Below, one piece after another: positions 1 to 64,000 of a stretch of DNA of 64,000 nt. Origin of the DNA: a virus. Taxonomy: Duplodnaviria; Caudoviricetes. A program made the translations under genes and the position numbers. The DNA lies in IMG/VR virus record IMGVR_UViG_3300022602_000027, one strand, 5' to 3'. Numbering within the stretch: the first letter of the stretch is position 1; every line of letters begins with the position of its first letter. The notes below the pieces were generated by a model that was not told where the DNA came from, made no database searches, and saw only the letters and a list, made by a program, of their open reading frames with translations.

Positions 1-178
1 AGCTGTCTTGACCACTGCCACTCTCTACTAGATTAATAAGTGCATCGTGATAGATATCTGGTAGATTTTCTGTTGGGATAATTAGGCAATTATATGCATC
101 GCCTGGCAATGTGCGATAAGCTACTAAACATTTTTTATTAGTAGCTTTGACACGTGCCACGTGTTTAAGTTCAGCCAT
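1..178 (-). CDS. hypothetical protein, 5' part only (runs off window start)
   Basis: Manual translation from ATG at 178: MAELKHVARVKATNKKCLVAYRTLPGDAYNCLIIPTENLPDIYHDALINLVESGSGQDS, open to the window edge; starts 1 nt after the upstream stop. Confidence 0.75.
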   Translation of the reverse strand, partial: MAELKHVARVKATNKKCLVAYRTLPGDAYNCLIIPTENLPDIYHDALINLVESGSGQDS

Positions 179-179
179 A

Positions 180-431
180 TTAAGCTCCTGTAGCTGGCGC
201 TGTGGCGTCTGCCGGTTGTTGACCTTGTGGTTGTTGTTTAGCTACTGCATCCAAGAATGTAGTTAACTTAGTATATGTTTGTCCAACTGCTACCATTTCA
301 TTTGGTTTAAATGCGCCACGTGAGCTAGCAATATCGATAATAACTTTAAGTGCGTTTAAGTCATTAATTGTTAGGTCAGTGCTTTGTGCGGCTGGATCTG
401 CTTGTTGTGGGGTTTGTGTTGTATCAGTCAT
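180..431 (-). CDS. hypothetical protein (83 aa)
   Basis: ORF track; SD-like AGGAG upstream of the ATG; fits the minus-strand gene run. Confidence 0.75.
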   Translation of the reverse strand: MTDTTQTPQQADPAAQSTDLTINDLNALKVIIDIASSRGAFKPNEMVAVGQTYTKLTTFLDAVAKQQPQGQQPADATAPATGA

Positions 432-464
432 GGTATCTCCTTAATATAATCTGTACTTACTTAA

Positions 465-752
465 TTATCTTTGTTCTAAAAGTGGACAGGCAATCTTGAA
501 AAAACTTAATTCTTTTTCACTTTCAAAACCAATCATAGTAATATATACGATTGTGTTAGTGTGATCTAACTCAAGACTTTGTCCTATGTAGTACCTATTA
601 TTTAAGTTATGGCGGATCCAATTGTCTATAGATTTGATAAAGTTTGGATTGTACTTATCTAATGTAGTATATTTAAAATGCGGACAGGCAAACTCAACCC
701 TCCGCAAGTTAAAATAATTAAGAGGATTAGGTTTACCTGTCTTTAATGCCAT
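465..752 (-). CDS. hypothetical protein (95 aa)
   Basis: ORF track; start overlaps the upstream stop (TAATG). Confidence 0.7.
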   Translation of the reverse strand: MALKTGKPNPLNYFNLRRVEFACPHFKYTTLDKYNPNFIKSIDNWIRHNLNNRYYIGQSLELDHTNTIVYITMIGFESEKELSFFKIACPLLEQR

Positions 753-1936
753 TATGCGCCTACTTTTGCAAATTCGTAATAAGCATATTCTCCAAATGGT
801 GGAACAATCTTATCGTTGCCGTGAATGATGAATACTGTATCACAGTAGTTTTCATCACCCCAGCTACCCCAAGGATAACCGTCTGTAAACATAATGAACT
901 TTTTGGGTTCAATGTCATTTTCCTTCATGTATTCCCAATTGACATCAAACTCAGTTCCGCCACCACCCATTGGTTCATACTCGTCAAACTCATCCATTGT
1001 ATAACCATCATAATCTTGCTCGTTATACACTTTAGTATCAAAACACCATACTTTAATTTTAAAGTCTTGATATTCTTGCATAATGCCTTTAATCTCTGAC
1101 AAGAAGTCTTTTGCTTGCTCATCACCAATTGATCCTGACATATCAATTGCTACGCAAATATCAATTGTTTCTTTAAATTGTGTACCTGGCAATACTGCAT
1201 TCATGTGCCAACCCTTACGATTAGGACGCATAAATGTGTAATCATTTTTAATAACACTTTGGATTTGCTGACGCAAAATATCACGCCAATTCATTTTAGG
1301 TTCTGTAAGTTCCTTAATCATACGTTGTACGCTTGCAGGAGTATTACCAGCACCTGCGGCTTGTGCCGCTTGAATTGTTGCTTCGCGAATTTCGTCACGA
1401 ATTTCTTTTAGTTGTTCTTTACTTAAAGTTGGGCGACCATCTTTACCTTCTTTTTCCCAATCAATATGCTCGTCGAGTAATTGACCAAGTTGATTCAATT
1501 GTTCCTCGTCCATATCGTCATAAATCTTATCATAAATTTCTTCAGCACTCATGCCGTAATATTTAGGATCATGAAAGATTTTAATATCTGGGATTTGATG
1601 ATCACCGATATGGTCTCGCACTAATTGTCCGTTAACAGTATAGTCACAGGCAATGTTAAAGATTTGAGGATCGCGTCCTTCACGACGTGTCATGTGATCA
1701 AAAACATTGTGTAAGATTTCGTGTGCAATGACAAACTCTACCTGTTTAACGGTAAGTTTTTCAAAAAACTCACGACAGAAATAAATGTTACGACCATCTG
1801 TTGCGGCAGTTGGCAACCATTTTTCTGCTTCCTGAATCTTCAAACGTGTAGCCATGTTACCAAAAAACGGATGCTTTAAAAGCAAACCTACACGAGCTAC
1901 AATAATTTTGTCTATGACTGGATCTGAATGTGACAT
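752..1936 (-). CDS. VWA-like domain protein with N-terminal HExxH metallopeptidase-like domain (DUF2201-type)
   Basis: TAATDG and AHEILHN (HExxH) motifs; C-terminal MIDAS-like IDMSGS, GGGGTEF and MFTDGY. Start moved to ATG 1936 (MSHSD) behind the SD AAGGAG. Confidence 0.85.
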   Translation of the reverse strand: MSHSDPVIDKIIVARVGLLLKHPFFGNMATRLKIQEAEKWLPTAATDGRNIYFCREFFEKLTVKQVEFVIAHEILHNVFDHMTRREGRDPQIFNIACDYTVNGQLVRDHIGDHQIPDIKIFHDPKYYGMSAEEIYDKIYDDMDEEQLNQLGQLLDEHIDWEKEGKDGRPTLSKEQLKEIRDEIREATIQAAQAAGAGNTPASVQRMIKELTEPKMNWRDILRQQIQSVIKNDYTFMRPNRKGWHMNAVLPGTQFKETIDICVAIDMSGSIGDEQAKDFLSEIKGIMQEYQDFKIKVWCFDTKVYNEQDYDGYTMDEFDEYEPMGGGGTEFDVNWEYMKENDIEPKKFIMFTDGYPWGSWGDENYCDTVFIIHGNDKIVPPFGEYAYYEFAKVGA

Positions 1937-1961
1937 ACTTGCTCCTTTTACGTATGTATAT

Positions 1962-1990
1962 ATTATAACACCTCCCGTAGGAGGTGTCAA
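1962..1990 (-). promoter_or_regulatory. sigma70-type promoter TTGACA-17-TATAAT with hairpin in spacer
   Basis: Perfect consensus on minus strand; ACACCTCC-TACG-GGAGGTGT at 1968-1987. Confidence 0.8.
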
Positions 1991-2006
1991 TTGGTACTAA
2001 GCCAAA

Positions 2007-3098
2007 TTACTTCTCAGTTGCGGCGCTAATGTACTTACCAAACTTAGCGTGGAAGTCGTCAAAGCACTTAATTTCATCTGGATCCAACGGCAACTTGTAT
2101 TGGCTAAGAGCAATTTTAGTACCCATAATAACCAATTCTGTTTCAAAATTGTCCATGATAAATTGGAAGAAGTAGTTAACTTGATCGTTCCAGTTTTTGG
2201 CTTTCTTTTCACAAGAGTCTTTAAGCTCGTAGCACAATGACACAGTCAAAGAATACATAGCTGAAATCTCTTTTGAGTCCATCTTTTTAACCTTACCACT
2301 CAAAATATCTGATGGGTTAGGCATTTTGGACGCATGTTTACGGTGAGCCATAAACTTAATAGCAAGTCCTTCACCAACTGAACCTGACACCAAATCTGTT
2401 AGTGTTTCAGTATCAACATCGTCATCTGTAAGCAATTCGCTTACAAAAGACCAAGAGCGTGGTGTAGCAAAAGAGCGTGAGCTAGATTTTGGATCAAAAT
2501 CGTATAAGTCCTTTTTACTAAATGTTAGGAAACCAATAACATCTGGGTGAACACCGTTATCAACAGCCCACTCAAAATAGTCATCCCAGTCTACTGTCAT
2601 TTCCAAGTGAACAAAACGATTAGCCAACGGGCTAGGCATACGATAGCTAACACCCTTGTCAGTTTCACGGTTACCAGCGGCAACCATTACTACGTTATCT
2701 GGCAACTCGTATGTGCCAACTTTACGATTAAGAACTAACTGATAAGCCGCCGCTTGTACGCTAGGAGCCGCTGAATTAAGCTCGTCCATAAAAAGGATAA
2801 TTTGTTTATGCTTTGATGCAAAGTCTTTGCTTGGCAATTCTGAAGGAGGTGCCCAACGCATGGTACCTTCATTGCTATCAAAATATGGAATACCTTTAAT
2901 GTCAGTAGGTTCCCAAAGGCTCAAACGTACATCAATTACGTGAGCACCAAGTTCTTCACCTAGCTGTTTAATGATATCTGATTTACCAATACCTGGAGGG
3001 CCCCAGATAAAGATTGGACGCTTACTATTAAAAGCCTTACGCAAAGACTTTTTAGCGCCTTTTGGACCCACTGTACGGGTTACTAGTTCTTTTGCCAT
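2007..3098 (-). CDS. MoxR-like / dynein-related AAA+ ATPase
   Basis: Walker A GPPGIGKS, Walker B LFMDELN, sensor AAGN, LANRF arginine finger, TPRSW; adjacent to the VWA gene. Confidence 0.9.
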   Translation of the reverse strand: MAKELVTRTVGPKGAKKSLRKAFNSKRPIFIWGPPGIGKSDIIKQLGEELGAHVIDVRLSLWEPTDIKGIPYFDSNEGTMRWAPPSELPSKDFASKHKQIILFMDELNSAAPSVQAAAYQLVLNRKVGTYELPDNVVMVAAGNRETDKGVSYRMPSPLANRFVHLEMTVDWDDYFEWAVDNGVHPDVIGFLTFSKKDLYDFDPKSSSRSFATPRSWSFVSELLTDDDVDTETLTDLVSGSVGEGLAIKFMAHRKHASKMPNPSDILSGKVKKMDSKEISAMYSLTVSLCYELKDSCEKKAKNWNDQVNYFFQFIMDNFETELVIMGTKIALSQYKLPLDPDEIKCFDDFHAKFGKYISAATEK

Positions 3099-3151
3099 TT
3101 TGTTTCCTATCTTAGTTAAAGGTGAACTGTATTTGTTTCGTTACAGTAGTA

Positions 3152-3180
3152 ATTATACAGTCAACTTGTAGGAAAGTCAA
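3152..3180 (-). promoter_or_regulatory. sigma70-type promoter TTGACT-17-TATAAT
   Basis: Intergenic, directly upstream of the AAA ATPase gene. Confidence 0.75.
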
Positions 3181-3572
3181 TGCGAATCTAGATCTTTTTC
3201 TCGCTCATTTATGGCTTTAATTAAGCCAAATTTTCTAATGTCGTCTGAAAACAACATTAGCTCAAAACTCTTGCGTTCAGTAAACACAGTAATGCTTTGA
3301 TTGGTAAGATAATATGGAGTGTCTAAATATCTTTCCAAAAATATAATAGTTTGGGGACTGAGCTCAATTGGTTCAGTAAAGGGAATTTCGTATTCTCTTA
3401 ACGACAGTTCTTGCACTAAGAACATGTATCCTGTATCACTTAATCGAAATGATTGTTTACCAGATCTATTTGATTGCCACCAAGTACGATTGTACATTTC
3501 GAGATTTGCTTCGTCTGCACTTTTACCCCATTGTTCTAAAAAAATCTTAGTTAGGGTATTTCGAGAAATCAT
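3177..3572 (-). CDS. hypothetical protein (131 aa)
   Basis: ORF track; ATGA overlap with the upstream gene. Confidence 0.75.
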   Translation of the reverse strand: MISRNTLTKIFLEQWGKSADEANLEMYNRTWWQSNRSGKQSFRLSDTGYMFLVQELSLREYEIPFTEPIELSPQTIIFLERYLDTPYYLTNQSITVFTERKSFELMLFSDDIRKFGLIKAINEREKDLDSH

Positions 3573-3862
3573 TTTATTATTGTACCTTGTGTTAGCATAA
3601 CAACTTGGAAATCCTCAGTTCCAAACTGTAAATTCAATTTCTTTGCCAAATTATGTGCGTGGCCAGGATTTGAAAAAGAAACTTTTTTATACTTAGGTCC
3701 GGGATAATTAACAATGCTATTAAACGATTTTAAATTAAATGGTTCGTTTTTATAAAATACTGCCCAAATGGCATCAGCCTCCAAAATCTGCTCAGCCTTA
3801 TAGTTCTTCTTGTTAACGTACTCTAATAGTACCTTAGGTTTTGGTCGACTCATAATATGCAT
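3569..3862 (-). CDS. hypothetical protein (97 aa)
   Basis: ORF track; ATAAATA motif just upstream (3883-3889). Confidence 0.75.
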   Translation of the reverse strand: MHIMSRPKPKVLLEYVNKKNYKAEQILEADAIWAVFYKNEPFNLKSFNSIVNYPGPKYKKVSFSNPGHAHNLAKKLNLQFGTEDFQVVMLTQGTIIK

Positions 3863-3891
3863 ACCCCAGATATATACGCATATATTTATCC

Positions 3892-4143
3892 TTACTTGTC
3901 GCTAAACCCACCGCCGTCAATTTCAATTTGTACTTCTTCTTGACTTACATAACCTTTAAGGCTATTAAACATACTTTCATAGTCTCGATTTACTTTATCT
4001 TGTATTTCTACTAAGGCTAGGCCAAGTAAGCGAGCCTGCTGAATAGTCATTTTAACTTCTTTACTTTGACTTAATTCAGCGGCTCTTAGTATTTGTGCAA
4101 ATTGTGTTAATGGTGTTAAATTAATCTGATTTTGCATTAGCAA
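3892..4143 (-). CDS. hypothetical protein (~83 aa)
   Basis: ORF track; fits the gene run. Confidence 0.65.
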   Translation of the reverse strand: MLMQNQINLTPLTQFAQILRAAELSQSKEVKMTIQQARLLGLALVEIQDKVNRDYESMFNSLKGYVSQEEVQIEIDGGGFSDK

Positions 4144-4600
4144 GTACCTGTTTCATTTCAAGTTCACTTTTAAATGGACCTTTATATTCATTACGTTCTA
4201 ATGTAATTAGTTTAGGACAAAATGATTTAACCCAACCTTTATTAAACTTGATTGTGTAATAACCTGCACAGTACAAACTTTTACTAGCATTGCTCTTAGT
4301 AAACAATGGTAATTTTTCTTGTACATTGTACATTGGATTAAAGGGTTTTGAACTTGTTGGAAATCCGTGACATTCATGGACTTCTGGTTGAGTAACTTTA
4401 ACTTTGGTGCTGGTTAGGAAAAATCCTTCTCCAAACTGTTTAGTTAAGTCTTGTTTTTTGTTAAACATAACTTCGCCGTTAGTACTACTTAAGACGAATT
4501 TATTATTTTCTTTTTTGTGTAGTGTTGCAACCTTAGAGCCATCTTGCTCTACGATCCAAAACTTACCATCCACAATAGGCTTGGCATGTATCTCTGTCAT
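4121..4600 (-). CDS. hypothetical protein (~159 aa)
   Basis: ORF track; start moved to ATG 4600 (MTEIHAKP) behind AAGGAG. Confidence 0.75.
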   Translation of the reverse strand: MTEIHAKPIVDGKFWIVEQDGSKVATLHKKENNKFVLSSTNGEVMFNKKQDLTKQFGEGFFLTSTKVKVTQPEVHECHGFPTSSKPFNPMYNVQEKLPLFTKSNASKSLYCAGYYTIKFNKGWVKSFCPKLITLERNEYKGPFKSELEMKQVLANAKSD

Positions 4601-4701
4601 ATTTTTCTCCTTACACCCCGTAAATTTATTTGGGCATGTTGTTTCGTACACACAATTACTAGGCCCCGAAGGCGCACTAGTAATATACGTATTTATCTCT
4701 G

Positions 4702-5205
4702 TCATTCTTCAACAAAATCAACTACATTGCCATCTGCATCTGCACAGATAATACGTACAGTTTCGTCAGCTTCGTTTTTAATTTCGATAGGACCCCAGAT
4801 CCACCATTCGCTATCGTCTTGACTCCATGGATCTTCTTCACGATCTTCTAATTCATAAACACTATTTTCATCGATGAATTCTTGAAGTTCTTCTTCCTCT
4901 TCTTCAGTGAGGTCTTCAAATTCAATATCATACCAGCACCCGCCGTCATCCATGCTAATAAGTTCAACACTTTCAATGTTGTTAACTTCGCAGTCTAGCA
5001 TATTGATACTGTCTTTTTTGCCATCACCCCCGGGAACAAAAGTAAACTCAAATTCTGGAGGATTATCATCTGAAGTTTCTACAGTCCATTCACCCCAACG
5101 GAAACCGTTAGTGACTGTGAGTCGACCTTCGCCTTCACTTCGAACCCAATGTTCGACTTCCTGGCAAGATTTTTTATAGTATGTTCTAACGGTCCATGTT
5201 GCCAT
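4702..5205 (-). CDS. acidic hypothetical protein (167 aa)
   Basis: ORF track; SD-like AAGGGG upstream; strongly D/E-rich. Confidence 0.75.
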   Translation of the reverse strand: MATWTVRTYYKKSCQEVEHWVRSEGEGRLTVTNGFRWGEWTVETSDDNPPEFEFTFVPGGDGKKDSINMLDCEVNNIESVELISMDDGGCWYDIEFEDLTEEEEEELQEFIDENSVYELEDREEDPWSQDDSEWWIWGPIEIKNEADETVRIICADADGNVVDFVEE

Positions 5206-5215
5206 TTTTATCCCC

Positions 5216-5410
5216 TTATTCTGCCAAAGGTAATGCTAATGCTTCTTTAATAGCATCGATTAATTCGTCTTCACTGCCAACAATAACTTTGGCACTTTTC
5301 CAATCGTCATTGTCATCACGTCCACCTACTTCAATCATAAAGCCGTTGTCATAACGGTTGATGGTAAAGCTCTCGTTTGCTTTTACTAGTTTTTCTGAAA
5401 TTGCACTCAT
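5216..5410 (-). CDS. hypothetical protein (64 aa)
   Basis: ORF track; overlaps the RNase H stop. Confidence 0.7.
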   Translation of the reverse strand: MSAISEKLVKANESFTINRYDNGFMIEVGGRDDNDDWKSAKVIVGSEDELIDAIKEALALPLAE

Positions 5411-6399
5411 TTAAGTTCTCCTTGATATTTTGCCTGAAATGGCTCTGCATACTGCTGAATGTTATCAGCGATCTTTTTCATATCCCAAGCATTGCAGAAC
5501 TTGAGCATACGAATACCTACTTGGCTAACGTCTTTAGGAACTGCATTAGCCTTAATCGTTTCCTTAATCTTTTCTTTAATATCGTCCGGTTGTGCTGTTA
5601 AATCACATAATTGAACATTACGTTGATAATCTTCTAGCACACGATGTTCTAATCCGTTATGGTCAACCCATCTCTGAAGCATGAGATTGTTCCACGCAAA
5701 TCCTTTGGCTTTACGATCTTCGAACGCTTCAAGTAAACCAACTTTGTTTTTTGTACCTTTAGTACGCACACCTGGATACGCTGAGAAGACATTATCACTG
5801 GTATCACCGCGCATACATTTTTCGAACAGCATCCACTCTGGGTCTTGTGCTGGCTTCGGCTCGCCTGTCTTTTTGTCTTTAACCGGTTTACCTTTTGCAT
5901 CAAAGATACCTTCATGTGTAATGTGTAAATCACCTACGCCGTTATATTGACTAACAGTAGGACTTACCAATTGTGCAAAGTCGCCATCTGTTGAAATAAT
6001 AACGTGCTTTGCATCTGGATGTGCTTGTATCCAACCTGCAATCAAATCGTCAGCTTCTAAATTTTCGTGACGCATTACAGTAGCATTAGTTTTTTCTGTA
6101 ATGAAATTCTTAAACTCGTCAAATGCTTCCCAGAACAATTTATCTTCGTCTTGTTCTCTTTGAGTCATAGCCGCACGAGTTTCTTGTCTATTGGCCTTAT
6201 AGGGCTTGTAATAGTCTTTACGCCAGCTACGACCTTCGAGACAGAATACGATATGACTGCCACCAAAGTCTTGCCACGCTTTTTTGATACTGTTAAAAGT
6301 AATATGAAATGCCATACCGAGTTTAATATCGGACGACCCTTGAACTACGTGTCTAGCACGAAAAAATGTGTTAGCAGTATCAACTATAATATATGTCAT
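5407..6399 (-). CDS. rnh: T4-type RNase H / 5'-3' exonuclease (FEN family)
   Basis: N-terminal IIVDTAN, EADDLIA, ISTDGDFAQL and GDTSDNV motifs typical of FEN/5' nucleases. Confidence 0.88.
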   Translation of the reverse strand: MTYIIVDTANTFFRARHVVQGSSDIKLGMAFHITFNSIKKAWQDFGGSHIVFCLEGRSWRKDYYKPYKANRQETRAAMTQREQDEDKLFWEAFDEFKNFITEKTNATVMRHENLEADDLIAGWIQAHPDAKHVIISTDGDFAQLVSPTVSQYNGVGDLHITHEGIFDAKGKPVKDKKTGEPKPAQDPEWMLFEKCMRGDTSDNVFSAYPGVRTKGTKNKVGLLEAFEDRKAKGFAWNNLMLQRWVDHNGLEHRVLEDYQRNVQLCDLTAQPDDIKEKIKETIKANAVPKDVSQVGIRMLKFCNAWDMKKIADNIQQYAEPFQAKYQGELK

Positions 6400-6830
6400 T
6401 CTACTTCGGCTTTGCCGTTACCTAATCTGTTTACATTAACATAACCGCCAATTGTACGGCTTGGATTAGCAACACCTGCTTCTGCAAGCATGTTACCTGC
6501 TAAATCTCTAAACCAACGATCGACAATCTCTTCATCTGGATCACCTTCAAAACCGTATCCAGCGTCCTTTAATTGTACTATAAACAAGTCGTTCCAGTCA
6601 AGTTCAAAAAAGCCATTACGAACATTATCTTTATTAACATGCGTATCTAGAACTGCTACATATGGTTCACCACGAGCAGTTGCACGGTCTTTTGGTGTTG
6701 CTTTAGCCAATTCAGCGGCCTCTTCTGCTTCTTTAGCCGCATTCATAGCCAATTCCGCCGCGGCAAGTGCTTCTTCTTTTTGTTGCTCTAACTTATCAAT
6801 GCCAAATAATCTTTTAATCAGTTTTTTCAT
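6396..6830 (-). CDS. hypothetical protein (~144 aa)
   Basis: ORF track; probable start MKKLIKRLFG at 6830. Confidence 0.7.
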   Translation of the reverse strand: MKKLIKRLFGIDKLEQQKEEALAAAELAMNAAKEAEEAAELAKATPKDRATARGEPYVAVLDTHVNKDNVRNGFFELDWNDLFIVQLKDAGYGFEGDPDEEIVDRWFRDLAGNMLAEAGVANPSRTIGGYVNVNRLGNGKAEVE

Positions 6831-6966
6831 TTTTCTTTTCCATACAGTTACAATCTCTACCTTGTCTACAATTACCGGTACAAGCACTATTGATATTCTT
6901 AGTCCATCTTAACAATAGACAAATTATTATAATCCAACCAATTGTAAAACAAAGCGTAAAGAACAT
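6814..6966 (-). CDS. small membrane protein with Cys-rich C-terminus (50 aa, not in ORF track)
   Basis: Manual translation MFFTLCFTIGWIIIICLLLRWTKNINSACTGNCRQGRDCNCMEKKNEKTD; ATG directly follows the queE stop. Confidence 0.6.
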   Translation of the reverse strand: MFFTLCFTIGWIIIICLLLRWTKNINSACTGNCRQGRDCNCMEKKNEKTD

Positions 6967-7821
6967 TTAGGTACCCCATTCATTTTTAAATAAAGGCACT
7001 TGTAGTCTATCACTATAGCGTAAGCCTGCCTTCATAGCTAGTTCTGCTACACGACGATTGTTTAATGTATAAACACTTTCTACTCCGCCAACTGGCATCA
7101 AATATACTGCGCCAGTAAAACCAGCAAGTCGATATAAATCCATTACTTCTAATGCTTCATATGCATCGTCTTCTGTGGCTACAACAAATTTAAGATATGT
7201 ATAACCAACATCTTGATATTGCAAAAGCACATCTGGTTTGATAGCATCTTCACGTTTTTCACCACTACAACTCAATTTAGCACTTACACTAAATGTTACA
7301 TCTCTAGTATAATGCTCATGCCCAGTCTGCCATTGTAACAAGTAACGTTGAAAATCATCAGTTAATGCTTGAGTGCCATTAGTTTCAAATGTAATTTCTT
7401 TTAAGTTATACATGTTAGGATGATCCAATAGATCTGGATAAGCACGTTGCCAGCCTAACAATGGCTCACCGCCTGTGATAACCAAATGCTCATCTTGCCA
7501 TTGTTTGTATGGAAGGATCTCCATAATGCGATCTGCAATAGCATCGCTTGTGAGCATTGGACTAAGTTCTTTAAAACTAGGATGCCAACTAGCATAACTA
7601 TCACAACCTGTACTAACCAAAGGAAGTTCTTCATATTTGTTATATAGATGTACTACTGTAGCAATGTCTTCGGCTTCCGCACTTAGTTCGCCACGTGGCA
7701 TACCAAAACCTGCACATTTAAAATTACAACCAAATGTACGCAAGAAAACAGACGGTACACCCATGTAACGTCCTTCGCCTTGCACACTATAAAATAACTC
7801 GGCAATCTTAATTTTACTCAT
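6967..7821 (-). CDS. queE: 7-carboxy-7-deazaguanine synthase (radical SAM)
   Basis: IAELFYSVQGEG, VFLRTFGCNFKC, ITGGEPLL, FETNGT, YLMP and LQV motifs; clustered with folE, queD and dpdA. Confidence 0.88.
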   Translation of the reverse strand: MSKIKIAELFYSVQGEGRYMGVPSVFLRTFGCNFKCAGFGMPRGELSAEAEDIATVVHLYNKYEELPLVSTGCDSYASWHPSFKELSPMLTSDAIADRIMEILPYKQWQDEHLVITGGEPLLGWQRAYPDLLDHPNMYNLKEITFETNGTQALTDDFQRYLLQWQTGHEHYTRDVTFSVSAKLSCSGEKREDAIKPDVLLQYQDVGYTYLKFVVATEDDAYEALEVMDLYRLAGFTGAVYLMPVGGVESVYTLNNRRVAELAMKAGLRYSDRLQVPLFKNEWGT

Positions 7822-8050
7822 CTTCGTCTTTCTCTAAAAATTGACTTACTTGATCTTCTGCATTCTGCAATGAAGATGCATAAACACTAAATGTAGCAAC
7901 ACCTTTACTTGCCTTTACATCAAACGGAACAGTACCGTTTGGCAACCAGTTTGGTTCTACTTCTCTTTTAATTTCAAACCATTGCATTTCTGTATTTTTC
8001 ATACGGTAAATTAATTCATCTGTTAATTGTTTTGCTGTATTCATTCGCAA
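7814..8050 (-). CDS. hypothetical protein (78 aa)
   Basis: ORF track; overlaps neighbours. Confidence 0.65.
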   Translation of the reverse strand: MRMNTAKQLTDELIYRMKNTEMQWFEIKREVEPNWLPNGTVPFDVKASKGVATFSVYASSLQNAEDQVSQFLEKDEDE

Positions 8051-8430
8051 TCGCCTTGTTCTGCTAATTTTGATACTGCTGATTTTTCTTTGCGGTCTTT
8101 TCTAAAATTATCTACGTCTTCTATAGCACTGAGCAATGTTTGAGCATAGTTAAATGCTTGCTGTCGACGCATAACTAGAGTAGACTCTGTATCGACGTAG
8201 CCTTTTGTTAACAACGACCAAATAGCATGCCACCGATCCTTGTAAAACCAATTGCTTTTTACAGTTGTATAGATAGTAACACTAACTTCATGATCGTCAG
8301 CTTCTACCCATACATGATGATCGTGATCAGAAGCACCGCACTCGCAAGTAACTCGGTAGGCTTTTGAGTCTCCCCAGTCGTTTGTTTGCATAATGCCTTC
8401 GGCTGGTACTTGTATTTTTAGATCAGTCAT
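8041..8430 (-). CDS. hypothetical protein (129 aa)
   Basis: ORF track; CEC...HDHH possible metal site. Confidence 0.7.
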   Translation of the reverse strand: MTDLKIQVPAEGIMQTNDWGDSKAYRVTCECGASDHDHHVWVEADDHEVSVTIYTTVKSNWFYKDRWHAIWSLLTKGYVDTESTLVMRRQQAFNYAQTLLSAIEDVDNFRKDRKEKSAVSKLAEQGDCE

Positions 8431-9185
8431 TTTGAAGCATACTCCTGTTGCATTTTGATATTGTCAAAGAATTCTTTCTTTGTACCTGGATCATCTTTAA
8501 ATGCACCTTTTAATACTGTAGTCTGCGTTAAACTACTCTTAGCCATAATGCCTCGATTCTCACAGCAACCATGCGTAGCTTGAATGTATACACCTAAGTC
8601 TGTAGCGCCTGTGGTTTTTTCTATTTCCCTAGCAATATCGTTACACAACTCTTCCTGGAGAGTGCCGCGACGAGCACACCACTGAGCAATACGAGTGTAC
8701 TTAGACAAACCAATAAGTTTTTGTGCGGCGATGATACCAATGTAAGCGACACCAGTAACGGGCTGATGATGATGACTGCACATAGAGCGCAACTCACTAC
8801 GTACCACCAACATACCTTCGTATCTGTCTTCGCCATCGTTTGGAAATGCTGTTGCGTCTGGTGCTGGGTCATATCTGCCACTCATTACTTCATTAAAATA
8901 CATCTTAGCAAGGCGACGAGCTGTGCCTTTGCTATTAGGATCGTTTTCACGATCAATAAGCAAACGGTCAAGCACTAGTTCAAATGCTTCTGTTGCTTCA
9001 TCAATTAGTTTATCTTTAAATTCTTCTGTAACGTATTCGCTAATATTATCGCCAGCCCAAAAGCGTTTGCCTTCTCGTTTCATTTTAAATCGAAGATGAT
9101 CGCCTAGATATGCTTCTTCGTAACCGCCGTCGCCTGCCATAGCATCTAACCCTGTCTCAAATTTATATGTTTGTGATTCTGTCAT
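8427..9185 (-). CDS. folE: GTP cyclohydrolase I
   Basis: SMCSHH, GLSKYTR, TLQEEL and ATHGCCENRG motifs of GCYH-I. Confidence 0.93.
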   Translation of the reverse strand: MTESQTYKFETGLDAMAGDGGYEEAYLGDHLRFKMKREGKRFWAGDNISEYVTEEFKDKLIDEATEAFELVLDRLLIDRENDPNSKGTARRLAKMYFNEVMSGRYDPAPDATAFPNDGEDRYEGMLVVRSELRSMCSHHHQPVTGVAYIGIIAAQKLIGLSKYTRIAQWCARRGTLQEELCNDIAREIEKTTGATDLGVYIQATHGCCENRGIMAKSSLTQTTVLKGAFKDDPGTKKEFFDNIKMQQEYASK

Positions 9186-9202
9186 AAGTGTTCCTTTGTA
9201 CT

Positions 9203-9231
9203 ATTATATAGGTTTATTTAGGCAATTGCAA
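9203..9231 (-). promoter_or_regulatory. sigma70-type promoter TTGCAA-17-TATAAT (TAAATA in spacer)
   Basis: Directly upstream of the folE SD (AAAGGA). Confidence 0.6.
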
Positions 9232-9432
9232 TATTTTTCCTGCTCGAAGTTGTCGGCAGGCTTCTTTTACTTCAATCGGATAATCAGGCGAGATTTCCGA
9301 TATCGAACAATCATATCTTACAGTCATATGAGGATGTGTATAGTTCCAATAAATTGCAAAAATAATACCTGCAATACCTAATACTATTACACTATAAAAA
9401 TCTAAATTTTGTCTGATAGAAGTATCTTGCAT
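9214..9432 (-). CDS. small membrane protein (72 aa)
   Basis: ORF track; one hydrophobic helix. Confidence 0.55.
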   Translation of the reverse strand: MQDTSIRQNLDFYSVIVLGIAGIIFAIYWNYTHPHMTVRYDCSISEISPDYPIEVKEACRQLRAGKILQLPK

Positions 9433-9647
9433 AAGTCTGCGTCCTTTTTTGATTTAAAATAAAAATCCATTTTGTCCATAGCAGGATGGCTCGTAAAACG
9501 ATCACCTGGTAAACCAAATACTTCTATAACATTGGCACATGCTTCATTCCACCAAAACTTATTTTGGCCTTGCCACGGCAAACTAACTATATAAACAGGA
9601 CCTTCTTGCCTAGCGGCAATAGTCCCTACATTACGATGCTTTTTCAC
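9402..9647 (-). CDS. hypothetical protein (81 aa)
   Basis: ORF track. Confidence 0.55.
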   Translation of the reverse strand: MKKHRNVGTIAARQEGPVYIVSLPWQGQNKFWWNEACANVIEVFGLPGDRFTSHPAMDKMDFYFKSKKDADLCKILLSDKI

Positions 9648-9792
9648 GTTTTTTTAATTCGTTAAGCTCATCTTTTAAGTAGTCAAGATACATAGTTAGT
9701 GCTTCACGACCTTTATCAGTTAACGAGCGTGTAATATCTTCTTGAATCATTTTAATTTTATCTTCAAGTTCTTGTATAGATAACTCTTTCAT
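9631..9792 (-). CDS. small coiled-coil protein (53 aa, not in ORF track)
   Basis: Manual translation MKELSIQELEDKIKMIQEDITRSLTDKGREALTMYLDYLKDELNELKKREKAS; TAATG overlap with the upstream gene. Confidence 0.65.
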   Translation of the reverse strand: MKELSIQELEDKIKMIQEDITRSLTDKGREALTMYLDYLKDELNELKKREKAS

Positions 9793-9986
9793 TATTTCTT
9801 TCCAAAACGTAAACCAGTAATGCTACCTAACAATAAGAAATAAGCAAGCCATGTTTCTAATGTATATGGAATATGTAGCACTGGAAACAGTGTATTTAAA
9901 CTCCATATGCCTACAATAGGCCCAAATACAATAGCAATTACAATGAATGTAATACCAAAAATTAATTTAATTAATGCTGATGTCAT
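9792..9986 (-). CDS. small membrane protein (64 aa)
   Basis: Start moved to ATG 9986 (ATGA overlap with the PRTase stop); two hydrophobic segments. Confidence 0.65.
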   Translation of the reverse strand: MTSALIKLIFGITFIVIAIVFGPIVGIWSLNTLFPVLHIPYTLETWLAYFLLLGSITGLRFGKK

Positions 9987-10477
9987 AACCAAAAATCCTC
10001 CCACGGATAAACTAACCAGCAGTCTTCCTCTGCTTTGTTTACGGTCCAAACATAATAGTCTGGATCTTTAAATTCACTTGAAAAATTGTGTGTCAATACG
10101 GCAAAGCGAACAGTGTCTCCCCAGATGCTTGACCAAGCAGGATGTCCAGGTAATGCGCTTGATTCCCAGTCTTTCTTAATCCAGTTAACAGTAGATCCTT
10201 GATCATTGATATCATCAACAACTAGTATCTTTTTACCTTCAAAAGCATCTTCTGCCATGTTTAAATTACTAACCTTATCTCCACCGTCACGTAAACTAAT
10301 ATCTAAACTGTTCATTTTAATACCAGTATATTGACTTAAGAGATTAGCAGGAACAAGCCCGCCTCTAGTAATGCCTACAATATAATCAGGTTTCCAATTG
10401 TGTGCTGACATTTGGCGAGCAATATCTAATACTGCTCCTTCAACTTGTTGCCAGGTATAATAAACTTTTTTTATCAT
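9983..10477 (-). CDS. purine (xanthine/guanine-type) phosphoribosyltransferase
   Basis: VGITRGGLVPA and PRPP-binding loop ILVVDDINDQGST; C-terminal WLVYPWE typical of Gpt-like enzymes. Confidence 0.88.
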   Translation of the reverse strand: MIKKVYYTWQQVEGAVLDIARQMSAHNWKPDYIVGITRGGLVPANLLSQYTGIKMNSLDISLRDGGDKVSNLNMAEDAFEGKKILVVDDINDQGSTVNWIKKDWESSALPGHPAWSSIWGDTVRFAVLTHNFSSEFKDPDYYVWTVNKAEEDCWLVYPWEDFWL

Positions 10478-10719
10478 AAGAATGTTGGCGTAAATTTTTT
10501 AACTTGTCCACGACTAGATGAAATGCTGTCTACCATTTTATTATAGTCAATTTCGTCTAAGGCTGTTTTGTAAATGCTCATAGCTTGTGCCATCATAATA
10601 GCGGCAACTTCCATAGATCCATAACGTTCAACCATTTCAGTGGTAAATTCTAGATAAGTATCGTACAAATCTTGTAATTCATCACTCATGCTGTTAATCC
10701 GTATGCAAGTGTTTGACAT
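10474..10719 (-). CDS. hypothetical protein (81 aa)
   Basis: ORF track. Confidence 0.6.
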   Translation of the reverse strand: MSNTCIRINSMSDELQDLYDTYLEFTTEMVERYGSMEVAAIMMAQAMSIYKTALDEIDYNKMVDSISSSRGQVKKFTPTFL

Positions 10720-10922
10720 TCTTCTTTAGTCATAAAGAAATTGTATGTTTGACTTTCAACAACTTCTCCGTCTTTCAAAGACTCTTGAACCATGTCAATA
10801 CTAAACAAACCTTTAGGACTTAGTACTTCGTGTTTGTTAAGAGTTAATCGAAATCCTTCGTGCTCTTTGATAACCATTGTTTTAAATGTTCCTCTAACTG
10901 ATTCATGTAGTTCCATCTTCAT
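10686..10922 (-). CDS. hypothetical protein (78 aa)
   Basis: ORF track; SD AAGGAG upstream. Confidence 0.65.
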   Translation of the reverse strand: MKMELHESVRGTFKTMVIKEHEGFRLTLNKHEVLSPKGLFSIDMVQESLKDGEVVESQTYNFFMTKEECQTLAYGLTA

Positions 10923-11265
10923 CTCCTTTTATTGCTTCAAATGTTCTGTATTTGCCTAAAGCGTTAATGTACGCATCGTACAATTCTTTCAGCTTTGGAT
11001 GTTTAGCTTCTAGTTTAACATCTCGTTCGGGAATTTGCAATACCTTTTCGATTGTACTTAACCGTTCTTCCAAATCACGTCCATTAATAACCATATTACC
11101 TTTAACTTCTAGAGTAGGATTATCACCTTGATTGACAACCATTACTGCATCATAAGGACTAGCTACTGATGTTGCTGTAGTCCACGAAGTACCGTTTGAT
11201 CCTGCTGTTAGATATGATCCTGCTGGTATAGTTGGTAATGTTACGTTAGTTGGAAAGTAAGCCAT
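10903..11265 (-). CDS. hypothetical protein (~120 aa)
   Basis: Start moved to ATG 11265 (MAYFP); the track start lies deep inside the cupin gene. Confidence 0.65.
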   Translation of the reverse strand: MAYFPTNVTLPTIPAGSYLTAGSNGTSWTTATSVASPYDAVMVVNQGDNPTLEVKGNMVINGRDLEERLSTIEKVLQIPERDVKLEAKHPKLKELYDAYINALGKYRTFEAIKGDEDGTT

Positions 11266-11734
11266 TCTTTCTATCTGATAAGTATTTTTCAAAGTGGATC
11301 CATTTATTTTTAACAATAAATCCCCACTCACGTTGACGTTTTCCAACAAAGAACAATGTCCATGGAGTAACGCCTTCTGCCAATTCAATACGATGGAAAG
11401 TATGTGTGTTTCCAAAACGGAAACTACCTGGACCACGCCAGTATCTTACTTCGCATGTTTTGATTCCTTCTTCGTTAAACTGAGCAACCCACTCGTAGTA
11501 GCCGCCAGCAAGAATAATAGTAAAGTAGTTCCATGGGTGATCATGCACATCATCTGGATCCGATTTTAAGAACTTGTGTAAGAATACATTGTATGGAAAT
11601 GTTACACGTTCCTTAAACAAGACATAGTAACGTTCTAAATATGGTTCGTTTTCAGTACGATCCATAATAACACGTTTACGGTCATGGCGTTCAAGCCAAT
11701 TAAGGACGTGGTCTTTGATCTTCTGGAGTATCAT
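11246..11734 (-). CDS. cupin-fold metalloprotein
   Basis: HDHPW...YYE and FHRIEL metal-binding cupin pattern. Confidence 0.7.
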   Translation of the reverse strand: MILQKIKDHVLNWLERHDRKRVIMDRTENEPYLERYYVLFKERVTFPYNVFLHKFLKSDPDDVHDHPWNYFTIILAGGYYEWVAQFNEEGIKTCEVRYWRGPGSFRFGNTHTFHRIELAEGVTPWTLFFVGKRQREWGFIVKNKWIHFEKYLSDRKNGLLSN

Positions 11735-12101
11735 AGTGGTCTTTCACTAGTTTGTAAGTTGTTTTAAATTTTTCAAAGGCTATCTTTAAACCTGGATATT
11801 CTTCACACATTTTTTGTATTCGATTAAAATCTGGCATACAGTTCACAAACTCTTCCTGCATCTGCCATTCGTAACCGGTACCAGCGCCTCCGATAGTAAA
11901 TCCTGAACTAGAACTACTAGTTCCGCCACTACTAATAGTAATAGTATTAGCACTAATCCCGCCAATGCCAGCACCGGTATAGTAAAAACTTGTTCCTGTA
12001 GTGTTACCGATAGTAATATTTCCTGAAACTGCTCCGGTGTTTAGTGTAACAGTATCATTGGATGTTATCAAGTAATCCTCTAGCTGAGAAGAAGTTGTCA
12101 T
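11700..12101 (-). CDS. hypothetical protein with Gly/Thr/Ser-rich N-terminal half (133 aa)
   Basis: ORF track. Confidence 0.65.
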   Translation of the reverse strand: MTTSSQLEDYLITSNDTVTLNTGAVSGNITIGNTTGTSFYYTGAGIGGISANTITISSGGTSSSSSGFTIGGAGTGYEWQMQEEFVNCMPDFNRIQKMCEEYPGLKIAFEKFKTTYKLVKDHYDTPEDQRPRP

Positions 12102-13146
12102 GTAAGTCCTTTGCTTGTTTGCGTATGGAAGGTATTCTTGTAGAATAATTATCCATGTGTTCTATTATTTTACGGCATAAGTCTGGTCTGTAAACTGTGT
12201 ATGTGTTAAAATCTTCAGTCCATTTACTGTCGTATTTGAACATGTCGTAATACATTTCTGTGTAACTTAATCTATCTGGAACCATAGGAATAGCGTCAAC
12301 TACCGCACCTTCATAGCAACTAATGCCTAAAGTTTCTTGTAAGTTAGCACTAAACACCATCTTGGCTTCGCCTAACAAGTTATGATATTCATTTTTTGTT
12401 AGTTGTTGATCCTGACACACTACAAATTCATACTGCGGTAAGTGTGTAGCTAAGTCTCTAAAAATCTCAACTTGCTTCTCAGGTGCAATGCGATGAGGAA
12501 AAAGAATTAAATCACGCTTGGGCATATTCTTATACATGGTTAATGTATCATTCATATACTCCATTGGCCAGCCAGTTCGAACATATTTTCCATCTTCTAG
12601 CATATCTGCTTTGTCCTCTTCTTCCCAAGGATTTTCAACCATGCCATCATTTAATAAATTATGATGGAACATATCAATATGGAAAGTAGTGGCAAAGTAA
12701 TTATGATCAAATGCCGCAAAGAATGATTTTTCTGCATGACGTACCCAAGGCTTGTTGCCAACAAGGCGCCCTAAGAAGTCTTGAGGATCATAACTACCGG
12801 CATGCCATAGTCCATGTGTGACTACTGGAATGTTTAGTAGTTCACTCATATATTTTAAGTTTATTATGCCAGGATGCCAAGCATCAGTGAAGATGAAATG
12901 ATCGCCAGGCTGAACTGATCCGGAGCAAAATAGACGCCCCATTTGTTCCACTTGTCGAGACTTATAGATATTGGTGCCGCCAAAATTAAGAAAAGCACCA
13001 GGAGTAGTGGCTGAAGGAATATCCTCAGGGCCAGATATAATTTGAACATTGTGTCCTGCCTTTCGTAAGAGATTAGGTACATGGCGTTTCCATTCGCCAG
13101 TGTACCTTGTCTCAACTGCTTCTAAATCAATTAGAAATACGGTCAT
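12055..13146 (-). CDS. GT-B fold glycosyltransferase (GT4-like)
   Basis: HRIAPEKQVEIF and QETLGISCYEG (E-x7-E) retaining GT-B signatures. Confidence 0.8.
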   Translation of the reverse strand: MTVFLIDLEAVETRYTGEWKRHVPNLLRKAGHNVQIISGPEDIPSATTPGAFLNFGGTNIYKSRQVEQMGRLFCSGSVQPGDHFIFTDAWHPGIINLKYMSELLNIPVVTHGLWHAGSYDPQDFLGRLVGNKPWVRHAEKSFFAAFDHNYFATTFHIDMFHHNLLNDGMVENPWEEEDKADMLEDGKYVRTGWPMEYMNDTLTMYKNMPKRDLILFPHRIAPEKQVEIFRDLATHLPQYEFVVCQDQQLTKNEYHNLLGEAKMVFSANLQETLGISCYEGAVVDAIPMVPDRLSYTEMYYDMFKYDSKWTEDFNTYTVYRPDLCRKIIEHMDNYSTRIPSIRKQAKDLHDNFFSARGLLDNIQ

Positions 13147-13384
13147 TGTTGTATCTCGGATTCTTACCTAGATAAGGCTTACGTTCACCAGTGAACGGTT
13201 TCTTAGGACGACGGCTCTTTTCAAAGTTGCGCCAGACCCAGCTTTCTCTGTTATAGAGATGACTCTCATCGAATGGATGTAATTCCAAACGACACCAGTT
13301 ATGAAAAGCCTCAAGATCGTCAAAGATTTTAACGATATCAGGACGGGTTGAAAAATAACTGATTTCTTTGTAGTTCTTAGCCAT
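13127..13384 (-). CDS. hypothetical protein (85 aa)
   Basis: ORF track. Confidence 0.65.
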   Translation of the reverse strand: MAKNYKEISYFSTRPDIVKIFDDLEAFHNWCRLELHPFDESHLYNRESWVWRNFEKSRRPKKPFTGERKPYLGKNPRYNNDRISN

Positions 13385-13396
13385 TATAGCCTCTTG

Positions 13397-13798
13397 TTAG
13401 TATTTGATAAATGAACCATTTTCTCCATCTTCGGAGACCTCAATCCAAACCTCACGGTCAGGATACTTTTGTGAAATCATGTCATATAAATCATCTGACA
13501 TCATTTCGCAACTTTTATAATCTAGTTTTAGTATACTATCTTTGTATAGATTTTCCACCCAGCGTTTGAACTGGATGAATTCGACATCACGGTCGTTGTG
13601 GGTAACTGAAAGCCAAACGCGAAAATGGAATATATGACGATGAGGAGTAGCCAAAAACGATACATCATATTCATCTCCTGTTGCTAAGTTTGGATCTGTT
13701 GCGGCCGCTGGATAAGCGTGAATGCCTTCTTTCTGGAAAGTAACCCAGATCATTTTGTTTGGTCGAATGTCTTGTTTAATAATCATATTGTTTCCCAC
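13397..13798 (-). CDS. queD: divergent 6-carboxy-tetrahydropterin synthase (QueD-like)
   Basis: EGIH...PHRHIFHF Zn-binding His pattern, NDRDVEF, SCEMMS; context of folE, queE and dpdA. Confidence 0.7.
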   Translation of the reverse strand: MGNNMIIKQDIRPNKMIWVTFQKEGIHAYPAAATDPNLATGDEYDVSFLATPHRHIFHFRVWLSVTHNDRDVEFIQFKRWVENLYKDSILKLDYKSCEMMSDDLYDMISQKYPDREVWIEVSEDGENGSFIKY

Positions 13799-14199
13799 AT
13801 ATTTGGATCTAAATCTACTGCGTTGTCATATCTTGTTAGATGGTCATTGTTTTGAATTGTAACATGTGCATGACAATTACGACATAATACATCTAAATTT
13901 TCTTCATCGCTATTATGACGATTACCGTCAATATGATGAACATCTAGTTGTTCTGGACCAATAATATGTGCTGTACACACAAATCCATATTTTGTAGTTG
14001 TATTAGAACAGCCATTGTTCATTTTCCAGTTATCAACTTCAATCTTTTGACCTCCTCTATGACATTCACAAAACATTTTCCATTTTGCGCCAACTGTAGT
14101 GTTGACTTTTTTATATGTTTTATGAAATCCTACCCTGTTATTACAACCAGGTAATGCACATTTCGGAGCATGATTGTTTATTACTGCACGTTTCCTCAT
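13783..14199 (-). CDS. HNH endonuclease (free-standing, probably homing)
   Basis: DVHHIDGNRHNSDEENLDVLCRNCH; N-terminal CALPGC...CECH Zn-binding pattern. Confidence 0.8.
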   Translation of the reverse strand: MRKRAVINNHAPKCALPGCNNRVGFHKTYKKVNTTVGAKWKMFCECHRGGQKIEVDNWKMNNGCSNTTTKYGFVCTAHIIGPEQLDVHHIDGNRHNSDEENLDVLCRNCHAHVTIQNNDHLTRYDNAVDLDPNMWETI

Positions 14200-14723
14200 T
14201 TTATGATCTCATCATTTGTATATTCATCCCAATTGGTAAAATATTTCCTTTGAGTAATTGCACCAATCGGTACACACCAAACGCCGGGATTTGTGGCGTC
14301 GAAATCTTTATCATCAATCTTAATTGTAGCATTATACCCAAGTTGTCCTATATAAGGCAATTTTACACTAATTTGTGGAATAAATCTACGATGTTCGGTT
14401 AAACCGCTTTCTAATACACCTTCATGTTCACTAACATCAAAGTCTAGAGTACACCAATAACCTGCATCTAAACAACCTTGTATCATGTCTTCCCATGGGC
14501 GCCAACCTGGTATATCATTGACGCCTTTAGTGCCAAAACTTTGATTAGCACCGAAATAGATATGTGTACAATCATTATTTTTAGCAAGGCTAATAATAAC
14601 TTGTTCGTCGTGTGTACCTACTACGAACAAAGTTTTCATACCGTATGCAGGAGTGCGTTCAATTTCAGTACCGACAAAGAATGTTACATCTTCACTAGTA
14701 CCTGTAGTATATTCACGTTTCAT
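14196..14723 (-). CDS. hypothetical protein (175 aa) within the dpd locus
   Basis: ORF track; globular composition; no family recognised. Confidence 0.75.
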   Translation of the reverse strand: MKREYTTGTSEDVTFFVGTEIERTPAYGMKTLFVVGTHDEQVIISLAKNNDCTHIYFGANQSFGTKGVNDIPGWRPWEDMIQGCLDAGYWCTLDFDVSEHEGVLESGLTEHRRFIPQISVKLPYIGQLGYNATIKIDDKDFDATNPGVWCVPIGAITQRKYFTNWDEYTNDEIIK

Positions 14724-14973
14724 TTGTAAATTTCTTTCCTTCTTCCCAATATTTGATCATACGTTGTACATCTTCCATACGTTCTTGTATAACGTGTGGG
14801 GCCTCACGTTCTAATTCTTTTAAATTATGATAGCTAGGATAATGACGTAAACACCAACGAGCTTGTTCACGTATTTCTTTTGGAATACGTGGAGTCTTTT
14901 GAGGATTCATCAGATCCTGCAAAAACTCCTCAGTTCGCTGTATGCTTCTAAAGCGTTCGTCGGGTAATGTCAT
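14713..14973 (-). CDS. hypothetical protein (86 aa)
   Basis: ORF track; ATGA overlap with the dpdA stop; MTLPDER...LRHYP. Confidence 0.7.
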   Translation of the reverse strand: MTLPDERFRSIQRTEEFLQDLMNPQKTPRIPKEIREQARWCLRHYPSYHNLKELEREAPHVIQERMEDVQRMIKYWEEGKKFTNET

Positions 14974-16679
14974 AGTTCAAATAACGATTCGTTGAGTACA
15001 GGTTTAACTGGTTCTTTGACTACTTTTTCAATAGTTAAATTACCTTCAAATTCAATATGCACATCTGCCATTGCACTAGCATTGGTAATTCTATCACCAG
15101 TATTGCCTCTAGTGCCAATGATACGATCAAAATAGTCACCATAGAATTCAATTAAGTCTAAAGCATCTTGTCTATTGTCTATGCTAAAAATTAAATCAAC
15201 GATGTCTTTAAACTTATTTGGACCTGGACTATAATCTCTATGGGTTTTAGTTTCAGCAGTAGTAGCATTTAGCATTGCAGGAATGACACCAGCATCGCTT
15301 TGACGATTGGCTTCTTGCACAGCATTACAATGCATCCAAACATTATGTCCCATCATAATAGCATAAGTGAAACTATCCCAACTAGTACGTCCTTCTTTGC
15401 CTACTTTATTTAGATCGCCGGGTGCGTAGATGCAAATGTCTTTCATTAATACTTGATCCATAATTGGACTAGATTCAAATCTATCAAAAATATTGTCTTG
15501 TACTACTGCGTCTTTAAATAGCCTTGTATCGTTAGCATACTTCTTGTCATCGGCAGATGCTTGCATACGATAGACCCATTTGTCTGCATGTGGAGTTTCT
15601 GTAGCCATATAAATTTGTCCATTAGCAGTTGCTAAGAATGGACTTGCACAGTCAAAACTAATTGTAAAGTCTGGATTGTGATATTTGCGAACAGCACGTT
15701 GAATGTCAGTTAGTAGTACAGCCCATTCTAGTTTGCTAGTACCTAAGAAGTGCATCCAATCTTGGTGCCCTTGTTCTAACAATCCATCAAATCGCAAGTG
15801 TACTAGACGCTTCAACACTAAATGAACATCGCACATATTCTGTCCACCCATTGCCCAACCATTAAATGGTTTGTCATATTTGTTAGGATCGCAGAAATCT
15901 TTCATTTCATTATACCAATCATCTGCATCTGCGTGATTTTCACCTTGTAGAACGTTTAAGAACTTACAAGCACCTGTGCGATGTTTGATCCAATATTCGT
16001 TGTTGTATTTGGTTGCTGATACTGCTTCAGCATATGAGCTGATACCTGTAGCTTTAATACCTGCTGGACTGCGACATACCCATGCTGGAATATCAAGTAC
16101 CATACCATAATCCATATAAGCATCCATCCAACGCAACACTTGATCACGTTTCTTTTGTGCGGCGTCTAATTGTGCTTGATAAAGTTTAGGATGATCTACT
16201 TTGGTATATTTTTGATTACCATTCTTATCAGTTTTAGGATGTCCTGTTGGATGAAATTGCGGAACAAGCTCAACACCTAGGGCATTTACTTCTGCCCACT
16301 TAGCGGCAACTTCTGGCCCATTAGGATCCCGCCACTCGCCTTCCCATACGCCTTTACCAATCTGGAATCCACCTGAATCGCCTAGTACCCAACTAGTTGA
16401 GCGATCTCGATTACGGAACATGTCTTCAGACTCGTCTGGTTTACTCATGTCTAGATTAGCATGTCCAGCTGAGTAAAGACAATGATCATAATAGAACATA
16501 CCTTTCTCTGGTTCGAGATAGTTAAGACTTTCTACACTACCATTAAAACTTGCAGGTAGTCGAGCAGGATCTACGTAATTACTGTAACGCTGTCTACCAA
16601 TAAAAGTAGAATAGAATCCACTAGTTGCTGGCAAAAAGTATGCGTAATCGTTTTGTGTTGCAGTTAAGTTCTTATTCAA
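14970..16679 (-). CDS. dpdA: tRNA-guanine-transglycosylase-family DNA base-exchange enzyme (DpdA-like)
   Basis: TGT motifs VLGDSGGFQ, MVLDIP, LNVLQG, WAMGG, HFLGTS and SFDCASP; clustered with folE, queD and queE. TTG start uncertain. Confidence 0.82.
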   Translation of the reverse strand: MNKNLTATQNDYAYFLPATSGFYSTFIGRQRYSNYVDPARLPASFNGSVESLNYLEPEKGMFYYDHCLYSAGHANLDMSKPDESEDMFRNRDRSTSWVLGDSGGFQIGKGVWEGEWRDPNGPEVAAKWAEVNALGVELVPQFHPTGHPKTDKNGNQKYTKVDHPKLYQAQLDAAQKKRDQVLRWMDAYMDYGMVLDIPAWVCRSPAGIKATGISSYAEAVSATKYNNEYWIKHRTGACKFLNVLQGENHADADDWYNEMKDFCDPNKYDKPFNGWAMGGQNMCDVHLVLKRLVHLRFDGLLEQGHQDWMHFLGTSKLEWAVLLTDIQRAVRKYHNPDFTISFDCASPFLATANGQIYMATETPHADKWVYRMQASADDKKYANDTRLFKDAVVQDNIFDRFESSPIMDQVLMKDICIYAPGDLNKVGKEGRTSWDSFTYAIMMGHNVWMHCNAVQEANRQSDAGVIPAMLNATTAETKTHRDYSPGPNKFKDIVDLIFSIDNRQDALDLIEFYGDYFDRIIGTRGNTGDRITNASAMADVHIEFEGNLTIEKVVKEPVKPVLNESLFEL

Positions 16680-16851
16680 TTTTGCCCCATTTAATCTTTA
16701 ACCAAAGTCTTTCCATAATATAGTGTACAGCAGTTAGAATGACATGTATAAAAATAGCATCGCTTAATCCAGTCCATATGGCAGTTATTAACAATGCTAT
16801 TATTCTATAGCTTAATGCTCTAACTACTGTACGTTTATGAAGTTCAACCAT
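16672..16851 (-). CDS. DUF2061-like small membrane protein (59 aa, not in ORF track)
   Basis: Manual translation MVELHKRTVVRALSYRIIALLITAIWTGLSDAIFIHVILTAVHYIMERLWLKIKWGKIE; R..RA.SYR and YI.ER.W..I.WG pattern. Confidence 0.7.
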   Translation of the reverse strand: MVELHKRTVVRALSYRIIALLITAIWTGLSDAIFIHVILTAVHYIMERLWLKIKWGKIE

Positions 16852-17594
16852 TACTTGCTTTGTGCTGGAAGTATGTATTCGTAAACTGTAGTACCACTGT
16901 CTACAATAATTGCCAACGCACCTGCATCTGCAATCTTCATAGTAATGTCGCCTGACAACGCTAAAATAGCTTGTACTTGATTAACTGGCCATGACCATGT
17001 TTGTTTTAGTTTACCTGTAACACCGCTTTGGAACACAAATGATCCTGCGTGTGTACTTGCATCACCAAATTTAAATACCAAATTACCATTGTCTGTTGAA
17101 ACTTGAAAAACTGTTTCTTCTGTATGTGCCGCCGCCTGATATTTTAAACGCTGGATAGCAGTTACAGTAGGTTCAAATTCTACATCCCATGTTGTACCTT
17201 TGAATTTAACAGTCTTTAATTTTTCTGTAATGACTTCAAGAGTCATAAAACGATAATCGTTTTCGAAATCGCCTGTTGAATTTTGAAAATGTAAACCTGT
17301 CGGAATGTCTTCGCCATTGCGTTGTTGCATAACAACATTGATGCCAGCGCCTTCTTTATATTCCGGGCATTTCAAATGCAAATCTAATTTGTTCAGTTGA
17401 GGCATACCAAATACACCATCTAATCCATCTACTGGATTATGTGTTTTAGCATTAAGGATAACTGAACGATCTTCAGCCATTGATTCAACACTAGTTCCTT
17501 TTGAACTAGCCGTTACCTTAACCAAAGGTAAAAATCCTAAACTATGTGTGTGTGCTACTAAATCTTGTAAAAAGTCTTTCATATGATTCTCCAT
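16851..17594 (-). CDS. probable DNA polymerase sliding clamp (gp45/PCNA-like)
   Basis: About 243 aa with two-domain beta-rich composition; replication context (PolB, RFC-like loader). Assignment is inference. Confidence 0.55.
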   Translation of the reverse strand: MENHMKDFLQDLVAHTHSLGFLPLVKVTASSKGTSVESMAEDRSVILNAKTHNPVDGLDGVFGMPQLNKLDLHLKCPEYKEGAGINVVMQQRNGEDIPTGLHFQNSTGDFENDYRFMTLEVITEKLKTVKFKGTTWDVEFEPTVTAIQRLKYQAAAHTEETVFQVSTDNGNLVFKFGDASTHAGSFVFQSGVTGKLKQTWSWPVNQVQAILALSGDITMKIADAGALAIIVDSGTTVYEYILPAQSK

Positions 17595-17602
17595 GTTTTA
17601 TT

Positions 17603-17630
17603 ATTATACAGTATTTTGTGACTATGTCAA
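17603..17630 (-). promoter_or_regulatory. sigma70-type promoter TTGACA-16-TATAAT
   Basis: Upstream of the clamp-DUF2061-dpdA run. Confidence 0.65.
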
Positions 17631-18398
17631 TGTTTTTCTAACTCGTTTGTTATATTTTATTGCCGATTCTACTAAAGTATGCGATATTTGCAAACTATCA
17701 GCATAATGTACAAAGGCATTAGTGTCTTTGGGGAAACAAGCACCACCAAAACCACGGCTTCCGTCGGGACCTGGAACTTGCATATGGCTTGTGCCAATAC
17801 GCTCGTCCAATTTGAGTAATTCGATAACCTTATTATAATCAGCGCCATTAGCTTGACACATGTCATATAACTGATTAAAGAACGCTACTTTGACACTTAG
17901 GAAACAATTAGTGGCATATTTTACCATAGCCGCTTCTGTCAGTGTGCAATGTTCAATCTTATTTAGGTTTTTGAGAGAAACAATGAATAATTCTCTCCAA
18001 ATATTTCCAGGATTATCACCACCTAAAATCATGTATTCCTGATTAGCAAAGTCTTCGTTAGCACTTACAGCACGTAAGAACTCTGGGCTATAGGCAATAC
18101 TATGTTTGGGATAATTTACTAGTAGTCTATTTAGGTAATCTGGACGTACTGTACATTTAATTAATACAGGCATTGTTTCAGGAACTGTATCCATTACTTG
18201 ATATATTTGACTTACATCGCAATCACCTATCGACGTCATAGGAGTACCGACACAGATAATAACTCCATCGGCATCTGGATAATCTTTTACTGTTTGTTCA
18301 CTTATTTTTGGATCAACAATATATACTGTGTTTGTTTGATCAATGGCACTGGCAACAGCCTTGCCAACAAATCCGTAACCTGCAATTATAATTTTCAT
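17622..18398 (-). CDS. UDP-glucose/GDP-mannose dehydrogenase-family protein (lacks C-terminal domain)
   Basis: GYGFVG Rossmann, CVGTP, PEFLRA, KYATN and GFGGACFPKD; start moved to MKIIIAG at 18398. Confidence 0.88.
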   Translation of the reverse strand: MKIIIAGYGFVGKAVASAIDQTNTVYIVDPKISEQTVKDYPDADGVIICVGTPMTSIGDCDVSQIYQVMDTVPETMPVLIKCTVRPDYLNRLLVNYPKHSIAYSPEFLRAVSANEDFANQEYMILGGDNPGNIWRELFIVSLKNLNKIEHCTLTEAAMVKYATNCFLSVKVAFFNQLYDMCQANGADYNKVIELLKLDERIGTSHMQVPGPDGSRGFGGACFPKDTNAFVHYADSLQISHTLVESAIKYNKRVRKTLT

Positions 18399-18399
18399 A

Positions 18400-21066
18400 T
18401 TAAAACTCGAATAGGCTATTAAATGTATTTTTCTCTTCAGTACTAGCAACGTCCCATTTTAGAACACCGATTAAGTTATCTAATTTGTTATCGATAATAG
18501 TCTGCTCCATTTCTGCATGATCAAAAGGAAGATCCTTAAACCATTGTGGTAAACGTAGTTCATCAACTGGATATGCAACACTAGTAAAGCCTAGCGGATT
18601 AGGTTTGAGTTTACATACAATAACTTTGGCGCCGTCTGTAATACTCATAGAGTATTTGTCATTGTACATACGCTTGAGGGTATTCCAATTAATACTTGCA
18701 CGAACATGGCCAGGCATATTTGCTTTACCTGCTTTGGCTTCTTTACCTTGATATTCAGTAATCTTGTTAGCACGTTTAGGCGAACCTTTTTCCCAACCCG
18801 GACGAGCTTTAAACTTGATACGGAATTCACTAATGTGATCTAGAACTTCTTGTTCAGGTTTACCCATTAGCACCATTTCAAGAACATCGCTTAAGAAATT
18901 TTGAATAAATTCAGGAGTATCACTACGCTTTAGGTCCAAGCCCATAGCTTTAATCTTACCAGGCTTGCCTTCTACGTCTGTACGTTTACCTTCTTTATCA
19001 TAGTAAAGAACTGCATAACGTTTCTTAGTAATAAACAAACTCTTAGAGCCAACAATTTCACGTCCAGCTTTAATAACTTCTCCACGCGACTTAGGTACAT
19101 GAAATGCATCTAGCATGAACTGTGGAAATGTAGTGTTAACTTCATCTCCAATTGTGTCATACAGTTGTATTACTGTTTCTTTTGTCCAGGGGATGGTACC
19201 TTTTTCAATGTCCTTCTGTAGAGTGCTATAAGCACTAAAATAACAACTATCAGTGTCACCATATATTACTGCCTTTCCTATGTGATTATAATCGCCAGTT
19301 ATGATTTCATTTACTTTACTAGCCATATGTTTAGCGATCTGGCGTCCAGTAAGAGTAGTGGACTGCCCAATACGCTTATCAAAGAACCTACAACCGCTAT
19401 TAAGAATAGCACCATACAAACTATTGAGGTTAATTTTCTTAACCAACTGTCTTTTGTCCCAATATTCTTCTTCAACTTTATTCCCCGCCTTAATGGCATC
19501 CTTTAGTTTAGCCTGCATTTCTTTACGTTCGGCATACCAACGTTTGAGTAATCCAGGAATAATACCTTCTGTTTCGTGCGTAAAGATAGTACCATTGGCA
19601 CTCATCATCCAAGGTTGATTGCTTTCAAATATAAGTCTGTAGACTTCTGCGGCACTAAGTACATCAGTATCTCCATTTTCCCAGTCAATGGTAATGTCTG
19701 TACCAATTTCTTGATTCATTACAGCAGTATATTCAATAGTACCAAACATACCTTCCCACGCCGCGGCAAACGACTTTCCTTTCGCCATTAAGTTTTCAAT
19801 ATACTCATCAGTCTTAGTTGGACGTAACTGTCCAATAATAGTTTCTGGACCCATATTAAGTGCTCTAATTGCACTAGGATACAGTGAGTTAATATCTAAA
19901 GATCCAACCCAATCTTGTAATCCTTCTTTAGGATATGCAACATACGCACCTGCCGCCGCAGTATCTTCACGATCACTCATTTTAATACGATTAGGAACAA
20001 CGAATCCTCTGCGATGTGCTTCATTAATAATAGCTTGTTCAGTAACGGCTACAGCACCCATTGTAGTTTGTAGCAATACAGTATTTTCATGTGCTAGTGT
20101 ATTTGCTAAATCGATAAACTTTAGTTTTCTATCTAGTTTTTCAAGTAGCATACAGTCATTGATGTTGTATTCAACAAATGTTTTAAAGTCATTGTTGTAT
20201 AACTGATCCAATGTACCTTCGTATTGTGTTTTACGTTCACCTAATTCATATTCTGCAATAGCATCTAGTCGATAACTATGTCGTTCTTCATATGTATATT
20301 TGCGATACAACTCTAAATAGTCTAAATGTACACGACCAATGTAGTCATATGTAACAGCATTACGACCATATTTTTCATATTCACGGCGCTTAGGTAACTG
20401 ATCAAACAAACAAAAACGTCTAGTGTCTTCTTTGCCTAATGTTTTAATAACACGGTTAGTAGTATAGGGAATATCAAAGCCTTCTGAGTTCCAACCACTT
20501 ACAATATCTGCATCTTTAATTAGATCTAAGAACATGTCTAATAAGTCTGCTTCATTATCAAACAAATAAGTGTTAGGAAATTCTTTAACCATTTCCTTAG
20601 CATCTTCCATACCAAGGCCCTTAGGAGGAATAGCTAGGCATACCATTGTTTGTAACCATTGTAGGTAGACAGCAATCGCAGTAATTGGCATAAATGCATC
20701 GTCTGGACTAGCATAGCCACGCTCTGGATCGAAGTCTACCTCAATATCGAAAAATGCTACATTTAACTTAGGAGCATCTTGATTAAGATAGTTTTCACTT
20801 AGTGTTACAAAGATAGGATTAATGTCTGCTTCGTACATTGTCTTGCCACTGTTGATAGCTTGTTCTTTACGAAGTTCTTTTGTGTTTTTACAGACAATCC
20901 TTTGTACAGGATCTCCATAAATTGATTGATGTTTCCCTCTCGGGTCTTTTACATAAAATGTGTGGCGTACAGGAATATCTCTAAATTCCCTTTCGCCTTT
21001 TTGGTTGCGTTCAACGATCTTGATGATATCGTTGTCACGGTCAAACCATGCGTCAACGTAAGACAT
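18400..21066 (-). CDS. family B DNA polymerase (T4 gp43-like)
   Basis: Exo I FFDIEVD; Pol motifs SLDINSLYPS, KKINLNSLYG, YGDTDS and KKRY. Confidence 0.97.
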   Translation of the reverse strand: MSYVDAWFDRDNDIIKIVERNQKGEREFRDIPVRHTFYVKDPRGKHQSIYGDPVQRIVCKNTKELRKEQAINSGKTMYEADINPIFVTLSENYLNQDAPKLNVAFFDIEVDFDPERGYASPDDAFMPITAIAVYLQWLQTMVCLAIPPKGLGMEDAKEMVKEFPNTYLFDNEADLLDMFLDLIKDADIVSGWNSEGFDIPYTTNRVIKTLGKEDTRRFCLFDQLPKRREYEKYGRNAVTYDYIGRVHLDYLELYRKYTYEERHSYRLDAIAEYELGERKTQYEGTLDQLYNNDFKTFVEYNINDCMLLEKLDRKLKFIDLANTLAHENTVLLQTTMGAVAVTEQAIINEAHRRGFVVPNRIKMSDREDTAAAGAYVAYPKEGLQDWVGSLDINSLYPSAIRALNMGPETIIGQLRPTKTDEYIENLMAKGKSFAAAWEGMFGTIEYTAVMNQEIGTDITIDWENGDTDVLSAAEVYRLIFESNQPWMMSANGTIFTHETEGIIPGLLKRWYAERKEMQAKLKDAIKAGNKVEEEYWDKRQLVKKINLNSLYGAILNSGCRFFDKRIGQSTTLTGRQIAKHMASKVNEIITGDYNHIGKAVIYGDTDSCYFSAYSTLQKDIEKGTIPWTKETVIQLYDTIGDEVNTTFPQFMLDAFHVPKSRGEVIKAGREIVGSKSLFITKKRYAVLYYDKEGKRTDVEGKPGKIKAMGLDLKRSDTPEFIQNFLSDVLEMVLMGKPEQEVLDHISEFRIKFKARPGWEKGSPKRANKITEYQGKEAKAGKANMPGHVRASINWNTLKRMYNDKYSMSITDGAKVIVCKLKPNPLGFTSVAYPVDELRLPQWFKDLPFDHAEMEQTIIDNKLDNLIGVLKWDVASTEEKNTFNSLFEF

Positions 21067-21081
21067 AAATTTTCTTCTCCA

Positions 21082-21136
21082 TGCAATTTAGGGCTTGCAA
21101 ATACCTTTCTGCGACTTATGGCTCGCGAACCTTTCG
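21082..21136 (-). promoter_or_regulatory. tandem-hairpin 5' leader of polB (putative translational operator)
   Basis: Two units GAAAGGT-n-stem-GCC(A/C)TAA(G/A)-stem immediately 5' of the SD GGAG. Confidence 0.5.
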
Positions 21137-21148
21137 TTATATACTTAT

Positions 21149-21406
21149 TTAGATTTTTTTAGTAATATCTAAAATTGCTTCAATCTCAGCCCAATCTTCG
21201 TTATGTGCCGCCCAATCGCCTTTGTGTGCAATCTTAATAGCTTTATTAATAACTGATGGTTTGATTTGAAGTTCTTCTGCAACTGCCTTAACAGTTTCTT
21301 TTAAACCTTCTGTTAAGTCTTCAACTTCACGTAGTACTGTAGAACCTTCATTAATTAGTCGTTCTAGTTTTGCCTTTTCTTCTGCGCCGTAATTTCTTCC
21401 TGACAT
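21149..21406 (-). CDS. small dsDNA-binding protein (T4 DsbA / GapR-like)
   Basis: LKETVKAVAEELQIKPSVINKAIKIAHK helix pattern; 85 aa; position beside the polymerase. Confidence 0.55.
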   Translation of the reverse strand: MSGRNYGAEEKAKLERLINEGSTVLREVEDLTEGLKETVKAVAEELQIKPSVINKAIKIAHKGDWAAHNEDWAEIEAILDITKKI

Positions 21407-21426
21407 GTAAGTCTCCTTTATAGCCT

Positions 21427-21456
21427 ATTATATAATAATTTATGTTTAAGTGTCAA
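21427..21456 (-). promoter_or_regulatory. sigma70-type promoter TTGACA-18-TATAAT
   Basis: Upstream of the DsbA-like gene with SD AAGGAG. Confidence 0.65.
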
Positions 21457-21469
21457 ATTTTAGAGGTGG

Positions 21470-21495
21470 AAATGGCAGAAATAAATCTGCCATTT
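21470..21495. terminator. 10-bp hairpin, probable terminator
   Basis: AAATGGCAGA-AATAAA-TCTGCCATTT just after the stop of the 853-aa gene; U-tract weak on the minus strand. Confidence 0.5.
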
Positions 21496-21499
21496 TTAA

Positions 21500-24061
21500 T
21501 TAACGTCGAGCTATTTGCAACCAACGAGCTAGTTCTGCGTCTACTGATTCTTTTTGTACTTGTCCGTTATTTGTAACTGTTTGAGTTGTACTTACTGGTG
21601 CAGTTGGAGTGTTAACACCATTTCCGCCAATAGTAGTACCAGCTGGTACCATTGGTACAGTTAATCCTTTTGGATCTGCATTTTGTCCAGACTGTGGAGG
21701 TTCACATTTAACGGAATCAATAGCCGCTTGACCGTGAGCTAAACCTTGTTTAACAGCAACATCATTTTGATCAGCTTGTTGTAGTTGTTGCATTTCGCCT
21801 TTGATAGTTTGAATCAATTGCATTTGTTCTGCGCTACATACTACTTTAGCATTTGCATCTTGTTTATTTGCATCTTGTTTACTTGGATCGGCATTTTGTA
21901 CACCGCCACCGCCACCTGCACCACCACCACCGCCACCTGCACCACCAGCATCGCTTGCGGCATATAATCCGGCACCAACTGCTCCAGCAGTAATTAAACC
22001 AAGTGCAATGGCTTTTTTAGGATTAGCTTTAATCCAGTTAGCAATGCCTCCTGATTTAATTTCTTGTTTTTCTATATCAGTTAACGCAGTACTAGACATA
22101 GCTTTAGTTTCTGCGGCGGCAAGTTCTTCTTTGCTTGCCTTAATCATTGTATTTTGTGCGGCTGTTAAATCATTAACAGTTTGGCTAGCAGGCGTGTGTG
22201 TTCCCATGTTCTGGTTAGCACTTGCTTGATTGTTCTTTATAGTGTTTGGATTTTTTGGATCTGCTTTATGAACTGTTACATTTGGATTAGCAGCCTTGTC
22301 AGCGGCATTTACAGCTGATTTTTCTCCGCCAGCAACTGTTTTATCAGCGGCTTTTGCCGCACCACCGCCGAACATTCCGGTTAGTTTATTCCAACCTGTT
22401 TTTAGACCACCGCCAATTTGATTTCTAAATCTACTAAAGAAGTTTCCGCCTACTTCGTCAGCCGCTAATCCAGCACCTGATTTTTCAAACAAGAAATTTT
22501 CACTTAGGTATTCTTCTGCGTTGGCAATTTCCCATCCATCTTCACTGTATAGTACATTGTTTTCGTCTAAGTATACCCAAACATCTTTTGAATTTTCAAT
22601 ATCATTTAAACGATTGCGTAGACTTGCAATACTTTCTGCAAGAGTCAACGGAGCACTTTCCGAAATGCCGGCAGTTGAATAAGTAGTTGCATCTGGCTTA
22701 CCTGTAGCAGGTAAACTATTCTTTTGTTGCCATGCTTGTAATGCTTTTTGTGTTTCTGGACCAAACTTACCATCAGGTTTAACACCGATAGTTGATTGCA
22801 AAGCCGCTAGTTTCTGATCACCACCGGCAGCTAATACTGCTTGGTCAGATGCCGCTCTAGCCGCATCGGCAGCCATAAATCCACCAACAGCGGCACCTTG
22901 TTTCCCAACAAACTTAGCGGCACCTTTAGCGGCAGCACCTGGATTGGCTACAACTTTTGCCCCAGTAGTTGCGGCCTTTTGAGCGGCTAATGCCGCTAAT
23001 TCTTTTGCTCCTAATTTTCCAGCACCGCGAACTGCCGCACCGGCAGCACCAACGCCTGGAACTAAGAACGGAGCAACCATGCCTGCAATTTCTCCACCTT
23101 TATATAAATTAGGACTACGTGCTTGTGCCGCGGCATCTGCATCATATTCTTTACTTAATTCGTCTTTATACTTTGTACCATTCCACAAGCTCTTAACACC
23201 TGCGTTAATATTATTGCCAAATCCAAATGTAAGACCTTGTTCAGCCCCGCGAGCTGTATCACCAACATCTTGTCCAAATTGATTTAAACTATATTCTGCT
23301 ACTTGTTCTTCATCTTCAAACAAATATCCAAAACTTTCAGTTAATTCTCTTGCAAGACTTTCTTTGTTTAATTGCTTGTATGCATCAACACCGGCCGCAC
23401 CTAAAGCTCCGCCTATAGCTCCTGGAATCCCAGCAGTTAATCCACCGGCACCTGCACCACCAGCCGCCGCGATTCCAAGCTCGGGCCAATTAAAAGGTTT
23501 GCCTGTTTTAGGGTCGATTTTTTTAGGATCCGTATCTTGTTTTGTATTAGGTGCTGGAGCAGGTGCTGGAGCAGGTGCTGGAGCAGGTGCTGGAGCAGGT
23601 GCTGGAGCAGGCTGTGCTTTTTGCAATTGATCAATAGCCGCATATAATTTTTGCAAATGCTCTTGTTTAAATTCTTCTTTTTCAGCTCTAGTATTAGCTG
23701 TTTGGCTCATACCTTGTAAGCCTTTGTCGTATTCGTCACCACTGTAACCTGTTAGACGACCAAAGAACGATGATGTTTTTGCTTTTTGTGGTAATAGACC
23801 TTTATCAGCAAGTTGGTAGTCAACATCTTTACTAGCTGTTCCCCATTGTTTTTGACCTTGGTTATTAACAAATGCACCTGATACTGGATCATATAGTCCT
23901 GGAACTTGATATTGTGTTGCTAGTTGTCCTAGAATTTGAAAACGTTTTGCATCATCTTGCTCAGTACCTGCAATGGCCTTTTGGATGTCTGCCATTGCAG
24001 TTTCATCTAATTTATAGTTTTCTAAAATATCTATTCTTTGAATAAGGTCTTTAATGTTCAT
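21500..24061 (-). CDS. Ala/Gly-rich probable virion internal/ejection protein with peptidoglycan-binding domain (853 aa)
   Basis: PG_binding_1-like LQSTIGVKPDGKFGPETQKALQAWQQKNSLPATGKPD; several hydrophobic Gly/Ala segments; Pro-Ala linker. Confidence 0.6.
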   Translation of the reverse strand: MNIKDLIQRIDILENYKLDETAMADIQKAIAGTEQDDAKRFQILGQLATQYQVPGLYDPVSGAFVNNQGQKQWGTASKDVDYQLADKGLLPQKAKTSSFFGRLTGYSGDEYDKGLQGMSQTANTRAEKEEFKQEHLQKLYAAIDQLQKAQPAPAPAPAPAPAPAPAPAPAPNTKQDTDPKKIDPKTGKPFNWPELGIAAAGGAGAGGLTAGIPGAIGGALGAAGVDAYKQLNKESLARELTESFGYLFEDEEQVAEYSLNQFGQDVGDTARGAEQGLTFGFGNNINAGVKSLWNGTKYKDELSKEYDADAAAQARSPNLYKGGEIAGMVAPFLVPGVGAAGAAVRGAGKLGAKELAALAAQKAATTGAKVVANPGAAAKGAAKFVGKQGAAVGGFMAADAARAASDQAVLAAGGDQKLAALQSTIGVKPDGKFGPETQKALQAWQQKNSLPATGKPDATTYSTAGISESAPLTLAESIASLRNRLNDIENSKDVWVYLDENNVLYSEDGWEIANAEEYLSENFLFEKSGAGLAADEVGGNFFSRFRNQIGGGLKTGWNKLTGMFGGGAAKAADKTVAGGEKSAVNAADKAANPNVTVHKADPKNPNTIKNNQASANQNMGTHTPASQTVNDLTAAQNTMIKASKEELAAAETKAMSSTALTDIEKQEIKSGGIANWIKANPKKAIALGLITAGAVGAGLYAASDAGGAGGGGGGAGGGGGVQNADPSKQDANKQDANAKVVCSAEQMQLIQTIKGEMQQLQQADQNDVAVKQGLAHGQAAIDSVKCEPPQSGQNADPKGLTVPMVPAGTTIGGNGVNTPTAPVSTTQTVTNNGQVQKESVDAELARWLQIARR
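23550..23609. repeat. 5 perfect tandem copies of the 12-mer GGTGCTGGAGCA (encodes Pro-Ala linker)
   Basis: Counted directly; two copies of the same 12-mer recur at 40191-40214. Confidence 0.95.
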
Positions 24062-24073
24062 TTTACTTTCCTG

Positions 24074-25132
24074 TTATCTAACTGAGCATTTAGGCACAAT
24101 TTTACCGTTTTTAGTTTGTACTCCAGTCTGAACTTGTCCGTCTCGACAAGGACTAGTTTTTTTCTTTGCTTTAATTGTTTTTACTTTATGTGGCTTTGCA
24201 GGCGCCATTGGCTTTGCAGGCTTTGCCATTCCGTCTTCACTAAGTCCAGTAGGTATGTTTGCGCTTCTGCGCCCGCCCATACGTTTAATTTCAGCTAATT
24301 GTTCTATGCCGTGACGAACTTGTTCAACGTTCATTTCTAATTCTGGGAATAAGTTAGCAAGATGTTGCCATACACGTGGATCATCGCTCTTTGCCATTTC
24401 TGCTAAATCAACTAATTGTCTGCCTGCACGTAACATACGTGATCTAATGCTAGCTGGATTAACACCGTTATGGCTATGAATTTCGCTATCTAATGGGCTG
24501 TCTTTATTAAAATTAACAGCCATCTCTGATAATCCGTGCTCTCTGTACAAATCATGCAACTCTTCATCACTTGCAAGTTCTAAATGATTTAAATCGATAC
24601 CAGTACGCTTGCTGATACGGCGCATCATACGATAACGGCGTGTTGGATGCATAGTTGAACTTGCATCTTCTTTTTGCTGTTCTTCACCTAGTCCTAAACT
24701 TGCACGACCATCTGTATCTACTACATTGTCTTGTGGGCCCGGCCCTGTAGACATTACTTTAGATCTTGTTAAATCAGAAGTATCATAACTTTCTTTCATT
24801 AAGACACGTTCAGCAATTTGCTGACTGTACTGTCTTAATAATTGTTGTTTTGATGTACGTTCTTCGGCAACTTCTTCTTCTACTTGAGTAAAGAATTTGC
24901 GAATACCTGTTCGTTCTACATTTTGTTGTAGTACAGGTTCTTCTGCTTTTTGATAGTGTTGCATTGCCATTTGTACCGGTAATGATACTTTATGAGGATT
25001 TGAACCTTCTTGCAATAGTTGAATGCTAGCATTTTTATCTACAATAGATAAAAATTTAGCCATGTCATTAGCGCCTACTACAGGTTTAGTAGCAACACCA
25101 TCCATCGCCTGTAGTATGCGCTTCATGTCCAT
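24074..25132 (-). CDS. hypothetical protein, probable head/internal protein (352 aa)
   Basis: ORF track; repeated L/M-x-E sites; basic C-terminus with two Cys. Confidence 0.7.
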   Translation of the reverse strand: MDMKRILQAMDGVATKPVVGANDMAKFLSIVDKNASIQLLQEGSNPHKVSLPVQMAMQHYQKAEEPVLQQNVERTGIRKFFTQVEEEVAEERTSKQQLLRQYSQQIAERVLMKESYDTSDLTRSKVMSTGPGPQDNVVDTDGRASLGLGEEQQKEDASSTMHPTRRYRMMRRISKRTGIDLNHLELASDEELHDLYREHGLSEMAVNFNKDSPLDSEIHSHNGVNPASIRSRMLRAGRQLVDLAEMAKSDDPRVWQHLANLFPELEMNVEQVRHGIEQLAEIKRMGGRRSANIPTGLSEDGMAKPAKPMAPAKPHKVKTIKAKKKTSPCRDGQVQTGVQTKNGKIVPKCSVR

Positions 25133-25138
25133 TGAGTA

Positions 25139-26641
25139 TTATCCCAATAGTTTTTGTGTCAATGCACGGATTTGATCAACTTCACGATTTTCAACTAACG
25201 CTGGAGTTTCGGCACGATTTAAACGAGCCATTTGCTCTTTCATACGTGTAAAATCTGTTGATTCGTTAACTGCTTCTTTGAATGGCTTACCTGCTTTGGC
25301 GGCGGCCTTAGCACGTGAACCCCATACTTCGTCTTTGTTGCTTTCTACTTTACCGTCGCCGTCGTAGTCTTTGTCAGCTTTTTTAGCAACAGCTTTTTTC
25401 TCTTCGATGTAAGCAGTAGTTTCTTTGATATTCTTCCACATAGCGGCAGCGGCAATCTTCTCACCTTTCTCACCACCACCAGCTTTCTTAGCTAGTTTGT
25501 CAAAGTTTTTACCTGGCTTGCCAATGTCTCCACCTGCTTTAGCTTTCTTAACTGTAGCAGATTTTTTCTCTTTGCTTAGTCCTGCGCTCGGCTTACCTTC
25601 TTGCATTGGTGCAGGTGCCATTGGTGCAGGTGCGGCTGATACAGTTGCTGGTGGAGGAGTAGTTGTATCACATTCGTACATTTGTCCACCTTTAATTGAT
25701 GGATGGCTGTGATAGCACTCGCCCATAGCACCGTGTTGAATCTTACCACCGTGCTTCATGCACTCGGCTTTGTGGTGTTGGCATAGATCTAAATTACCTG
25801 CTTTGTGATGTTTAGCATATTCAGTTGCGTGATGATGTGCTAATTCAGCTGGGCTCATATTTTCTTTAAGATTTTTTTTACCTAGTTTTTTACTATCAAT
25901 TTTTTCTAATTTATCGTGGTGAGCTTTTTTATCTGGATGCGCACCCTTCATAGATCCTTCTGGAAGTAGTTCGTCATCATTGCTTTGATTCATACGCTTA
26001 ATAGCGGCATGAGTAGCTTTCATCTTAGTATGATATGCTTCTGCTTTAGCAACAACGTTTGGATGAGCACGATCTCTTACGTGTGCTTTAGCAACATGTC
26101 CACTACCGCCACATGCTGAACATGGTTCTGTCATTTCCTCATCTAAATCTTTATCTGGGGAATTGCCATGACCTTTATAGCTATCTGGGAATTGTTTTTC
26201 GTAACGAGCACCAGTTTTAGTCTTAGTTGCTTTATGACCAGTTTTAGTCTTATATGTATCGCCTTCTTCGTCACTAGCATCAAACGAATCTTTGTTTGAA
26301 TGTTCTTTACTTTCTTGAGCAATTTTGGCAGCTTGAGATTTTTTAAGCTCTTTCATTTTAGCTTTAGCTTCTGATAACACGGATAATGCATGAGCTTTTT
26401 TCTCTGCGTCCATAGAACTTTCGTTCAAATATTTGCTGTAATTATTGAACTTTGTTTCATATTCTAAATAGTGATATACTGATGCAATGCTATCAGCTGC
26501 CTTAGATACCTTTGATTCTACCCAAGGCTCTAAATTTTCACTACCTTCTAGTTGTTCAAACAACTTCTTAGCGTAGCTTGCTAGTTTGTATAAGTCGGCT
26601 TTAGCCATATTTCCATCCATATTGTTATCTAAATCTGCCAT
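25139..26641 (-). CDS. Lys/His-rich hypothetical protein, probable prohead core/internal protein (500 aa)
   Basis: ORF track; N-terminal helical domain shared with 26671..27486; CSACGGSG, His cluster and DxDxDG loop. Confidence 0.75.
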   Translation of the reverse strand: MADLDNNMDGNMAKADLYKLASYAKKLFEQLEGSENLEPWVESKVSKAADSIASVYHYLEYETKFNNYSKYLNESSMDAEKKAHALSVLSEAKAKMKELKKSQAAKIAQESKEHSNKDSFDASDEEGDTYKTKTGHKATKTKTGARYEKQFPDSYKGHGNSPDKDLDEEMTEPCSACGGSGHVAKAHVRDRAHPNVVAKAEAYHTKMKATHAAIKRMNQSNDDELLPEGSMKGAHPDKKAHHDKLEKIDSKKLGKKNLKENMSPAELAHHHATEYAKHHKAGNLDLCQHHKAECMKHGGKIQHGAMGECYHSHPSIKGGQMYECDTTTPPPATVSAAPAPMAPAPMQEGKPSAGLSKEKKSATVKKAKAGGDIGKPGKNFDKLAKKAGGGEKGEKIAAAAMWKNIKETTAYIEEKKAVAKKADKDYDGDGKVESNKDEVWGSRAKAAAKAGKPFKEAVNESTDFTRMKEQMARLNRAETPALVENREVDQIRALTQKLLG

Positions 26642-26670
26642 GTTAAACTCCGTGTTTATCGATATTATAT

Positions 26671-27486
26671 TTATCGTCTTTTGATGATTGCGGCTTTTTT
26701 ACGAGCCTTTGGTTTGTAGTCTTCCATCGGAGCTCCAAACAAACTTACTTTATTTTGATCCAGTGCATTAACGCTTTTTACGGGCTTATTATTAGCGTTA
26801 TTAGCATAATCTGGGTTTATTACTGTGGCTACATTAGCGGAACTTGTAGCACCTACTGTAGCTGATTCTTTAACGTTCTGCTCTTTCATTAGCGCAGAAT
26901 TACCTGTGCTGTTTTCAATGTCTTGTTCTTTACTACTAATAGAGTAGTCCATAACAGTTACAATTTTATCTGAGGCTTGCGCAATTTCACTTTGAACCCA
27001 GTCCGGTAAATCTTCGTCATCACCTATTGCATTAATCAAGTGTGTTATTACTCGGTTCATAGTATGAAGTTGATTTTTAACAAAATTGCCTTCGCCTTGG
27101 GTATGATTCTTAGGATCTACATTTTTTATTTCTGTATCTCTAACGTTGCCTTTAAACTCTTCTGCTACGCCCTCTGGTTTACCAAATGGGAATACTTCGA
27201 TCCATTTGCCGCCTTCGTTTTTAACAAATTTACCTTGATGAAACTTACTGCGTACAATATGGGCATGTTTAAGTGCTCGTGTTTGATCGGGTCTCCAGCC
27301 GTTGTATTCTGCTTCTCCCTTGTCATCAGGATAAACCCATTTTTCTTTCATGCGACCGTCAACAACTTTGTACCATCTTGATGGTGGTTCAGCGGCATCG
27401 TCTTCGTGGCCCATACGCTGGATATCACGTTTACTCCAGCCTGTTACGTCACGGAAACCTGCTTCAATTAAATTGTGCATTTTCAT
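26671..27486 (-). CDS. hypothetical protein (271 aa)
   Basis: ORF track; contains EGNFVKNQL...LPDWVQSEIAQASDKI domain. Confidence 0.75.
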   Translation of the reverse strand: MKMHNLIEAGFRDVTGWSKRDIQRMGHEDDAAEPPSRWYKVVDGRMKEKWVYPDDKGEAEYNGWRPDQTRALKHAHIVRSKFHQGKFVKNEGGKWIEVFPFGKPEGVAEEFKGNVRDTEIKNVDPKNHTQGEGNFVKNQLHTMNRVITHLINAIGDDEDLPDWVQSEIAQASDKIVTVMDYSISSKEQDIENSTGNSALMKEQNVKESATVGATSSANVATVINPDYANNANNKPVKSVNALDQNKVSLFGAPMEDYKPKARKKAAIIKRR

Positions 27487-27713
27487 TTTGTTCTTCCTCT
27501 AAAGCCTGTACCTACTGCACGTTCACCGCCCATAAATTTAGGTAAACTAAACCACAACTTAAACCATTCTTCAGTTCCGGGTTGTATATTTTGCTCACGC
27601 TCTATAATTCGTTTCTCTGTACCAGTTATACTAATATTACTTCCGCCATAAGGTTGAAGTCCTTTAAACTCTGTAATGCCTGCCAACTTCTTAAGACGTG
27701 CTAGTTCATCCAT
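27483..27713 (-). CDS. hypothetical protein (76 aa)
   Basis: ORF track; MDELARLKKLAGITE start; stop/start overlaps on both sides. Confidence 0.7.
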   Translation of the reverse strand: MDELARLKKLAGITEFKGLQPYGGSNISITGTEKRIIEREQNIQPGTEEWFKLWFSLPKFMGGERAVGTGFRGRTK

Positions 27714-28156
27714 TACTTAAGACTCGCTCTCAACATCCAGCTGTGTTTTTTATGTGCATCTTGACGATCAGCCAAGAAATTGCTTAGTCCATGATCACCA
27801 TGTCCTTCTGCCATATCAAAAGTAATACGAAATATTTCTGACATCTTTTCGCTATCTGCTAACAATTCACTTAACATTCCATGTGTATCGGGAACAGCAT
27901 TTTCATCTTCAACTGCTGATAACAAACTAAATTTTTGTAGGCTAGCAGGTGTATATACTTCTAACGCACGAATTTGTTCAGCAAATGTATCAATGCTACC
28001 GTATACTTCGTCATAAATTCTTTCAAACAATAAATGCAGTTGATAAAATATTGGCCCTTCACAGTTCCAATGAAAATTTTGTGCCTTTAATGCAAAGGCA
28101 TATTCACTGGCAAATGCAGTCTTGAGTGCTAAATGATATTTGTTTGATTCTTCCAT
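27713..28156 (-). CDS. dps: Dps / ferritin-like DNA-protecting protein
   Basis: NFHWNCEG, LHLLFE and DTFAEQIRAL ferroxidase ligands; C-terminal HKKHSWML. Confidence 0.9.
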   Translation of the reverse strand: MEESNKYHLALKTAFASEYAFALKAQNFHWNCEGPIFYQLHLLFERIYDEVYGSIDTFAEQIRALEVYTPASLQKFSLLSAVEDENAVPDTHGMLSELLADSEKMSEIFRITFDMAEGHGDHGLSNFLADRQDAHKKHSWMLRASLK

Positions 28157-28710
28157 TATACACCGTACTTGTTACGAGGTTTTTGTGCAACTGGACTAGT
28201 TTGATTTACAGTTGACAACTCTACACTAGGCTTACTAGTTTTTAAGCTAGTCTTATGCCCTTGTCGTTTAATTTCTTTATCAAACCTTGCATGTTCTTCA
28301 GGAGCGAAAGGCATAAAGAATGGATGCTTACCGATATTGTCGGCAGTGGCAATATTACGATCCCCGGCTGCTAGTCCCATACCTAATCTATATACACCGT
28401 AGAAATCGCTTGGTAAATCTTCTACACTAAATGCTCCGGGCATCGCAGCCTTTGATTCATCGGATAAATCTCCTCGAATACTACCGTATTCATTATTATC
28501 TTGATGACGACTATGCGTGTCATGCGGGGATCCATCTTTTGGAACCCCTAACTTACCTGATGTAAATGATTTAGGGTTGTATTTTTTTGTAGCTTGAGTT
28601 ATTTTACCGTCCTTTTTTGTTTGCGCAAGAGTTTTACCTTGACGATCAACTTTGTCAGGGTTGCTTATGCTATCATCAGCAGATTCGATAATAAATTCTT
28701 TAGCTCTCAT
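28156..28710 (-). CDS. RNKYG-family hypothetical protein, paralog 3 (184 aa)
   Basis: Starts MRAKEFIIES, ends SPVAQKPRNKYGV. Confidence 0.8.
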   Translation of the reverse strand: MRAKEFIIESADDSISNPDKVDRQGKTLAQTKKDGKITQATKKYNPKSFTSGKLGVPKDGSPHDTHSRHQDNNEYGSIRGDLSDESKAAMPGAFSVEDLPSDFYGVYRLGMGLAAGDRNIATADNIGKHPFFMPFAPEEHARFDKEIKRQGHKTSLKTSKPSVELSTVNQTSPVAQKPRNKYGV

Positions 28711-29094
28711 TTAAATTCCGTATTTGTTTCGTTTCTTAGCGGCTACAGGACTTACATTGTGTACATCATCGGGTTCGTGGCTTGGAGTACGTGGACGAAC
28801 TTGATGGTATTCTGTAGGTATTGCTTTATGAACTTGCTGTATCATTTCATGTTCTTTATCAGTATATGGGTGTAAAGTCCACATAGTCCCCATCCAGCTT
28901 TCGTGATCAATATCAAGTTTTTCATTACTACCGTCTGCCATTGCTAGTGCCATACCTGTACGCAATTGGTGATATGATGGATACCAACCACCTGGATCAC
29001 GCTGACGGCTGTATCCTTGATGGACTGCTTCGTGGTCCGGATGCGTTTGCCCAGATCGTTCAGTTATGAATTCTTTAGCTCTCATTTAAATTCC
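28694..29094. repeat. identical 26-bp direct repeat spanning two stop/start junctions (28694-28719 and 29069-29094)
   Basis: AATTCTTTAGCTCTCATTTAAATTCC read at both positions. Confidence 0.9.
28711..29085 (-). CDS. RNKYG-family hypothetical protein, paralog 2 (124 aa)
   Basis: Starts MRAKEFITER, ends SPVAAKKRNKYGI. Confidence 0.8.
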   Translation of the reverse strand: MRAKEFITERSGQTHPDHEAVHQGYSRQRDPGGWYPSYHQLRTGMALAMADGSNEKLDIDHESWMGTMWTLHPYTDKEHEMIQQVHKAIPTEYHQVRPRTPSHEPDDVHNVSPVAAKKRNKYGI

Positions 29095-32000
29095 ATACTT
29101 GTTACGTTTAGGCTTAGCCACTGGACTATTCTTATTAATGTTGTCTGGCTCGCGACTACGATCTGATAATACTGTTGGATTACCGATGCCTAAAGTTTTT
29201 CCGGCTGCTTTGATGATTTCTAAATCTGCATCACTATATGGTGCTAGTAAAGGATCTCCAGCAAACCAACTTGCAGTGGGCATGTCGATATTTTCATCTG
29301 CATTAGGGTGAGCACCTGCTAGTGCAAGTCCAAAACGATATTGCAGATAACTACTACCGTTTGATTTATTCATGCTAATGTCTGGATAACTAACTGCATT
29401 ATTAAGCCCTGCGATTGAATTATGTGAAAGCTCTTGAACATCGCCTTGTCCAGCATAAGGCGCATCTTTAGTAGCCGCTGTAATTGTAGCTTTTTCGTTA
29501 AGTTGTTTTCTTGTAAATTCGCTTGCTCGCATTTTTCTAATCCAGTTGTTGGCTTCTTTTATATTTAGCGGTTCAACAGGTGGCTCATCTTGTGCTGGAA
29601 CTTGTGCCGGTATTTGAGGTTGTGGGTTAGGATCACGCTTATCAACAACATTTACAGAAGCTCCGGGAACCATGCCCATGCCCTGCTGTGTTACTTGCAT
29701 TAGATGTTTAATCCAAGAATCTGGTAAAGGTTTAGCACCAAATGATCCGCCATTAAACGCATCTCGCCAAAATTCCATAGCTGGTTCTTTATGACCATGT
29801 GCCGCCAATGCTGCCATTTTGCGTAGTTGTGTGCCACTTACACCTTGTCCACGTGGCGTAACATCTAAACTTGCGCGAACGTGTTCGTAACCAGCAAACT
29901 TGTTAACTGCTTTCATTAGAACTTGTGCAATATTCATATTAGCACGATCCTCACCCACCATAATAACAATATTGTCGTATCGCGGAGGTTTGCCTGGTAG
30001 CGGATTGATTAATTCGTGTTTAATCTTTTGTAGTAGTGTACCGCCTTCATGTGTGACTGTACTCATATGGCTAGCATATTGCGGATACAATTTATGCCAT
30101 GTTTGAACTTTGATGCTAGGAGGAATAGGATCATCCTTGCCTTCTGCATTGCCAATAAACAAATATGGATCACCGCCTAATTCTTTAGCCTTGTTAACTG
30201 TATAATTCCACAGCTCTTGATGTCCTTTGTGTCCAACAAACGACCCTATAGCAACTACAGCAGTTTTATTAGTGTTTTCACGAGTCTGTTCAGCTCTTGC
30301 GGCAGCCTTGGCAGCATTTTTATTTGCAATAATTTGACGTTGCTCTTGGCTGGTAACCTTAATAGGACCTAATCTACTATTAATAACAATACCTTCGTAT
30401 TCATCACCTAGTAAATTTTTACCAACAATATTAGGATCGTTAATAATAGCCTTTTCTAATTCTAGTGCTATCGGTTGTAGTATTTCTTTAGCTTCACGTT
30501 TTAGTGCTAGTTTTCCACTAGTTAACATTGCTTTAATTTGTTCAATGTTCTCCATTGGGGGAACAATGGCAGTAACATCTAGGGCTTTGTTTTGTGTTAA
30601 TCTATTGTTAATAAACATAACACTATCTTGTTGTCCAAGTTTTGTTAATTGTTCAACTACTTTATGCCCATCGGGGATTGACTCACCTGTAGTTGCATCA
30701 CTAACATGGAACGGAACAAGAGCTAATTCAATACCTTCAGGCAATTTGTCATAGTGTATACCGACAAATTTTAATTTACCTTCTGGTGTTTCTGTAGCAA
30801 ATGGAATGAATAAGACTTCACATGTTACTTGTTTGTTTACTAAAAATTCTGGACCTAACTTACTGTCTACTAATTCTATAGCTTTCATCATTTCGTTAAA
30901 CAAGTCATCAAACATTTGAGCACGACCTAGTATGTCCGGATCAGTTGTTCCTTTTTGTTGATGGTATTTTACAAATCCAGGTTCATAACGTGGCTCAGTA
31001 CGGCTAGTACCCATAAAAGGTTTGCCTTCTGCATTTTTACCAAAGCGTCCACCAAAGCCGTCTACTTTAACATTAAGTGGAATATTCTTTAATTCAAACT
31101 TACCATTGTCGTGTAGCTCGTCTAGTAAATCTAATAAGTCCATTGGTTTTAAATCACGCAAGTGTGGCATACCTTTACGTAATTGTGCTTTAACTTCAGC
31201 TTCAGTTAACGGACGACTAGCATTACGAGCCGCACGTAGTTTGGCAACTTGTGCTCTTGGTTGACGTTCTTCAGGATAATCTTTTTTATACTGTTCAACC
31301 TCGTGATGCTCTTCTTCATAATCAGCCGCCATTGTTTTAGCTTTAGTTTCTAAAGATGCTTTGTCGGTTAAATTAAGATGTGCTAGTGCATAATTAATAG
31401 CAGACATTTTAACAGCACGATCGCCTTCTGGATCGTCTCTGTTTATCATTTGTGAACCTACTTCAAAACACAATTGAATAAAAGCATCCATTGTTATTTG
31501 ATTTTCTTCAGGAGTTTTAAAAGTATTCATTAAATCAATAGTACCAACAAAACTTTTTTGTTTTTCGCTTTCCTGTTTATTAGGTTGACGACCAAAGAAT
31601 AATTCAAACTGTTGATTTAAATCTTGTATATAGGGTCTATCTTTAGTAGGTATTTCAATCATAATTGGAATACCGTCCTGCTCGCGTCCAGTTTCTTGAT
31701 ACTTTTGACTCAATCCGCCACCAGTAGTTCCATGTACAGCAAATGATATGTTACTGTCAGTGATTGGACCTTTTAATTTAGTCTTCATCTGAACATATTT
31801 TGTTGTAGGTGATCCTTTAGTTAATGATCTATACAAGTATTTGTGGAACACACCTTTGATGCCGCTGACTACCCCAGTGCCATCCTTCTTGCCTTTTTCC
31901 TGCGCACTTAAATCGTTCCACTCTGAGTTGTGACTGAATCTATACCAAGGAGTCGGTGCATTAGTCTTTTGGTCATACTCACCAAATTCAAAATCTATTT

Positions 32001-32496
32001 GTACTTTGATAGGTAAATGATTTGATGTAATTTCAAATAATGCATTAAATTGTCCGCCGTTGTTACTAAATCCTAGTAACTTTGCAGGACCTACTTGTCT
32101 TCCATGATGTGTTGTTAAAAAGTTTTTAACTTGTGGTTCTAAATTTCTATCGCATTGTGTATCTATATCACCGACTACTGGTTTTACTCTTAAAAATTCT
32201 TCGTCTGATATATGCGGTACATTAAAAAAGTGCAGTGATGAACCTCCTAAGAATTCTCTACTCTTTAATAGTTGAGGATTCCATAGTGGTGTACTATTTT
32301 GTGCTTCAAATGCTTGATTAATTCCGTGCAGGACTTGATCTAATATTCCAATGACTTGTGTACGATTGTGTACAGCTAAGTCTATACGATCGGCACGATG
32401 TTTAATATTAGGATCGTTAACATCATCAACTTCGGCATTACCGCCTTCAACAATGATAATGTGGGGTTTGCGTACAAACAACTCTCGTAATAGCAT
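29086..32496 (-). CDS. multidomain nucleotidyltransferase-like protein (Pol-beta-type + ATP-dependent ligase-type + HIGH-type) with C-terminal RNKYG module (1136 aa)
   Basis: LGGSS...GDIDT...VQIDF; NVKVDG...CEVLF...YEGIVI...IKV; GSFVGHKGHQ...VSGTQLR; C-terminal MRASEF...SPVAKPKRNKYGI. The ORF is certain; domain calls are by eye. Confidence 0.6.
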   Translation of the reverse strand: MLLRELFVRKPHIIIVEGGNAEVDDVNDPNIKHRADRIDLAVHNRTQVIGILDQVLHGINQAFEAQNSTPLWNPQLLKSREFLGGSSLHFFNVPHISDEEFLRVKPVVGDIDTQCDRNLEPQVKNFLTTHHGRQVGPAKLLGFSNNGGQFNALFEITSNHLPIKVQIDFEFGEYDQKTNAPTPWYRFSHNSEWNDLSAQEKGKKDGTGVVSGIKGVFHKYLYRSLTKGSPTTKYVQMKTKLKGPITDSNISFAVHGTTGGGLSQKYQETGREQDGIPIMIEIPTKDRPYIQDLNQQFELFFGRQPNKQESEKQKSFVGTIDLMNTFKTPEENQITMDAFIQLCFEVGSQMINRDDPEGDRAVKMSAINYALAHLNLTDKASLETKAKTMAADYEEEHHEVEQYKKDYPEERQPRAQVAKLRAARNASRPLTEAEVKAQLRKGMPHLRDLKPMDLLDLLDELHDNGKFELKNIPLNVKVDGFGGRFGKNAEGKPFMGTSRTEPRYEPGFVKYHQQKGTTDPDILGRAQMFDDLFNEMMKAIELVDSKLGPEFLVNKQVTCEVLFIPFATETPEGKLKFVGIHYDKLPEGIELALVPFHVSDATTGESIPDGHKVVEQLTKLGQQDSVMFINNRLTQNKALDVTAIVPPMENIEQIKAMLTSGKLALKREAKEILQPIALELEKAIINDPNIVGKNLLGDEYEGIVINSRLGPIKVTSQEQRQIIANKNAAKAAARAEQTRENTNKTAVVAIGSFVGHKGHQELWNYTVNKAKELGGDPYLFIGNAEGKDDPIPPSIKVQTWHKLYPQYASHMSTVTHEGGTLLQKIKHELINPLPGKPPRYDNIVIMVGEDRANMNIAQVLMKAVNKFAGYEHVRASLDVTPRGQGVSGTQLRKMAALAAHGHKEPAMEFWRDAFNGGSFGAKPLPDSWIKHLMQVTQQGMGMVPGASVNVVDKRDPNPQPQIPAQVPAQDEPPVEPLNIKEANNWIRKMRASEFTRKQLNEKATITAATKDAPYAGQGDVQELSHNSIAGLNNAVSYPDISMNKSNGSSYLQYRFGLALAGAHPNADENIDMPTASWFAGDPLLAPYSDADLEIIKAAGKTLGIGNPTVLSDRSREPDNINKNSPVAKPKRNKYGI

Positions 32497-32498
32497 GG

Positions 32499-32873
32499 TT
32501 AGTCCTTGTACTTGCCTTCAGCATGGTGTTGACTGTGATCATCGTATAATTTTTCACATACCTGCTTAAGAGTGTCTTCATCTAAGTTGTCTGGAAGTTC
32601 ACGAATAGGAAATTGTTTAATATAGGATTTATAACTGTCTTCTACGGCTGTTTTAAATATTCCAGGCTTTGGATCTTTTTTGCTATCTTTGATTTCTAAG
32701 AATTTAGCAAGTACTGGATATGTGTAACGACGATAGCAATGATCGTCATGCTCCATGAAATGTGTTAGATCATCAACAATGTCATAGTTAATACTGCGAC
32801 GTCCATCTTCTTCGTGTTGTACAAAGTCTGAATCTTTGAAGAAAGTACCTTCTAATAGTTCTCTTAAGCGCAT
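32499..32873 (-). CDS. hypothetical protein (124 aa)
   Basis: ORF track; MRLRELLEG start resembles neighbours. Confidence 0.75.
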   Translation of the reverse strand: MRLRELLEGTFFKDSDFVQHEEDGRRSINYDIVDDLTHFMEHDDHCYRRYTYPVLAKFLEIKDSKKDPKPGIFKTAVEDSYKSYIKQFPIRELPDNLDEDTLKQVCEKLYDDHSQHHAEGKYKD

Positions 32874-32930
32874 TTTTAAGCCCGTTATAATAATTCAGCA
32901 GAAAACTCTGCGGTTAGAGTATTTATCGCT

Positions 32931-33539
32931 TTAGCTTTTAACTATACGCTCAACTTTGGCTATGCCCTCACCTAAATGCATACGTGTTAACAGCAGATTT
33001 TTGTCCCCTGTAAGGTAAAAATGCGTCCCACCCCAGGTTCGATTCCTTAATAGTTCACGCTTGGCGCTTTTAGTTAGTTTAAGATTTTTATTACCCTCAG
33101 CCCATTCGATAAATGCTGAATGCTCGTGAGTAGTTTTACCCAGGGTAATTCTGTAGTCAAAGTTCATCTTAGGCATGATAACTGTATCTTTTTCTAATGT
33201 AGCATTAGGTTTTGGACTTGATACGTACTTTACCTTTAATTTATCTAATTTTACAATCTTATCTACTTGCTTTAAGTCATTTAAGTATACACTAAGCCAT
33301 GGTGATTCTACTCTGACTTCAATATCTACTAATGTATTAAGTGTATTTGCTAATTTGATAGCATAATCTATATCGTCTTTAGATTTAATGCCGTGTTGTG
33401 TACTCGTTAGGCGAGCTATTGTACTATTAAAGTCCCCACTACGAAACCATTGAGCCCCAACTAGGGACAGCACAACTTTGTGCTGATACTGTCCCCTAAA
33501 TAGCTTAGTTGTAGTCTTATACTGCATCAGGAATTTCAA
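32931..33539 (-). CDS. hypothetical protein (~200 aa)
   Basis: ORF track; likely start MQYK at 33527. Confidence 0.7.
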   Translation of the reverse strand: MKFLMQYKTTTKLFRGQYQHKVVLSLVGAQWFRSGDFNSTIARLTSTQHGIKSKDDIDYAIKLANTLNTLVDIEVRVESPWLSVYLNDLKQVDKIVKLDKLKVKYVSSPKPNATLEKDTVIMPKMNFDYRITLGKTTHEHSAFIEWAEGNKNLKLTKSAKRELLRNRTWGGTHFYLTGDKNLLLTRMHLGEGIAKVERIVKS

Positions 33540-35802
33540 CTAACGGTTGTGTAGCATCTACAGTTAGCAATGGTAATTTAGACTCTTTAGGTTTGCTAAC
33601 TAGACTAATCTTATCATCAACAACTGTGATAGTTACCCACCCGCCGTTCTTTAAATCACCAAACAACATGGCTTTAGCTAAGTCACGTTTAATTTCCTTG
33701 TCAATGACACGTTGTAATGGACGAGCACCCATCTTAGCATCAAAGCCTTTGGTAATTAACCATTCTGTAGCTTCTTTGTTGATCTTAATACGAACGCCCT
33801 TGTCTTTAACTTGATCTTTAAGCTCATCAACAAACTTGTTAACAATTTTAACCATAGTGTCTTTACCTAACTTGTTAAATGTAACAACACTATCTAAACG
33901 ATTGCGGAACTCTGGAGTTAAGAACTTCTTCAAGTCGGCATCGCTATAGTCTTTCTCTTGTGCGCCAAAACCAATTGCATTTTTTTCTGCTGATTGTGCG
34001 CCAGCATTAGTAGTAAGAATAAGAACAATGTTACGGCAGTCTGCTTTCTTACCATTTGATCCTGTAATAAAGCCATTATCCATCAGCTGTAATAACACAG
34101 TCATTACATCTGGATGTGCTTTTTCAACTTCATCTAACAACAATACAGCATTAGGTGCTTCTTGAATCTGTGTAATCAACTGTCCAGCATCTTCTTCAAA
34201 GCCAACATAACCTGGAGGGCTACCAATCAGCTTACTGATGCTGTGCTTCTCTTGATATTCACTCATATCAAAACGTAGCAACTTAACTCCTAGGTTCTTA
34301 GCAAGTGCCTTAGCAGTTTCAGTCTTACCTGTACCTGTTGGACCCATGAATACAAATGACCCAACAGGTTTATTTTCTGATTTAAGTCCTGCTTGTGCTA
34401 CTAAGATCTTATCTACAACTTCAGTAAGAGCTAAATCTTGTCCGTAAACTTGCTGTGAAAGATTTTCTTGTAGGTTAACAAGACTGCTAGATTCTGTTTC
34501 CATAATCTTTTCTTCAGGCATATTAACTACTTTGGCTAATTCAAACTGAATTTCTTTTTCAGCAACAATACGTTCATCGGCAAGTTTAAGATTAAATCGT
34601 GAACATGCCAAGTCAATTAAATCGATTGCCTTATCTGGTAATTTCTTATCAGCTTGATACTTAACTGACAACTTAATAGCGGCATCAATCGCGTCATCAC
34701 GGATCTTAACATTGTGATGTGATTCGTAATATTTCTTGATACCTTTAAGGATTTGACGTGTAACTTCGATTGTAGGCTCATCAACAGTAATGCGTTGGAA
34801 TCGACGCATTAGGGCACGATCCTTTTCAAAGTGTTTACGATATTCTTCCCAGGTAGTACTTGCCACAACTTTAATGTTGCCTTTGCTTAGAGCCGGTTTC
34901 ATCATGTTAGCAAGATCGTTAGCAGAGTTGCTAGCAGATCCTGCGCCAGAGATCATATGTGCCTCATCGATGAACAGCACAGTCTTACCTTTCTTAGCCA
35001 ATCCTTTTAGAACCATCTTAAAGCGTTCTTCAAAGTCGCCACGATATTTAGATCCAGCAAGCATAGCTGAAATGTCTAAACTGTAGACTTTGTAATCCTT
35101 GAGGAATTCTGGGACTGCGCCCTGTACTATGTTGTATGCTAAACCTTCGGCTATAGCCGTCTTGCCTACACCAGGATCTCCTACTAGGATCACGTTGTTC
35201 TTGTTTCGACGACCCATTGCTAGTGCAATGTTTTCTAATTCGTCTACACGACCAATAACCGGGTCAATCTTTTTCTTAGTAACTTCGTCATTTAAGTTTA
35301 CAGTAAATGCTTTTAAAGCACGATCACCTTGCATATTACCTGCAGGTGATTCCTCTTCTTCGCCTTCTTCTACAGAATTATTAATGTAGTCGGCAAATTT
35401 GTCTTTGTCAATATTAGCTTGTTGAATATAGAATACAGCCCAACTACGCTTTTCTCCCATCATGGCAAGGAATACATCAGTTGGCTCAATCTTTTGACGT
35501 CCATTAAACAACACTTGAGTAAATGCACGATTAAGTACACGTTCAACTGCTTGTGTCTTTTTAGGTTTAACTACTACATCTTGTAGAGTAATTTCTCCAC
35601 ATTTATTATTCAAGTAGTCTGATAGATTTTGTTTTAATACATCTGAATTACTTCCAAATCCTTGCAATGTATTAGTAAAGTTGTCATCTGACAACATGGC
35701 AAACAACAAATGCTCGATTGTTAGATATTCGTGATGTAATTTCTTAGCAGTTTCGATTGCTGTTTCAAATACTGCTTGTAGATTATCGCTTGGTTCAACC
35801 AT
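33517..35802 (-). CDS. clpA: ATP-dependent Clp protease ATP-binding subunit ClpA
   Basis: Clp N-domain HEYLTIEHLL; NBD1 GDPGVGKT and FIDEAH; NBD2 GPTGTGKT and LLDEVEK; ClpP-binding loop AIGFGA; GARPL; no ClpB middle domain. Confidence 0.95.
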   Translation of the reverse strand: MVEPSDNLQAVFETAIETAKKLHHEYLTIEHLLFAMLSDDNFTNTLQGFGSNSDVLKQNLSDYLNNKCGEITLQDVVVKPKKTQAVERVLNRAFTQVLFNGRQKIEPTDVFLAMMGEKRSWAVFYIQQANIDKDKFADYINNSVEEGEEEESPAGNMQGDRALKAFTVNLNDEVTKKKIDPVIGRVDELENIALAMGRRNKNNVILVGDPGVGKTAIAEGLAYNIVQGAVPEFLKDYKVYSLDISAMLAGSKYRGDFEERFKMVLKGLAKKGKTVLFIDEAHMISGAGSASNSANDLANMMKPALSKGNIKVVASTTWEEYRKHFEKDRALMRRFQRITVDEPTIEVTRQILKGIKKYYESHHNVKIRDDAIDAAIKLSVKYQADKKLPDKAIDLIDLACSRFNLKLADERIVAEKEIQFELAKVVNMPEEKIMETESSSLVNLQENLSQQVYGQDLALTEVVDKILVAQAGLKSENKPVGSFVFMGPTGTGKTETAKALAKNLGVKLLRFDMSEYQEKHSISKLIGSPPGYVGFEEDAGQLITQIQEAPNAVLLLDEVEKAHPDVMTVLLQLMDNGFITGSNGKKADCRNIVLILTTNAGAQSAEKNAIGFGAQEKDYSDADLKKFLTPEFRNRLDSVVTFNKLGKDTMVKIVNKFVDELKDQVKDKGVRIKINKEATEWLITKGFDAKMGARPLQRVIDKEIKRDLAKAMLFGDLKNGGWVTITVVDDKISLVSKPKESKLPLLTVDATQPLVEIPDAV

Positions 35803-36286
35803 TTAATTTCCTTTGCTTTTTGCGTGCCATTTTTAATTTTAAATCACTTACATATTCTGTAAATGTAATACCGTCTAAATGATCCAATTCATGTTGGAAA
35901 CATCTAGAGTCGATGCCTTCAAGTTCTATTATACACTGTTTGCCAGTATTGTCAAGATACATGGCAGTAATTTTATCGCTTCGTTTAATTTTAAGCCATA
36001 AGTTTGGAAAACTTAAACACCCCTCGTCGGCATCAATGTTTGCATTATCACCTACAAGAATAGTAGGATTGAAGAAACCCATTTCTCGTCCATCTTTGAG
36101 TTTCATAACAAATACTCTGCGTAGTAATCCAACTTGATTAGCGGCAAGACCAATACCGTTATTTGCTTTCATAATCTCAAGCATTTCTCTTTCGATTACT
36201 GCGGCATTGACATGATTTTCAAAATCCCAATTCTCAGCTTTTTGCTTTAATATTGGATCAGGTTCTTTGACTAATTCTAGCATCAA
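35795..36286 (-). CDS. def: peptide deformylase
   Basis: All three motifs present: [13 protein letters not shown] and QHELDHLDG. Confidence 0.95.
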
Positions 36287-37124
36287 TATCTTTCAGTTGT
36301 TGAATGATTGAAGGATCAACTACAGTAGTTGGTTTAATTTTAATTACTGATACGAATCTGCCTTTAAATCCAGTGTTCACATTTGGAAATCCTGTACCAC
36401 TACTAGCAAACTCAGTACCATGTTCAATACCCGGGCGGACTTCTAAATCTAATTGAACTCCATCTAAGTTTTTAACTTTCTTTCTAGTTCCAATCATAGC
36501 TTCAATTGGACTAATTTCTACATTGTGATATAAGTCATCTCCTCGGCGTTCATAATTAGGATCAGGCTGAACTAAAATAGTAACATTTAAATTACCACGT
36601 GGTGAACCTGGAAGACTATCATCACCTAATCCAGGATAACGAATAGTATCTCCGTGACTTACACCGGGCGGCACATTAATTACTACATTTTGATTTCGTC
36701 CGCTTGGTAATCTATAATTTGCTTCTAGTTGCTTTCCTTTGTATGAATCGACAAAACTAACAGAACATTGAATATTTAAATCTCGATTACGGCGCATACC
36801 TTGCGCACGATGCATTTGTCCGAATATATCTCCAAATGGGTTTGCACCGCCAAACCCTTGTCCAAACATATGACCAAACGGATCAAAACCGCCACCAGTG
36901 TTAAACTGGAACTGTGGTCCAGCACCAAATTGACGTTGTTGATCGTATTCGGCTTTCTTTTGTGGGTCGCTTAGATTTTCATAAGCAACACTAATATCTT
37001 TAAATTTAGCTTGGTCTCCACCTTTATCCGGATGATGTTTATTAGCCAAGCTTCTATATGCTTTCTTTATTTCTTCAGGTGTAGCGTTTTCGTTAACACC
37101 TAGTGTTTGGTAATAATCAGTCAT
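36258..37124 (-). CDS. dnaJ: DnaJ-class co-chaperone (type II, CbpA-like, no Zn finger)
   Basis: J-domain with HHPDKGG, G/F-rich linker, C-terminal [10 protein letters not shown]...RGNL and RRGDDL. Confidence 0.9.
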
Positions 37125-37130
37125 AGTCGT

Positions 37131-37184
37131 AAAAAAGCTCCAAATAATAATAGTAATTATACTATCTTACTTGGAGCTTGTCAA
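37131..37184 (-). promoter_or_regulatory. sigma70 promoter TTGACA-17-TATAAT overlapping a long terminator-like hairpin plus U5
   Basis: -35 at 37179-37184, -10 at 37156-37161; hairpin 37136-37178; T5 on the minus strand at 37131-37135. Confidence 0.7.
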
Positions 37185-37197
37185 GTTTTTGAGTTGT

Positions 37198-37386
37198 TTA
37201 TTTTTTCTTTTTAGCTGGTGCTACTGTATCTGGCTTAGTATCTGCCATTTTTTCACCGTCTAATTTTTTGTGATGTTTAACTTCTTTTTTAGCTGGTGCT
37301 GGTTTCTTAGCTGTTTCTGCATGAGACATTTCGAAACATACTAATGACCAAACTACAATGTTTAATGCGATTAAAAACTTTTTCAT
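37198..37386 (-). CDS. small secreted basic protein (62 aa)
   Basis: Signal-peptide-like N-terminus; K/P/A-rich tail. Confidence 0.6.
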   Translation of the reverse strand: MKKFLIALNIVVWSLVCFEMSHAETAKKPAPAKKEVKHHKKLDGEKMADTKPDTVAPAKKKK

Positions 37387-37397
37387 TTTATTTTTCC

Positions 37398-38027
37398 TTA
37401 AATTGCTGGTTGATCAAAAGTTGGAATAACTTTCTTTCCACTTGCGTTTACTGCTGGTGTTGTAGGCGCTGTTGTTGCAGGTGTGCTTCCAAACCCGCCT
37501 CCGCCAAAGCCACTTGCGGCTGGTGTTGATGTTGAACCAAAACCACCGCTGGAAGCACCGAAGCCTCCTGCTGAAGGAGCGCCAAATGCTGGAGCCCCGC
37601 CTGTTGATGAACCGAATCCGCCACTTGATGCTCCTCCAAAACCGCCAGATGAACCGCCAAATCCTCCGCCCATACCGCCTGACATTCCTGCTGGAACACC
37701 TGACATATTAGTATTGTTTGTCATTGTTTGACTTGTTGCTGTTGGATTAGCCGCTGTACCTGCTAGTTTTTCTTGTGTACGACCAAACGCACTAATACCT
37801 AATACCGCACCCATTGCAATATGGAATAACCCTGCACCTTGTAGTGTTAGTGGATTCCATTGTGTAATGGGCATGTGCATCATTGCTTGTAATAGAGACC
37901 ACAATATTGGAAATACTAGCATGTCTGCAAGACATATTAACATGTACATCCAACCCATTGCTGGACGCCAGTATTTCTGCATCCACTCAGCACCGCCACC
38001 TTTTTCTTCGTCTTTCTCTTCTGCCAT
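37398..38027 (-). CDS. holin-like membrane protein (3TM GTA-holin type) with FG-repeat tail
   Basis: WRPAMGW...AVLGISAFGRTQEK pattern with hydrophobic helices; adjacent to spanins and endolysin. Confidence 0.6.
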   Translation of the reverse strand: MAEEKDEEKGGGAEWMQKYWRPAMGWMYMLICLADMLVFPILWSLLQAMMHMPITQWNPLTLQGAGLFHIAMGAVLGISAFGRTQEKLAGTAANPTATSQTMTNNTNMSGVPAGMSGGMGGGFGGSSGGFGGASSGGFGSSTGGAPAFGAPSAGGFGASSGGFGSTSTPAASGFGGGGFGSTPATTAPTTPAVNASGKKVIPTFDQPAI

Positions 38028-38057
38028 AGTTCGCTCCTTTTGGCTTAATAGTAGTAT

Positions 38058-38318
38058 TTATTTCACGCTGTTGTAAATCTTCTTTTGGGTATTATACCAT
38101 TCAATCCAGCTGTCGTTATTGTCTTTACAAGCATAATACTGCCCATAATTATCTGCTACAACTGGTAATACTTCACTTAACTTAGTAGTGTCAGGTGATA
38201 GTTTTAAATCAGGGCAAGCATTTAACATATCTGCCGGAACATCCGGAAACTTTACAGTTATTGGAACTGAGCTACACCCAGATAATAGTAACGCACCTAT
38301 TAATAAGAGTCGGTTCAT
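38058..38318 (-). CDS. o-spanin (Rz1-like lipoprotein)
   Basis: Lipobox LLSGC; FPDVPADMLNACP; CKDNNDSWIEWY; follows the i-spanin. Confidence 0.75.
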   Translation of the reverse strand: MNRLLLIGALLLSGCSSVPITVKFPDVPADMLNACPDLKLSPDTTKLSEVLPVVADNYGQYYACKDNNDSWIEWYNTQKKIYNSVK

Positions 38319-38785
38319 TTTGCAGTTTCCTTTTTTACAGGGTTCATTGCGGCATCATTTAGATCTTTAATTGCTTCTGGAGCAACTTTGCACTCTGAAT
38401 CAATAATTTGTGTATCTTTTACAATGCGCTCTTTAACTGTAGTAATGTATTGTGTACGAACTTTAGCTTTTTTATTGCGCTCGTCTTGTAATTTAGCATT
38501 AGCGTCTTTACTAGCGGCTTCTGCTTTAGCTACTTTAGATTCTGCTTCAGCAACTTTAGCTCTCCAAGCCATTTCAGTATCATAGCCACCACGTAACCAT
38601 ACACCTAATACAAGTAGTGCAATACCTATTGGTTTTAATATACTTGTATATTTTCCATATATAGGAATAAACTTACCAAACCATCCGGCAAGCATTCCAG
38701 TAATACCTACTGCAATGATTGCCCAATATACCCAGTTTAGTATTGCATCTGGTATAATGCTAAACATCCACTGAATCTGTTCCAT
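38315..38785 (-). CDS. i-spanin (Rz-like)
   Basis: N-terminal TM helices, coiled coil, C-terminal Cys; between endolysin and lipoprotein. Confidence 0.7.
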   Translation of the reverse strand: MEQIQWMFSIIPDAILNWVYWAIIAVGITGMLAGWFGKFIPIYGKYTSILKPIGIALLVLGVWLRGGYDTEMAWRAKVAEAESKVAKAEAASKDANAKLQDERNKKAKVRTQYITTVKERIVKDTQIIDSECKVAPEAIKDLNDAAMNPVKKETAK

Positions 38786-38787
38786 TA

Positions 38788-39450
38788 TTAGCTCGTTAAA
38801 ATTTGATGTGCATTAGCTGTATGCTGTTGACGCTCTTCTAATCCAATAGTACCGCCATTAATCTTTTTAGTTAATCCAAGAACATCACCGTTATCAGCTA
38901 GGGCATTTAGATTATTACTTTCCCAGAACCAGCAAGCTGATTGAATAGCACCTTCAAATGTTCCTAAGAATTCAGGAATTTCATCAACAGGAGTATCAAT
39001 ACTTTCAGCAAATTTTTGGTAGTTTGCTTTGCCAGTTAACTGAATAAGTCCACGTCCGCAGTATTTCCAACCATCGCCACTGGCTTCATCGCCATTACCC
39101 ATACGTCCTGCGTATGCTCTGTTGGCAATTTGTTCTGGATGATGTGCATATTGATTGGCAATTTCTGGTGTTGGAAAATGACTATGCCATAGTTTCATTA
39201 GTGATTCTGCTTTGTAGTTTAAATTTTCTACAAGTAGTTTGTAACCACCACTTTCAACCATAGTCTGCCCTAAAAAGCAAGCAACACGTTCTACGGTGTT
39301 AATGTCATAATCGGGTAGTACCTTGCACAATGCTTCGTACCAGTGTTCACTATATGGGTTGTTTTGTAAAATTGCTGTACACTTTTCTTGTGTAAAATCA
39401 AATGTAAATCCGTCTGCCATTATTGTTTCCTTTTTAGTGCCACAGCCCAT
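38788..39450 (-). CDS. glycoside hydrolase family 19 endolysin
   Basis: RVACFLGQTMVESGG, YCGRGLIQLTGKANY, SACWFW and TKKINGG; real start probably MADGF at 39420. Confidence 0.9.
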   Translation of the reverse strand: MGCGTKKETIMADGFTFDFTQEKCTAILQNNPYSEHWYEALCKVLPDYDINTVERVACFLGQTMVESGGYKLLVENLNYKAESLMKLWHSHFPTPEIANQYAHHPEQIANRAYAGRMGNGDEASGDGWKYCGRGLIQLTGKANYQKFAESIDTPVDEIPEFLGTFEGAIQSACWFWESNNLNALADNGDVLGLTKKINGGTIGLEERQQHTANAHQILTS

Positions 39451-40142
39451 CCGCTGTTTTCAAATATGAAAGTATTGCCAACTTTGTTTATACCGTAGTT
39501 GCCAATGACTTTAGTTAAGAACATAACCTCTGCCATGTCCTTGCTCTCTAGCATGATCGGACCCTTGACCGTATCATATATATTTTGTTTGTTTCCACTA
39601 TTTACTATTTCAAATGTTACAGGACCGCTAAAAGTTCTTTGAAATGTTATATTTTCATCGAGAACTGTAATTTTATCTGCATAGCTACGTTTAAAAAATT
39701 CACTAAAATTATCTAACTTACTTTCTTCTGTGGCAATATTATATGCATTTTTATCTTGAGGTACAGTAGCTTCTAAATTTTCTACAGATGCTTCTTGGCT
39801 TTTAAAACTTTTAAAATAACGAAAACGCATTTCGTCTAAGCCTGTTAGTTTTTTAACACCTTCGACAATTTCAAATATTTGATCACCAATTTTTCGACTG
39901 CGTTCAATTTCAACGTATACACGATATTTTCCATCGTCAAGTTCGCCCGGAGTGCAATCTGCATCTAATACAAAATTAAAACCCATTTCGATAAAGTGTT
40001 CTAAATCCTTAGCAGGTTCTTCTTGATCCACAGTAAAACTTAGTACGCAAATGTCTTCATCGTCACCGATGTTACTTTTGAAACTATCAATTTCAAAAAC
40101 TTTCTTAACTAGATTTTTTAAATCACCTTCTCTTAAGCTCAT
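39420..40142 (-). CDS. hypothetical protein (240 aa)
   Basis: ORF track; begins MSLREG. Confidence 0.75.
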   Translation of the reverse strand: MSLREGDLKNLVKKVFEIDSFKSNIGDDEDICVLSFTVDQEEPAKDLEHFIEMGFNFVLDADCTPGELDDGKYRVYVEIERSRKIGDQIFEIVEGVKKLTGLDEMRFRYFKSFKSQEASVENLEATVPQDKNAYNIATEESKLDNFSEFFKRSYADKITVLDENITFQRTFSGPVTFEIVNSGNKQNIYDTVKGPIMLESKDMAEVMFLTKVIGNYGINKVGNTFIFENSGWAVALKRKQ

Positions 40143-40723
40143 ACTGGTGCTCCACCTGGTGCCGCTGGTGCGCCTCCTGGAGCTCCACCGGGTGCTGGAG
40201 CAGGTGCTGGAGCAGGTGCGCCTCCTGGAGCAGGTGCTGGTCCAGCTTGTGCTGGCTGTGATGAATCAGTTAATACAGCTTCTTTGTCATCATTGCGCAT
40301 CTTGTCCATGTAACCTTTATAGATATCAAAGGCAATTTTCTTTGGCATTTGCACTTCTACAATCCAAATAGGTTTGCGATCAAGTTTACCTTTTTTGCTA
40401 TTAGGGCGTAAATCGTCGGGACTTTTAATTTTACGTGGCTCTAGTAAGTGACTTTCTTGATACACTACTTTACAGCCTAATTCTGTTAATCGTTTGCCTG
40501 CTGTAGGGTTCGGCATCTTATCACGAGGCCACATAAAACCAGCAGTAATCCAATGGCGGTCTACTTTAGGACCATAGGCTAGTTCGCCATCTTCCCAATT
40601 TTCGTACGCATACATGTCCATTTCTTCAAACACACGTTCAAAGTCTTTTAGCACGGCTAAACTACTGTTGTTTTCGTAAAGTTCTTGTATATTGCGTATA
40701 ACATCTAAAATATCATGATGCAT
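40139..40723 (-). CDS. hypothetical protein with Pro/Ala/Gly tail (194 aa)
   Basis: ORF track. Confidence 0.75.
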   Translation of the reverse strand: MHHDILDVIRNIQELYENNSSLAVLKDFERVFEEMDMYAYENWEDGELAYGPKVDRHWITAGFMWPRDKMPNPTAGKRLTELGCKVVYQESHLLEPRKIKSPDDLRPNSKKGKLDRKPIWIVEVQMPKKIAFDIYKGYMDKMRNDDKEAVLTDSSQPAQAGPAPAPGGAPAPAPAPAPGGAPGGAPAAPGGAPV

Positions 40724-40815
40724 GATTTAGTCCTAGGTAATCTTATACTTTATTTAGCTGGATCAAAATCAGAACATATCAGATTACTTTTTTAGGTTAT
40801 TCAGTAAATAATAGT

Positions 40816-40876
40816 GTAGGACCTCTGTAGTTATCAGGGCGGTCACTACAAGTCCTACTTTAACAGTAGAGTAGGA
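40816..40876 (+). promoter_or_regulatory. structured 5' leader of phoH with alternative SD-sequestering pairing
   Basis: GTAGGAC/GTCCTAC and TGTAGT/ACTACA stems; TCCTACT is also complementary to AGTAGGA (SD); TAAATA at 40805-40810. Confidence 0.5.
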
Positions 40877-40885
40877 GCAACTTTA

Positions 40886-41605
40886 ATGAGTAAACAACGA
40901 GTGAAAAAGCGTTTTACGTCAGAAGTTAACATAATTGATTTTCAGCCATATCTTCCGGCAAAGAAGCAACGTGTGAGTATCACCGCACGAAATGCTAATC
41001 AGAAACTATACCTCCAAAAATTGTATGCAGAGCACACTAGCATAGTACTTGCTATTGGTCCTGCTGGCACGGGTAAAACTATGCTAGCCGTACAACATGG
41101 AATTAAAATGTTTCAGGAAGGGAAAGTTGACAAAATCGTTGTGACAAGACCCGCCGTTTCCGTAGATGAAGATTTAGGATTTTTACCAGGTGACTTAAAT
41201 GAAAAGATGGCACCATGGACTCGTCCTATATTTGACGTTTTAGGAGAGTATTATCAAAAGAAAGAGATAGCAGGAATGCTAGAGGAAGGAACTATTGAAA
41301 TAAGCCCACTTGCGTATATGCGTGGACGCACATTTAAAAACGCATACATAGTTGCAGATGAAATGCAAAATGCTACAGTAAATCAAATGAAAATGCTACT
41401 GACTCGTTTAGGAGAAGGGTCTAAGATGGTAGTGACAGGCGACTTAGCACAAGCAGACCGATTGAGCGATAACGGTTTGATTGATTTTTGCAAACTACTC
41501 GAAACAAAAGAATATTTGGAACATATTGACATTATTCAATTTGACGCCAAGGACATCGAACGCCATAATGCCGTGAAGGAGGTGTTAGCGGTTTATGGAG
41601 AATAA
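40886..41605 (+). CDS. phoH: PhoH-family ATPase
   Basis: GPAGTGKT, VVTRPAV, LGFLPG, PLAYMRGRTF, DEMQN and VTGDLAQAD. Confidence 0.95.
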   Translation: MSKQRVKKRFTSEVNIIDFQPYLPAKKQRVSITARNANQKLYLQKLYAEHTSIVLAIGPAGTGKTMLAVQHGIKMFQEGKVDKIVVTRPAVSVDEDLGFLPGDLNEKMAPWTRPIFDVLGEYYQKKEIAGMLEEGTIEISPLAYMRGRTFKNAYIVADEMQNATVNQMKMLLTRLGEGSKMVVTGDLAQADRLSDNGLIDFCKLLETKEYLEHIDIIQFDAKDIERHNAVKEVLAVYGE

Positions 41606-41613
41606 TAGGATGT

Positions 41614-41642
41614 AAAAAAAGGACTCTTCGGAGTCCTTTTTT
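41614..41642. terminator. bidirectional Rho-independent terminator
   Basis: A7-GGACTC-TTCG-GAGTCC-T6 between convergent phoH and clamp loader genes; cUUCGg tetraloop. Confidence 0.92.
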
Positions 41643-41645
41643 GTT

Positions 41646-42560
41646 TTACAAATGCCCTAACCTAATTAAGGTAGCGGCTAAGTTAATTTCTGGATCAATT
41701 ACCAGCGCATGGTCAACTGCGCCTTGTTTAATAATCAAGATAGCCTTTTCTTGCTTATCTTCTTCACCAAAAATTTCTACGTTATCATATAACCAACGAT
41801 AGATTTCTTCCATTTCTTCTGGAAGTGCTTGACTACAAACTAATTTACGTGCTTCACTAATTTTGCCTGCTTTAAACAACTCTACCATTTCAGTTCTATA
41901 ATCTAAACTTGATTCTAGAGTTTCAGGATTATGTAGTGTCCCATCCATACTGTTTTGTTGTAGGCTATTAATACATTTTCGCAAATCTGGATAAGCCGCA
42001 TCAACATATTTTAATAGTACTTCGTCTTCAAACGCAATATTTTCTTTCTTTAAAATACTTTCTACACGTTTGAAATATTCAACCATGTCAGTTTTGTTAA
42101 TCCTAATTGGTTGGCAACGACTATGAATTGCTGGAATAATTTTATTAGGATAGTTACAAGTTAAAATAAACCTAACTGTACTGCTGTACTCTTCCATTAA
42201 GTTACGAAGTGCAGGCTGTACTGAATGTAAATTCATATAATCTGCTTCGTCAATCAATACAATTTTAAAATCGCTAAATGGCATAGTTGAACAAAACATA
42301 ATAAGTTTGTCAACCCATTCAATTTTACGTCCTTCTTTCGAACCGTTAGCATACAGTACGTCTGAATCTTGTATACCTAATTTGTTAATTAGAATTTTAG
42401 CTAGGGTAGTTTTACCGACACCAGCATTACCACTAAACAACAAATGTGGAATACTTTCATCTTTAATCCAACTTTCAATCTGTGATTTTTGACTATCGTC
42501 AGCAAACACATATCCATCTAAAGTGTTGGGGCGATATTTTTCTACCCATAGCTCTTTCAT
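41646..42560 (-). CDS. clamp loader AAA+ subunit (RFC small / T4 gp44-like)
   Basis: LWVEKYRP, GNAGVGKTT, IDEAD and SRC motif; start moved to MKELW at 42560 (ATGA overlap). Confidence 0.92.
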   Translation of the reverse strand: MKELWVEKYRPNTLDGYVFADDSQKSQIESWIKDESIPHLLFSGNAGVGKTTLAKILINKLGIQDSDVLYANGSKEGRKIEWVDKLIMFCSTMPFSDFKIVLIDEADYMNLHSVQPALRNLMEEYSSTVRFILTCNYPNKIIPAIHSRCQPIRINKTDMVEYFKRVESILKKENIAFEDEVLLKYVDAAYPDLRKCINSLQQNSMDGTLHNPETLESSLDYRTEMVELFKAGKISEARKLVCSQALPEEMEEIYRWLYDNVEIFGEEDKQEKAILIIKQGAVDHALVIDPEINLAATLIRLGHL

Positions 42561-42799
42561 ACTAGTTCCTCGGCAATGCCTAAAATTTCTGCCAATACTA
42601 GAACTAGTCCTGCGCCTTGAATATACGGATTCATTTCTAACCATCCGCCACCTGCAAGTGCCAAACCTGCGGCAATTCTAAATCCGCTTTTAATCATACT
42701 AACACTAGTATGTGTAAAAAACTTACCACCTGGCAATGGTGCATCTAACAGTGCCTTTGCCTTTTTAATATCTTGTACTGCTTCTTCATGTGTACTCAT
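42557..42799 (-). CDS. small membrane protein (80 aa)
   Basis: ORF track; own promoter and SD AAGGAG; two hydrophobic helices. Confidence 0.7.
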   Translation of the reverse strand: MSTHEEAVQDIKKAKALLDAPLPGGKFFTHTSVSMIKSGFRIAAGLALAGGGWLEMNPYIQGAGLVLVLAEILGIAEELV

Positions 42800-42817
42800 A
42801 GATTTCTCCTTTAGCTT

Positions 42818-42855
42818 ATTATAAAGGTGAGAACAGGACTAGTCAATAGTCCTGT
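42818..42855 (-). promoter_or_regulatory. sigma70 promoter TTGACT-17-TATAAT with -35 in a hairpin loop
   Basis: -10 at 42818-42823, -35 at 42841-42846; stem ACAGGACT/AGTCCTGT at 42833-42855. Confidence 0.7.
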
Positions 42856-42866
42856 CGCTCAAAAGG

Positions 42867-43295
42867 TTAACGTGCAAACATATCAGGTGTAAATGTTTGT
42901 CCTTGTGCCTTTGTGTGTTGTCCAATTGTTTCCCATTCTTCTCCGGGCTTTTCATCTGAAACCATTAGGATTGCTTTAATATCTGCTCGACGAACAGTGA
43001 TTTCTTTTCCGTCATCATCATCTAAAGTAATACCGCGGGTCCAACGACCGTGCTCTAATAGTATCCAATCACCTACCTTGACATCTTTTTGTTCAGGGCC
43101 AATTGCCCAAACACGAGCCCAACGGTGACGAACGCCTTCTGTTTTACCATCGTCACTTAGTATAACAATGCCGCCTTTTGAAACTCTTCCGTCAAAATTC
43201 ATGTCAGTAACGAGAACGTTATCACGAATAGGTTTAAGTTTACCTTTTAATTTAGGTTTGTAACCTTCGTGCCCAATACCTTTTGATACTGCCAT
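42867..43295 (-). CDS. groES: co-chaperonin GroES-like
   Basis: LKPIRDNVLV, SKGGIVI, VWAIGP and VKVGDWIL. Confidence 0.85.
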   Translation of the reverse strand: MAVSKGIGHEGYKPKLKGKLKPIRDNVLVTDMNFDGRVSKGGIVILSDDGKTEGVRHRWARVWAIGPEQKDVKVGDWILLEHGRWTRGITLDDDDGKEITVRRADIKAILMVSDEKPGEEWETIGQHTKAQGQTFTPDMFAR

Positions 43296-43597
43296 TATTC
43301 GTTTCCTTCCGGATCTTGATTTGAAATATCTTTTTTAGCTGGTTTAGAAACTTGAGTTTCTTGCACAATTGGCTGTGCTACCGGTGTAGATTCTACAACT
43401 GGAGCATTAACTGCCGCTAATCGATCTGACATAATTTCTTCTCGAGTTTTAATAATTTGTCCACCTGGACCTAATTTATCACCACGAGCATTTACGTTAG
43501 CATTACCAACAGCTACAGCCATTTCGTTTTGCTTAACTAACTTCATCATGTCAACTTCTTTGCCACGTGCAGATCTATAAATTTGTTTTGTTGCCAT
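43295..43597 (-). CDS. hypothetical protein (100 aa)
   Basis: ORF track; SD AGGAG; YRSARGKEVDM and NARGD motifs. Confidence 0.75.
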   Translation of the reverse strand: MATKQIYRSARGKEVDMMKLVKQNEMAVAVGNANVNARGDKLGPGGQIIKTREEIMSDRLAAVNAPVVESTPVAQPIVQETQVSKPAKKDISNQDPEGNE

Positions 43598-43623
43598 ATT
43601 AATCTCCTAGATTATAGTTGTAC

Positions 43624-44133
43624 TTATCTCAGGAATTCCTGCCAGTCTAAATTATATTTGACTGAATCTATTTGGTGTACGCCCAGCAAGTACAGTACAA
43701 AACTGGCTACACTAGATCCACGTCCTACTCCCCAAACAATACCGTTAGCATTGCAGGTATCAACAAAATGTTTAGTCCATTGTAGTAATGGGATCATGCC
43801 ACGTTCTATATATGCGTTCATTTCATCCAATACTCTATCTCGTTGTTGCTGTGTAGTACAGCGGCTTAAACACCATTCTTCAACATTAAAATCTCGGTAT
43901 TCTTCAGGCATGAACCAATCTGATTGTAGTGCAGAATCAAAGTCTGCAATATCAATTGAATCTAACTGTTCATTAAATCGTTGGAATGTAAAACCAGCAG
44001 TCTTTTCTAACTGCTCAATATCTTCAGTGTAATCTACTGTGATATCTTTAAGGTTGGTTAACTTTCCTTGATAAAGGAATTTGAATATATCTACTGAATT
44101 AAAAATAGGATTACCGAATTTATCTAGACGCAT
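43624..44133 (-). CDS. stand-alone fragment of DNA polymerase III alpha (DnaE), ending before the catalytic PDxDxD
   Basis: RVLDEM...GIVWGVGRGSSVASFVLYLLGVHQIDSVKYNLDWQEFL aligns by eye to DnaE GPGRGS.AGSLVAY.L.IT..DP....L.FERFL. Confidence 0.75.
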   Translation of the reverse strand: MRLDKFGNPIFNSVDIFKFLYQGKLTNLKDITVDYTEDIEQLEKTAGFTFQRFNEQLDSIDIADFDSALQSDWFMPEEYRDFNVEEWCLSRCTTQQQRDRVLDEMNAYIERGMIPLLQWTKHFVDTCNANGIVWGVGRGSSVASFVLYLLGVHQIDSVKYNLDWQEFLR

Positions 44134-44139
44134 ATCAGC

Positions 44140-44168
44140 ATTTTAGCTGACATTTATAAGTTTGTCAA
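44140..44168 (-). promoter_or_regulatory. sigma70 promoter TTGACA-17-TAAAAT placing +1 on the ATG (leaderless)
   Basis: -35 at 44163-44168, -10 at 44140-44145; ATG A at 44133; no SD; TCAGC/GCTGA stem encloses the -10. Confidence 0.6.
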
Positions 44169-44382
44169 GACCTTTGTCTTTATTCATAGCCATTAATTTG
44201 TTCAAAGCGGCTTGTTGGCGTTTAGATTGCTCTTCTCTCAGACTATTAAGCATAGCAGACATTTGAGCTTGAACTCCGGGATTGTGAGTCATAAAATATT
44301 TTTTGGAAATATCTTGAATTTTGGCATCAAGTTCTTGATCCTTAAGTGATGCCAAATCGCCAGCTAACGGATGTAGTAACAT
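44143..44382 (-). CDS. hypothetical coiled-coil protein (79 aa)
   Basis: ORF track. Confidence 0.7.
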   Translation of the reverse strand: MLLHPLAGDLASLKDQELDAKIQDISKKYFMTHNPGVQAQMSAMLNSLREEQSKRQQAALNKLMAMNKDKGLDKLINVS

Positions 44383-45926
44383 TAGTATTGACCTAAATAA
44401 CGAATATTAACAGTAGTTCCAGCATTTACGGTCCACGCTTCAATAACTTTAGTTGTTCCAGCTGTACCACTAGTTAAAACTGCACTAGCTGCCGCATTAA
44501 CTCCACCGCCACTTGTAATTGAAATAGTTGGAGGAGTTGAAGTATATCCAATACCTGGATTAGTAATAGTTAACGCACTAATACCGCAACTAAGAACAGC
44601 ACGTAATCCGTTACCAGTGCCTGTTATAGTTTCTAATTGATACAATGCACCACTTAATGGAACTGTTAGTGATCCGCATGGGACTCCAGTAAACGTTCCA
44701 ACTGGACCAGTAGTAGCATTAGTTACAGTAATGGTTGTAGTTTGTGTAACACTTCCAGTTGCCGCTAAACTCATAGTAACTGAAAATACACCACCGCTAA
44801 CTGAACCAACTGATGAAATTGTAGCACCAGTTGCTACACTTGTACCTGATAATGTTAATCCAACCCAACTAGATACCGCAGTATAGTAGCTAGCTGGAAT
44901 ATTACCAATGCTTGCATTACCGCCAATAATTTGTGCCGGGAATGAAGTAGATAATGTTGCTACAGTTAGGTATGTATTGCTGTAACCCACAACTTTAACA
45001 ATATCGCCTACAGCATAACCATTTCCTGCTACGCCACCTTGAATAATACCAGCACCTGTGTAGCTTCCTTGTGCAGGACAATTTACAACTACGTTGGTAG
45101 CACTGCATGACTGAACAATCCAAACGCCGTTATATGCACTAGGAGTTACTCCAGACACAACAATGCTTTGTCCAGGTGTATAAGGTGCAACAGGTTGACT
45201 ACTAAATGTAAATGTTACAGTAGTTCCAGTACCAGAAGCTCCAGTAGTAGCAATGCTAGTACTTGCTAGATTGGCTACACTAGCAGAAACAATAGTGTAT
45301 GTTGGTGTAGCTGTTGGTAATACATAATTAGTTTGAGGACTGCCGCCACTAAATCCAATAGATACAGGACTAGTATATCCTGTTCCAGCATTAGTTACAG
45401 AAATTGATGCAACGCTTTCACCGCCTAATGTAAATGATGCTGGAAATGCTGTATCATATTTTATTGATCCATTTGCAGTTGCAAATGTAGGAGACCATAC
45501 ACCATTAGTATCGCTAGCTACTAAAACAACTGCATTAGAAAAAACACTATTACCAGTATATGCAGGCCAATTAATAAAAGTTAATGTAGCATTACCTGAT
45601 ATTGTAAACTTTTGTACAGCACCAACTGATAAATCAATGTTAGCAGTTGACGACACACCGCTAGCACTATAAAGCGTTCCACTAAATTGTTGATATAATC
45701 CGTTGCTAAGTGTACTACCCAACATGTTATTAACCACAGGTTCCGATTGTGTAGCTAAATCAGCTTTAATTACTGCTACAGTTTGTAGTGCTGTAATTTC
45801 ACTTTCAGCAGTATTAAAATTAGTTTGAATAGCGGCAAAATTAGAACGAAAACCTTGGCTATCGTTATCTTGTCCCGCTACGGGAAAGGTGGTTGAAATT
45901 GTTGATGGGTTTATTTGACTTGTCAT
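44382..45926 (-). CDS. virion structural protein, tail/baseplate-associated (514 aa)
   Basis: T/S/G-rich beta composition; N-terminal FPVAGQDNDSQGFRSNF; structural gene block. Confidence 0.65.
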   Translation of the reverse strand: MTSQINPSTISTTFPVAGQDNDSQGFRSNFAAIQTNFNTAESEITALQTVAVIKADLATQSEPVVNNMLGSTLSNGLYQQFSGTLYSASGVSSTANIDLSVGAVQKFTISGNATLTFINWPAYTGNSVFSNAVVLVASDTNGVWSPTFATANGSIKYDTAFPASFTLGGESVASISVTNAGTGYTSPVSIGFSGGSPQTNYVLPTATPTYTIVSASVANLASTSIATTGASGTGTTVTFTFSSQPVAPYTPGQSIVVSGVTPSAYNGVWIVQSCSATNVVVNCPAQGSYTGAGIIQGGVAGNGYAVGDIVKVVGYSNTYLTVATLSTSFPAQIIGGNASIGNIPASYYTAVSSWVGLTLSGTSVATGATISSVGSVSGGVFSVTMSLAATGSVTQTTTITVTNATTGPVGTFTGVPCGSLTVPLSGALYQLETITGTGNGLRAVLSCGISALTITNPGIGYTSTPPTISITSGGGVNAAASAVLTSGTAGTTKVIEAWTVNAGTTVNIRYLGQY

Positions 45927-48900
45927 ACTGTTATCCTGTCGTCTCTAAATACAAGGTATTTATCGCTTGTATAACCCGTAACAGCAGAGATCGTGAATCT
46001 GTCTACGGTATAGTCTAATGTGTTAAAATTAAAGCCGCTATACTTGATATTTGACACAATAGCGGCGCTAGTTCCTGGTTTGCAGAAGCAAATTGGTACG
46101 CATAACACATAACCTAGTTGTTCTTTTGATCCTGTTGGCATACTACGCATCCATAAAGGCAAATAGTTACGTTCTGTTAATCCAACAGTACTTAATCGTT
46201 TTTGCCAATTTGTTACACTACTGTTAAAGTAGGTATCGGTATTAGGGTTACTAGCTTCGTATCCTGTGCTATCGATAGTAATGTTATAGTCTGGGCGAGT
46301 ATTTGATGGAGCTCCCGCAGTTAAATCACTAAGTTTAGTTGACCATATACTGTTACTATCGTCTACAGTAATAGTTTCTGGCTCTGTACTATTAGATCTA
46401 AATGATGCAGAAGGATGTAATCCGTTAGGTTCTGATGGATCTAACATTTGAATGTATACAACTTCATAAACATCTTGATTTGAGTTAGGATCAACGGCAA
46501 CAGCAGTTTTTATACTTCCAAATTTAAATCTTTTACGCTTTACACCTAATCCCATTGCTCCTACGTATGCCGCCGCAACTTCAGTTTGTATGCCCGCATA
46601 TACTAACATTTGTAAATTAGTCTGGACACCAAACGTTGGGTCATTAGTTCTGTAGATACTGCTAGGAGTAAAAATTGCAGTATTGTTAATAAATGCTTTC
46701 CAAGCACTTCGCTGTGTTGGAGCCAAGAATGGTTGTGTAGTAATATTACTATATGGTACAGTATTTGGTGTGGTAACTGTAACTGTAAATGTTTTTGTTA
46801 ACGCACTATATTGATAAGAGTCGCTAGCAGTTACAGTAAATGTAAATGTTCTTCCGATAGTAGTTAGGCCATGATCAAAAGTGGTAGTTCCATTATTGAA
46901 TGTAGTTAGTCCTAGTAATCCTGTAGTAGAATCATAATATTGATTTGGAGTTCCAACTAATTCTCCATCTAGATTTAAAGTTACTCCAGGTGGCAAATTT
47001 CCACTTGATAGGTAGTAAAGTACGCTAGTATTAGCCACATTGCTACTAGCAGAAACTGATAAAGTGCAAGGATACGCCGCAGGAATAGTTCCAAGGTTGC
47101 TTGGAGAATTCCAAGTAATTTGACTAGTTACTGATCCTAAAATTGTTATATTAAATGTTCTGAAACTAAGAACAGTTTCAAAATTAGTTAACGATGCACT
47201 AGTTCTTACAGCAGTTATTGTAAAGTTATAAGAAGTAGTAATAGCTGGTTGATATGGAACACGCCCGTAAACTTCACCAGTGTTGATATCAAAGGTCGTA
47301 CCTTTTGGTAGTTGGCTTAGTGAACCTATATAAAAAGATGTAAGATCGGGAGGAGCAACTTCTAAAGGTGTACTTAATGTTAATCTATATGAATTAGATC
47401 CTAGGCTGGCAACATTTGATATTTGATAAACTGTACCAGTCGCATTAGATATGTAATTGTCAAATGTTAAATACTGTCCAGCAGTTGGAGTTCCGGTTAC
47501 ATTAATAACTGTTAAATGAGTACCGCTGTATACCATTGTCGACCCTGTAAGGGTTAATGTGGCATTTGTTGACATTGTTAACGTATAAGAATTAGCAGTA
47601 AATGTTACTCCTGTTGGGGTTCCTGCAATAGTTGGAACTGCTGACCCATTAAAACTTGATGATAGTGTAAATGTTGTAAATCCGTTAGTAGCAATGATGT
47701 AATAAGTATTAGAAATATTTTTATCTAAATAATTTGATATCATTTTTGATACACCAAATGTACCTGCAACAACTATTTGTTGTCCAACAAACATTTGAGT
47801 AGATGCAAAAGCGCAACTAAATGTACCACCAGTTCCGGTGATTACAACATTAGATAATAAAACATCATGACTAACACTATTGATAACAGCACCACTAGGA
47901 ATACCTGCACCTTGAATAGTTTGTCCTATACTGTATGCGTAAGCATGAGACACTCCGGTGACTACATTACTTCCGCTAGTAAGATTACCAGTGAATGTAA
48001 TTGATTTTATATTGTCATACTGAGTTAATTTTTGTGTAACTGCATATACTTCGCAGTTAGTTGTTTCTAATCGGAATATAACATCAGCATTATCGTACAA
48101 TAATACTGGTACAGTAAGATAGTTATTAGCTCTATAAGTACCTAAATTTGCATCTGACAGCCAAACGGGATTTCTAAGGAAACTAGAGTCAGCAGTAAAA
48201 CTACCTGCAAATCCATCTCGGCTTATAGAGTCTGCACGGAATTGATCACTACCTAATACAAATATTTTAAAAATTCTTTGAGCAGATGTTATACCATCTG
48301 ATACTGTAACTTTAAATTGATAATTTTGATTTAAGGTGCTAGGCAGTCTTACCTTAGAACTATAGTCCCAAGTAACATCGTCATATTGATATGTGTCAAA
48401 TCCATCTGTGGGCACAATAGCAAAGTCGTAGCCTGCATCATCAAAATATGTTTCGTCAAATGTGCCATCACCATCTGTAACGGTAATTACAGTTTGAGGA
48501 TTAGGCAATACATATCCGCTGATTACACCTGAGTCAGAAAGTGTTAACCCTGGAGGCAACAATCCATCACCGCTGGCAATAAAATATTTTAAATTTTTTC
48601 CAAGTACAGTGTTTTCATCAAATGCTTCAATTTGATAACTAACATAGTTTCCATCTAACGCATATAACTGGTGATGTACTCCAACTGGTAAATTACCAGC
48701 AGGAGTTTCAAATACTGGAGCATTTGCTCCGTTAATTTGGATAGTAAATGTTCTATCAGCAAACCCTGAACCATTAACTAATACACTTGCAATATTTTCA
48801 GTAATATTTACAGCAAACGTTCCATCACCGTTGTCTGAAACAATATAAGTTCCTGTAGGAATACCGGAACCAGTTAATGTCATACCCACTAAAAATGTTC

Positions 48901-49201
48901 CAGTAATAGTTCCACCTGGTATAAATTTTCCTGCATCAAACTGTGCGGCTGTTGAGTTAGCAGTTCCATTGGCTCTAATACAAAATTGATATGTTTGTAT
49001 ACCTTGAGTAACAAATGGACTACCGGTGATAACTCCATTTTTTATAGCCAAGCCTCCTGGCAACGCACCAGAAATTATAGTAAAGGTAAGATTAGTTGTA
49101 GTAACAGGTAGCGAAACACTAACGGCTACCTGTTCAGGGAATGGTTGTCCGTTATTGCTAAAATTGTATCCTGATGGTTTTGTCCAAATGTTTAGTGGCA
49201 T
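45923..49201 (-). CDS. large baseplate/tail protein with Ig-like (He_PIG-type) repeats (1092 aa)
   Basis: Repeated SG.LP.G[LV].[IL]...G.[IL].G.P motifs (SGALPGGLAIKNGVITGSP, GLLPPGLTLSDSGVISG, SGNLPPGVTLNLDGELVGTP). Confidence 0.65.
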   Translation of the reverse strand: MPLNIWTKPSGYNFSNNGQPFPEQVAVSVSLPVTTTNLTFTIISGALPGGLAIKNGVITGSPFVTQGIQTYQFCIRANGTANSTAAQFDAGKFIPGGTITGTFLVGMTLTGSGIPTGTYIVSDNGDGTFAVNITENIASVLVNGSGFADRTFTIQINGANAPVFETPAGNLPVGVHHQLYALDGNYVSYQIEAFDENTVLGKNLKYFIASGDGLLPPGLTLSDSGVISGYVLPNPQTVITVTDGDGTFDETYFDDAGYDFAIVPTDGFDTYQYDDVTWDYSSKVRLPSTLNQNYQFKVTVSDGITSAQRIFKIFVLGSDQFRADSISRDGFAGSFTADSSFLRNPVWLSDANLGTYRANNYLTVPVLLYDNADVIFRLETTNCEVYAVTQKLTQYDNIKSITFTGNLTSGSNVVTGVSHAYAYSIGQTIQGAGIPSGAVINSVSHDVLLSNVVITGTGGTFSCAFASTQMFVGQQIVVAGTFGVSKMISNYLDKNISNTYYIIATNGFTTFTLSSSFNGSAVPTIAGTPTGVTFTANSYTLTMSTNATLTLTGSTMVYSGTHLTVINVTGTPTAGQYLTFDNYISNATGTVYQISNVASLGSNSYRLTLSTPLEVAPPDLTSFYIGSLSQLPKGTTFDINTGEVYGRVPYQPAITTSYNFTITAVRTSASLTNFETVLSFRTFNITILGSVTSQITWNSPSNLGTIPAAYPCTLSVSASSNVANTSVLYYLSSGNLPPGVTLNLDGELVGTPNQYYDSTTGLLGLTTFNNGTTTFDHGLTTIGRTFTFTVTASDSYQYSALTKTFTVTVTTPNTVPYSNITTQPFLAPTQRSAWKAFINNTAIFTPSSIYRTNDPTFGVQTNLQMLVYAGIQTEVAAAYVGAMGLGVKRKRFKFGSIKTAVAVDPNSNQDVYEVVYIQMLDPSEPNGLHPSASFRSNSTEPETITVDDSNSIWSTKLSDLTAGAPSNTRPDYNITIDSTGYEASNPNTDTYFNSSVTNWQKRLSTVGLTERNYLPLWMRSMPTGSKEQLGYVLCVPICFCKPGTSAAIVSNIKYSGFNFNTLDYTVDRFTISAVTGYTSDKYLVFRDDRITV

Positions 49202-49205
49202 AGTG

Positions 49206-50054
49206 TTAGCCTAATGCGGCGCTCATAGCGATTGCTAAAGATTTAAGATTTGTTCCGCCCACTGTTAATGTTCCAGTTACATTAACATTACTTACATTAG
49301 CAGTTCCAGTAATAATAGGGTTAGTCATAGCAGGGCTAGTGCTAGTTAATAATGTTCCACTACTTGGAAGTATTAGATTAGAATTACCTAATAAATTTAA
49401 AGTTAGACTATGATTACCTACAGTAATTAAATTACCGCTTAATACTAATTGATGATCCTGACCGTCTTGAACAAGATCGGCAGTTGTAATGTATCCAAAA
49501 TTTATATGATCATTTGTAGTTGTAAAATTTGTACCAAAGTCCCATGAGTATCCGCCACTAGTTTGTCCATTGCCTGCAGGAATCATTGGAGCGGTTTCAA
49601 ATCCAGTAGGGTTACTAAAAGACCCTAAGTCTACATTTAAATTATTATTGTCTATAAGGATGGATAACAAATTGTTACTGATGCGTTGATCGTATCCGTA
49701 CACTGTTGTTTTACTATCCCCACCGTAAATGTAATTGTTATTTAGGTTTAAGTTATGCGATAATGTAGGATTTGGATCAGTTGAAAGAGTAGCAATTGAT
49801 TCTAAATTTACAGTAGTAGCTGTATTTGTAATTGATACAGTTGCACCTATGCTAGTTAGACTTTTAAATTCTAAATTGCCATTAGTGGTGTCCTTCCAAA
49901 TACCAGTACCAGATCCTACATTTGTAGCACCTGTTATAGTAGTACTTAACAGAGCAAAACTGTTATTAACTCGTTGAAATGCGGTACGCAAATCGTCACC
50001 TGTACCGTCATTTGCGTATGTTCCTAGTTGTACTGGTAGTAATAATTGTGTCAT
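49206..50054 (-). CDS. baseplate/tail protein with T4 gp9/gp10-like N-terminus (282 aa)
   Basis: LGTYANDGTGDDLRTAFQRVNNSF. Confidence 0.7.
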   Translation of the reverse strand: MTQLLLPVQLGTYANDGTGDDLRTAFQRVNNSFALLSTTITGATNVGSGTGIWKDTTNGNLEFKSLTSIGATVSITNTATTVNLESIATLSTDPNPTLSHNLNLNNNYIYGGDSKTTVYGYDQRISNNLLSILIDNNNLNVDLGSFSNPTGFETAPMIPAGNGQTSGGYSWDFGTNFTTTNDHINFGYITTADLVQDGQDHQLVLSGNLITVGNHSLTLNLLGNSNLILPSSGTLLTSTSPAMTNPIITGTANVSNVNVTGTLTVGGTNLKSLAIAMSAALG

Positions 50055-50079
50055 TGTTGCCGCTCTCTTTTAGTATTTA

Positions 50080-51078
50080 TTAATAACTTGGGTACCATTT
50101 TGATGTACCGCCGTCGTATGTCATAATCATTGCTTTAGATACCACTGCGGTTGATGCTAGGGCAATATTTCCACTTGTACTAGTAGTCCATATTCCTGTA
50201 GGAATAAGTGTAATTTGCCCGCCATATGTTGCAATTCCGCTAGGCGGGGTAATGGTAGTAATTTGTGTAGTCCCTGATATAAATGTAATTGGGTTAGTTG
50301 GTGCAATAGTTGTTGCACTACCTATTGTTCCAGCGGTCTGTGCTGTGGCTACAATACCTACTGTGGTTGTACCGTTTAGAGTTGGACCATTATTGCTTAA
50401 TGTGATATTAGTTGCCCCACCACCACTTTGTAGAGCACCATTAAATTTAACTGCGCCGTTATACGTAGTAACACCACCAATGGTAACTGATACCGTTCCG
50501 CTTGATCCAGTGCCAATATTGATATTAGTTGTAGAACCTGTTGCACCGTTAGTACCGATGTTTACTGTTTTAGTAATTGTATTTGCTACTGAGGCAGTAT
50601 TAATGTTAGTTGTACTATTTGCACTTGTACCATTATATCCTAATGTTAATGTAGTAGCACCGTTAGCAAAAGTAAGAGTAGAAGCCGCATTAAGTAAAGC
50701 TACGCTTGTATTAGGAGTTGCAAAAATAGTACTAGTGCTAGCGGAACCGTCAATATTTCCAGGAATTGTAAAATTTCCTGTGTTACTTAACGTAGCAGTA
50801 TAACTGCCATTAGTTAACGAATTAGATGTAAGAACTGCCCAACTTAAACTTGTTCCGTTTGTAGTTAATACTGCTCCGCCATTATTAGTCTGGCTTGGTA
50901 TAGATGTGACATTAGAAGATAATGCATAAGAACTTAGTGTACTAGTTAAACTTGTCGAAGTTACGTAACTAGTATATAAATCTGTAAAATTAGCATTTAT
51001 TTTAGTAAACGCAGTACGTAGCGGATCGCCAGTACCATCGTTGACTGTAGTTCCTATATTGATTGTTTGTTGTGTCAT
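50080..51078 (-). CDS. baseplate/tail fibre protein with T4 gp9/gp10-like N-terminus (332 aa)
   Basis: IGTTVNDGTGDPLRTAFTKINANF; T/S/G-rich. Confidence 0.7.
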   Translation of the reverse strand: MTQQTINIGTTVNDGTGDPLRTAFTKINANFTDLYTSYVTSTSLTSTLSSYALSSNVTSIPSQTNNGGAVLTTNGTSLSWAVLTSNSLTNGSYTATLSNTGNFTIPGNIDGSASTSTIFATPNTSVALLNAASTLTFANGATTLTLGYNGTSANSTTNINTASVANTITKTVNIGTNGATGSTTNINIGTGSSGTVSVTIGGVTTYNGAVKFNGALQSGGGATNITLSNNGPTLNGTTTVGIVATAQTAGTIGSATTIAPTNPITFISGTTQITTITPPSGIATYGGQITLIPTGIWTTSTSGNIALASTAVVSKAMIMTYDGGTSKWYPSY

Positions 51079-54000
51079 TAATTTCTCCCTACAGCAACTT
51101 CAATGATTCCAGCTTCGCCGTAATCTTTATCTTGTAATGCCTTACCAATAATAGCACCTAGTGTCGGTGTCAATGCTTTAACAGCGTATCCTGGGGTTGC
51201 ACTAGTTGTCAACATGTCACCTTTCTTAACACGGCCAACAACTTTAACTGGAACACGTCCGGCTAGTGCTACAAGATTTTTCAATCCTGGACATTCGTCA
51301 TACATTACAAACGCTGCCTTATCTGTATGACTTACTACCCCTGCTAGGCGTGTGTCGTTTATTTGATCAGTAACTGTAATCTCTTTATCACCGCCAAATA
51401 CAACTACAGTACCTACTTCGTATTCAGCATCACCTTCATAATACTCAGCTAAGTCAGCGGAGTATGTAGCAGTTAATGTTGAAGTTCCATAAAGTTTAAA
51501 TTGTCCATAGAAGTATGCAGTATTAGTTGTAACTAGACTTCCAGCATACGCACCAGCAACAATATTATTGGTAAAGAAATTAGCACCACTAACGTCAACG
51601 CTTCCCCCACTACCTAAAGTAATTTGTGAGTTAGCACCAATGTTCATTGTGGTACCTATACCACCACCAAGTGTTATATTACCTGTACTAGAACCACTAA
51701 CGGTAGCCCAAGTATAACCTCCAGGTGCTTTGTGATTAAACACACTACCTGTGCTGTTATAACTTAGTGCGTTATTGCCACTGATACTTAATCCAGTTAC
51801 GTCAATAAATCCAGTACTTGAATCAGAGTATGGAATAGTACTTACGCCATGAATTGTACTATAAGTTAATGTACCATAGCTAGTATGGAAACCAGTTGGA
51901 GTAGCACCAGCATAACCTGAACTACCGTTACCTCCTGTTGTACTACTAATGTACATAATACCAGGAGTTACAGTTCCAGCAGTTGCAAATTTATCATTAG
52001 TTATAGCATTACCATAAATGGCAACATTGTTAAAACTAACAGTATTAACAGGAGCCGCATTACCTGAAGCAGTTCCGTCAACAGTTCCTAAGTTACCAAC
52101 TAGCGTACCTTGAGGTTGGTAAGTTAACTTACCTGGTTGAATACCAGTTGTAGTTGAAGTAGAACCTACTAAATCAATCCAACCATATGTTGATGTAAAC
52201 ACATTGCTGTTAAACTGAGCTAAACCAGTAGTGCTTTGTGTATAGCCTGTTGGAGCAGTAGCAGTACTAGCAGTGGCAAATTGCATCAACAATTTACTTT
52301 GTTGAATTGCTGCCGCGCTGTTAACCATGCTATCAACAATACTGTTTGAATTAATAATGTTTGTTAGTGTAGAACTAGCAGAATTATATGTCCAGTTACT
52401 ACTATTACCAATAATAGTACCAAGCGTCGTTGCAGATCCGCTAGTGGTATTACTATAACTTACATTACCTGTACCGGCACTAAATGTACTTGCAGTAACA
52501 ACATATATACCGTTATATCCTGTTGGAACCATTCCGTTGACAATAATAGTTTGTCCTACAACATATTGACTAGTTGAAGCGTAGTAAGTTAATGTTGCAA
52601 CAGAACCTGTACCACTTGCTCCTTGAACTGCTACAACTGGGTTAGATCCTTGAGGTATAGCAATATTTCTCCAACGAGTTGTTAGGAATGTTACTTGATT
52701 AGCAGATGCAGTACCATTAGAAAGTACAAGATTACTTCCATTTAATGTAGAACTAACTGTTATTTGGTTAGTACCAGTGTTAACACTAGTGATATAATAA
52801 GTACCAGCGGCCAATCCAGATGGTTGTAATGCTGATCCAGTAAATGTAATTGTATCACCAATTGTTAAGTTAGTAGTTGAAGTAACGTTAATTACGTTTG
52901 AATTTTGTGTTGTAGCAGTTGCACTACCTGTTGTAGTATCATATATTAAAATATTTCCTACAGCTGGTGTTGTAAGCTCTACGTCTTTTAATCCGCCTAA
53001 GTAAGCAGTAGCATCAACATACGTCTTATTAGCGGCATCAGTTCCGTTAACTGGAGTACCAACGTTAATGATGTTGTTATTACCCATGTTTAAGTTAGAC
53101 TTCATAGATAATGAGCCACTTAACGGTAAGAAGCCAGGACCAATTAAATTACTTGCGGTAGTTGCCGCGCCAGTATTTGTTAATCCTAAACGATCATTAA
53201 TGTAACCAATGACAGCAGTTTGTGTTGGTACTACGAAGTCAGAATCTTGACTCATTGAAGCGTCATTTGAGAATTCTGTAATTGTAACACCTTGTTTGAA
53301 ACCTAAACCTGTCAAGTTACTTAAAGCAATTGAAGCACTAAATGTAACAGTACCTGTACCTTGGTCAACAGTAAAATACTTACCAACACGGAAGATACCG
53401 TTTTCGTCAGTACTCATGTAGAATACACGACCAACAGTTTCTTCAACAATTTGATTTCCTGGTTTAGCTGATATAGCTGGAGCACCAAAGATTGTATTTG
53501 GGTAGTTAGAAGTGTTGTAACCGCCAGTACCGATTAACAAGAAGTCATGTCCTGTAGCACGGCAAGTACTGATGTTAACAATAATCTGTCCTGTTGATTG
53601 TGCAGGATAACCAACCTTCAATGCTGTAGTTGTAGTAAACGGTTTACTAATACCTAAGTTTGAACTAGAGCTTGTAGTTGCTTCTATGCTTACGCTTGCT
53701 GAACCTGTGAATGATCCAGGGTTGTTTGGATACTGTAATTGTAAACTTGAACCAGAACCGCCAGTACTGTTTACGCACAACCATGTTCCGTTAAATGCTA
53801 CGTTAATACTGTTCCATACTCGATAGTAAGCACCTGGAGTAATAGTCATAGTTGCTACAGTCAATGTAGCAGTATAAGTTCCTGAACCTGAACCTGACAC
53901 ACTTGCATTGCTGATAGTGTAACCAGTAAAGGTATTGCTACCTCCAAAGGTAAAGTTAGTTGCTACCCAGTTAATTGCAAGTCCGGTAATACTACCAGTA

Positions 54001-57000
54001 CCGCTAGATACTGGAACAAATGCACTACCAAATTGCGAAGTGCTAATTGTAAACTGTGTACTACTGTAAATGCTTTGAATGTAGTATGTAGTTCCTACTG
54101 TAGCGGCAGCTGTTGATGATGCTGGAACACCTGCAACAATATATCCTGCTTGAGATGAACTAGAAGTAGGTAGTGTGAATATAATTTGGTTGCCTACTAT
54201 TAATCCAGCAGTTGATGTAACTGTTAACAAGTTACTTGTAAATTGAATTCCAGTTAATACTCCACCAACTGTAGGGCTTAAATTAGATGTAATAGATGCT
54301 ACTTCACTTCTTGCAGTTGGATAACCTACTGCAATTTGTGTAGTATTACTTGATCCTGTGATAGTTGCACTGAATGGTGTAACACTAGACATTGTTACAT
54401 TAAATGTTGCACTACCATAACTTGGAGTAATAGTTGGAGCTGAAGTGTAACCGTAACCACCGCTAACAACTACCACAAGTGAGTTAATAGTTTGACTTAC
54501 AGAGTCAACTGTACAGTATGCTTGTGCAAATATGCCATGAGTTGAATCAACGCCACCACCACTGAATGTTAGTGTAGGTGCTGTTGCATATCCGTTATTA
54601 CCAAGAGTGTTAACTGTAATGCTAGCCACTGTTAGAGGGAACGTAGCAGTAATACTTGCACCTGGCGGTAACCAACATGCAGGGCTTACTACAAATGTGT
54701 TTCCAGTACTTGATATTGATTGAACAATACAGTTAGGAGGTATAATTGCACCAGTTGTACTACTAGATAGGATCATACCTACTTGTAAGTTTGTTATACT
54801 TGAAACACTAATTGTTGTTTGACTAGTGTTACCTACAACTTGATATGTACCATTGTACGATGCAGTACTTTGTCCGCTAATTGCAATGTAACTATCTACT
54901 GGTGGTAACACTGGTGTTGGGTTAGCACTAGTTTGTGTGTTAGGAACATTATAGGTTACGTATTCGTAACTGGTGTTATTAACGCTATATTGAGAACTAA
55001 CAAATGTTAAAGCACCTGCTGAAACATTAGATCCTGCAAGGTTGTATATTGGGTTTGGATCAATAGTTATATAAGACTGTTGATTCGTACCAAACGATAA
55101 TGACGCACCAGCTGTTACTGAACTTACAGTTCCACTTAGTGTTACAGTATAATTACCACTGCCGTTTGGACCACTTACCGCAGTAACATAAACTGCTTGC
55201 CCGGTAAATCCTGTTCCTGTGTTGTTGTATACATAGGTATATTGGTTGCTTGCTATTACACTTGGAATAATAGTTCCTGTTACGCCACTAACAGTTAGTG
55301 TAGGAGTAACAGAAGTTCCTCCACTTACATAAGTTGCTGTAGCAACTAATACAGGTGGAGTGTAACTAATAACACGATGTACACGACCGTTATAAGAAGT
55401 AATGTATGTTCCTGTATTAAGTTGTGATATTGTTATTGATTGTGAAAGCGGACTAACAGCAATCTTATTATCACCAACTTGAGCACCTAATGTCTTAACA
55501 GCAAAGTATACAAATCCAACAGGAGTAATGCCTGATGTAGGAACTGCACTTAATGTAATTGTGTAATTGCCTGCACTTGGGCCTGATACACTAACAACTG
55601 TCTGTGTAGTAAATCCTAATCCACCAACAGTCATGCCTTGTGCAATAGTACCAGATACACTTGAAACAACAAGGGTAGTAGATGAAATACTTGATACTGT
55701 AGCACTAGCATATCCTGTTAGATACGGAGTAGGATCAGCTGTACCAACAGTGATCGGATCAGTAGCCAACTGATAATAGTTAAATGATGAGTCAGTTTGA
55801 ATAATTGATGTAGTTTGAACTACATTTGAGAATACAATAGTTTCGCCTACAGTTGGTTGTGTAGTAGGAGTACCAGTTAATGTTACTGCATAATCTGAAC
55901 CACTAATAAACGAAACGCTATAAACAGTTAAGGTACCGGTAAATCCAATACCACTTATCACTTGTCCTGCGCTAATAGTTCCAGACCCAAGTGTTACTCT
56001 GATAACAGCAGAACTAGTAGCGTTACTTGTAGGACTTACGTAGGTTGCAGTAGCACCGGTTGTTAATTGTGTTAAAGATTCACCTGTTGATTCGATTAAG
56101 TTATAAGCAATAACTCTATAAACAGTGGCCAAGTTATTTGAATACTGGAAGCTAGTACTTGGGCGAGTTGGATGTACAGTTGCAACATTTAGAACTTTTT
56201 GGTTTTGTAATGCACGGATTGTAACTAACTGTCCATCATACAATGGGTATTGTAATCCGCTGGTACTTGTACCACCAGTACCTGATGTACTAAAACTTAG
56301 TTGTAATACGTCTTCTCCATTAATTTGAATACCAGCATGTTGAACGTTTGCTACTGAATAACGAGTAATACCACCGCCTGCTAGACTGTGATCAATTTCA
56401 ATTTCTGAATTGTTAAATGGTGTGTATTGATATCCAATAACCCATACACTTAACGCAGGAGTTGCCGCTGTTGGAACCATATAGCCAGCAGTAGAACCTT
56501 GTTTATAAACACGAGCAGTTTGTATTTGGTTGCTAGCTAAAGTAACAACGTTTGGTATTTGAGTCTGATCATAACCAGTAGCACGTAGTCCGTAGTCACC
56601 GTTTGAGTTAGACCCAGCAACAGAACGGATCTGAGCACCATTCAACGCCCAATATGCAGTATGGTTATAGTAAGTAAAGGTTGAAACTTGTTCTGTTAAA
56701 CCGTTATTAGTTGCTAATACACCGTAACCTAAATCGTTAACTTGTGTATAATCGTTTGCCAACATTGAACGGTTACCGCCCATCTCAATTGGAATATTTA
56801 AACCTCCACCTTGGTCGATATACGATACTAAACCAGACGATGTTGAACCAATTAGGTTAATAGGACTGACACCGGATGCAACTACTTGAGAAGCATTTAC
56901 GGTCCATGTGCTAACCCCAGTTGATCCGCTACCAGTTAAGTTGGCAGTAATTGTTGTACCTGAAGTTATACCATTTCCAGAAATAACCATACCAGAAACA

Positions 57001-60000
57001 ATAGTTCCACTTTGTACACTTGTTACATTTAATGTTGTTCCTGAGATATAACCACTGAATGATGCAGAACTATATGTTCCGATCATAGTAGATTTCTGAG
57101 CTTCAATAGTTGAGAAATCAGTAAGGCTAACGTATGGACTATATCTACCAAGTGCATTAACCGATGATAACTGACCACCTGTAAATGTAATTACAGTACC
57201 GTCAATGTTGTTACTGTTAGTTGTAGGCGAAGTTACAGTAGCAGCCGAGCTAATTGTAATTGGACCACCTACGTTTGCAGTGTAGTTGCCAACTGCTCCG
57301 CCTGTGAACGCAGATCCGTTTGATGGAGTAGTAGTTAACGCATACGTTACTTGAGTAGTTGTTGCAGATAATACTGTAGCTGTTACGTTATATGCATTTG
57401 GAGTTATACCAGTAACAGTTAATGTTGAACCTACAGTGAACGGAACAGTTGCTTGAGCGGCATAGGTAAGTGTTGCAATACTATTTGTACCAACTCCTGT
57501 AGCTGTAGCAGTTGCCCCAGTAATAGTAATACTTGCACCATTAAGAGCAGTAATATAAGCACCTGCAGGGATACCTGTTCCTGTAATATATGTATTAGCA
57601 GTAGCTGGTGTAGTTAATCCTGGAATCCAAGAAACGTTTTGTATTACAGTACTACCGCTAGTAACAGTACCTATTGCGGACCAATTGAAAGATCCATCAG
57701 TTGCATAATCAATTAGATAACCAATTAGTGTTGCAATTCTAGTTTGTTCAGCTGTTGGTGCGCTATAAGAATACGTATATGTTGTACGATCTTGTGTTAG
57801 GTTATTACCACTTGTAGGAGTAATTGCTTGATTAATAACAACTGATTGCAATACTTGATTAAGTCTTACAAATGATGCTAAACAAATTGCTTGTACACTA
57901 ACAGTACTGTTACCAATAGTAATTTGTAATTCGCTAGTACCGCCACTATAGTAACTTTGAGCAATATCATACATCATGCTGTTGCTATTGTTACCTGCGT
58001 TATTGAACACAATATCGTAGGTTAATGCATCAATAATATAGCCAATATCTCGTTGACTCTTGATAGCACTATAAGCCGCGTTGGCACTAATATTAAAATT
58101 ATAAGCAATCCAAGCTGTAATTTCTTGTTGTATAAATGCTTTGTTTATTTGTAAAATATTCTTTACAGCTAGTTGATTAGCTGTAGTATATGTGCTAGTT
58201 GTAGTTGGCCAAACAATAGTTGGCACATAACTTAAACCGTTATTAAGAATATTTGTTATTGTATTTAAACTAGACTTAATATTTGATAAACTACCGCCAC
58301 TTACTGCCGGAGCATTCAAGTTTCCAATTTTTGTTCCAACATAAGTGATTCCTTGACTAGTCAATGATAACGCTAGTCCTGTAGGAATATTTTGTGGTTG
58401 AAGTAATGTTAATCCTAATTTAGCACTTTGATAATTTGTACCTAATGCTAAATCGTATGCCACTGCATCGATAACAGTGCCAAGTACAGTACTAATAGTT
58501 GAGTAACTATTTCCAAATGCAGTCAATGGACTAAATGGAGTAGACGCATCTAATACCATTACAGTTTGAGGTAATGAGAATGTGTAAGTACCAGCCGCTT
58601 GTGCGTTTAGTGCTGTGGTTAACAATATAGTTGTTGAGCCATTCCAAAGAGGATCAACGTAAGTATAAGCAGGAACACCGTTACCTGTGACTAGCATTCC
58701 TTTAGCAATACCACTAGCTGAATTTACAACTAATGTTAAAGAACCACTTGCACCACCTGATGCGTATGAACTTTGAACTTGTTGTACAGCCTGTGTATAA
58801 CTAAGAATTTCATTAACTTGATATCGATTACCTTGAACAAAGAATGAGCACGGTACTTGCGGAGCACGAACATCTAAACCTGTATTTTGTGTTCCAGTAA
58901 CTGTTAGACTTACACCTGCAACTCCGTTGACAGCATTTACAGAAGTAATATTACCTGATAGTCTTCCAGAAAATCCGTCAATAAATTGTCCACCTGCAAA
59001 GCGTGGTTCGTTAATACTACCTGAGAAACAACCAGATTCTTGAGCATATGGAGACTTGGCTTTAATTTGTCCATTAGGATCAAGTACCATCATAAAGCCG
59101 CCATGGCCTTGTCCTGAAATTAGACGAACACGAGTAGCATCATTTACTAAGAACATGTCAATGTTCTTGTTGTTTAAAGGTGTTGAATATACGTTTTGTG
59201 GATCAGTTAGATAATGATATCCATATGGCAATCCGCTAAACAAATGCCAGTATCCGGATGCCATTACAGTTGGACTTGCGTCTGCTGAATTAAATGGATA
59301 TCCTTGTAATACGTTAGCAAAAATTACATTACCGCTGACATTGGTAACTTGTGCTAGACCAGTTACTGCAATTAAATTAACAGGAGATCCGCTAGATCCT
59401 GCTGTTAGTGTGTTGTTTAAATACCATGAAGTAGAAGCACTTGTTTGAACAGTTGATCCACCTGCTGTAGTGCCAGTAATATAAGTGCCTGCTGGGATTC
59501 CAGGCCCAATAATGTATTGACCTACAAAGTTAGGAGCAGTATATGTTGAAGTATATCCGTTGTTAGCACCAGTAATTGTTCCTGAAGTAACACTTGATAC
59601 TGTTAAAGTATTGCCACTAATGTATCCAGTAAACAATGCAATAGCATCAGTTAAGATTAAATTAACCCAACTATTTGGAGCAGTACCACTACCTAGTGTA
59701 CCAGTTATAGAACCACTAGTTGCACTTAAGGTTAATGAAGTGTTAGCTGATACAGCATAATCAATACCGCCACGGCCTAAACTTGGAAAATTAATTTGAC
59801 CTGTTAATAAATTATCAATGACTGCATCGCGATAGAAGAACGTATTAACCCATGGACTTTGACTAATTCGATTTGCCGGGCGCACAATCGTACGGCGGAA
59901 ATCATCACCTGCGATTGTACAGTTTTGTGGTAACTTGATTGGGAAATCTTCATAGTAGATACCGCTTTCAACATTAATAGTAATTTGTAAACTTGAAGTA

Positions 60001-63000
60001 GTTGCACCAAAGTCTAATGTTTCATTTAGCTGGAAGAAACCTGGCTGAGTTAATTGAACAACGATTGTATCGTAACTTGACAATGTTCCTTGTGTGTAGC
60101 TAACAATAACACCTTGTGCTCCACTGGTATTACCAATTAAAATTTGTCCTGGAAGAATGTGAACGTCACCTGGCGCACCTTGATCAACGTAACCACGTCC
60201 ACCGTTAGCAAATGTAATACTCCACAAACCTGTACCAAAACTTGGAGTTGGAGCTGATCCAACACCGTTGGTAATAATACCTAACATGGTTGCATACAAT
60301 GTTTGTAGTTGGCTTGTTGCAGAACTAGCACCGCCAAGTCCTGAATTAAACGATGCAGGATATTGTGATATTTGTGATTGGTAACGTAATGCTGAAACTT
60401 GATTTAAAACTTGTATTGCTAGTGTTTCAGCATATTTCAATCCGTCAACAGTTTCAGCATACTGTGTACCGATAGCTATTGTAGCCGCTGATGCATTTTT
60501 ATAGTATGACTTACCTGCATTAATTGATTGATATGTACCACCAGTTAATAAGTCAATAGCCATTGCATCAATTACATAGCCGACGTCTCTATAACAAGTG
60601 GCTTGATTGTAAGAGAAACCACCAACATACTTATTAGCCATATAAGCTAAAATATTGTTAGATATAGTTGATGCTTGATTAATAACAATCTGTGTTGCGT
60701 TGTATAATTGAGCGTTAGTAGTAACATAAGTAGCCAACGATGGGTATGTTGGAGTAATTGTAGCTCCTGCAATTACTGGTTCAATAATTGACGAGAACAA
60801 TGTAGTAATTGCACCTGCGGCAAATGCGTGTGGTGTGTCAAAACTTGTGCTAAATGTTTGAGCAAGGATTGCTCCAACTTGTGTTGTAACAGCATTATCT
60901 TCTGAAACTTTTGTAATACTGTCTAGCAATCTAGCAATAACTGTATTAACGCCACCGTACCAAATAGAATTTTCTGATCCACCCTTAGCAAAGTTTAGCA
61001 TGATCTGATTAGCCGCATACCATGAAGCAGAACTAGATGCTACAGTAGCAGTAGTAGATGCTAAATCATAAGCAACTGCTTCAGATAGATATACAATACT
61101 ATTTTTAAATGCAGTTATACCTTCAGCAGGAATAAATCCGCTGTGATTAATAGTTGCATACAAGTATGCATCTTCTGCTAAGAATTGTAAGTTTGCCAAT
61201 ATACCTGCGGCAGCATTGCCATATGTAGAATATGTTTGGCTTGGCATAAATGGTGTTGGACGATTATAAACTGTCGCAGTACCTGTGCCAGATGTTGATA
61301 CTAATGTCTTTTGAGTTGCATTTCCAGCTAATGGATTAGTTGTACTAATTGTAAATTGATTATTAACACTATCAATAGAATAGATGTAGTATGTTCCGCC
61401 ATTAGTTCCTGCAAGGTTAACACTACCTCCCCACACTTGGGCAAACGTAATTGGTTGTCCTACGTATAAATTATAAACATTGTTTGTTGAGAATGAAGAA
61501 GTGTTAGTTCCAGTAATTGGAATTTGTGCTGTTCCTACACCGTAGGTTAATATTTGATTAACTGTTTTGAATAAACTAGAAACATCAGCAGTTAATGAAT
61601 CATTATTAATAATGCTGTACTGTGCTTTAAGTTCAGTATCGGCAGCTAAAGCCCAAGCAGTTGGATTAAACAACTGTGTGTAACTATAAATTGTTCCAGT
61701 TGATGGAGTAGTTGGGGTTACTAGACTATAAGTTGTAGCCGCAACAGATTCACTACTGCTACTAACAATAATTTGTATAGTTGTAATATTTGCAATAATA
61801 TTATTGCTTAATGTGTCATTTGCAACTACGTGATTTAATGTTTGGTTAGTATACTGAGGTACTGTAGTTTGATATAATACAGTACTGTTAGTACCTAATG
61901 GTGTATTGGTTAATACATTTGCAACTAATGTTTTTAAGTAAATTATTGAAGCAATGGTTGCTGATTTTTCTTGATCCTGGAATGTATCAACGCTATAACT
62001 AGCCGCCCAGTATTGTAGACCTGCATATACACTTTGACTGTTACCACCGTAGATTAAATCATATACCAATGACCATACTATGTATTGTATATCGCGTTGG
62101 CAAGTAGATTTACTATAAGCTAATGAAGGATACTTACTGGTTAAGTAAGCAACAATTTCTGCTTGCAAGAAGGCAACGTTGTTTAATAATAATGATTTAG
62201 CATCAGTCTGTTCTATAGTTGTTGAACTGATTGATGGGTATGTTGGTGTTGATGCTGTTCCTGTTTGTATTATTGCTTCAAGATTAGTAAAGTATGGAGC
62301 TATCAATGTTCCTTGACCGTTACTAGATCCGATGGTAGTTAAGATAGTGGCTTGTAATTGATTCAATACAAAAACCATTTCAGAAGAGCTAACACCAATT
62401 CCGTAATGATTAAAATTTAATCCTGCAATAGTAGTTTGGAAATTTGAACCCAATAGTAAATCGTACTGTAATGCAGAAATAATCTGGCTAACATATTGCT
62501 TTAATAAAGGTGTACTGTAAGAATACGTAGCAATCTGTGTTTGAATTTGATTAATTGCGTCAGTAACTTGTGCCAATTGGTTAGCAACAATATTTTGATT
62601 TACTGAAGATTGATTGAACAAACTAGTAACATAGGTTACAGTATTAAAGTTTGAACCTAAAATAGCATCGTACCCAATGCCTTGTGTGATGTTATAAAGT
62701 AAATTATAAAATCCAGTGTTTGAAAACTGACTAACATACTTTTGGTTAATGTATGCAATAGTTTCTGTTTGAATAAATTGCTTGTTGTCTTCTAGAAGTG
62801 TAGCCGCACTAGTATAGACACTATTGCCATTATTACCAGTTGCTCCTAATCCAGCCGCATTAACAATTGATTGAGTTTGAATAGCGTTCTGAGTGTAAGT
62901 AATAGTTTGACGATATGGGCCCGGCTCTAATTGACTTAGAGACATTAAGCTATCTGCTTCTAAACATGCCGCACTAATAGTTTTATATGCATATTGCCAT

Positions 63001-63887
63001 GCACGACCTTGACGTCCAGCTGGCGTAAGAGTTTGGTTATCATCACCTGTTGTAGAAACATACAAGTTTACTGAACTGTAAAATGTATTATTATCAACAT
63101 AGTATTTTGTAGCCGCTTGTAAGTCCGAGCTTGACTTAGGAGTTCCAAATCCTGATAATGGTGCTGGATGATCGCTAAGAGTTAATGCACCAGTCATAGT
63201 GTCACCACCACGGTACACTGTATCTTTACGTTGCATTACTTCAGTAGTCAAGTAATTACTTGTGTATGAAGCGTTATAATCACTATCGCTAATTTGCGGA
63301 ACTAATGGTTGTGAGCGAGTTTTAAGAGCCGCGCTAACGGTATAAGTGCCCGCAACAGGAGCAGACAACACTTGATTAAGATTGCTAAAATTACTACCAA
63401 CAGCCGCAACAAAATTTTGAACACCGTAGTTAACTGATACAGGTAAACGTCCAAGTGTAGTAGGAGCACCTGAATAAACAGAGTTAAATGCATTAACTAG
63501 TGATGAACTAGGATCTACAATATTACCAATGGTATAAAGACTGTTGGCATTAATACTTTGAATAAGTGTAGGACTAGTATCATCAATTAGCTTAGATGCT
63601 GTAGCTTTAATATCAATAGTATTTTCAGTAAAGGTAATGGCTAAGTTACCATCGGAGTTAGTTAAAGTTCTTGCAGAAAGACTTGTTCCAGTAGCGTTTG
63701 CAGTAATCAATTGATTAGCGGCATAGCTAGTTCCGTCACCTAGCCCTGCTAAAGTTAGTTTTCCACCTAATCCAAATATTGCATAAAGTTCAGTAAAGTT
63801 ACTGTTAACTTTATTAAACGAATCACGAATGCTGTCGCCAGTTCCGTCGTTACCTTGAATACCTGTATTAATTATTTGTTGTGTCAT
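51078..63887 (-). CDS. giant mosaic tail fibre / adhesin (4269 aa)
   Basis: gp9/10-like N-terminus [12 protein letters not shown]; fibre knuckle motifs AATKYYVD and AANKTYVD; beta-helix-like [24 protein letters not shown]; C-terminal ADLAEYYE...IIGKAL intramolecular chaperone-like domain. Confidence 0.8.
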
Positions 63888-63890
63888 TTA

Positions 63891-64000
63891 TTAAACTCCG
63901 AAACTGCTACCGCAGCCGCATGTTGTTGTTGCATTAGGATTCTTTATTACAAAACTACTGCCCATTAATTCTTCTTTATAATCTATTTCAGCACCTGTAA
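63891..64000 (-). CDS. A-type Fe-S carrier (IscA/ErpA/HesB family), 3' end only
   Basis: Manual translation ...[34 protein letters not shown]-stop with the CGCGxSF signature. Confidence 0.9.

Follow-up and report, generated by a model that had tools for sequence, protein, structure and literature searches.

What base would be made by a phage locus for 7-deazaguanine DNA modification that has no QueC and carries a glycosyltransferase (GT)? The question is raised by a window of 64,000 nucleotides, which is the whole stretch of viral DNA analysed here. Its source is an uncultured freshwater jumbo phage of ~350-375 kb, a distant relative of PA5oct and Phosso. The minus strand at positions 6967-18401 encodes QueE, FolE, a 6-oxopurine PRTase, a cupin, a GT4-type GT-B glycosyltransferase, DpdL, a TGT-fold DpdA and a Ugd-family gene; all features described below are on this strand. 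Every gene named by the initial annotation (folE, queE, dpdA, GT, PRTase, cupin, Ugd-family gene and the gene called queD-like) is present. Sequence and fold comparisons support the assignment of this locus as a 7-deazaguanine DNA-modification module without QueC.

Core genes and the missing QueC

The QueE-like protein (284 aa, 6967..7821), a putative radical-SAM synthase of 7-carboxy-7-deazaguanine (CDG), matched phrog_2076 (3.5e-51) and contains the cluster cysteines CX3CX36C; C32, C36 and C73 are kept in 63-64 of 65 homologues. The NCBIfam QueE models also matched, with scores below their cut-offs. FolE, the GTP cyclohydrolase I (252 aa, 8427..9185), was identified by PF01227 (7.6e-38) and NF006824 (1.4e-37), and is present in all 44 relatives spanning its interval. 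No true QueD was found in the window; in two relatives QueD (PF01242) is located 53-57 kb from the GT, which would place it just past the window end. A Pfam scan of 47 window ORFs (smaller ORFs and the four largest remaining ORFs lay outside the scan) revealed no QueC, QueF or Gat-QueC, in agreement with the initial annotation. In the source genome the QueC search covers the 64-kb window only, beyond which lie ~280-310 kb. Among relatives, QueC was found neither in five IMG/VR contigs (89-139 kb; two jointly cover ~226 kb around the locus) nor in the complete genomes of the PA5oct-like phage PAC2 and of ACP17, Phosso and RHph_I1_18.

The T-fold gene at 13397..13798 had been described as queD-like. 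The gene is real, but it is not QueD: it carries the published signature of DpdL, with Leu replacing the catalytic Cys, and the QueD assignment was rejected. Alignment with true QueDs placed Leu at the catalytic Cys position, followed by HRHxF (motif L-x3-HRH-x-F), as in a Cys-less QueD paralogue; tblastn matched phiST gp040 (1e-8) and the proteins of ACP17 (54%), PA5oct-like phages (55%) and Phosso (64%). Paralogues of QueD with this LxxxHRHxF motif were proposed to decarboxylate CDG (Cui et al. 2023, PMC10516641); the function is a published proposal only, and CDG is the presumed substrate here. The missing QueC is already explained, because the DpdL pathway is known to run without QueC. Since the T-fold gene is the DpdL of this QueC-less dDG pathway, the expected core base would be 7-deazaguanine rather than the CDG predicted previously.

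DpdL and the GT are separated by one small ORF, as first annotated; it encodes a basic protein (85 aa, pI 9.5, 13127..13384), which is clade-specific and present in all 43 relatives spanning the interval. DpdL and the GT themselves occur together in 43/43 clade loci spanning their interval, and are conserved equally to PolB (84-85% identity within the clade). On the other side of DpdL is an HNH homing-endonuclease-like insertion (13783..14199; weak PF01844 match and PHROG HNH families), which is carried by only 3 of 80 related loci and stands outside the pathway. A conserved 175-aa protein (14196..14723) recurs with the module: it is present in all 43 relatives spanning its interval, its homologue lies directly upstream of DpdA in ACP17, and in a PolA-type contig (L106) another is flanked by DpdL and a radical-SAM gene. 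It has no Pfam, PHROG or NCBIfam match, and its Atlas leads all scored below 0.9. About half of the close relatives have a pair of Gfo/Idh/MocA-like and MDR dehydrogenases between DpdA and the 175-aa gene.

The DpdA-like DNA guanine transglycosylase (569 aa, 14970..16679) is composed of a TGT fold (residues 1-524) and a disordered tail (525-569). It has no Pfam match; however, all of the 50 best PDB matches of its AF2 model (pLDDT 87.4) are tRNA-guanine transglycosylases, and its Atlas features point to TGT/DpdA clusters. The catalytic positions, D101 of the DSGGFQ motif and D343 of SFDCAS, show no variation, and hhalign against the DpdAs of BUDD, ACP17, BCSR5 and phiST gave 91.8% probability (E 7e-7). 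The module also includes a cupin-type metalloprotein at 11246..11665 (ORF open to 11734; a relative has its start called at 11665), with a phrog_4786 match (1e-35) and an HxH...H pattern read by eye. The cupin is present in 43/43 relatives spanning its interval, and the loci searched gave no homologue from other clades, which makes it clade-specific; PAC2 has a truncated SDR epimerase at its position.

The glycosyltransferase and a putative route to a sugar-bearing base

The GT4-like GT-B glycosyltransferase (363 aa, 12055..13146) has no Pfam match in the window sequence itself; PF00534 is matched by 35 of 59 members of its family, which has 1097 cluster representatives in a 50%-identity library. 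In a Foldseek search with the AF2 model (pLDDT 95.2), the best PDB neighbours were the GT4 GT-B enzymes BshA, glycogen synthase, GlgM, MshA and PglA; other neighbours include LmbT, SenB and the tetrahydrobiopterin glucosyltransferase, which uses a pterin as acceptor. Among viral proteins, the ACP17 orthologue matches best (TM 0.86-0.91). Conserved columns of the alignment include the donor-binding R219/K224 and E271-x7-E279, and the R-x4-K and E-x7-E spacing is presumably that of MshA. BshA and MshA, the best structural matches, are retaining GT4 enzymes that transfer GlcNAc from UDP-GlcNAc to a small-molecule hydroxyl, and their partners are LmbE/PIG-L-type deacetylases; in BCSR5 and PhiXhv-12, such a deacetylase is encoded beside the GT homologue. 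Together with the dehydrogenase pair of the close relatives, it speaks for sugar chemistry within the module. The identity to BshA and MshA is only ~10%, and the window GT differs from them in being viral and tied to deazaguanine genes.

In the proposed pathway, GTP would be converted to CDG by FolE, QueD (~55 kb away) and QueE. With no QueC, DpdL would process the CDG, according to the published proposal by decarboxylation to 7-deazaguanine. Post-replicatively, the TGT-fold DpdA would put the deazapurine in the place of guanine in the phage DNA, and the released guanine would most likely be recycled by the PRTase. The GT, as an integral part of the module, would attach a hexose or an N-acetylhexosamine, donated by a nucleotide sugar, to the deazapurine; this could take place in the DNA once the bases are exchanged, or earlier, on the free base. 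The virion DNA would then contain sugar-bearing 7-deazaguanine, which would block restriction. We give this whole pathway, including the sugar-bearing base, an even chance of being correct.

The sugar-transfer step may have a precedent in eukaryotic tRNA, where mannosyl- and galactosyl-queuosine carry a sugar on a TGT-installed 7-deazaguanine derivative. However, the sugar there is accepted by a hydroxyl of the cyclopentenediol of Q, within RNA, whereas the target here would be DNA and the locus has no Q-tailoring genes. The C7 of 7-deazaguanine has neither a hydroxyl nor a carboxyl, and the usual product of GT4 enzymes is an O-glycoside. An O-glycoside would thus have no obvious acceptor, and the proposed pathway would need a C- or N-glycoside, or another DpdL product.

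Linkage of the glycosyltransferase and alternative readings

The alternative that survives best, a possible although rather unlikely one, is a plain system of the phiST type, in which dDG is installed and the base stays undecorated; the GT would share the locus for reasons of regulation or history, and its target would be a different DNA base, a protein of the phage or the host, or a glycan of the host. The Cellulophaga phage phiST has FolE, QueD, QueE, DpdL and DpdA3 and no QueC, and this DpdL-type pathway replaces all of its G with 7-deazaguanine (dDG) (Cui, Hutinet et al., NAR 2023, PMC10516641). Both phiST and the window have FolE, QueE, the LxxxHRHxF DpdL and a TGT-fold DpdA beside replication genes, without QueC. 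Because phiST has plain dDG and no member of the GT family anywhere in its genome, the GT is dispensable for base exchange. The generic GT4 fold, and the lack of an obvious O-acceptor on dDG, are also consistent with an undecorated base. Expression of the ACP17 dpdL and dpdA in E. coli without the GT gave no dDG (PMC10516641), which speaks for the proposed pathway. The phiST DpdA3 has 259 aa, its DpdL is only 34% identical to that of the window, and beyond the phiST set the window carries the GT, the 175-aa protein, the cupin, the PRTase and the short Ugd-like gene.

The gene neighbourhoods argue against such a plain system. The GT is immediately beside DpdA or DpdL in at least 10 independent lineages, both PolB-type and PolA-type, that otherwise share little. 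The gene order is DpdA, GT, DpdL (consecutive) in PAC2; DpdA, GT, DpdL, QueE in ACP17; DpdL, GT in Phosso; GT, DpdA, DpdL, QueE in BUDD; and GT, DpdA in BCSR5. Among the six metagenomic contigs with flanking DNA sufficient to judge, five have the GT next to DpdL/DpdA (L094, L095, L103, L104 and L106; GT identity 29-35%), PolA-type phages included. In the phage collection, 17 records contain both GT and DpdL, against ~0.01 expected by chance; and QueE is present in every cultured GT-family lineage examined. The members not next to DpdL are those of PhiXhv-12 and the contig L105, and DpdL without the GT is found in phiST, RHph_I1_18, Bakedbeans, Ahp1 and D479. The initial annotation would have been weakened by a GT unlinked to dpdA in relatives; the linkage was instead recovered, and a GT-pathway link is strongly supported.

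The PA5oct-like phages (Wroclawvirus) are syntenic with the window in PolB, clamp, DpdA-like gene, GT, DpdL, PRTase, QueE and RNase H, with identities of ~50% for PolB, 32% for DpdA, 43% for the GT and 55% for DpdL. Their locus differs in having no FolE, cupin or Ugd-like gene, and in the truncated SDR epimerase. Modified G has been inferred in the DNA of PA5oct, which is restricted by a modification-dependent END nuclease targeting modified G (preprint PMC12191111); the chemical identity of this base is unpublished, and the preprint is silent on GT or DpdA genes in this context. The T4 alpha- and beta-glucosyltransferases are also GT-B enzymes encoded beside non-canonical-base genes, with restriction block as the presumed role. 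However, they act on a pyrimidine hydroxymethyl group (glucosyl-hmC DNA), and no hydroxymethylase-type pyrimidine pathway was found among the window ORFs scanned, which also counts against another DNA base as the target. A specific structural likeness is lacking as well: no T4-type DNA GT is in the PDB top 50 for the window GT, and a phage DNA alpha-glucosyltransferase ranked only 26th among viral folds (TM 0.48).

A second, less probable alternative is that the GT acts upstream on a small molecule, such as a free deazapurine or pterin intermediate, for carriage, solubility or trapping; the sugar would be absent from the DNA, or removed or rearranged by DpdL. The closest solved GT structures have small-molecule acceptors rather than DNA, one of them a pterin; moreover, no feature of the module is more constant than the adjacency of DpdL and the GT, and the two proteins evolve equally slowly. 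However, TGT enzymes require a free N9-H base, a glycosylated intermediate would add steps without obvious gain, and we know of no precedent for one upstream of insertion.

A pre-replicative route appears very improbable. Here the PRTase would make a deazapurine nucleotide, which becomes a dNTP for the phage polymerase, and DpdA would have a minor or repair role. The 6-oxopurine (xanthine/guanine-type) PRTase (164 aa, 9983..10477; PF00156, 2.1e-14) has xanthine/guanine PRTases as nearest solved structures (PDB 1vdm, 4z1o and E. coli XGPRT), and may serve either to salvage guanine that DpdA releases or to convert the deazapurine to a nucleotide. It is kept in the module here and in PA5oct-like phages, with a homologue at the same place in PAC2; a dNMP kinase adjoins DpdL in phage D479; and in the biosynthesis of tubercidin and toyocamycin, deazapurine nucleotides are made by PRTases. 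However, no PRTase was found in the fetched ACP17, BUDD and BCSR5 loci, and DpdA is conserved with both catalytic Asp residues intact. DpdA is also found in every deazaguanine-modified phage, and post-replicative insertion has been argued (PMC10516641).

The initial annotation had proposed that CDG is inserted for want of QueC, and then decorated with a uronic sugar from a UDP-glucose dehydrogenase. The gene between the clamp and PolB (259 aa, 17622..18401) is indeed of the Ugd family, but it matches PF03721 and PF00984 only. It contains the NAD-binding and central domains with the catalytic-Cys motif GGACFPKD, and the UDP-binding C-terminal domain is absent: its alignment covers residues 81-303 of the Ugd 4a7p (446 aa) and positions 70-298 of 413 in TIGR03026. 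Among 60 close relatives, 49 have such a gene (always 260-289 aa stop to stop) and 11 do not; the short form was seen in 53/53 relatives carrying the gene. No such gene was found in the GT/DpdA loci fetched from PA5oct-like phages, Phosso, ACP17 and BUDD, and the window gene is peripheral to the module. Uronic-sugar decoration would thus be a weak guess, as the UDP-binding domain is missing and the gene is absent from other GT-bearing lineages. In its favour, DpdA2 can insert CDG, if inefficiently, when queC is mutated, and one archaeal virus has dCDG (PMC10516641); a glycosyl ester could form on the CDG carboxylate; and Campylobacter phage CP220 has a short Ugd-like gene two genes from QueE. 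DpdL, however, is present and universally conserved, and this reading is the least probable of all.

If the proposed pathway is true, the phage DNA would contain a sugar-bearing 7-deazaguanine; no published description of a sugar-bearing purine of this kind in DNA was found. The QueC-free deazaguanine gene set was already known, and what is added here is a glycosyltransferase that travels with the set in many unrelated phages.

Gene content of the locus and its transglycosylase

All genes from 4.7 to 21 kb of the window share the minus strand, where they overlap or are closely spaced, and those listed by the initial annotation were all recovered where it had placed them. The PolB gene (18400-21066, Pfam) is followed by a short Ugd-family gene and by a clamp-like protein (16851-17594, phrog_12062), which is a homologue of the PCNA of the PA5oct-like phage PAC2 and of the Phosso clamp. 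The precursor enzymes include FolE (8427-9185; PF01227, 7.6e-38) and QueE (6967-7821; phrog_2076, 3.5e-51). The cluster cysteines of this QueE are spaced CX3CX36C (C32, C36 and C73), as they are in PAC2, BUDD, Ahp1 and CP220; in the enzymes of ACP17, Phosso and RHph the spacing is compact, CX3CX2C. The nearest relatives of the PRTase (9983-10477, PF00156) are xanthine/guanine PRTases, and a 5'-3' exonuclease (5407-6399) is also encoded. The cupin (11246-11734, phrog_4786) is unrelated to its positional counterpart in PAC2, which is a truncated SDR. Among the small proteins, the 85-aa one (13127-13384) is basic by its pI, and the 175-aa one (14196-14723) matched no family in Pfam, PHROG or NCBIfam. 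Both were considered as stripped-down forms of QueE, together with the 133-aa protein of 13397-13798 and the 129-aa ORF between FolE and QueE (8041-8430), and none of the four showed profile similarity to QueE. The 129-aa ORF was also considered as a hidden QueD; it has no similarity to QueD or PTPS.

As near-identical DNA, the region had no match in the phage collection, and it was found in freshwater and lake metagenomes of at least 15 studies from 2012 to 2023. The clade of the window comprises at least 598 viral contigs, and contigs related to the window reach 347-375 kb. Elsewhere in the window, a single-frame ORF of 4269 aa (51078-63887, minus strand) reaches almost to the window end; since its neighbour is a T4 gp9/10-like baseplate gene (50080-51078), which adjoins it, the ORF probably encodes a structural protein or fibre of giant size. 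Also encoded in the window are a ClpB-like chaperone of the double-AAA type and a homologue of DnaJ (33517-35802 and 36258-37124, minus strand), PhoH (40886-41605, plus strand) and a MoxR/VWA pair (752-3098).

The 569-aa protein at 14970-16679 had no sequence match in Pfam, PHROG, NCBIfam or the PDB. For AlphaFold2, 48 homologues from the clade of the window and the PA5oct clade were aligned, and the model reached a pLDDT of 87.4 over residues 1-524, followed by a disordered tail (525-569). The best 50 Foldseek matches in the PDB were tRNA-guanine transglycosylases throughout. D101 (DSGGFQ) and D343 (SFDCAS) are invariant across the 48 homologues; by motif, they presumably correspond to the pair of catalytic aspartates of the Zymomonas TGT. 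When profiles were compared, the match to the DpdAs of BUDD, ACP17, BCSR5 and phiST had a probability of 91.8%, and language-model features also led to viral TGT/DpdA clusters. The protein is a divergent DpdA, a DNA guanine transglycosylase of the TGT fold. After the disordered tail of about 45 residues (14970-15101) it ends in SLFEL, and PolB ends in SLFEF (18400-18420); the likeness of these two sequences suggests a common clamp-binding peptide. In the relatives the PolB tail is constant, LFE-type ends occur in a minority of the DpdA tails, and the others end in S(V/I)HDIT. The BUDD and ACP17 DpdAs end in LEELFG and LDELFE, respectively.

DpdL and the QueC-less pathway

Cui et al. proposed DpdL, a paralogue of QueD, as a decarboxylase of 7-carboxy-7-deazaguanine (CDG); its signature is LxxxHRHxF in place of the CxxxHGH of QueD, and it also occurs in other QueC-less phages, ACP17 among them (PMC10516641). 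The 133-aa T-fold-like protein of the window (13397-13798, minus strand), which had been annotated as queD-like, is a DpdL. Its motif is L-ATP-HRH-I-F, with Leu where QueD has the catalytic Cys. It is in register with phiST gp040 and the ACP17 DpdL in the alignment, whereas the true QueDs have Cys at this column. The tblastn identities are 34% to phiST gp040 (1e-8), 54% to ACP17, 55% to the PA5oct-like phages and 64% to Phosso; single-sequence scans of Pfam, PHROG and NCBIfam gave one match, phrog_17812, of unknown function. In gp176 of the Vibrio phage Bakedbeans (locus L100, 6212-7363; 383 aa) the DpdL domain makes up the last third of the protein, and the N-terminal ~260 aa had no Pfam match.

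No true QueD (a T-fold protein with CxxxHG[HY], PF01242) was found in the 64-kb window. Two related IMG/VR contigs carry QueD (PF01242) 53-57 kb from the glycosyltransferase gene, on the PolB side; by analogy with these relatives, QueD would be expected near 66 kb, a short way beyond the end of the window. QueD could also be supplied by the host. As the initial annotation had noted, there is no queC, queF or gat-queC among the window ORFs scanned. Moreover, QueC was found neither in five related contigs (89-139 kb, 24-40% of the genome by CheckV), two of which jointly cover about 226 kb around the locus, nor in the complete genomes of PAC2, ACP17, Phosso and RHph_I1_18; BUDD gave a PP-loop match below the cut-off. 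The result therefore fits the already published DpdL-type pathway. From the lack of QueC the initial annotation had concluded that CDG or a derivative is installed in the DNA; no QueC was found in the DNA scanned, but CDG as the inserted base does not follow from this alone. Small PAPS-reductase-like PP-loop proteins are encoded inside the clusters of BUDD (locus L005, 7885-8379) and BCSR5 (locus L093, 11267-11914), and these might activate the CDG carboxylate in QueC's stead.

The glycosyltransferase and its linkage to the deazaguanine genes

The 363-aa protein at 12055-13146 (minus strand), hereafter GT, had no match in Pfam, PHROG or NCBIfam, nor in the PDB sequence search. Its family comprises 1097 representatives of 50%-identity clusters in an exhaustive HMMER search, and 59 of these were aligned. 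E279 is invariant in the alignment, and conservation is 90% or more at E271, R219 and K224; the protein carries the E-x7-E and the diphosphate-binding R-x4-K patterns of the retaining GT4 enzymes. Pfam Glycos_transf_1 (PF00534) was matched by 35/59 members, with a best E-value of 3e-8. The AlphaFold2 model (pLDDT 95.2) has the GT-B fold with two Rossmann domains. Its PDB neighbours by Foldseek include GlgM, LmbT, SenB and a tetrahydrobiopterin glucosyltransferase, as well as BshA, glycogen synthase, MshA and PglA, the last four with a probability of 1.00; among viral models, the ACP17 orthologue gave a TM-score of 0.86-0.91. The protein appears to be an active transferase of nucleotide sugars, with an acceptor that the fold does not specify. 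The T4-type DNA glucosyltransferases, in contrast, are not among the PDB top 50, and a viral DNA alpha-GT ranked 26th with a TM-score of 0.48. No hydroxymethylase of the T4-type hmC pathway was found among the window ORFs scanned. The isoelectric point was considered as a clue to DNA binding and proved uninformative, since DpdA and PolB are equally acidic.

A linkage of the GT to dpdA in relatives had been named as a test in the initial annotation, and a GT homologue was indeed found inside the deazaguanine cluster in cultured phages. The PAC2 locus is syntenic with the window, in the order PolB, PCNA, a small gene, a DpdA-like gene, GT, DpdL, a small gene, the SDR fragment, PRTase, QueE and, further on, RNase H. 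In ACP17 the GT is located between dpdL and dpdA (QueD, FolE, a homologue of the 175-aa protein, DpdA, GT, DpdL, QueE). The order is PolB, clamp, a 177-aa gene, DpdL, GT, FolE and QueE in Phosso; FolE, further genes, GT, DpdA, DpdL and QueE in BUDD; and DpdL, further genes, GT, DpdA and QueE in BCSR5. Within the window's own clade, 80 IMG/VR loci with a GT identity of at least 79% were compared. DpdL, the 85-aa protein, GT, the cupin and the 175-aa protein were present in 43/43 loci spanning the interval, and GT and DpdL are conserved like PolB (84-85% mean identity).

Seven distant members of the GT family from metagenomic contigs (29-37% identity) were also examined, one of them (L096) on a contig too short to judge. 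DpdL adjoins the GT or lies within 2 kb of it in five (L094, L095, L103, L104 and L106), including two PolA-type phages. The seventh, on the 7-kb contig L105, has no DpdL in the available DNA. There (845-6333) the neighbours of the GT member are a second GT4, an ATP-grasp enzyme of the PurT type, a PRTase and a NUDIX hydrolase; the PRTase and Nudix pair resembles the pathways of deazapurine nucleoside antibiotics. In the phage collection of 50,697 records, DpdL was found in 28, GT in 22 and both in 17 (about 0.01 by chance), where the records are not phylogenetically independent and represent about five lineages. The whole genomes of phiST, RHph_I1_18, Bakedbeans, Ahp1 and D479, all of which carry DpdL, gave no match to the GT family profile, with positive controls responding, and PhiXhv-12 has a GT family member away from any DpdL together with a QueE-like gene.

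Sugar-type genes and the proposed modification

The Ugd-like protein (17622-18401, minus strand; PF03721 and PF00984) combines the NAD-binding Rossmann motif with the central domain and a catalytic-Cys motif, GGACFPKD, that aligns to the GGSCFPKD of 4a7p. Translation likely starts from the ATG at 18401, in overlap with the stop of PolB. A C-terminal UDP-binding domain is missing, and the protein ends about 30 residues past the Cys motif; its matches end at residue 303/446 of 4a7p and at position 298/413 of TIGR03026, and the following gene begins 28 bases downstream. The gene is present in 49/60 loci spanning the PolB-clamp interval and evolves fast (58% identity), and its short form (260-289 aa, stop to stop) is constant in 53/53 gene-bearing relatives. 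The UDP-sugar dehydrogenase and the uronic sugar of the initial annotation are therefore weakly supported, as the UDP-binding domain is missing in all of these 53 relatives; a UDP-glucose dehydrogenase making a uronic donor would lack a domain that defines its family. The expected co-occurrence held in part: GT occurs with dpdA, but the loci fetched for the PA5oct-like phages, Phosso, ACP17 and BUDD showed no Ugd-like gene. The Campylobacter phage CP220 is deazaguanine-modified and carries dADG. Two genes after its QueE (locus L098, 4004-4774) is a short Ugd-like gene (256 aa, GFGGKCFPKD), again without the UDP-binding domain, and a pathway link of the Ugd-like gene is therefore possible. Because this domain is missing, the substrate of the short enzyme might be a sugar already in place on its acceptor.

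Other sugar-type genes surround the module. In BCSR5 a PIG-L/LmbE-like deacetylase is encoded two genes ahead of the GT (locus L093, 11927-12634; 4.7e-5, below the Pfam threshold), and in PhiXhv-12 (locus L097, 4669-7903) GlmS and a BshB-like deacetylase of the LmbE/PIG-L type directly precede it. The PhiXhv-12 neighbours hint at GlcNAc as the donor, as for BshA and MshA, and the LmbE/PIG-L and GlmS genes suggest, by analogy with BshA and BshB, that GlcNAc might be transferred and then deacetylated. A Gfo/Idh/MocA-like and an MDR (ADH_N) dehydrogenase lie between DpdA and the 175-aa gene in 41/80 related loci (for example 6473-8253 in the close relative L006); the window has an HNH endonuclease (13783-14199, minus strand; Pfam/PHROG) inserted in place of this pair; the HNH gene is found in 3/80 loci. 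Such variable oxidoreductases inside the module fit a glycan under diversification.

In the proposed pathway, FolE, a distal QueD and QueE would convert GTP to CDG, and DpdL would process it, probably to 7-deazaguanine. DpdA would exchange guanine in DNA for the deazapurine, the GT would add a sugar to it before or after the exchange, and the PRTase would recover the released guanine. We regard the chances as even that a sugar-related step belongs to this pathway and ends on the DNA base. The chemical weak point is that 7-deazaguanine has no obvious O-acceptor. A C- or N-glycoside, another DpdL product in the GT-bearing phages, or a GT acting on CDG or another intermediate might be ways round it.

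The same weak point speaks for the strongest alternative, in which the DNA carries plain 7-deazaguanine (dDG), as in phiST, and the GT is unrelated; we consider this rather unlikely. In the published work, dpdL and dpdA of ACP17 gave no dDG in E. coli, and further enzymes were suggested as possibly needed (PMC10516641). A small-molecule role of the GT, which its tetrahydrobiopterin glucosyltransferase neighbour would allow, is given only a small chance. The CDG-uronate version, affected by the missing UDP-binding domain, and a nucleotide-pool version are the least probable. The preferred reading can be extended, tentatively and at somewhat under even chances, to the DpdL-GT-DpdA phages as a group (including PA5oct, ACP17, Phosso, BUDD and BCSR5): they would replace guanine with a sugar-bearing 7-deazapurine, and lineage-variable accessory enzymes would diversify the sugar, as O-antigen loci do. 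Candidates for the latter role are the dehydrogenases of the Gfo/Idh/MocA and MDR types, the deacetylase of the LmbE type and the short Ugd-like enzyme.

The DpdL-type, QueC-less core of the module is already established; for the conserved GT and the genes that accompany it, the literature searched gave no description. No description of a glycosylated 7-deazaguanine or of the GT was found in the literature on deazaguanine, DpdL, ACP17 and PA5oct chemistry, where the natural 7-deazaguanine DNA modifications have small C7 groups or none. To our knowledge, glycosylation of phage DNA is known on pyrimidines only. Because the known deazaguanine groups are small and the known glycosylation is limited to pyrimidines, a GT of the deazaguanine pathway, in a phage group that is abundant, would be new chemistry, and a sugar-bearing 7-deazapurine would be, as far as we know, the first glycosylated purine in DNA.

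PA5oct is a therapeutic candidate phage, and the authors of the END-nuclease study read their data on it as modified G in GA and/or GG; it is restricted by modification-dependent END nucleases, one of which targets modified G, and a QueE and a PTPS gene were pointed out without determining the base (PMC12191111). If the proposed reading is true, it would give the identity of this modified G, and it could account for the failure of the ACP17 dpdL and dpdA to rebuild dDG in E. coli. The DpdL-GT-DpdA reading is directly testable in phages that are already cultured. If true, sugar hypermodification would reach purines, with a bearing on restriction, CRISPR and modification-dependent nuclease defences and on the sequencing of such genomes.

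Follow-up and report, generated by a model that had tools for sequence, protein, structure and literature searches.

A divergent DpdA-type enzyme of an uncultured PA5oct-like jumbo phage probably bears, in its C-terminal tail, a motif that docks in the phage's own PCNA-like sliding clamp. Clamp tethering of this enzyme is well supported in silico, though unproven, and if true it would tie DNA modification to replication. The genes concerned lie within a 64,000-nucleotide stretch of viral DNA (the window), as follows.

18400..21066, minus strand: family-B DNA polymerase (PolB), 888 aa (Pfam DNA_pol_B 2.2e-38, DNA_pol_B_exo1 4.3e-19)
18403..18426, minus strand: PolB C-terminal peptide TFNSLFEF, putative clamp-binding tail (read from the translation)
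17622..18449, minus strand: short UDP-glucose/GDP-mannose dehydrogenase-like gene between PolB and clamp (Pfam UDPG_MGDP_dh 2.2e-25, N-terminal domain 4.5e-11)
17603..17630, minus strand (read 17630-17603): consensus sigma70-type promoter before the clamp-ORF59-DpdA-like operon (TTGACA-16-TATAAT, 12/12)
16851..17594, minus strand: sliding clamp of predicted PCNA fold, 247 aa (AlphaFold2 and Foldseek)
16672..16851, minus strand: 59-aa hydrophobic ORF between the clamp and DpdA-like genes (1-8 nt overlap with its neighbours)
14970..16679, minus strand: DpdA-like enzyme of TGT fold, 569 aa, putative DNA 7-deazaguanine transglycosylase (predicted fold, conserved Asp, gene context)
14973..15107, minus strand: low-confidence C-terminal tail of the enzyme, residues 525-569, probably disordered (pLDDT < 50)
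14973..14996, minus strand: terminal peptide of the enzyme, LNESLFEL, putative clamp-interaction motif (read from the translation)

PolB, which also matches phrog_262 DNA polymerase at 3.2e-200, ends in ...NTFNSLFEF, with SLFEF at 18403-18417, and the 569-aa ORF ends in ...KEPVKPVLNESLFEL, with SLFEL at 14973-14987. A preliminary description of this DNA had drawn attention to the two tails and held that no other ORF ends in this way, and among the real genes of the window this was upheld: in six frames, the ending SLFE[FL] belongs to two real genes only, PolB and the DpdA-like gene. A relaxed form of the motif occurs seven times in ORFs of at least 60 aa in the window, and stands at the exact C-terminus only in this pair; the one other group among the 61 minus-strand ORFs of at least 80 aa to share four or more of the last five residues consists of three consecutive genes ending NKYG[IV]. 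In five related contigs (93-165 kb), LFE[FLV]-stop likewise ends PolB and DpdA-like genes only. The last nine residues of PolB (FN[SN]LFEF) are identical in 80/80 IMG/VR relatives, four of which show a single-residue change further upstream in the 14-residue tail.

In bacteriophage T4, gp43, gp33 and gp55 bind the gp45 clamp via interchangeable hydrophobic-acidic C-termini on flexible linkers, and the PolB tail is of the same hydrophobic and acidic type (PMC2988020); by analogy with T4 and RB69, it may bind the clamp. The likeness to those phages extends to a phage-encoded clamp of the trimeric type, a family-B polymerase with such a peptide at its extreme C-terminus, and a non-polymerase client whose flexible linker bears an almost identical peptide (PMC2988020). 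The present system differs in that the client is a putative DNA base-exchange enzyme rather than a transcription factor, and in that the clamp, PCNA-like by fold, matches no solved clamp in sequence. Neither the window nor the partial genomes of relatives showed a gp33- or gp55-like client bearing the motif.

The proposal was to fall if ORF 16851-17594 were not a clamp, but by its predicted fold it is a PCNA-like sliding clamp. The AlphaFold2 model (pLDDT 87.8, pTM 0.87) gave a best Foldseek E of 1.8e-11 against the PDB, with TM 0.6-0.7 over the full length; every one of the 50 listed PDB matches is a PCNA or sliding clamp, and E <= 0.001 was reached by at least 500 matches. Sequence searches of Pfam and PDB gave no match; the ORF is assigned to phrog_12062, and its homologues in phages PAC2 and Phosso carry PCNA or clamp annotations. 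The promoter is the sole perfect match within 14500-21400 and directly precedes the clamp ORF, and the clamp, 59-aa and 569-aa genes adjoin or overlap, in agreement with the earlier placing of the clamp upstream of dpdA behind a shared sigma70 promoter. A GGAG 7 nt before the second ATG (17582) suggests that the clamp starts at M5. The order clamp then DpdA-like gene is kept in PA5oct, Vibrio phage 2.275.O and the loci L085, L086 and L087, with clamp identity down to 31-37%. The 59-aa ORF, for which Pfam and PHROG searches gave no family match, has 34 blast matches among 80 close loci and is missing in L087.

The name DpdA, given to the 569-aa gene in the preliminary description, is reasonable on predicted fold, conserved Asp and gene context, although sequence models find no match: searches of Pfam (including TGT), PHROG, PADLOC and the PDB were all negative. 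The AlphaFold2 model (mean pLDDT 90.4) aligns in VIA-align with bacterial, archaeal and eukaryotic TGTs at Z 19-20 and an rmsd of about 4.4 A over some 300 residues, and gave a Foldseek match at 4.5e-08. Its BFVD matches include proteins of phages Motura, R5C and Bella96 named transglycosylase or queuine ribosyltransferase, and an unnamed protein of Vibrio phage nt-1. D101-S-G-G, D196, H310 and D343 show little or no variation among 72 homologues, the three TGT-type Asp (D101, D196, D343) being 99-100% conserved; a conserved CxCxxC...H zinc pattern was not found in the family. The family profile did not match CP220 or phi19:2, and hhalign against phiST-type DpdA3 returned a probability of 82% and E 1e-05 over 82 columns. 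As it escapes the Pfam, PHROG and PADLOC models, the protein looks like a member of an unclassified DpdA-like subfamily of PA5oct-type jumbo phages, and it would be expected to act on DNA by base exchange. It shares with DpdA1-DpdA4 the TGT-superfamily fold, the DSGG Asp motif, the company of FolE, QueE and QueD-like genes and a site near polymerase genes (PMC6884629, PMC10516641); it differs from phage DpdAs in being much longer (569 aa, where phiST DpdA3 has 259 aa and 9g DpdA has 317 aa) and in its long, probably disordered tail with a polymerase-like motif. The accompanying pathway genes in the window are:

6967..7821, minus strand: QueE-like radical SAM protein (phrog_2076 'QueE-like radical SAM domain' 3.5e-51)
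8427..9185, minus strand: GTP cyclohydrolase I (FolE), first step of 7-deazaguanine synthesis (Pfam GTP_cyclohydroI 7.6e-38)
13397..13798, minus strand: DpdL/QueD-like protein (34% identity, E 8e-17, to Cellulophaga phage phi19:2 gp040)

The last of these matches, gp040, is the positional equivalent of the phiST DpdL described in PMC10516641. Homologues of the enzyme in PA5oct and Vibrio phage 2.275.O adjoin QueE, QueF, queuosine-biosynthesis and FolE genes; PA5oct DNA is resistant at G-containing restriction sites, and nucleases that target modified-G phages also hit PA5oct (PMC12191111).

The low pLDDT of residues 525-569 fits the flexible linker that had been supposed to precede the peptide; the model has a short helix at 564-568, and the tail sequence varies among relatives, the terminal motif excepted. 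Conservation of the tail motif in orthologues was borne out, an x-F-x-x-LF-acidic motif being kept in the otherwise variable tails of distant homologues, sometimes at the very terminus and sometimes ahead of an acidic extension. Where the motif is terminal, relatives follow the consensus [IV/F]LN[ED][SN]LFE[FLV]. In about half of close relatives, and in PA5oct, the motif is internal, 35-45 residues before the end and followed by an acidic stretch, so that ending in the same peptide as PolB is not general for the family. After the acidic stretch, internal-motif tails bear another conserved motif, (K)L[DE]xLE, and the two elements together suggest that clamp binding may not be the only function of the tail.

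When the clamp trimer was modelled with enzyme residues 520-569, the complex scored 0.53, 0.53 and 0.52, against 0.00 for the best control. In calibration the mark was reached by 58/80 solved complexes and 2/110 mismatched pairs; scores of 0.60 or below comprised 7/80 solved complexes and both passing mismatches, and are therefore placed in a 'weak support' band. In the model the last 13 residues of the enzyme lie against the clamp at its interdomain connector loop and C-terminal tail, and the interface joins tail residues 557-563 and 565-569 to clamp residues 42-44, 127-134, 161-162, 203, 222-226 and 243-246. The docked tail has pLDDT < 50, and since training data are rich in PCNA-peptide complexes the pose may have been memorised; by hand count about 6/21 interface residues fall at conserved clamp positions, against 49/247 overall, which is no clear enrichment. 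The prediction that had been proposed as a check thus docks the tail on the clamp, at a grade of weak, and recruitment of DpdA to the clamp is favoured jointly by the conserved motif, the PCNA fold and this docking.

The shared motif might instead dock another common partner of PolB and the enzyme, such as an SSB, a helicase-primase or a clamp-loader subunit, or serve as a replication-compartment or virion-packaging signal. The second conserved motif in many homologue tails implies one or more additional partners, interactions of the SSB type likewise employ short tails of acidic and hydrophobic residues (as in the DFDDDIPF end of the 9g helicase), and the PA5oct clamp homologue has been found in virions, being annotated from mass spectrometry as a virion structural protein. 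Such a partner nevertheless seems unlikely: the clamp gene is the conserved, co-transcribed immediate neighbour, the motif is of the type of the clamp-binding termini of T4-type polymerases (PMC2988020), the modelled contacts are with the clamp and the controls gave nothing, and in the DD[IL]F-motif clade, in which both motifs change, the clamp C-terminus changes too (EYLIMAQG-type against YILP-type).

On the clamp-docking reading, a catalytic body of TGT fold, spanning residues 1 to about 520, would be followed by a flexible tail of some 45 residues closing with the hydrophobic-acidic motif x-F/L-x-x-LF-E-[FLV], the cognate PolB C-terminus being of the same kind. This motif would bind the clamp physically, inserting into its peptide pocket under the interdomain connector loop and beside the clamp C-terminal tail, and PolB may use the same pocket. 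Clamps made from the co-transcribed gene just upstream, loaded at replication forks or remaining in their wake, would carry the enzyme along duplex DNA and raise its local concentration and processivity, and guanines would be exchanged for a 7-deazaguanine base on clamp-loaded, replicating DNA; modification might then be restricted to nascent phage DNA, and might, as first proposed, help to tell self from host and be coupled to packaging. DpdA insertion has been described as post-replicative, and the word 'clamp' has 0 occurrences in the papers concerned (PMC6884629, PMC10516641); no paper linking DpdA to a clamp was found. It is just as improbable as another partner that the motif binds the clamp in a regulatory role, through competition with the polymerase (tool-belt switching, or fork slowing until the DNA is modified) or with the clamp as an allosteric activator only. 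Competition for the pocket is to be expected of a motif the same as that of the polymerase, and T4 clamp clients with interchangeable termini swap freely (PMC2988020). The three pockets of a trimeric clamp may be cited on either side, as they also permit co-occupancy without competition, and no evidence distinguishes this role from simple tethering.

The pattern [polar][LMI]F occurs within the last 50 residues of 62/103 diverse full-length homologues, against 28.3 +/- 4.4 of 103 in shuffled tails (maximum 44 in 2000 shuffles) and an expectation of 13.3 of 103 from core windows. The co-variation with PolB that had been proposed as a check is also seen, in cognate pairs such as NNTDLFDW (PolB) with NNNDLFGW (enzyme), TFNSLFEIS with VFNSLFEAED, TFESLFA with NMLFAAED, and YIDDIFS with VDDIFT. 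The enzyme motif is closer to cognate than to non-cognate PolB tails, a result equalled in 0/20000 permutations at n=72, 29 and 13 lineages and in 161/20000 at n=9, shared ancestry being not fully removed in this test. Across 171 loci the relaxed motif ends 233 ORFs, of which 191 are PolB or DpdA-like, with no conserved family among the remainder. That the resemblance is functionless, from chance LF dipeptides in acidic low-complexity tails or from composition or lineage ancestry shared with PolB, is very unlikely: the motif is short, its core recurs in shuffled tails and the permutations lack phylogenetic correction, but the observed count exceeds every shuffle, the motif persists in homologues of as little as about 30% identity whose linkers differ, cognate pairs outscored permuted ones, and across the 171 loci the ending is in essence limited to PolB and DpdA-like genes.

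The eukaryotic enzymes DNMT1 and UNG2 offer an analogy, in that base-modifying or base-removing enzymes ride on PCNA through a short linear motif (the PIP box) in a disordered segment and act just behind the fork; it is an analogy only, the enzymes, the motif (Q-x-x-[LIM]-x-x-[FY][FY]) and the non-viral clamp being different. In Queuovirinae (9g, CAjan), as here, DpdA adjoins a phage-encoded clamp and PolB, and 9g DpdA ends in RLQDLFDE, which resembles the bacterial beta-clamp-binding motif. The 9g enzyme differs in being of the DpdA1 subfamily (317 aa) and its clamp in being beta-like (330 aa), and 9g PolB, unlike the polymerase here, is without a terminal peptide matching that of its DpdA. 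As a minor point of annotation, the true start of the dehydrogenase-like gene is likely to be the ATG before MKIIIAGYG, near 18398.

The window is rich in AT (GC about 37-38%), and as far as about 44 kb nearly all of its transcription runs on the minus strand; a search of INPHARED revealed no near-identical phage genome. Three of its genes bear on the possible recruitment to a sliding clamp of a protein resembling DpdA, the DNA 7-deazaguanine transglycosylase:

18400-21066, minus strand: the DNA polymerase PolB, 888 aa, with Pfam DNA_pol_B and exonuclease domains, in phrog_262.
16851-17594, minus strand: a predicted sliding clamp, 247 aa.
14970-16679, minus strand: a putative DpdA-like enzyme, 569 aa.

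PolB terminates in NTFNSLFEF and the enzyme in PVLNESLFEL, so that the two have a short hydrophobic-acidic peptide in common. In the enzyme this peptide is carried on a segment predicted to be disordered: residues 525-569 have pLDDT below 50 in the AlphaFold2 model, with a short helix over SLFEL, in agreement with the flexible linker described earlier. The terminal pentapeptides of both proteins lie exactly where the preliminary description placed them, and its statement that no other protein in the window ends in this way was borne out by a six-frame survey, which found no further real gene with such a terminus. A relaxed form of the motif occurs seven times among all window ORFs of at least 60 aa, and is terminal only in PolB and the enzyme. 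Among the 61 minus-strand ORFs of at least 80 aa, one other set has at least four of its five final residues in common (NKYG[IV]); it consists of three successive genes (28156-32496, minus strand; 184, 124 and 1136 aa) whose products end SPVA-x-x-x-RNKYG[IV].

A sigma70 promoter had been placed upstream of the clamp gene, and the sequence TTGACA-16-TATAAT, matching the consensus at 12 of 12 positions, is indeed found at 17630-17603 (minus strand), directly before the 247-aa ORF. Between the clamp ORF and the 569-aa gene is a hydrophobic ORF of 59 aa, and since the three either abut or overlap, a single operon is plausible. The promoter ends 9 nt ahead of the annotated ATG of the clamp (17582-17630, minus strand). 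Since GGAG stands 7 nt before a second ATG, and distant homologues start MKD, the sequence suggests that translation begins at M5 rather than at the annotated ATG, so that the protein would probably have 243 aa and the leader would be very short. A UDP-glucose/GDP-mannose dehydrogenase-like gene (17622-18449, minus strand) occupies the space between PolB and the clamp; it is short (about 258-275 aa), shows only the N-terminal and central domains in Pfam, and overlaps the PolB stop codon.

Sequence-level identification failed for both the clamp and the enzyme, and each was identified by structure comparison only. The 247-aa protein matched no Pfam family at E <= 0.01, and a profile of 15 homologues found no clamp in the PDB. 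Its AlphaFold2 model (pLDDT 87.8, pTM 0.87) nevertheless has the two-domain beta-alpha-beta-beta-beta clamp fold over its full length, in keeping with the probable clamp gene of the preliminary description. The 50 Foldseek matches listed are all PCNA or sliding-clamp structures, with at least 500 matches at E <= 0.001, a best E value of 1.8e-11, TM scores of 0.6-0.7 and about 260 aligned columns. Three copies co-folded without DNA gave a pLDDT of 89, and homologues in jumbo phages are annotated as PCNA (PAC2) or sliding clamp (Phosso). RFC-type clamp loaders are typical of such jumbo phages (Iyer et al., PMC7824862); the AAA protein encoded at 2007-3098 in the window is MoxR-like, with a VWA partner. 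The homologue of the clamp in phage PA5oct, EST35_0314 (4915-5661 of its locus; 37% identity), carries the annotation 'structural protein, ESI-MS/MS'; it was thus detected in virions, an unexpected place for a replication clamp.

The complex of three clamp copies, supplied with an alignment of clamp sequences, and enzyme residues 520-569 was predicted together with three controls. The complex scored 0.53, 0.53 and 0.52, and all three controls scored 0.00. In the calibration of this score the mark was reached by 58 of 80 solved complexes and by 2 of 110 mismatched pairs, with 7 of the 80 solved complexes and both passing mismatches lying at or below 0.60, and the calibration differs from the present job in that the latter had a user-made alignment, a trimeric clamp and a partner of pLDDT below 50. 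The prediction lends weak support to docking of the enzyme tail on the clamp. Confident contacts link tail residues 557-563 and 565-569 to clamp residues 42-44, 127, 129-134, 161-162, 203, 222, 224-226 and 243-246. Residues 126-137 of the clamp model make up the interdomain loop and residues 243-246 the C-terminal strand, and from the order of secondary structure the predicted contact surface would be the site where PCNA and gp45 take client peptides. The pose could instead reflect PCNA-peptide complexes memorised by the prediction model.

In 80 IMG/VR loci whose clamps are 74-99% identical, the last nine residues of PolB are constant as FN[SN]LFEF, and the only variation in the 14-residue PolB tail is a single substitution upstream of these nine in four loci. 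The enzyme tail takes two forms: a terminal [IVF]LN[ED][SN]LFE[FLV], as in the window, and an internal x-F-x-x-LF-[DE]-E-V, after which come about 35 acidic residues ending in (K)L[DE]xLE. In PA5oct the internal form occurs as SFNSLFDV, and PolB terminates in HFDSLFGW. The (K)L[DE]xLE ending is itself a second conserved amphipathic motif, with examples such as KLDELEASVHDIT and LTELEQGLDN in the tails of relatives L018, L025, L034 and L092-L167 (compare 14973-15107 in the window). The tail motif is conserved in orthologues: of 103 full-length homologues, each representing a 50%-identity cluster, 62 carry [polar][LMI]F within their last 50 residues; shuffled tails gave 28.3 +/- 4.4, with a maximum of 44 in 2000 shuffles, and 13.3 would be expected from windows of the folded core. 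Two distant homologues, P0264 and P0201, are motif-less and lie on short contigs, and a search for related loci with P0152 found none.

A further 80 loci, centred on a homologue of 47% identity, contain many independent PolB/enzyme pairs, and across them the PolB tail and the enzyme motif drift together:

Tail peptides of PolB and of the enzyme, in pairs
PolB NNTDLFDW, enzyme NNNDLFGW
PolB TFNSLFEIS, enzyme VFNSLFEAED
PolB TFESLFA, enzyme NMLFAAED
PolB AFDLLFS, enzyme SMLFSNED
PolB YIDDIFS, enzyme VDDIFT
PolB FVDDLFG, enzyme VNDLFD

The co-variation was assessed by permutation, with one locus taken per clamp cluster and the PolB hexamer compared with the enzyme tails, a design that removes shared ancestry only in part: cognate pairs beat permuted ones, with 0 of 20000 permutations doing as well at n=72, 29 and 13, and 161 of 20000 at n=9. 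In the clade with the DD[IL]F motif the clamp C-terminus, which lies within the predicted binding site, is of the EYLIMAQG type and not of the YILP type. In 171 loci the relaxed motif is terminal in 233 ORFs of at least 80 aa; 191 of these encode PolB or the enzyme, and the remainder are scattered small ORFs. A search for further clamp clients ending LFE[FLV]-stop in five related contigs of 93-165 kb returned only PolB, DpdA-like genes and a spurious ORF of 15 codons.

The 569-aa enzyme found no match in searches of Pfam (PF01702 included), PHROGs, the PADLOC DpdA models or PDB profiles. Its AlphaFold2 model (pLDDT 90.4) has the (beta/alpha)8 barrel fold of tRNA-guanine transglycosylases (TGTs). 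All 50 Foldseek matches listed belong to the TGT family (bacterial TGT or murine QTRT1), and in VIA-align the model superposes on bacterial TGT, archaeosine TGT and QTRT1 with Z 19-20 and rmsd 4.3-4.9 A over 290-310 residues. The best matches in a viral structure library include proteins named tRNA-guanine transglycosylase or queuine ribosyltransferase from Achromobacter phage Motura, Dinoroseobacter phage R5C and Mycobacterium phage Bella96, as well as an unnamed protein of the T4-like Vibrio phage nt-1, a phage in which the Pfam TGT search had no match; the match to DpdA3 of phiST was weak. In an alignment of 72 homologues D101-S-G-G-F-Q, L-D196-x-P and F-D343-C/S are 99-100% conserved, and H310 is invariant or nearly so. 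The catalytic aspartates of Z. mobilis TGT are D102 in DSGG, D156 and the nucleophile D280 in FDC, and from their positions in DSGGFQ, LDxP and FDC, D101, D196 and D343 of the enzyme are presumably the same three. The TGT zinc pattern CxCxxC...H was also sought in the 72 homologues, which share no Cys cluster; partial conservation is confined to C416 (65%) and H445 (85%).

The surrounding genes support a role for the putative enzyme in 7-deazaguanine modification of DNA. Those in the window are:

13397-13798, minus strand: a DpdL-like gene, 133 aa, phrog_17812 (function not given), matching gp040 of Cellulophaga phage phi19:2 (34% identity, E 8e-17).
8427-9185: FolE.
6967-7821: a QueE-like gene.

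The phi19:2 protein gp040 is the positional equivalent of phiST DpdL, a predicted CDG decarboxylase (PMC10516641), and the base inserted by the window phage may be 7-deazaguanine or a derivative of it. A 129-aa ORF at 8041-8430 showed no similarity to QueD of phage 9g. The enzyme homologues in PA5oct (32.5% identity) and Vibrio phage 2.275.O adjoin QueE, QueF, queuosine-biosynthesis and FolE genes, and FolE is also present in a further relative, L085. PA5oct is listed as having a system for synthesis and incorporation of deazaguanine (Iyer et al., PMC7824862); its DNA resists several restriction enzymes in a pattern suggesting modified G, and is attacked by nucleases specific to modified-G phages (PMC12191111).

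Identification of the enzyme with the published DpdA3 was considered and rejected. Neither the profile of the enzyme family nor the Pfam TGT model found anything in Campylobacter phage CP220 or phi19:2, the hhalign comparison with phiST-type DpdA3 was marginal (probability 82% over 82 columns), and DpdA3 has 259 aa and no tail. PF01702 fails on the published phiST-type DpdA3 too. The phage bearing phiST-type DpdA3 has a Pol III alpha polymerase. Because it has the TGT fold and the pathway context, is missed by sequence models and is not DpdA3, the enzyme is read as a putative DNA transglycosylase of an unclassified DpdA-like subfamily. The family, for which neither Pfam nor PHROGs has a model, is abundant in metagenomes, with over 6600 proteins in the databases at E <= 1e-5, and is likely to provide the missing insertion enzyme of PA5oct-like jumbo phages.

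The preliminary description proposed that DpdA is recruited to the sliding clamp and hence exchanges guanine on nascent phage DNA only. The tail conservation, its co-variation with PolB and the clamp fold on which the first part depends all stood, with the predicted docking adding the weak support already described, and it is fairly probable that the enzyme is tethered to the clamp through the motif. PolB would bind the phage clamp by its hydrophobic-acidic C-terminus, as T4 gp43 does, and the enzyme, bearing a copy of the PolB peptide on a flexible tether, would occupy the same pocket. The two might share one clamp, because a trimeric ring has three pockets, or the enzyme might use clamps left behind the fork; base exchange would thereby be concentrated on clamp-loaded, replicating DNA. 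That modification is actually restricted to replication, or selective for self over host, appears doubtful.

A precedent for a polymerase-like peptide on a flexible linker is provided by T4 gp33 and gp55, non-polymerase clients whose interchangeable copies of the polymerase tail are carried on unstructured linkers (PMC2988020). In phage 9g (36-3960 and 9945-11948 of its locus), which has a different DpdA subfamily, the genes for DpdA, PolB and a beta-type clamp lie side by side, and the C-terminus of DpdA, RLQDLFDE, resembles the bacterial beta-clamp motif. The 9g helicase ends DFDDDIPF, as does the C-terminal tail of E. coli SSB.

DNA modification by DpdA has been treated as post-replicative, with no explanation given of how phage DNA is found or of the very high levels of replacement in some phages (PMC10516641). 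The DpdA papers that describe insertion in this way make no mention of a clamp, and in the literature search no paper connected DpdA with a sliding clamp except by mentioning the two incidentally together. Each of the three components, clamp-binding peptides, phage clamps and DpdA enzymes, is already known; since the link between them was not found in the literature, what is new here is a class of clamp client, together with the unclassified DpdA-like subfamily, both predicted from sequence, structure models and comparative genomics. If the prediction is true, a DNA base-exchange enzyme joins the list of sliding-clamp clients, and a clamp-binding motif on a transglycosylase offers a concrete and directly testable mechanism for 7-deazaguanine modification.

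It is tempting, though at present rather unlikely, to extend this to a general route by which large clamp-encoding phages replace guanine by 7-deazaguanines almost completely and in a manner coupled to replication, the enzyme lying just behind the fork, modification being limited to clamp-loaded DNA, and the second motif (K)L[DE]xLE reaching a further replisome component. An enzyme riding the clamp in this position would modify DNA co-replicatively, and therefore only where the phage loader had placed clamps. Such general tethering, if true, would explain both selectivity for phage over host DNA and the failure that enzymes of this kind can show when produced on their own in E. coli; their heterologous use may require co-expression of clamp and loader.

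Several further features of these loci were noted. An HNH endonuclease gene (13783-14199, minus strand), with a weak Pfam HNH match and matches to several PHROG HNH families, lies within the deazaguanine cluster and may be a mobile insertion. In PA5oct (7620-8681), Vibrio phage 2.275.O (7723-8835) and L085 (4159-5289) the DpdA-like gene is followed by a gene of about 360 aa that matches nothing in Pfam or PHROGs; this gene lies nearby in the window (12055-13146, minus strand), and it may be part of the modification pathway. PolB is intact in the window, while in PA5oct (1-4834 of its locus) a Hef-like homing endonuclease gene splits it and in relative L087 (4955-9154) an intein or extra ORF does so. 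The final 12.8 kb of the window is filled by one ORF of 4269 aa (51078-63887, minus strand).

What the first reader, a model, noticed from the sequence alone, without database searches (positions are those of the whole stretch)
29086..32496. One polypeptide with three unrelated nucleotidyl-transfer folds
Seen: (i) Pol-beta-superfamily pattern GGSS...GDID (~32165) ...VQID; (ii) ATP-dependent ligase/capping pattern KVDG (~31060), CEVLF, EGIVI (~30390) and a following Lys; (iii) HIGH-type GHKGH (~30225) with a VSGTQLR KMSKS-equivalent; then the RNKYG module. Known: these folds underlie CCA-adding/CD-NTase enzymes, RNA ligases and NMN adenylyltransferases; phages counter tRNA-cleaving and NAD-depleting defences with RNA repair and NAD-rebuilding enzymes. 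Inference: a virion-delivered counter-defence multitool (tRNA end repair plus ligation plus NAD or nucleotide regeneration), or a signalling-nucleotide synthase. I know of no described protein with this architecture.
Basis: partly seen in the sequence, partly recalled or inferred. Interest (0 to 1): 0.85.

Follow-up and report, generated by a model that had tools for sequence, protein, structure and literature searches.

The report
Capsid-packaged triple nucleotidyltransferase polyprotein
A giant lake-water phage encodes one long protein that joins three different nucleotide-transferring enzymes and carries the signals that T4-type phages use to load proteins into the head, cut them apart and inject them with the DNA; relatives of two of its parts have been found in purified virions, but what the enzymes act on is still unknown.

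Summary

AlphaFold models (pLDDT 92-93) give three folds:
- A Pol-beta/PolX/TUTase-like nucleotidyltransferase (residues 18-405).
- An RNA-ligase-like lysine nucleotidyltransferase (433-735, K477-x-D-G).
- An NMNAT/PPAT-like HIGH nucleotidyltransferase (740-945).

All catalytic residues are essentially invariant in about 180-226 homologs.

New findings:
- The protein looks like a capsid-targeted polyprotein. Homologs of each module occur as stand-alone genes in the order N-ligase-HIGH.
- Many stand-alone genes start with a leader close to the T4 capsid-targeting sequence (MKTFKQFLSE versus T4 MKTYQEFIAE).
- 189 of 223 homologs have [LIVMF]-x-E directly before an invariant GGN, and 29 begin at M-GGN.
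- A second conserved h-x-E site lies at the N/ligase border.
- The C-terminal 148 residues are a fused copy of two small genes just downstream (MRAKEF...RNKYGI).
- A T4-late-promoter-like GATAAATAC heads the operon.
- Published proteomics found an N-module homolog (Campylobacter phage IBB_35 gene 1-56) and a HIGH-module homolog (cyanophage S-SM1 T4-GC190) in virions.

Substrates remain unknown. My best guess is repair of nucleic-acid breaks. Other readers of this scan had flagged this same stretch as capsid cargo.

The parts
29086..32496 (-). Whole ORF, 1136 aa (P0001), predicted polyprotein
   Evidence: 584+ homologs at 90% clustering and 921 hits among 50%-identity cluster representatives
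32446..32496 (-). Residues 1-17: capsid-targeting-like leader MLLRELF...IIVE, predicted to be cut after E17 to expose the invariant G18-G19-N20
   Evidence: 189 of 223 homologs have [LIVMF]xE directly before GGN, 29 start M-GGN, 5 other; E17 193/198 and GGN 196-197/198; low pLDDT for residues 9-18
31282..32445 (-). Residues 18-405: Pol-beta superfamily nucleotidyltransferase, PolX/TUTase-like (G85-S86, D110-x-D112, D168)
   Evidence: model pLDDT 92.4; fold searches; invariant residues; stand-alone homologs of about 350-390 aa
31201..31209 (-). L430-T431-E432, then A433: conserved h-x-E junction between the N module and the ligase-like module; predicted protease site
   Evidence: [ILV]430 150/156, E432 142/158, A433 131/158; leaders of stand-alone ligase-like homologs end within a few residues of this aligned position
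30292..31200 (-). Residues 433-735: covalent (lysine) nucleotidyltransferase of the ligase/capping superfamily, closest to RNA ligases; motif I K477-V-D-G, III E560, IV E701-G702, V K713; no OB domain
   Evidence: model; fold searches; conservation; phrog_12709
29662..30279 (-). Residues 740-945: HIGH-superfamily nucleotidyltransferase (H756-K-G-H759; S887-x-T889-x-x-R892), NMNAT/PPAT/FADS-like; homolog of cyanophage 'cytitidyltransferase' T4-GC190
29533..29661 (-). Residues 946-988: proline- and glutamine-rich linker with an I-K-E site (978-980) before the tail module
29089..29532 (-). Residues 989-1136: fused internal-protein-like module. It starts with its own M-R-A-S-E-F...L-N-E leader and ends SPVAKPKRNKYGI
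   Evidence: aligns end to end with the two small downstream ORFs; the same fused module, leader retained, is in 19 homologs
28711..29085 (-). 124-aa stand-alone paralog of the tail module (MRAKEFITE...KRNKYGI)
28156..28710 (-). 184-aa stand-alone paralog of the tail module (MRAKEFIIE...PRNKYGV)
32499..32873 (-). 124-aa first gene of the operon, with leader MRLRELLE then G; 2 nt upstream of P0001
32919..32927 (-). GATAAATAC, a T4-late-promoter-like motif 47 nt upstream of the first leader-bearing gene
   Evidence: 5 of the 7 minus-strand ATAAATA sites lie 20-47 nt upstream of gene starts (tail-fibre-like, holin-like and this operon); TATAAATA occurs 0 times against 9 expected

Best explanation
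P0001 is a late-expressed cargo polyprotein of a freshwater T4-superfamily jumbo phage. Its leader takes it into the prohead. The prohead protease then cuts after Glu at conserved h-x-E sites. The predicted sites are E17|G18, E432|A433, and E980|A981 and/or E1002|K1003. The predicted products are three: (a) a PolX/TUTase-like nucleotidyltransferase with a free Gly-Gly-Asn N-terminus, (b) a two-domain enzyme made of an RNA-ligase-like lysine adenylyltransferase and an NMNAT/PPAT-like HIGH nucleotidyltransferase, and (c) a small basic internal-protein-like piece. The pieces leave the head with the DNA and act at the very start of infection. The most likely job is healing and sealing broken nucleic acid. 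The Pol-beta enzyme would add one or a few nucleotides to a 3'-OH. The ligase-like enzyme would seal via K477-AMP. The HIGH domain, which always travels with the ligase-like domain, would make or recycle its adenylylated donor or intermediate (NAD-like dinucleotide, or App-nucleic acid). Shown here: the folds, the intact active sites, the modular gene order, the leaders and junctions, and homology to proteins found in virions. Inferred: cleavage, packaging of this particular protein, every substrate, and any coupling of the three activities. My sub-odds are: packaged 0.85; cut at the named sites 0.7; break repair (RNA or incoming DNA) 0.45.
For: Folds and active sites. Modularity and fixed order N, ligase-like, HIGH: stand-alone, pairwise and triple forms occur. 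The modules are separate adjacent genes in Xanthomonas phage BUDD and in metagenomic contig L001. A ligase-like plus HIGH gene pair is present in cyanophages S-SM1 and S-RIM2. Leaders: stand-alone homologs begin MKTFKQFLSE, MKKFKQFLKE|GGN, MNSFKQYLQE and similar. T4's CTS is MKTYQEFIAE (PMC8442874), in which residues 4 and 7 target and residues 8 and 10 direct cutting (PMC9026906). Leaderless homologs start exactly at M-GGN. Junction conservation. Four consecutive leader-bearing genes lie behind a late-promoter-like motif. The tail is a fused copy of two neighbouring small genes. Experimental, from papers: IBB_35 gene 1-56 (E 1.1e-87 to the N profile, leader MKLSELMFILE|GGN) was found in virions by MS/MS with 17% coverage (PMC3322345 supplement). 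S-SM1 T4-GC190 (E 1.7e-17 to the HIGH profile, leader MKKFSAFLNE) was found in purified virions (PMC3037559). Repair analogy: RlaP, a Pol-beta NTase, adds 1-2 NMP to damaged RNA 3' ends alongside RNA ligases (PMC12776372; PMC7824862). NgrRnl, the best ligase match, seals nicks whose 3'-OH strand is RNA (PMC4408790).
Against: There is no direct evidence that this protein is cut or packaged. Its leader is 17 residues long and less T4-like than those of the stand-alone homologs. The prohead protease gene is not in the window, and no whole genome is held. Leaderless homologs exist (BUDD, Vibrio phage Va1), so packaging is not universal. The N module is most often alone, and cyanophages lack it, so the three activities need not be coupled. 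In cyanophages only the HIGH gene has a leader. A generic internal CTS-plus-hxE pattern is not enriched in the longer homologs (21 observed against 23 in shuffles). No end-healing kinase or phosphatase is fused. The HIGH domain's role is unexplained. The preference for RNA ligases over DNA ligases is small (Z 10.6 against 9.0).
Confidence: 0.5

Rival explanations
1. Multitool of unrelated cargo enzymes. The modules are strung together only because they share a delivery route. The N module and the ligase-like module repair tRNA cut by anticodon nucleases, and the HIGH module independently rebuilds NAD+ (NMN + ATP) against NAD-depleting defences.
For: The N module is often alone and is absent from cyanophages. 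Other homologs carry unrelated extra domains after HIGH, such as DUF6321, HD_4 and Amidoligase_2. The best HIGH matches are NMN/NaMN adenylyltransferases. Phage NMNATs are known counter-measures to NAD depletion (PMC7824862; PMC9503650).
Against: The ligase-like and HIGH modules are fused or adjacent in every lineage examined, which argues for a shared task. No NMN-producing partner (NadV-type) was seen next to them. No Pfam NMNAT or CTP_transf_like hit reaches threshold for P0001.
Confidence: 0.2
2. Maker of a small nucleotide product or a nucleic-acid cap. The enzymes would build a dinucleotide, oligonucleotide signal, decoy or 5'-cap-like structure (NAD-, FAD- or dephospho-CoA-type) rather than repair breaks.
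For: cGAS/OAS/CD-NTase folds appear among the weaker N-module matches (Z 5-7). The ligase/capping superfamily includes guanylyltransferases. HIGH enzymes make pyrophosphate-linked dinucleotides.
Against: PolX and TUTases score higher and cover more of the N module. The best ligase-like matches are all polynucleotide ligases. No cyclase-type partner or effector context was seen.
Confidence: 0.1
3. Cytoplasmic enzyme that is not packaged. The N-terminal leader and the h-x-E junctions would serve folding, regulation or another protease, and the enzyme would work inside the producing cell (for example sealing nicks before packaging, or acting as a replacement DNA ligase).
For: Leaderless homologs exist. 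The cyanophage ligase-like gene has no leader. The gene lies beside ClpB-like, DnaJ and deformylase genes rather than head genes.
Against: Homologs of two modules were detected in virions. The leaders match T4 CTS key positions. A late-promoter-like motif is shared with tail-fibre-like and holin-like genes. An internal-protein-like tail is fused to the protein.
Confidence: 0.12
4. Host-takeover protein modifier. The Pol-beta module (and perhaps the ligase-like module) would nucleotidylylate host proteins on entry, as T4 Alt ADP-ribosylates RNA polymerase.
For: Injected T4 Alt is the precedent (PMC9026906). Pol-beta NTases in polyvalent proteins were predicted to modify proteins (PMC5512222).
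Against: The N module is not the minimal MNT/NTox45 type. Its best matches are polynucleotide polymerases, and it has a thumb-like second subdomain.
Confidence: 0.08

Closest known systems
T4 internal proteins IPI-III and Alt (CTS-targeted, gp21-processed, injected head proteins)
   Same: A short N-terminal leader with aromatic residues and an [LI]-x-E cut site. The genes are small, variable and clustered. An enzyme (Alt) can be the cargo. Alt is also trimmed at both ends (PMC9026906; PMC3012670).
   Different: The cargo here is a 1136-aa chain of three nucleotidyltransferases plus a fused IP-like piece, with predicted internal cut sites. None of the T4 proteins has these folds.
RlaP plus RNA ligase repair pairs (Pol-beta NTase with ligase) in bacteria and jumbo phages
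   Same: A Pol-beta nucleotidyltransferase is genetically linked to an RNA-ligase-type enzyme, with add-then-seal logic (PMC12776372; PMC7824862).
   Different: No hit to the RlaP Pfam family PF10127. The N module is PolX-like with a second subdomain. It is fused to a HIGH enzyme and carries capsid-targeting signals. No kinase or phosphatase healing domains are present.
Bacterial LigD, and ASFV PolX plus ligase (polymerase plus ligase DNA-break repair)
   Same: A small gap-filling polymerase is teamed with an ATP-type ligase. ASFV PolX aligns over 159 of its 176 residues. From my own knowledge, not checked here: LigD prefers ribonucleotide-tipped ends. The best ligase match here, NgrRnl, seals nicks with an RNA 3'-OH strand (PMC4408790).
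   Different: LigD's polymerase is an archaeo-eukaryotic primase fold, and its ligase has an OB domain. Here the polymerase is Pol-beta fold, there is no OB domain, and a HIGH domain is added.
Fungal tRNA ligase Trl1 (LIG-KIN)
   Same: It is the top AlphaFold/Swiss-Prot match across both domains of 433-945 (E 8e-7). It has an RNA-ligase adenylyltransferase domain followed by a three-layer alpha/beta nucleotide-binding domain.
   Different: Trl1's second domain is a P-loop kinase. Here it is a HIGH nucleotidyltransferase, so the fold classes differ. The TM-scores are low (0.16-0.24).
Cyanophage 'cytitidyltransferase' T4-GC190 (core gene of T4-like cyanophages, function unknown)
   Same: It is homologous to the HIGH module (E 1.7e-17 to the family profile; 40% identity to family member P0252). 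It is preceded by a ligase-like gene with KWDG. It carries a CTS-like leader and was found in S-SM1 virions (PMC3037559).
   Different: It is a separate 385-aa gene with an extra N-terminal region. There is no Pol-beta module nearby. Its first motif is T-V-G-H rather than H-K-G-H.
Polyvalent proteins of phages and conjugative elements (Iyer et al. 2017)
   Same: Many effector domains sit in one polypeptide, are delivered with the DNA, and are possibly processed into units (PMC5512222).
   Different: That survey, searched by terms, lists no RNA-ligase or HIGH domains in polyvalent proteins, and places Pol-beta NTases only in conjugative-element versions. No MuF or portal-linked anchor domain is present here.

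Membership tests
Pol-beta nucleotidyltransferase superfamily | hG[GS] turn, D-x-D and a third carboxylate on the core alpha/beta fold | tested here: met
   G85-S86, D110-x-D112 and D168 are invariant in 225 homologs. The fold matches TUTases and PolX.
Family X DNA polymerases (PolX) | Recognised by PolX palm, thumb and fingers sequence models; 8-kDa and helix-hairpin-helix DNA-binding parts | tested here: not met
   No Pfam PolX model hits P0001 or 70 homologs. The structural match is only Z 6.6-7.3 and E about 1e-3. Language-model leads to PolX palm and thumb clusters score 0.85 and 0.76. It resembles PolX but is not shown to be a member.
RlaP (PF10127) RNA-ligase-associated NTase | Match to PF10127 | tested here: not met
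   No hit at E up to 1 or in 70 homologs at 0.01.
   No Pfam hits. The structural Z is 5.4-6.7, below TUTases and PolX.
Covalent nucleotidyltransferases (ATP/NAD ligases, capping enzymes) | Motif I KxDG lysine, and motifs III, IV and V on the ligase NTase fold | tested here: met
   K477, D479, G480, E560, E701, G702 and K713 are invariant. In the model they lie on the strands expected for these motifs. Z is 8-10.6 to RNA and DNA ligases.
Classical ATP-dependent DNA ligases and capping enzymes | OB-fold domain following the NTase domain | tested here: not met
   In the model, the NTase domain is followed by helices and then the HIGH Rossmann domain. Matches to DNA ligases stop at model residue about 299.
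Named RNA ligase families (Rnl1, Rnl2, Rnl3, Rnl5) | Family sequence models and family-specific flanking domains | tested here: inconclusive
   No Pfam RNA-ligase hit. The best structural neighbours are NgrRnl (Rnl5), REL1 and Rnl2, but the margin over DNA ligases is only about 1.5 Z units.
HIGH-signature nucleotidyltransferases (NMNAT, PPAT, FADS, GCT) | (H/T)xGH motif, second [IS]-S-x-T-x-x-R-type motif, Rossmann-like fold | tested here: met
   H756, G758, H759, T889 and R892 are conserved. Z is 10-11.9 to NMNAT, NaMNAT and PPAT. phrog_3041 'cytidyltransferase' hits at 3.6e-10. FAD_syn hits below its cut-off in 19 of 41 members.
NMN adenylyltransferase specifically | NMN/NaMN + ATP activity; substrate-pocket residues | not testable with these tools
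   NMNAT, PPAT and FADS are tied within about 2 Z units. This needs an enzyme assay.
T4-type capsid-targeted, protease-processed internal head proteins | About 10-residue N-terminal leader with hydrophobic/aromatic residues at positions 4 and 7, and [LI]-x-E at positions 8-10 | tested here: met
   Stand-alone homologs fit all four positions. P0001 itself has a longer variant (MLLRELF...IVE).
T4-type capsid-targeted, protease-processed internal head proteins | Physical presence in virions and removal of the leader | tested here: inconclusive
   Presence is shown in the literature for homologs of the N module and the HIGH module, not for this protein. Cleavage has not been examined anywhere.
T4-type capsid-targeted, protease-processed internal head proteins | gp21-type prohead protease in the same genome | not testable with these tools
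   The window holds no such gene, and no whole genome is available. The DNA polymerase's nearest relatives are T4-superfamily jumbo phages. gp21 is reported for IBB_35 and S-SM1.

The most novel reading that the evidence does not exclude
A new class of injected phage enzymes. The three modules would be made as a zymogen-like polyprotein and switched on by the prohead protease, which exposes an invariant Gly-Gly-Asn N-terminus on the PolX-like module. The ligase-like and NMNAT-like modules would form one coupled enzyme, for example a ligase charged through a dinucleotide that its own HIGH domain makes, or a ribo-patch repair of the incoming genome before any phage gene is expressed. This would also give a function to the ligase-like/cytidylyltransferase gene pair; the cytidylyltransferase (T4-GC190) is present in all 16 T4-like cyanophages compared in PMC3037559.
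Probability: 0.3. Interest if true: 0.85.

Novelty: new variant of a known kind. Interest (0 to 1): 0.72.

Why it matters
Proteins injected with phage DNA act before any phage gene is read, so they decide whether infection survives the host's first defences. Few such cargo enzymes are known (T4 Alt, N4 RNA polymerase). This finding points to a very abundant, highly conserved family, with 50-60% identity across many metagenomic lineages. The exact gene appears in lake and freshwater metagenomes from at least 16 studies between 2012 and 2023. Its three modules all have intact active sites, and relatives of two of them are already documented in virions. It also gives a concrete lead for the cyanophage 'cytitidyltransferase' core gene, for which I found no assigned function (no paper in the searched library uses the name). 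The enzymes are small, modular and easy to assay, and cultured carriers exist: Xanthomonas phages BUDD and X1, Campylobacter group II phages, and T4-like cyanophages.

Tried and rejected
- Sequence-only searches were nearly blind. Pfam gave only a sub-threshold FAD_syn hit. PDB sequence searches gave only RibF at E 0.14-0.5. The cultured-phage collection has no near-identical DNA and no full-length protein match.
- No whole genome is held, so the prohead protease could not be sought.
- In contig L002, the genes flanking the N-only gene are not ligase-like or HIGH by BLAST. The 354-aa gene in L001 is not an N module.
- The family profile A1 did not hit S-RIM2 proteins. The link to cyanophages came only through member P0252 and profile A3.
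- The BUDD HIGH gene is not hit by profile A3. It is called HIGH from its annotation and its HNGH motif only.
- The extra 333-aa BUDD gene between the N and ligase-like genes has no PDB relative.
- A generic regular expression for internal CTS-plus-hxE sites is not enriched in long homologs (21 against 23 in shuffles). Only the position-specific junctions count as evidence.
- Six more long homologs gave no informative extra Pfam domains.
- The E. coli jumbo-phage HIGH homolog sits alone among small genes, so it is not a useful model.
- A lake metatranscriptome holds only two short identical contigs of the gene. This does not prove transcription.
- No paper in the searched library uses the term 'cytitidyltransferase'. 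The Burroughs and Aravind RNA-repair survey is not in the library.
- No complex prediction was run, because I make no binding claim.

Full report
**Observation**

The stretch 29086-32496 (minus strand) is one intact ORF of 1136 aa, P0001.
- GGSS 84-87, GDID 109-112 and VQID 165-168.
- KVDG 477-480, CEVLF 559-563 and EGIVI 701-705.
- GHKGH 755-759 and VSGTQLR 886-892.
- RNKYG 1131-1135.

Sequence profile searches see almost nothing:
- Pfam gives a sub-threshold FAD_syn hit at 741-774.
- PHROGs gives phrog_19290 (13-378, unknown), phrog_12709 (462-638, unknown) and phrog_3041 'cytidyltransferase' (727-895, 3.6e-10).

**Folds**

I built alignments of diverse homologs (A2 with 70 sequences, A3 with 41). 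I folded residues 1-405 and 425-950. Both models are confident: pLDDT 92.4 with pTM 0.89, and pLDDT 92.7 with pTM 0.74.

The N module is a Pol-beta-fold nucleotidyltransferase.
- The Foldseek PDB list is headed entirely by family X polymerases at E about 1e-3.
- VIA-align gives TUT7 Z 8.0, Trf4 7.5, Pol beta 7.3 (199 residues aligned) and ASFV PolX 6.6 (159 of 176 aligned).
- cGAS/OAS/CD-NTases and a CCA-type enzyme score lower, at 5.4-7.0.
- AlphaFold DB clusters and a language-model search point the same way.

The second model holds two domains.
- Residues 433-735 match RNA ligases best: NgrRnl Z 10.6, REL1 9.6, T4 Rnl2 9.4 and Rnl3 9.0. DNA ligases score 8-9. No OB domain follows.
- Residues 740-945 match HIGH nucleotidyltransferases: NadM NMNAT Z 11.9, PPAT 11.2 and FAD synthetase 10.0.

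**Conservation**

The family is very large.
- There are 584+ clusters at 90% identity, with the 945-residue core at 50-60% identity.
- There are 921 hits among 50%-identity representatives.
- In an hmmalign of 268 members, every catalytic residue of all three domains is invariant or nearly so.

**Modularity**

The representative search shows the three modules in several forms:
- As stand-alone proteins: N about 350-390 aa, ligase-like about 300 aa, HIGH about 200-270 aa.
- As N+ligase-like and as ligase-like+HIGH pairs.
- As triples.

The order is fixed.
- In cultured Xanthomonas phage BUDD the genes lie in a row: N (E 6e-82), an unknown 333-aa gene, ligase-like (E 6e-38), and an annotated adenylyl/cytidyltransferase.
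- In contig L001 the row is a short N-like gene, ligase-like (1e-110), HIGH (4e-14) and a 117-aa gene.
- A BFVD fold search then showed that T4-like cyanophage 'cytidyltransferase' proteins share the ligase-like+HIGH structure.
- Family member P0252 links them by sequence. Its HIGH part is 40-42% identical to S-SM1 and S-RIM2 cytidylyltransferase.
- Profile A3 hits SSM1_190 at 1.7e-17. The upstream gene SSM1_189 carries the same HLE..L.D..F...KWDG...FG pattern as the ligase-like module, though weakly (E 0.014).

**Capsid targeting**

Two other first-stage notes on the same stretch had suggested capsid cargo and [LIMV]-x-E protease sites. I tested that reading.

1. The tail of P0001 (989-1136) aligns end to end with the two small ORFs immediately downstream. 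All three begin MRA[KS]EF and end SPVA..[KP]RNKYG[IV]. The tail keeps the Met and leader of a once separate gene, and 19 homologs show the same arrangement.

2. Stand-alone homologs of all three modules begin with leaders such as MKTFKQFLSE, MKKFKQFLKE, MLTFKTFLGE and MNSFKQYLQE. The T4 capsid-targeting sequence is MKTYQEFIAE (PMC8442874). In it, residues 4 and 7 direct targeting and residues 8 and 10 direct cutting (PMC9026906). The homolog leaders match at all four positions.

3. Of 223 homologs with the N module, 189 have [LIVMF]-x-E directly before an invariant G-G-N, and 29 start M-G-G-N. Only 5 differ. Any preceding sequence therefore ends in a T4-protease-type site, and leaderless versions begin exactly at the predicted mature end.

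4. The N/ligase border carries a conserved [ILV]-x-E-A (150/156, 142/158 and 131/158). The leaders of stand-alone ligase-like proteins end at this spot.

5. Four consecutive genes (32873 down to 28156) carry MR[AL][KR]E[FL]-type leaders. They lie behind GATAAATAC, 47 nt upstream of the first gene.
   - Five of the seven minus-strand ATAAATA sites lie 20-47 nt upstream of gene starts, including tail-fibre-like and holin-like genes.
   - TATAAATA itself occurs 0 times against 9 expected.

6. Published proteomics supports packaging.
   - Campylobacter phage IBB_35 gene 1-56 matches the N profile at E 1.1e-87 and has the leader MKLSELMFILE|GGN. It is in the MS/MS list of virion proteins with 17% coverage (PMC3322345 supplement).
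   - The cyanophage core 'citidylyltransferase' T4-GC190 was detected in purified S-SM1 virions together with gp21 (PMC3037559).

The window's DNA polymerase is closest to T4-superfamily jumbo phages: Phosso, Atu_ph07 and E. coli 350-kb phages. Homologous contigs reach 179-352 kb with conserved synteny.

**Limits of the packaging argument**

- Cleavage and packaging of this particular protein are inferred.
- Its own leader is a 17-residue variant.
- The protease gene is outside the window.
- Leaderless homologs exist.
- A generic internal-leader pattern is not enriched in longer relatives.

**Function**

What is shown is three intact nucleotidyl-transfer active sites and tight linkage of the ligase-like and HIGH modules. 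The rest is inference.

The closest working analogies pair a template-independent or gap-filling nucleotidyltransferase with a nick-sealing ligase:
- RlaP with RNA ligases in RNA repair (PMC12776372; PMC7824862).
- TUTase with REL1 in RNA editing. Both are top structural matches here, but the functional pairing is from my own knowledge.
- PolX or LigD-type DNA break repair.

NgrRnl, the best ligase match, seals nicks whose 3'-OH strand is RNA (PMC4408790). Two sub-variants are therefore open:
- Repair of host or phage RNA cut by defence nucleases.
- Ribonucleotide-patch repair of the incoming genome.

I lean slightly to neither. Pre-packaging argues for a target that must be handled before phage genes are expressed, which is the entering DNA. 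The fused DNA-embedded-IP-like tail fits that. The ligase's nearest structures, however, are RNA ligases.

The HIGH domain's role is the least explained. Options are making NAD or another adenylylated dinucleotide, or forming or reversing App-nucleic-acid intermediates.

Because the N module is often alone and is absent from cyanophages, the three activities may not be coupled. That is the main rival, the 'multitool' reading.

**Novelty**

I found no description of this fusion in the jumbo-phage, polyvalent-protein or NAD-system surveys, which I searched by terms. The kinds it belongs to are known: CTS-targeted injected proteins, polyvalent cargo proteins, and NTase-plus-ligase repair pairs. 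I therefore class it as a new variant of a known kind.

The exact gene is held by freshwater and lake metagenomes from at least 16 studies, 2012-2023. It is a real, recurrent phage gene.

Noticed in passing
window 6967-7821, 8427-9185, 9983-10477 (all minus strand): QueE-like radical SAM (3.5e-51), GTP cyclohydrolase (8.5e-44) and a phosphoribosyltransferase-like gene. This looks like a 7-deazaguanine (preQ0-type) pathway, which suggests modified DNA. In Campylobacter phages CPt10 and IBB_35 the N-module gene sits directly after a radical-SAM gene.
   Followed up: no
window 33517-37124 (minus) and 42867-43295 (minus); L005, L006: A phage chaperone set: ClpA/ClpB-like double AAA+ protein (761 aa), peptide deformylase, a DnaJ-like protein and a GroES-like protein. 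The order DnaJ, deformylase, Clp, small genes, triple NTase, Dps-like ferritin, PG_binding protein, PolB is conserved in 179-352 kb contigs.
   Followed up: partly
window 27713-28156 (minus): A Dps/ferritin-like DNA-binding protein (PF00210, 2.5e-22) lies directly after the leader-bearing gene cluster. It is conserved at that place in L005.
   Followed up: no
window 21500-24061 (minus); L005 12319-13185: An 853-aa protein with a peptidoglycan-binding domain starts MNIKDLIQRIDILE. Its 288-aa counterpart in L005 starts MRIRELFE. These leader-like N-termini suggest a further packaged or ejected wall-binding protein.
   Followed up: no
window 49206-63887 (minus): Three consecutive ORFs (282, 332 and 4269 aa) share the N-terminal module MTQ..IN.G...NDGTGD.LR..F.K.N.NF..LY. 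There is a short PHROG hit to a baseplate-wedge N-terminus. These are probably giant fibre-like proteins with a common attachment module.
   Followed up: no
whole window: TATAAATA occurs 0 times on either strand against 9.1 +/- 3.5 expected. The shorter [GA]ATAAATA[CT] is kept almost only 20-47 nt upstream of gene starts on the coding strand.
   Followed up: partly
window 27656-29058: Metagenome contigs show possible deletion joints between the repeated tail-module genes, for example 28711 to 29058 and 27715 to 28760. Only 22-42 nt support one side of each, so they are unreliable. If real, the RNKYG-module genes vary in copy number by recombination.
   Followed up: no
L001 7999-8613; L002 619-1017; L006 14380-14898: Near stand-alone or fused family members lie a HAD_SAK_2 phosphatase, an AAA_33 (polynucleotide-kinase-like) P-loop kinase and an NT5C nucleotidase. 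These are the kinds of end-healing or nucleotide enzymes seen in RNA-repair loci.
   Followed up: no
window 752-1990 (minus): A 412-aa HNH endonuclease (phrog_1314, 1e-114).
   Followed up: no
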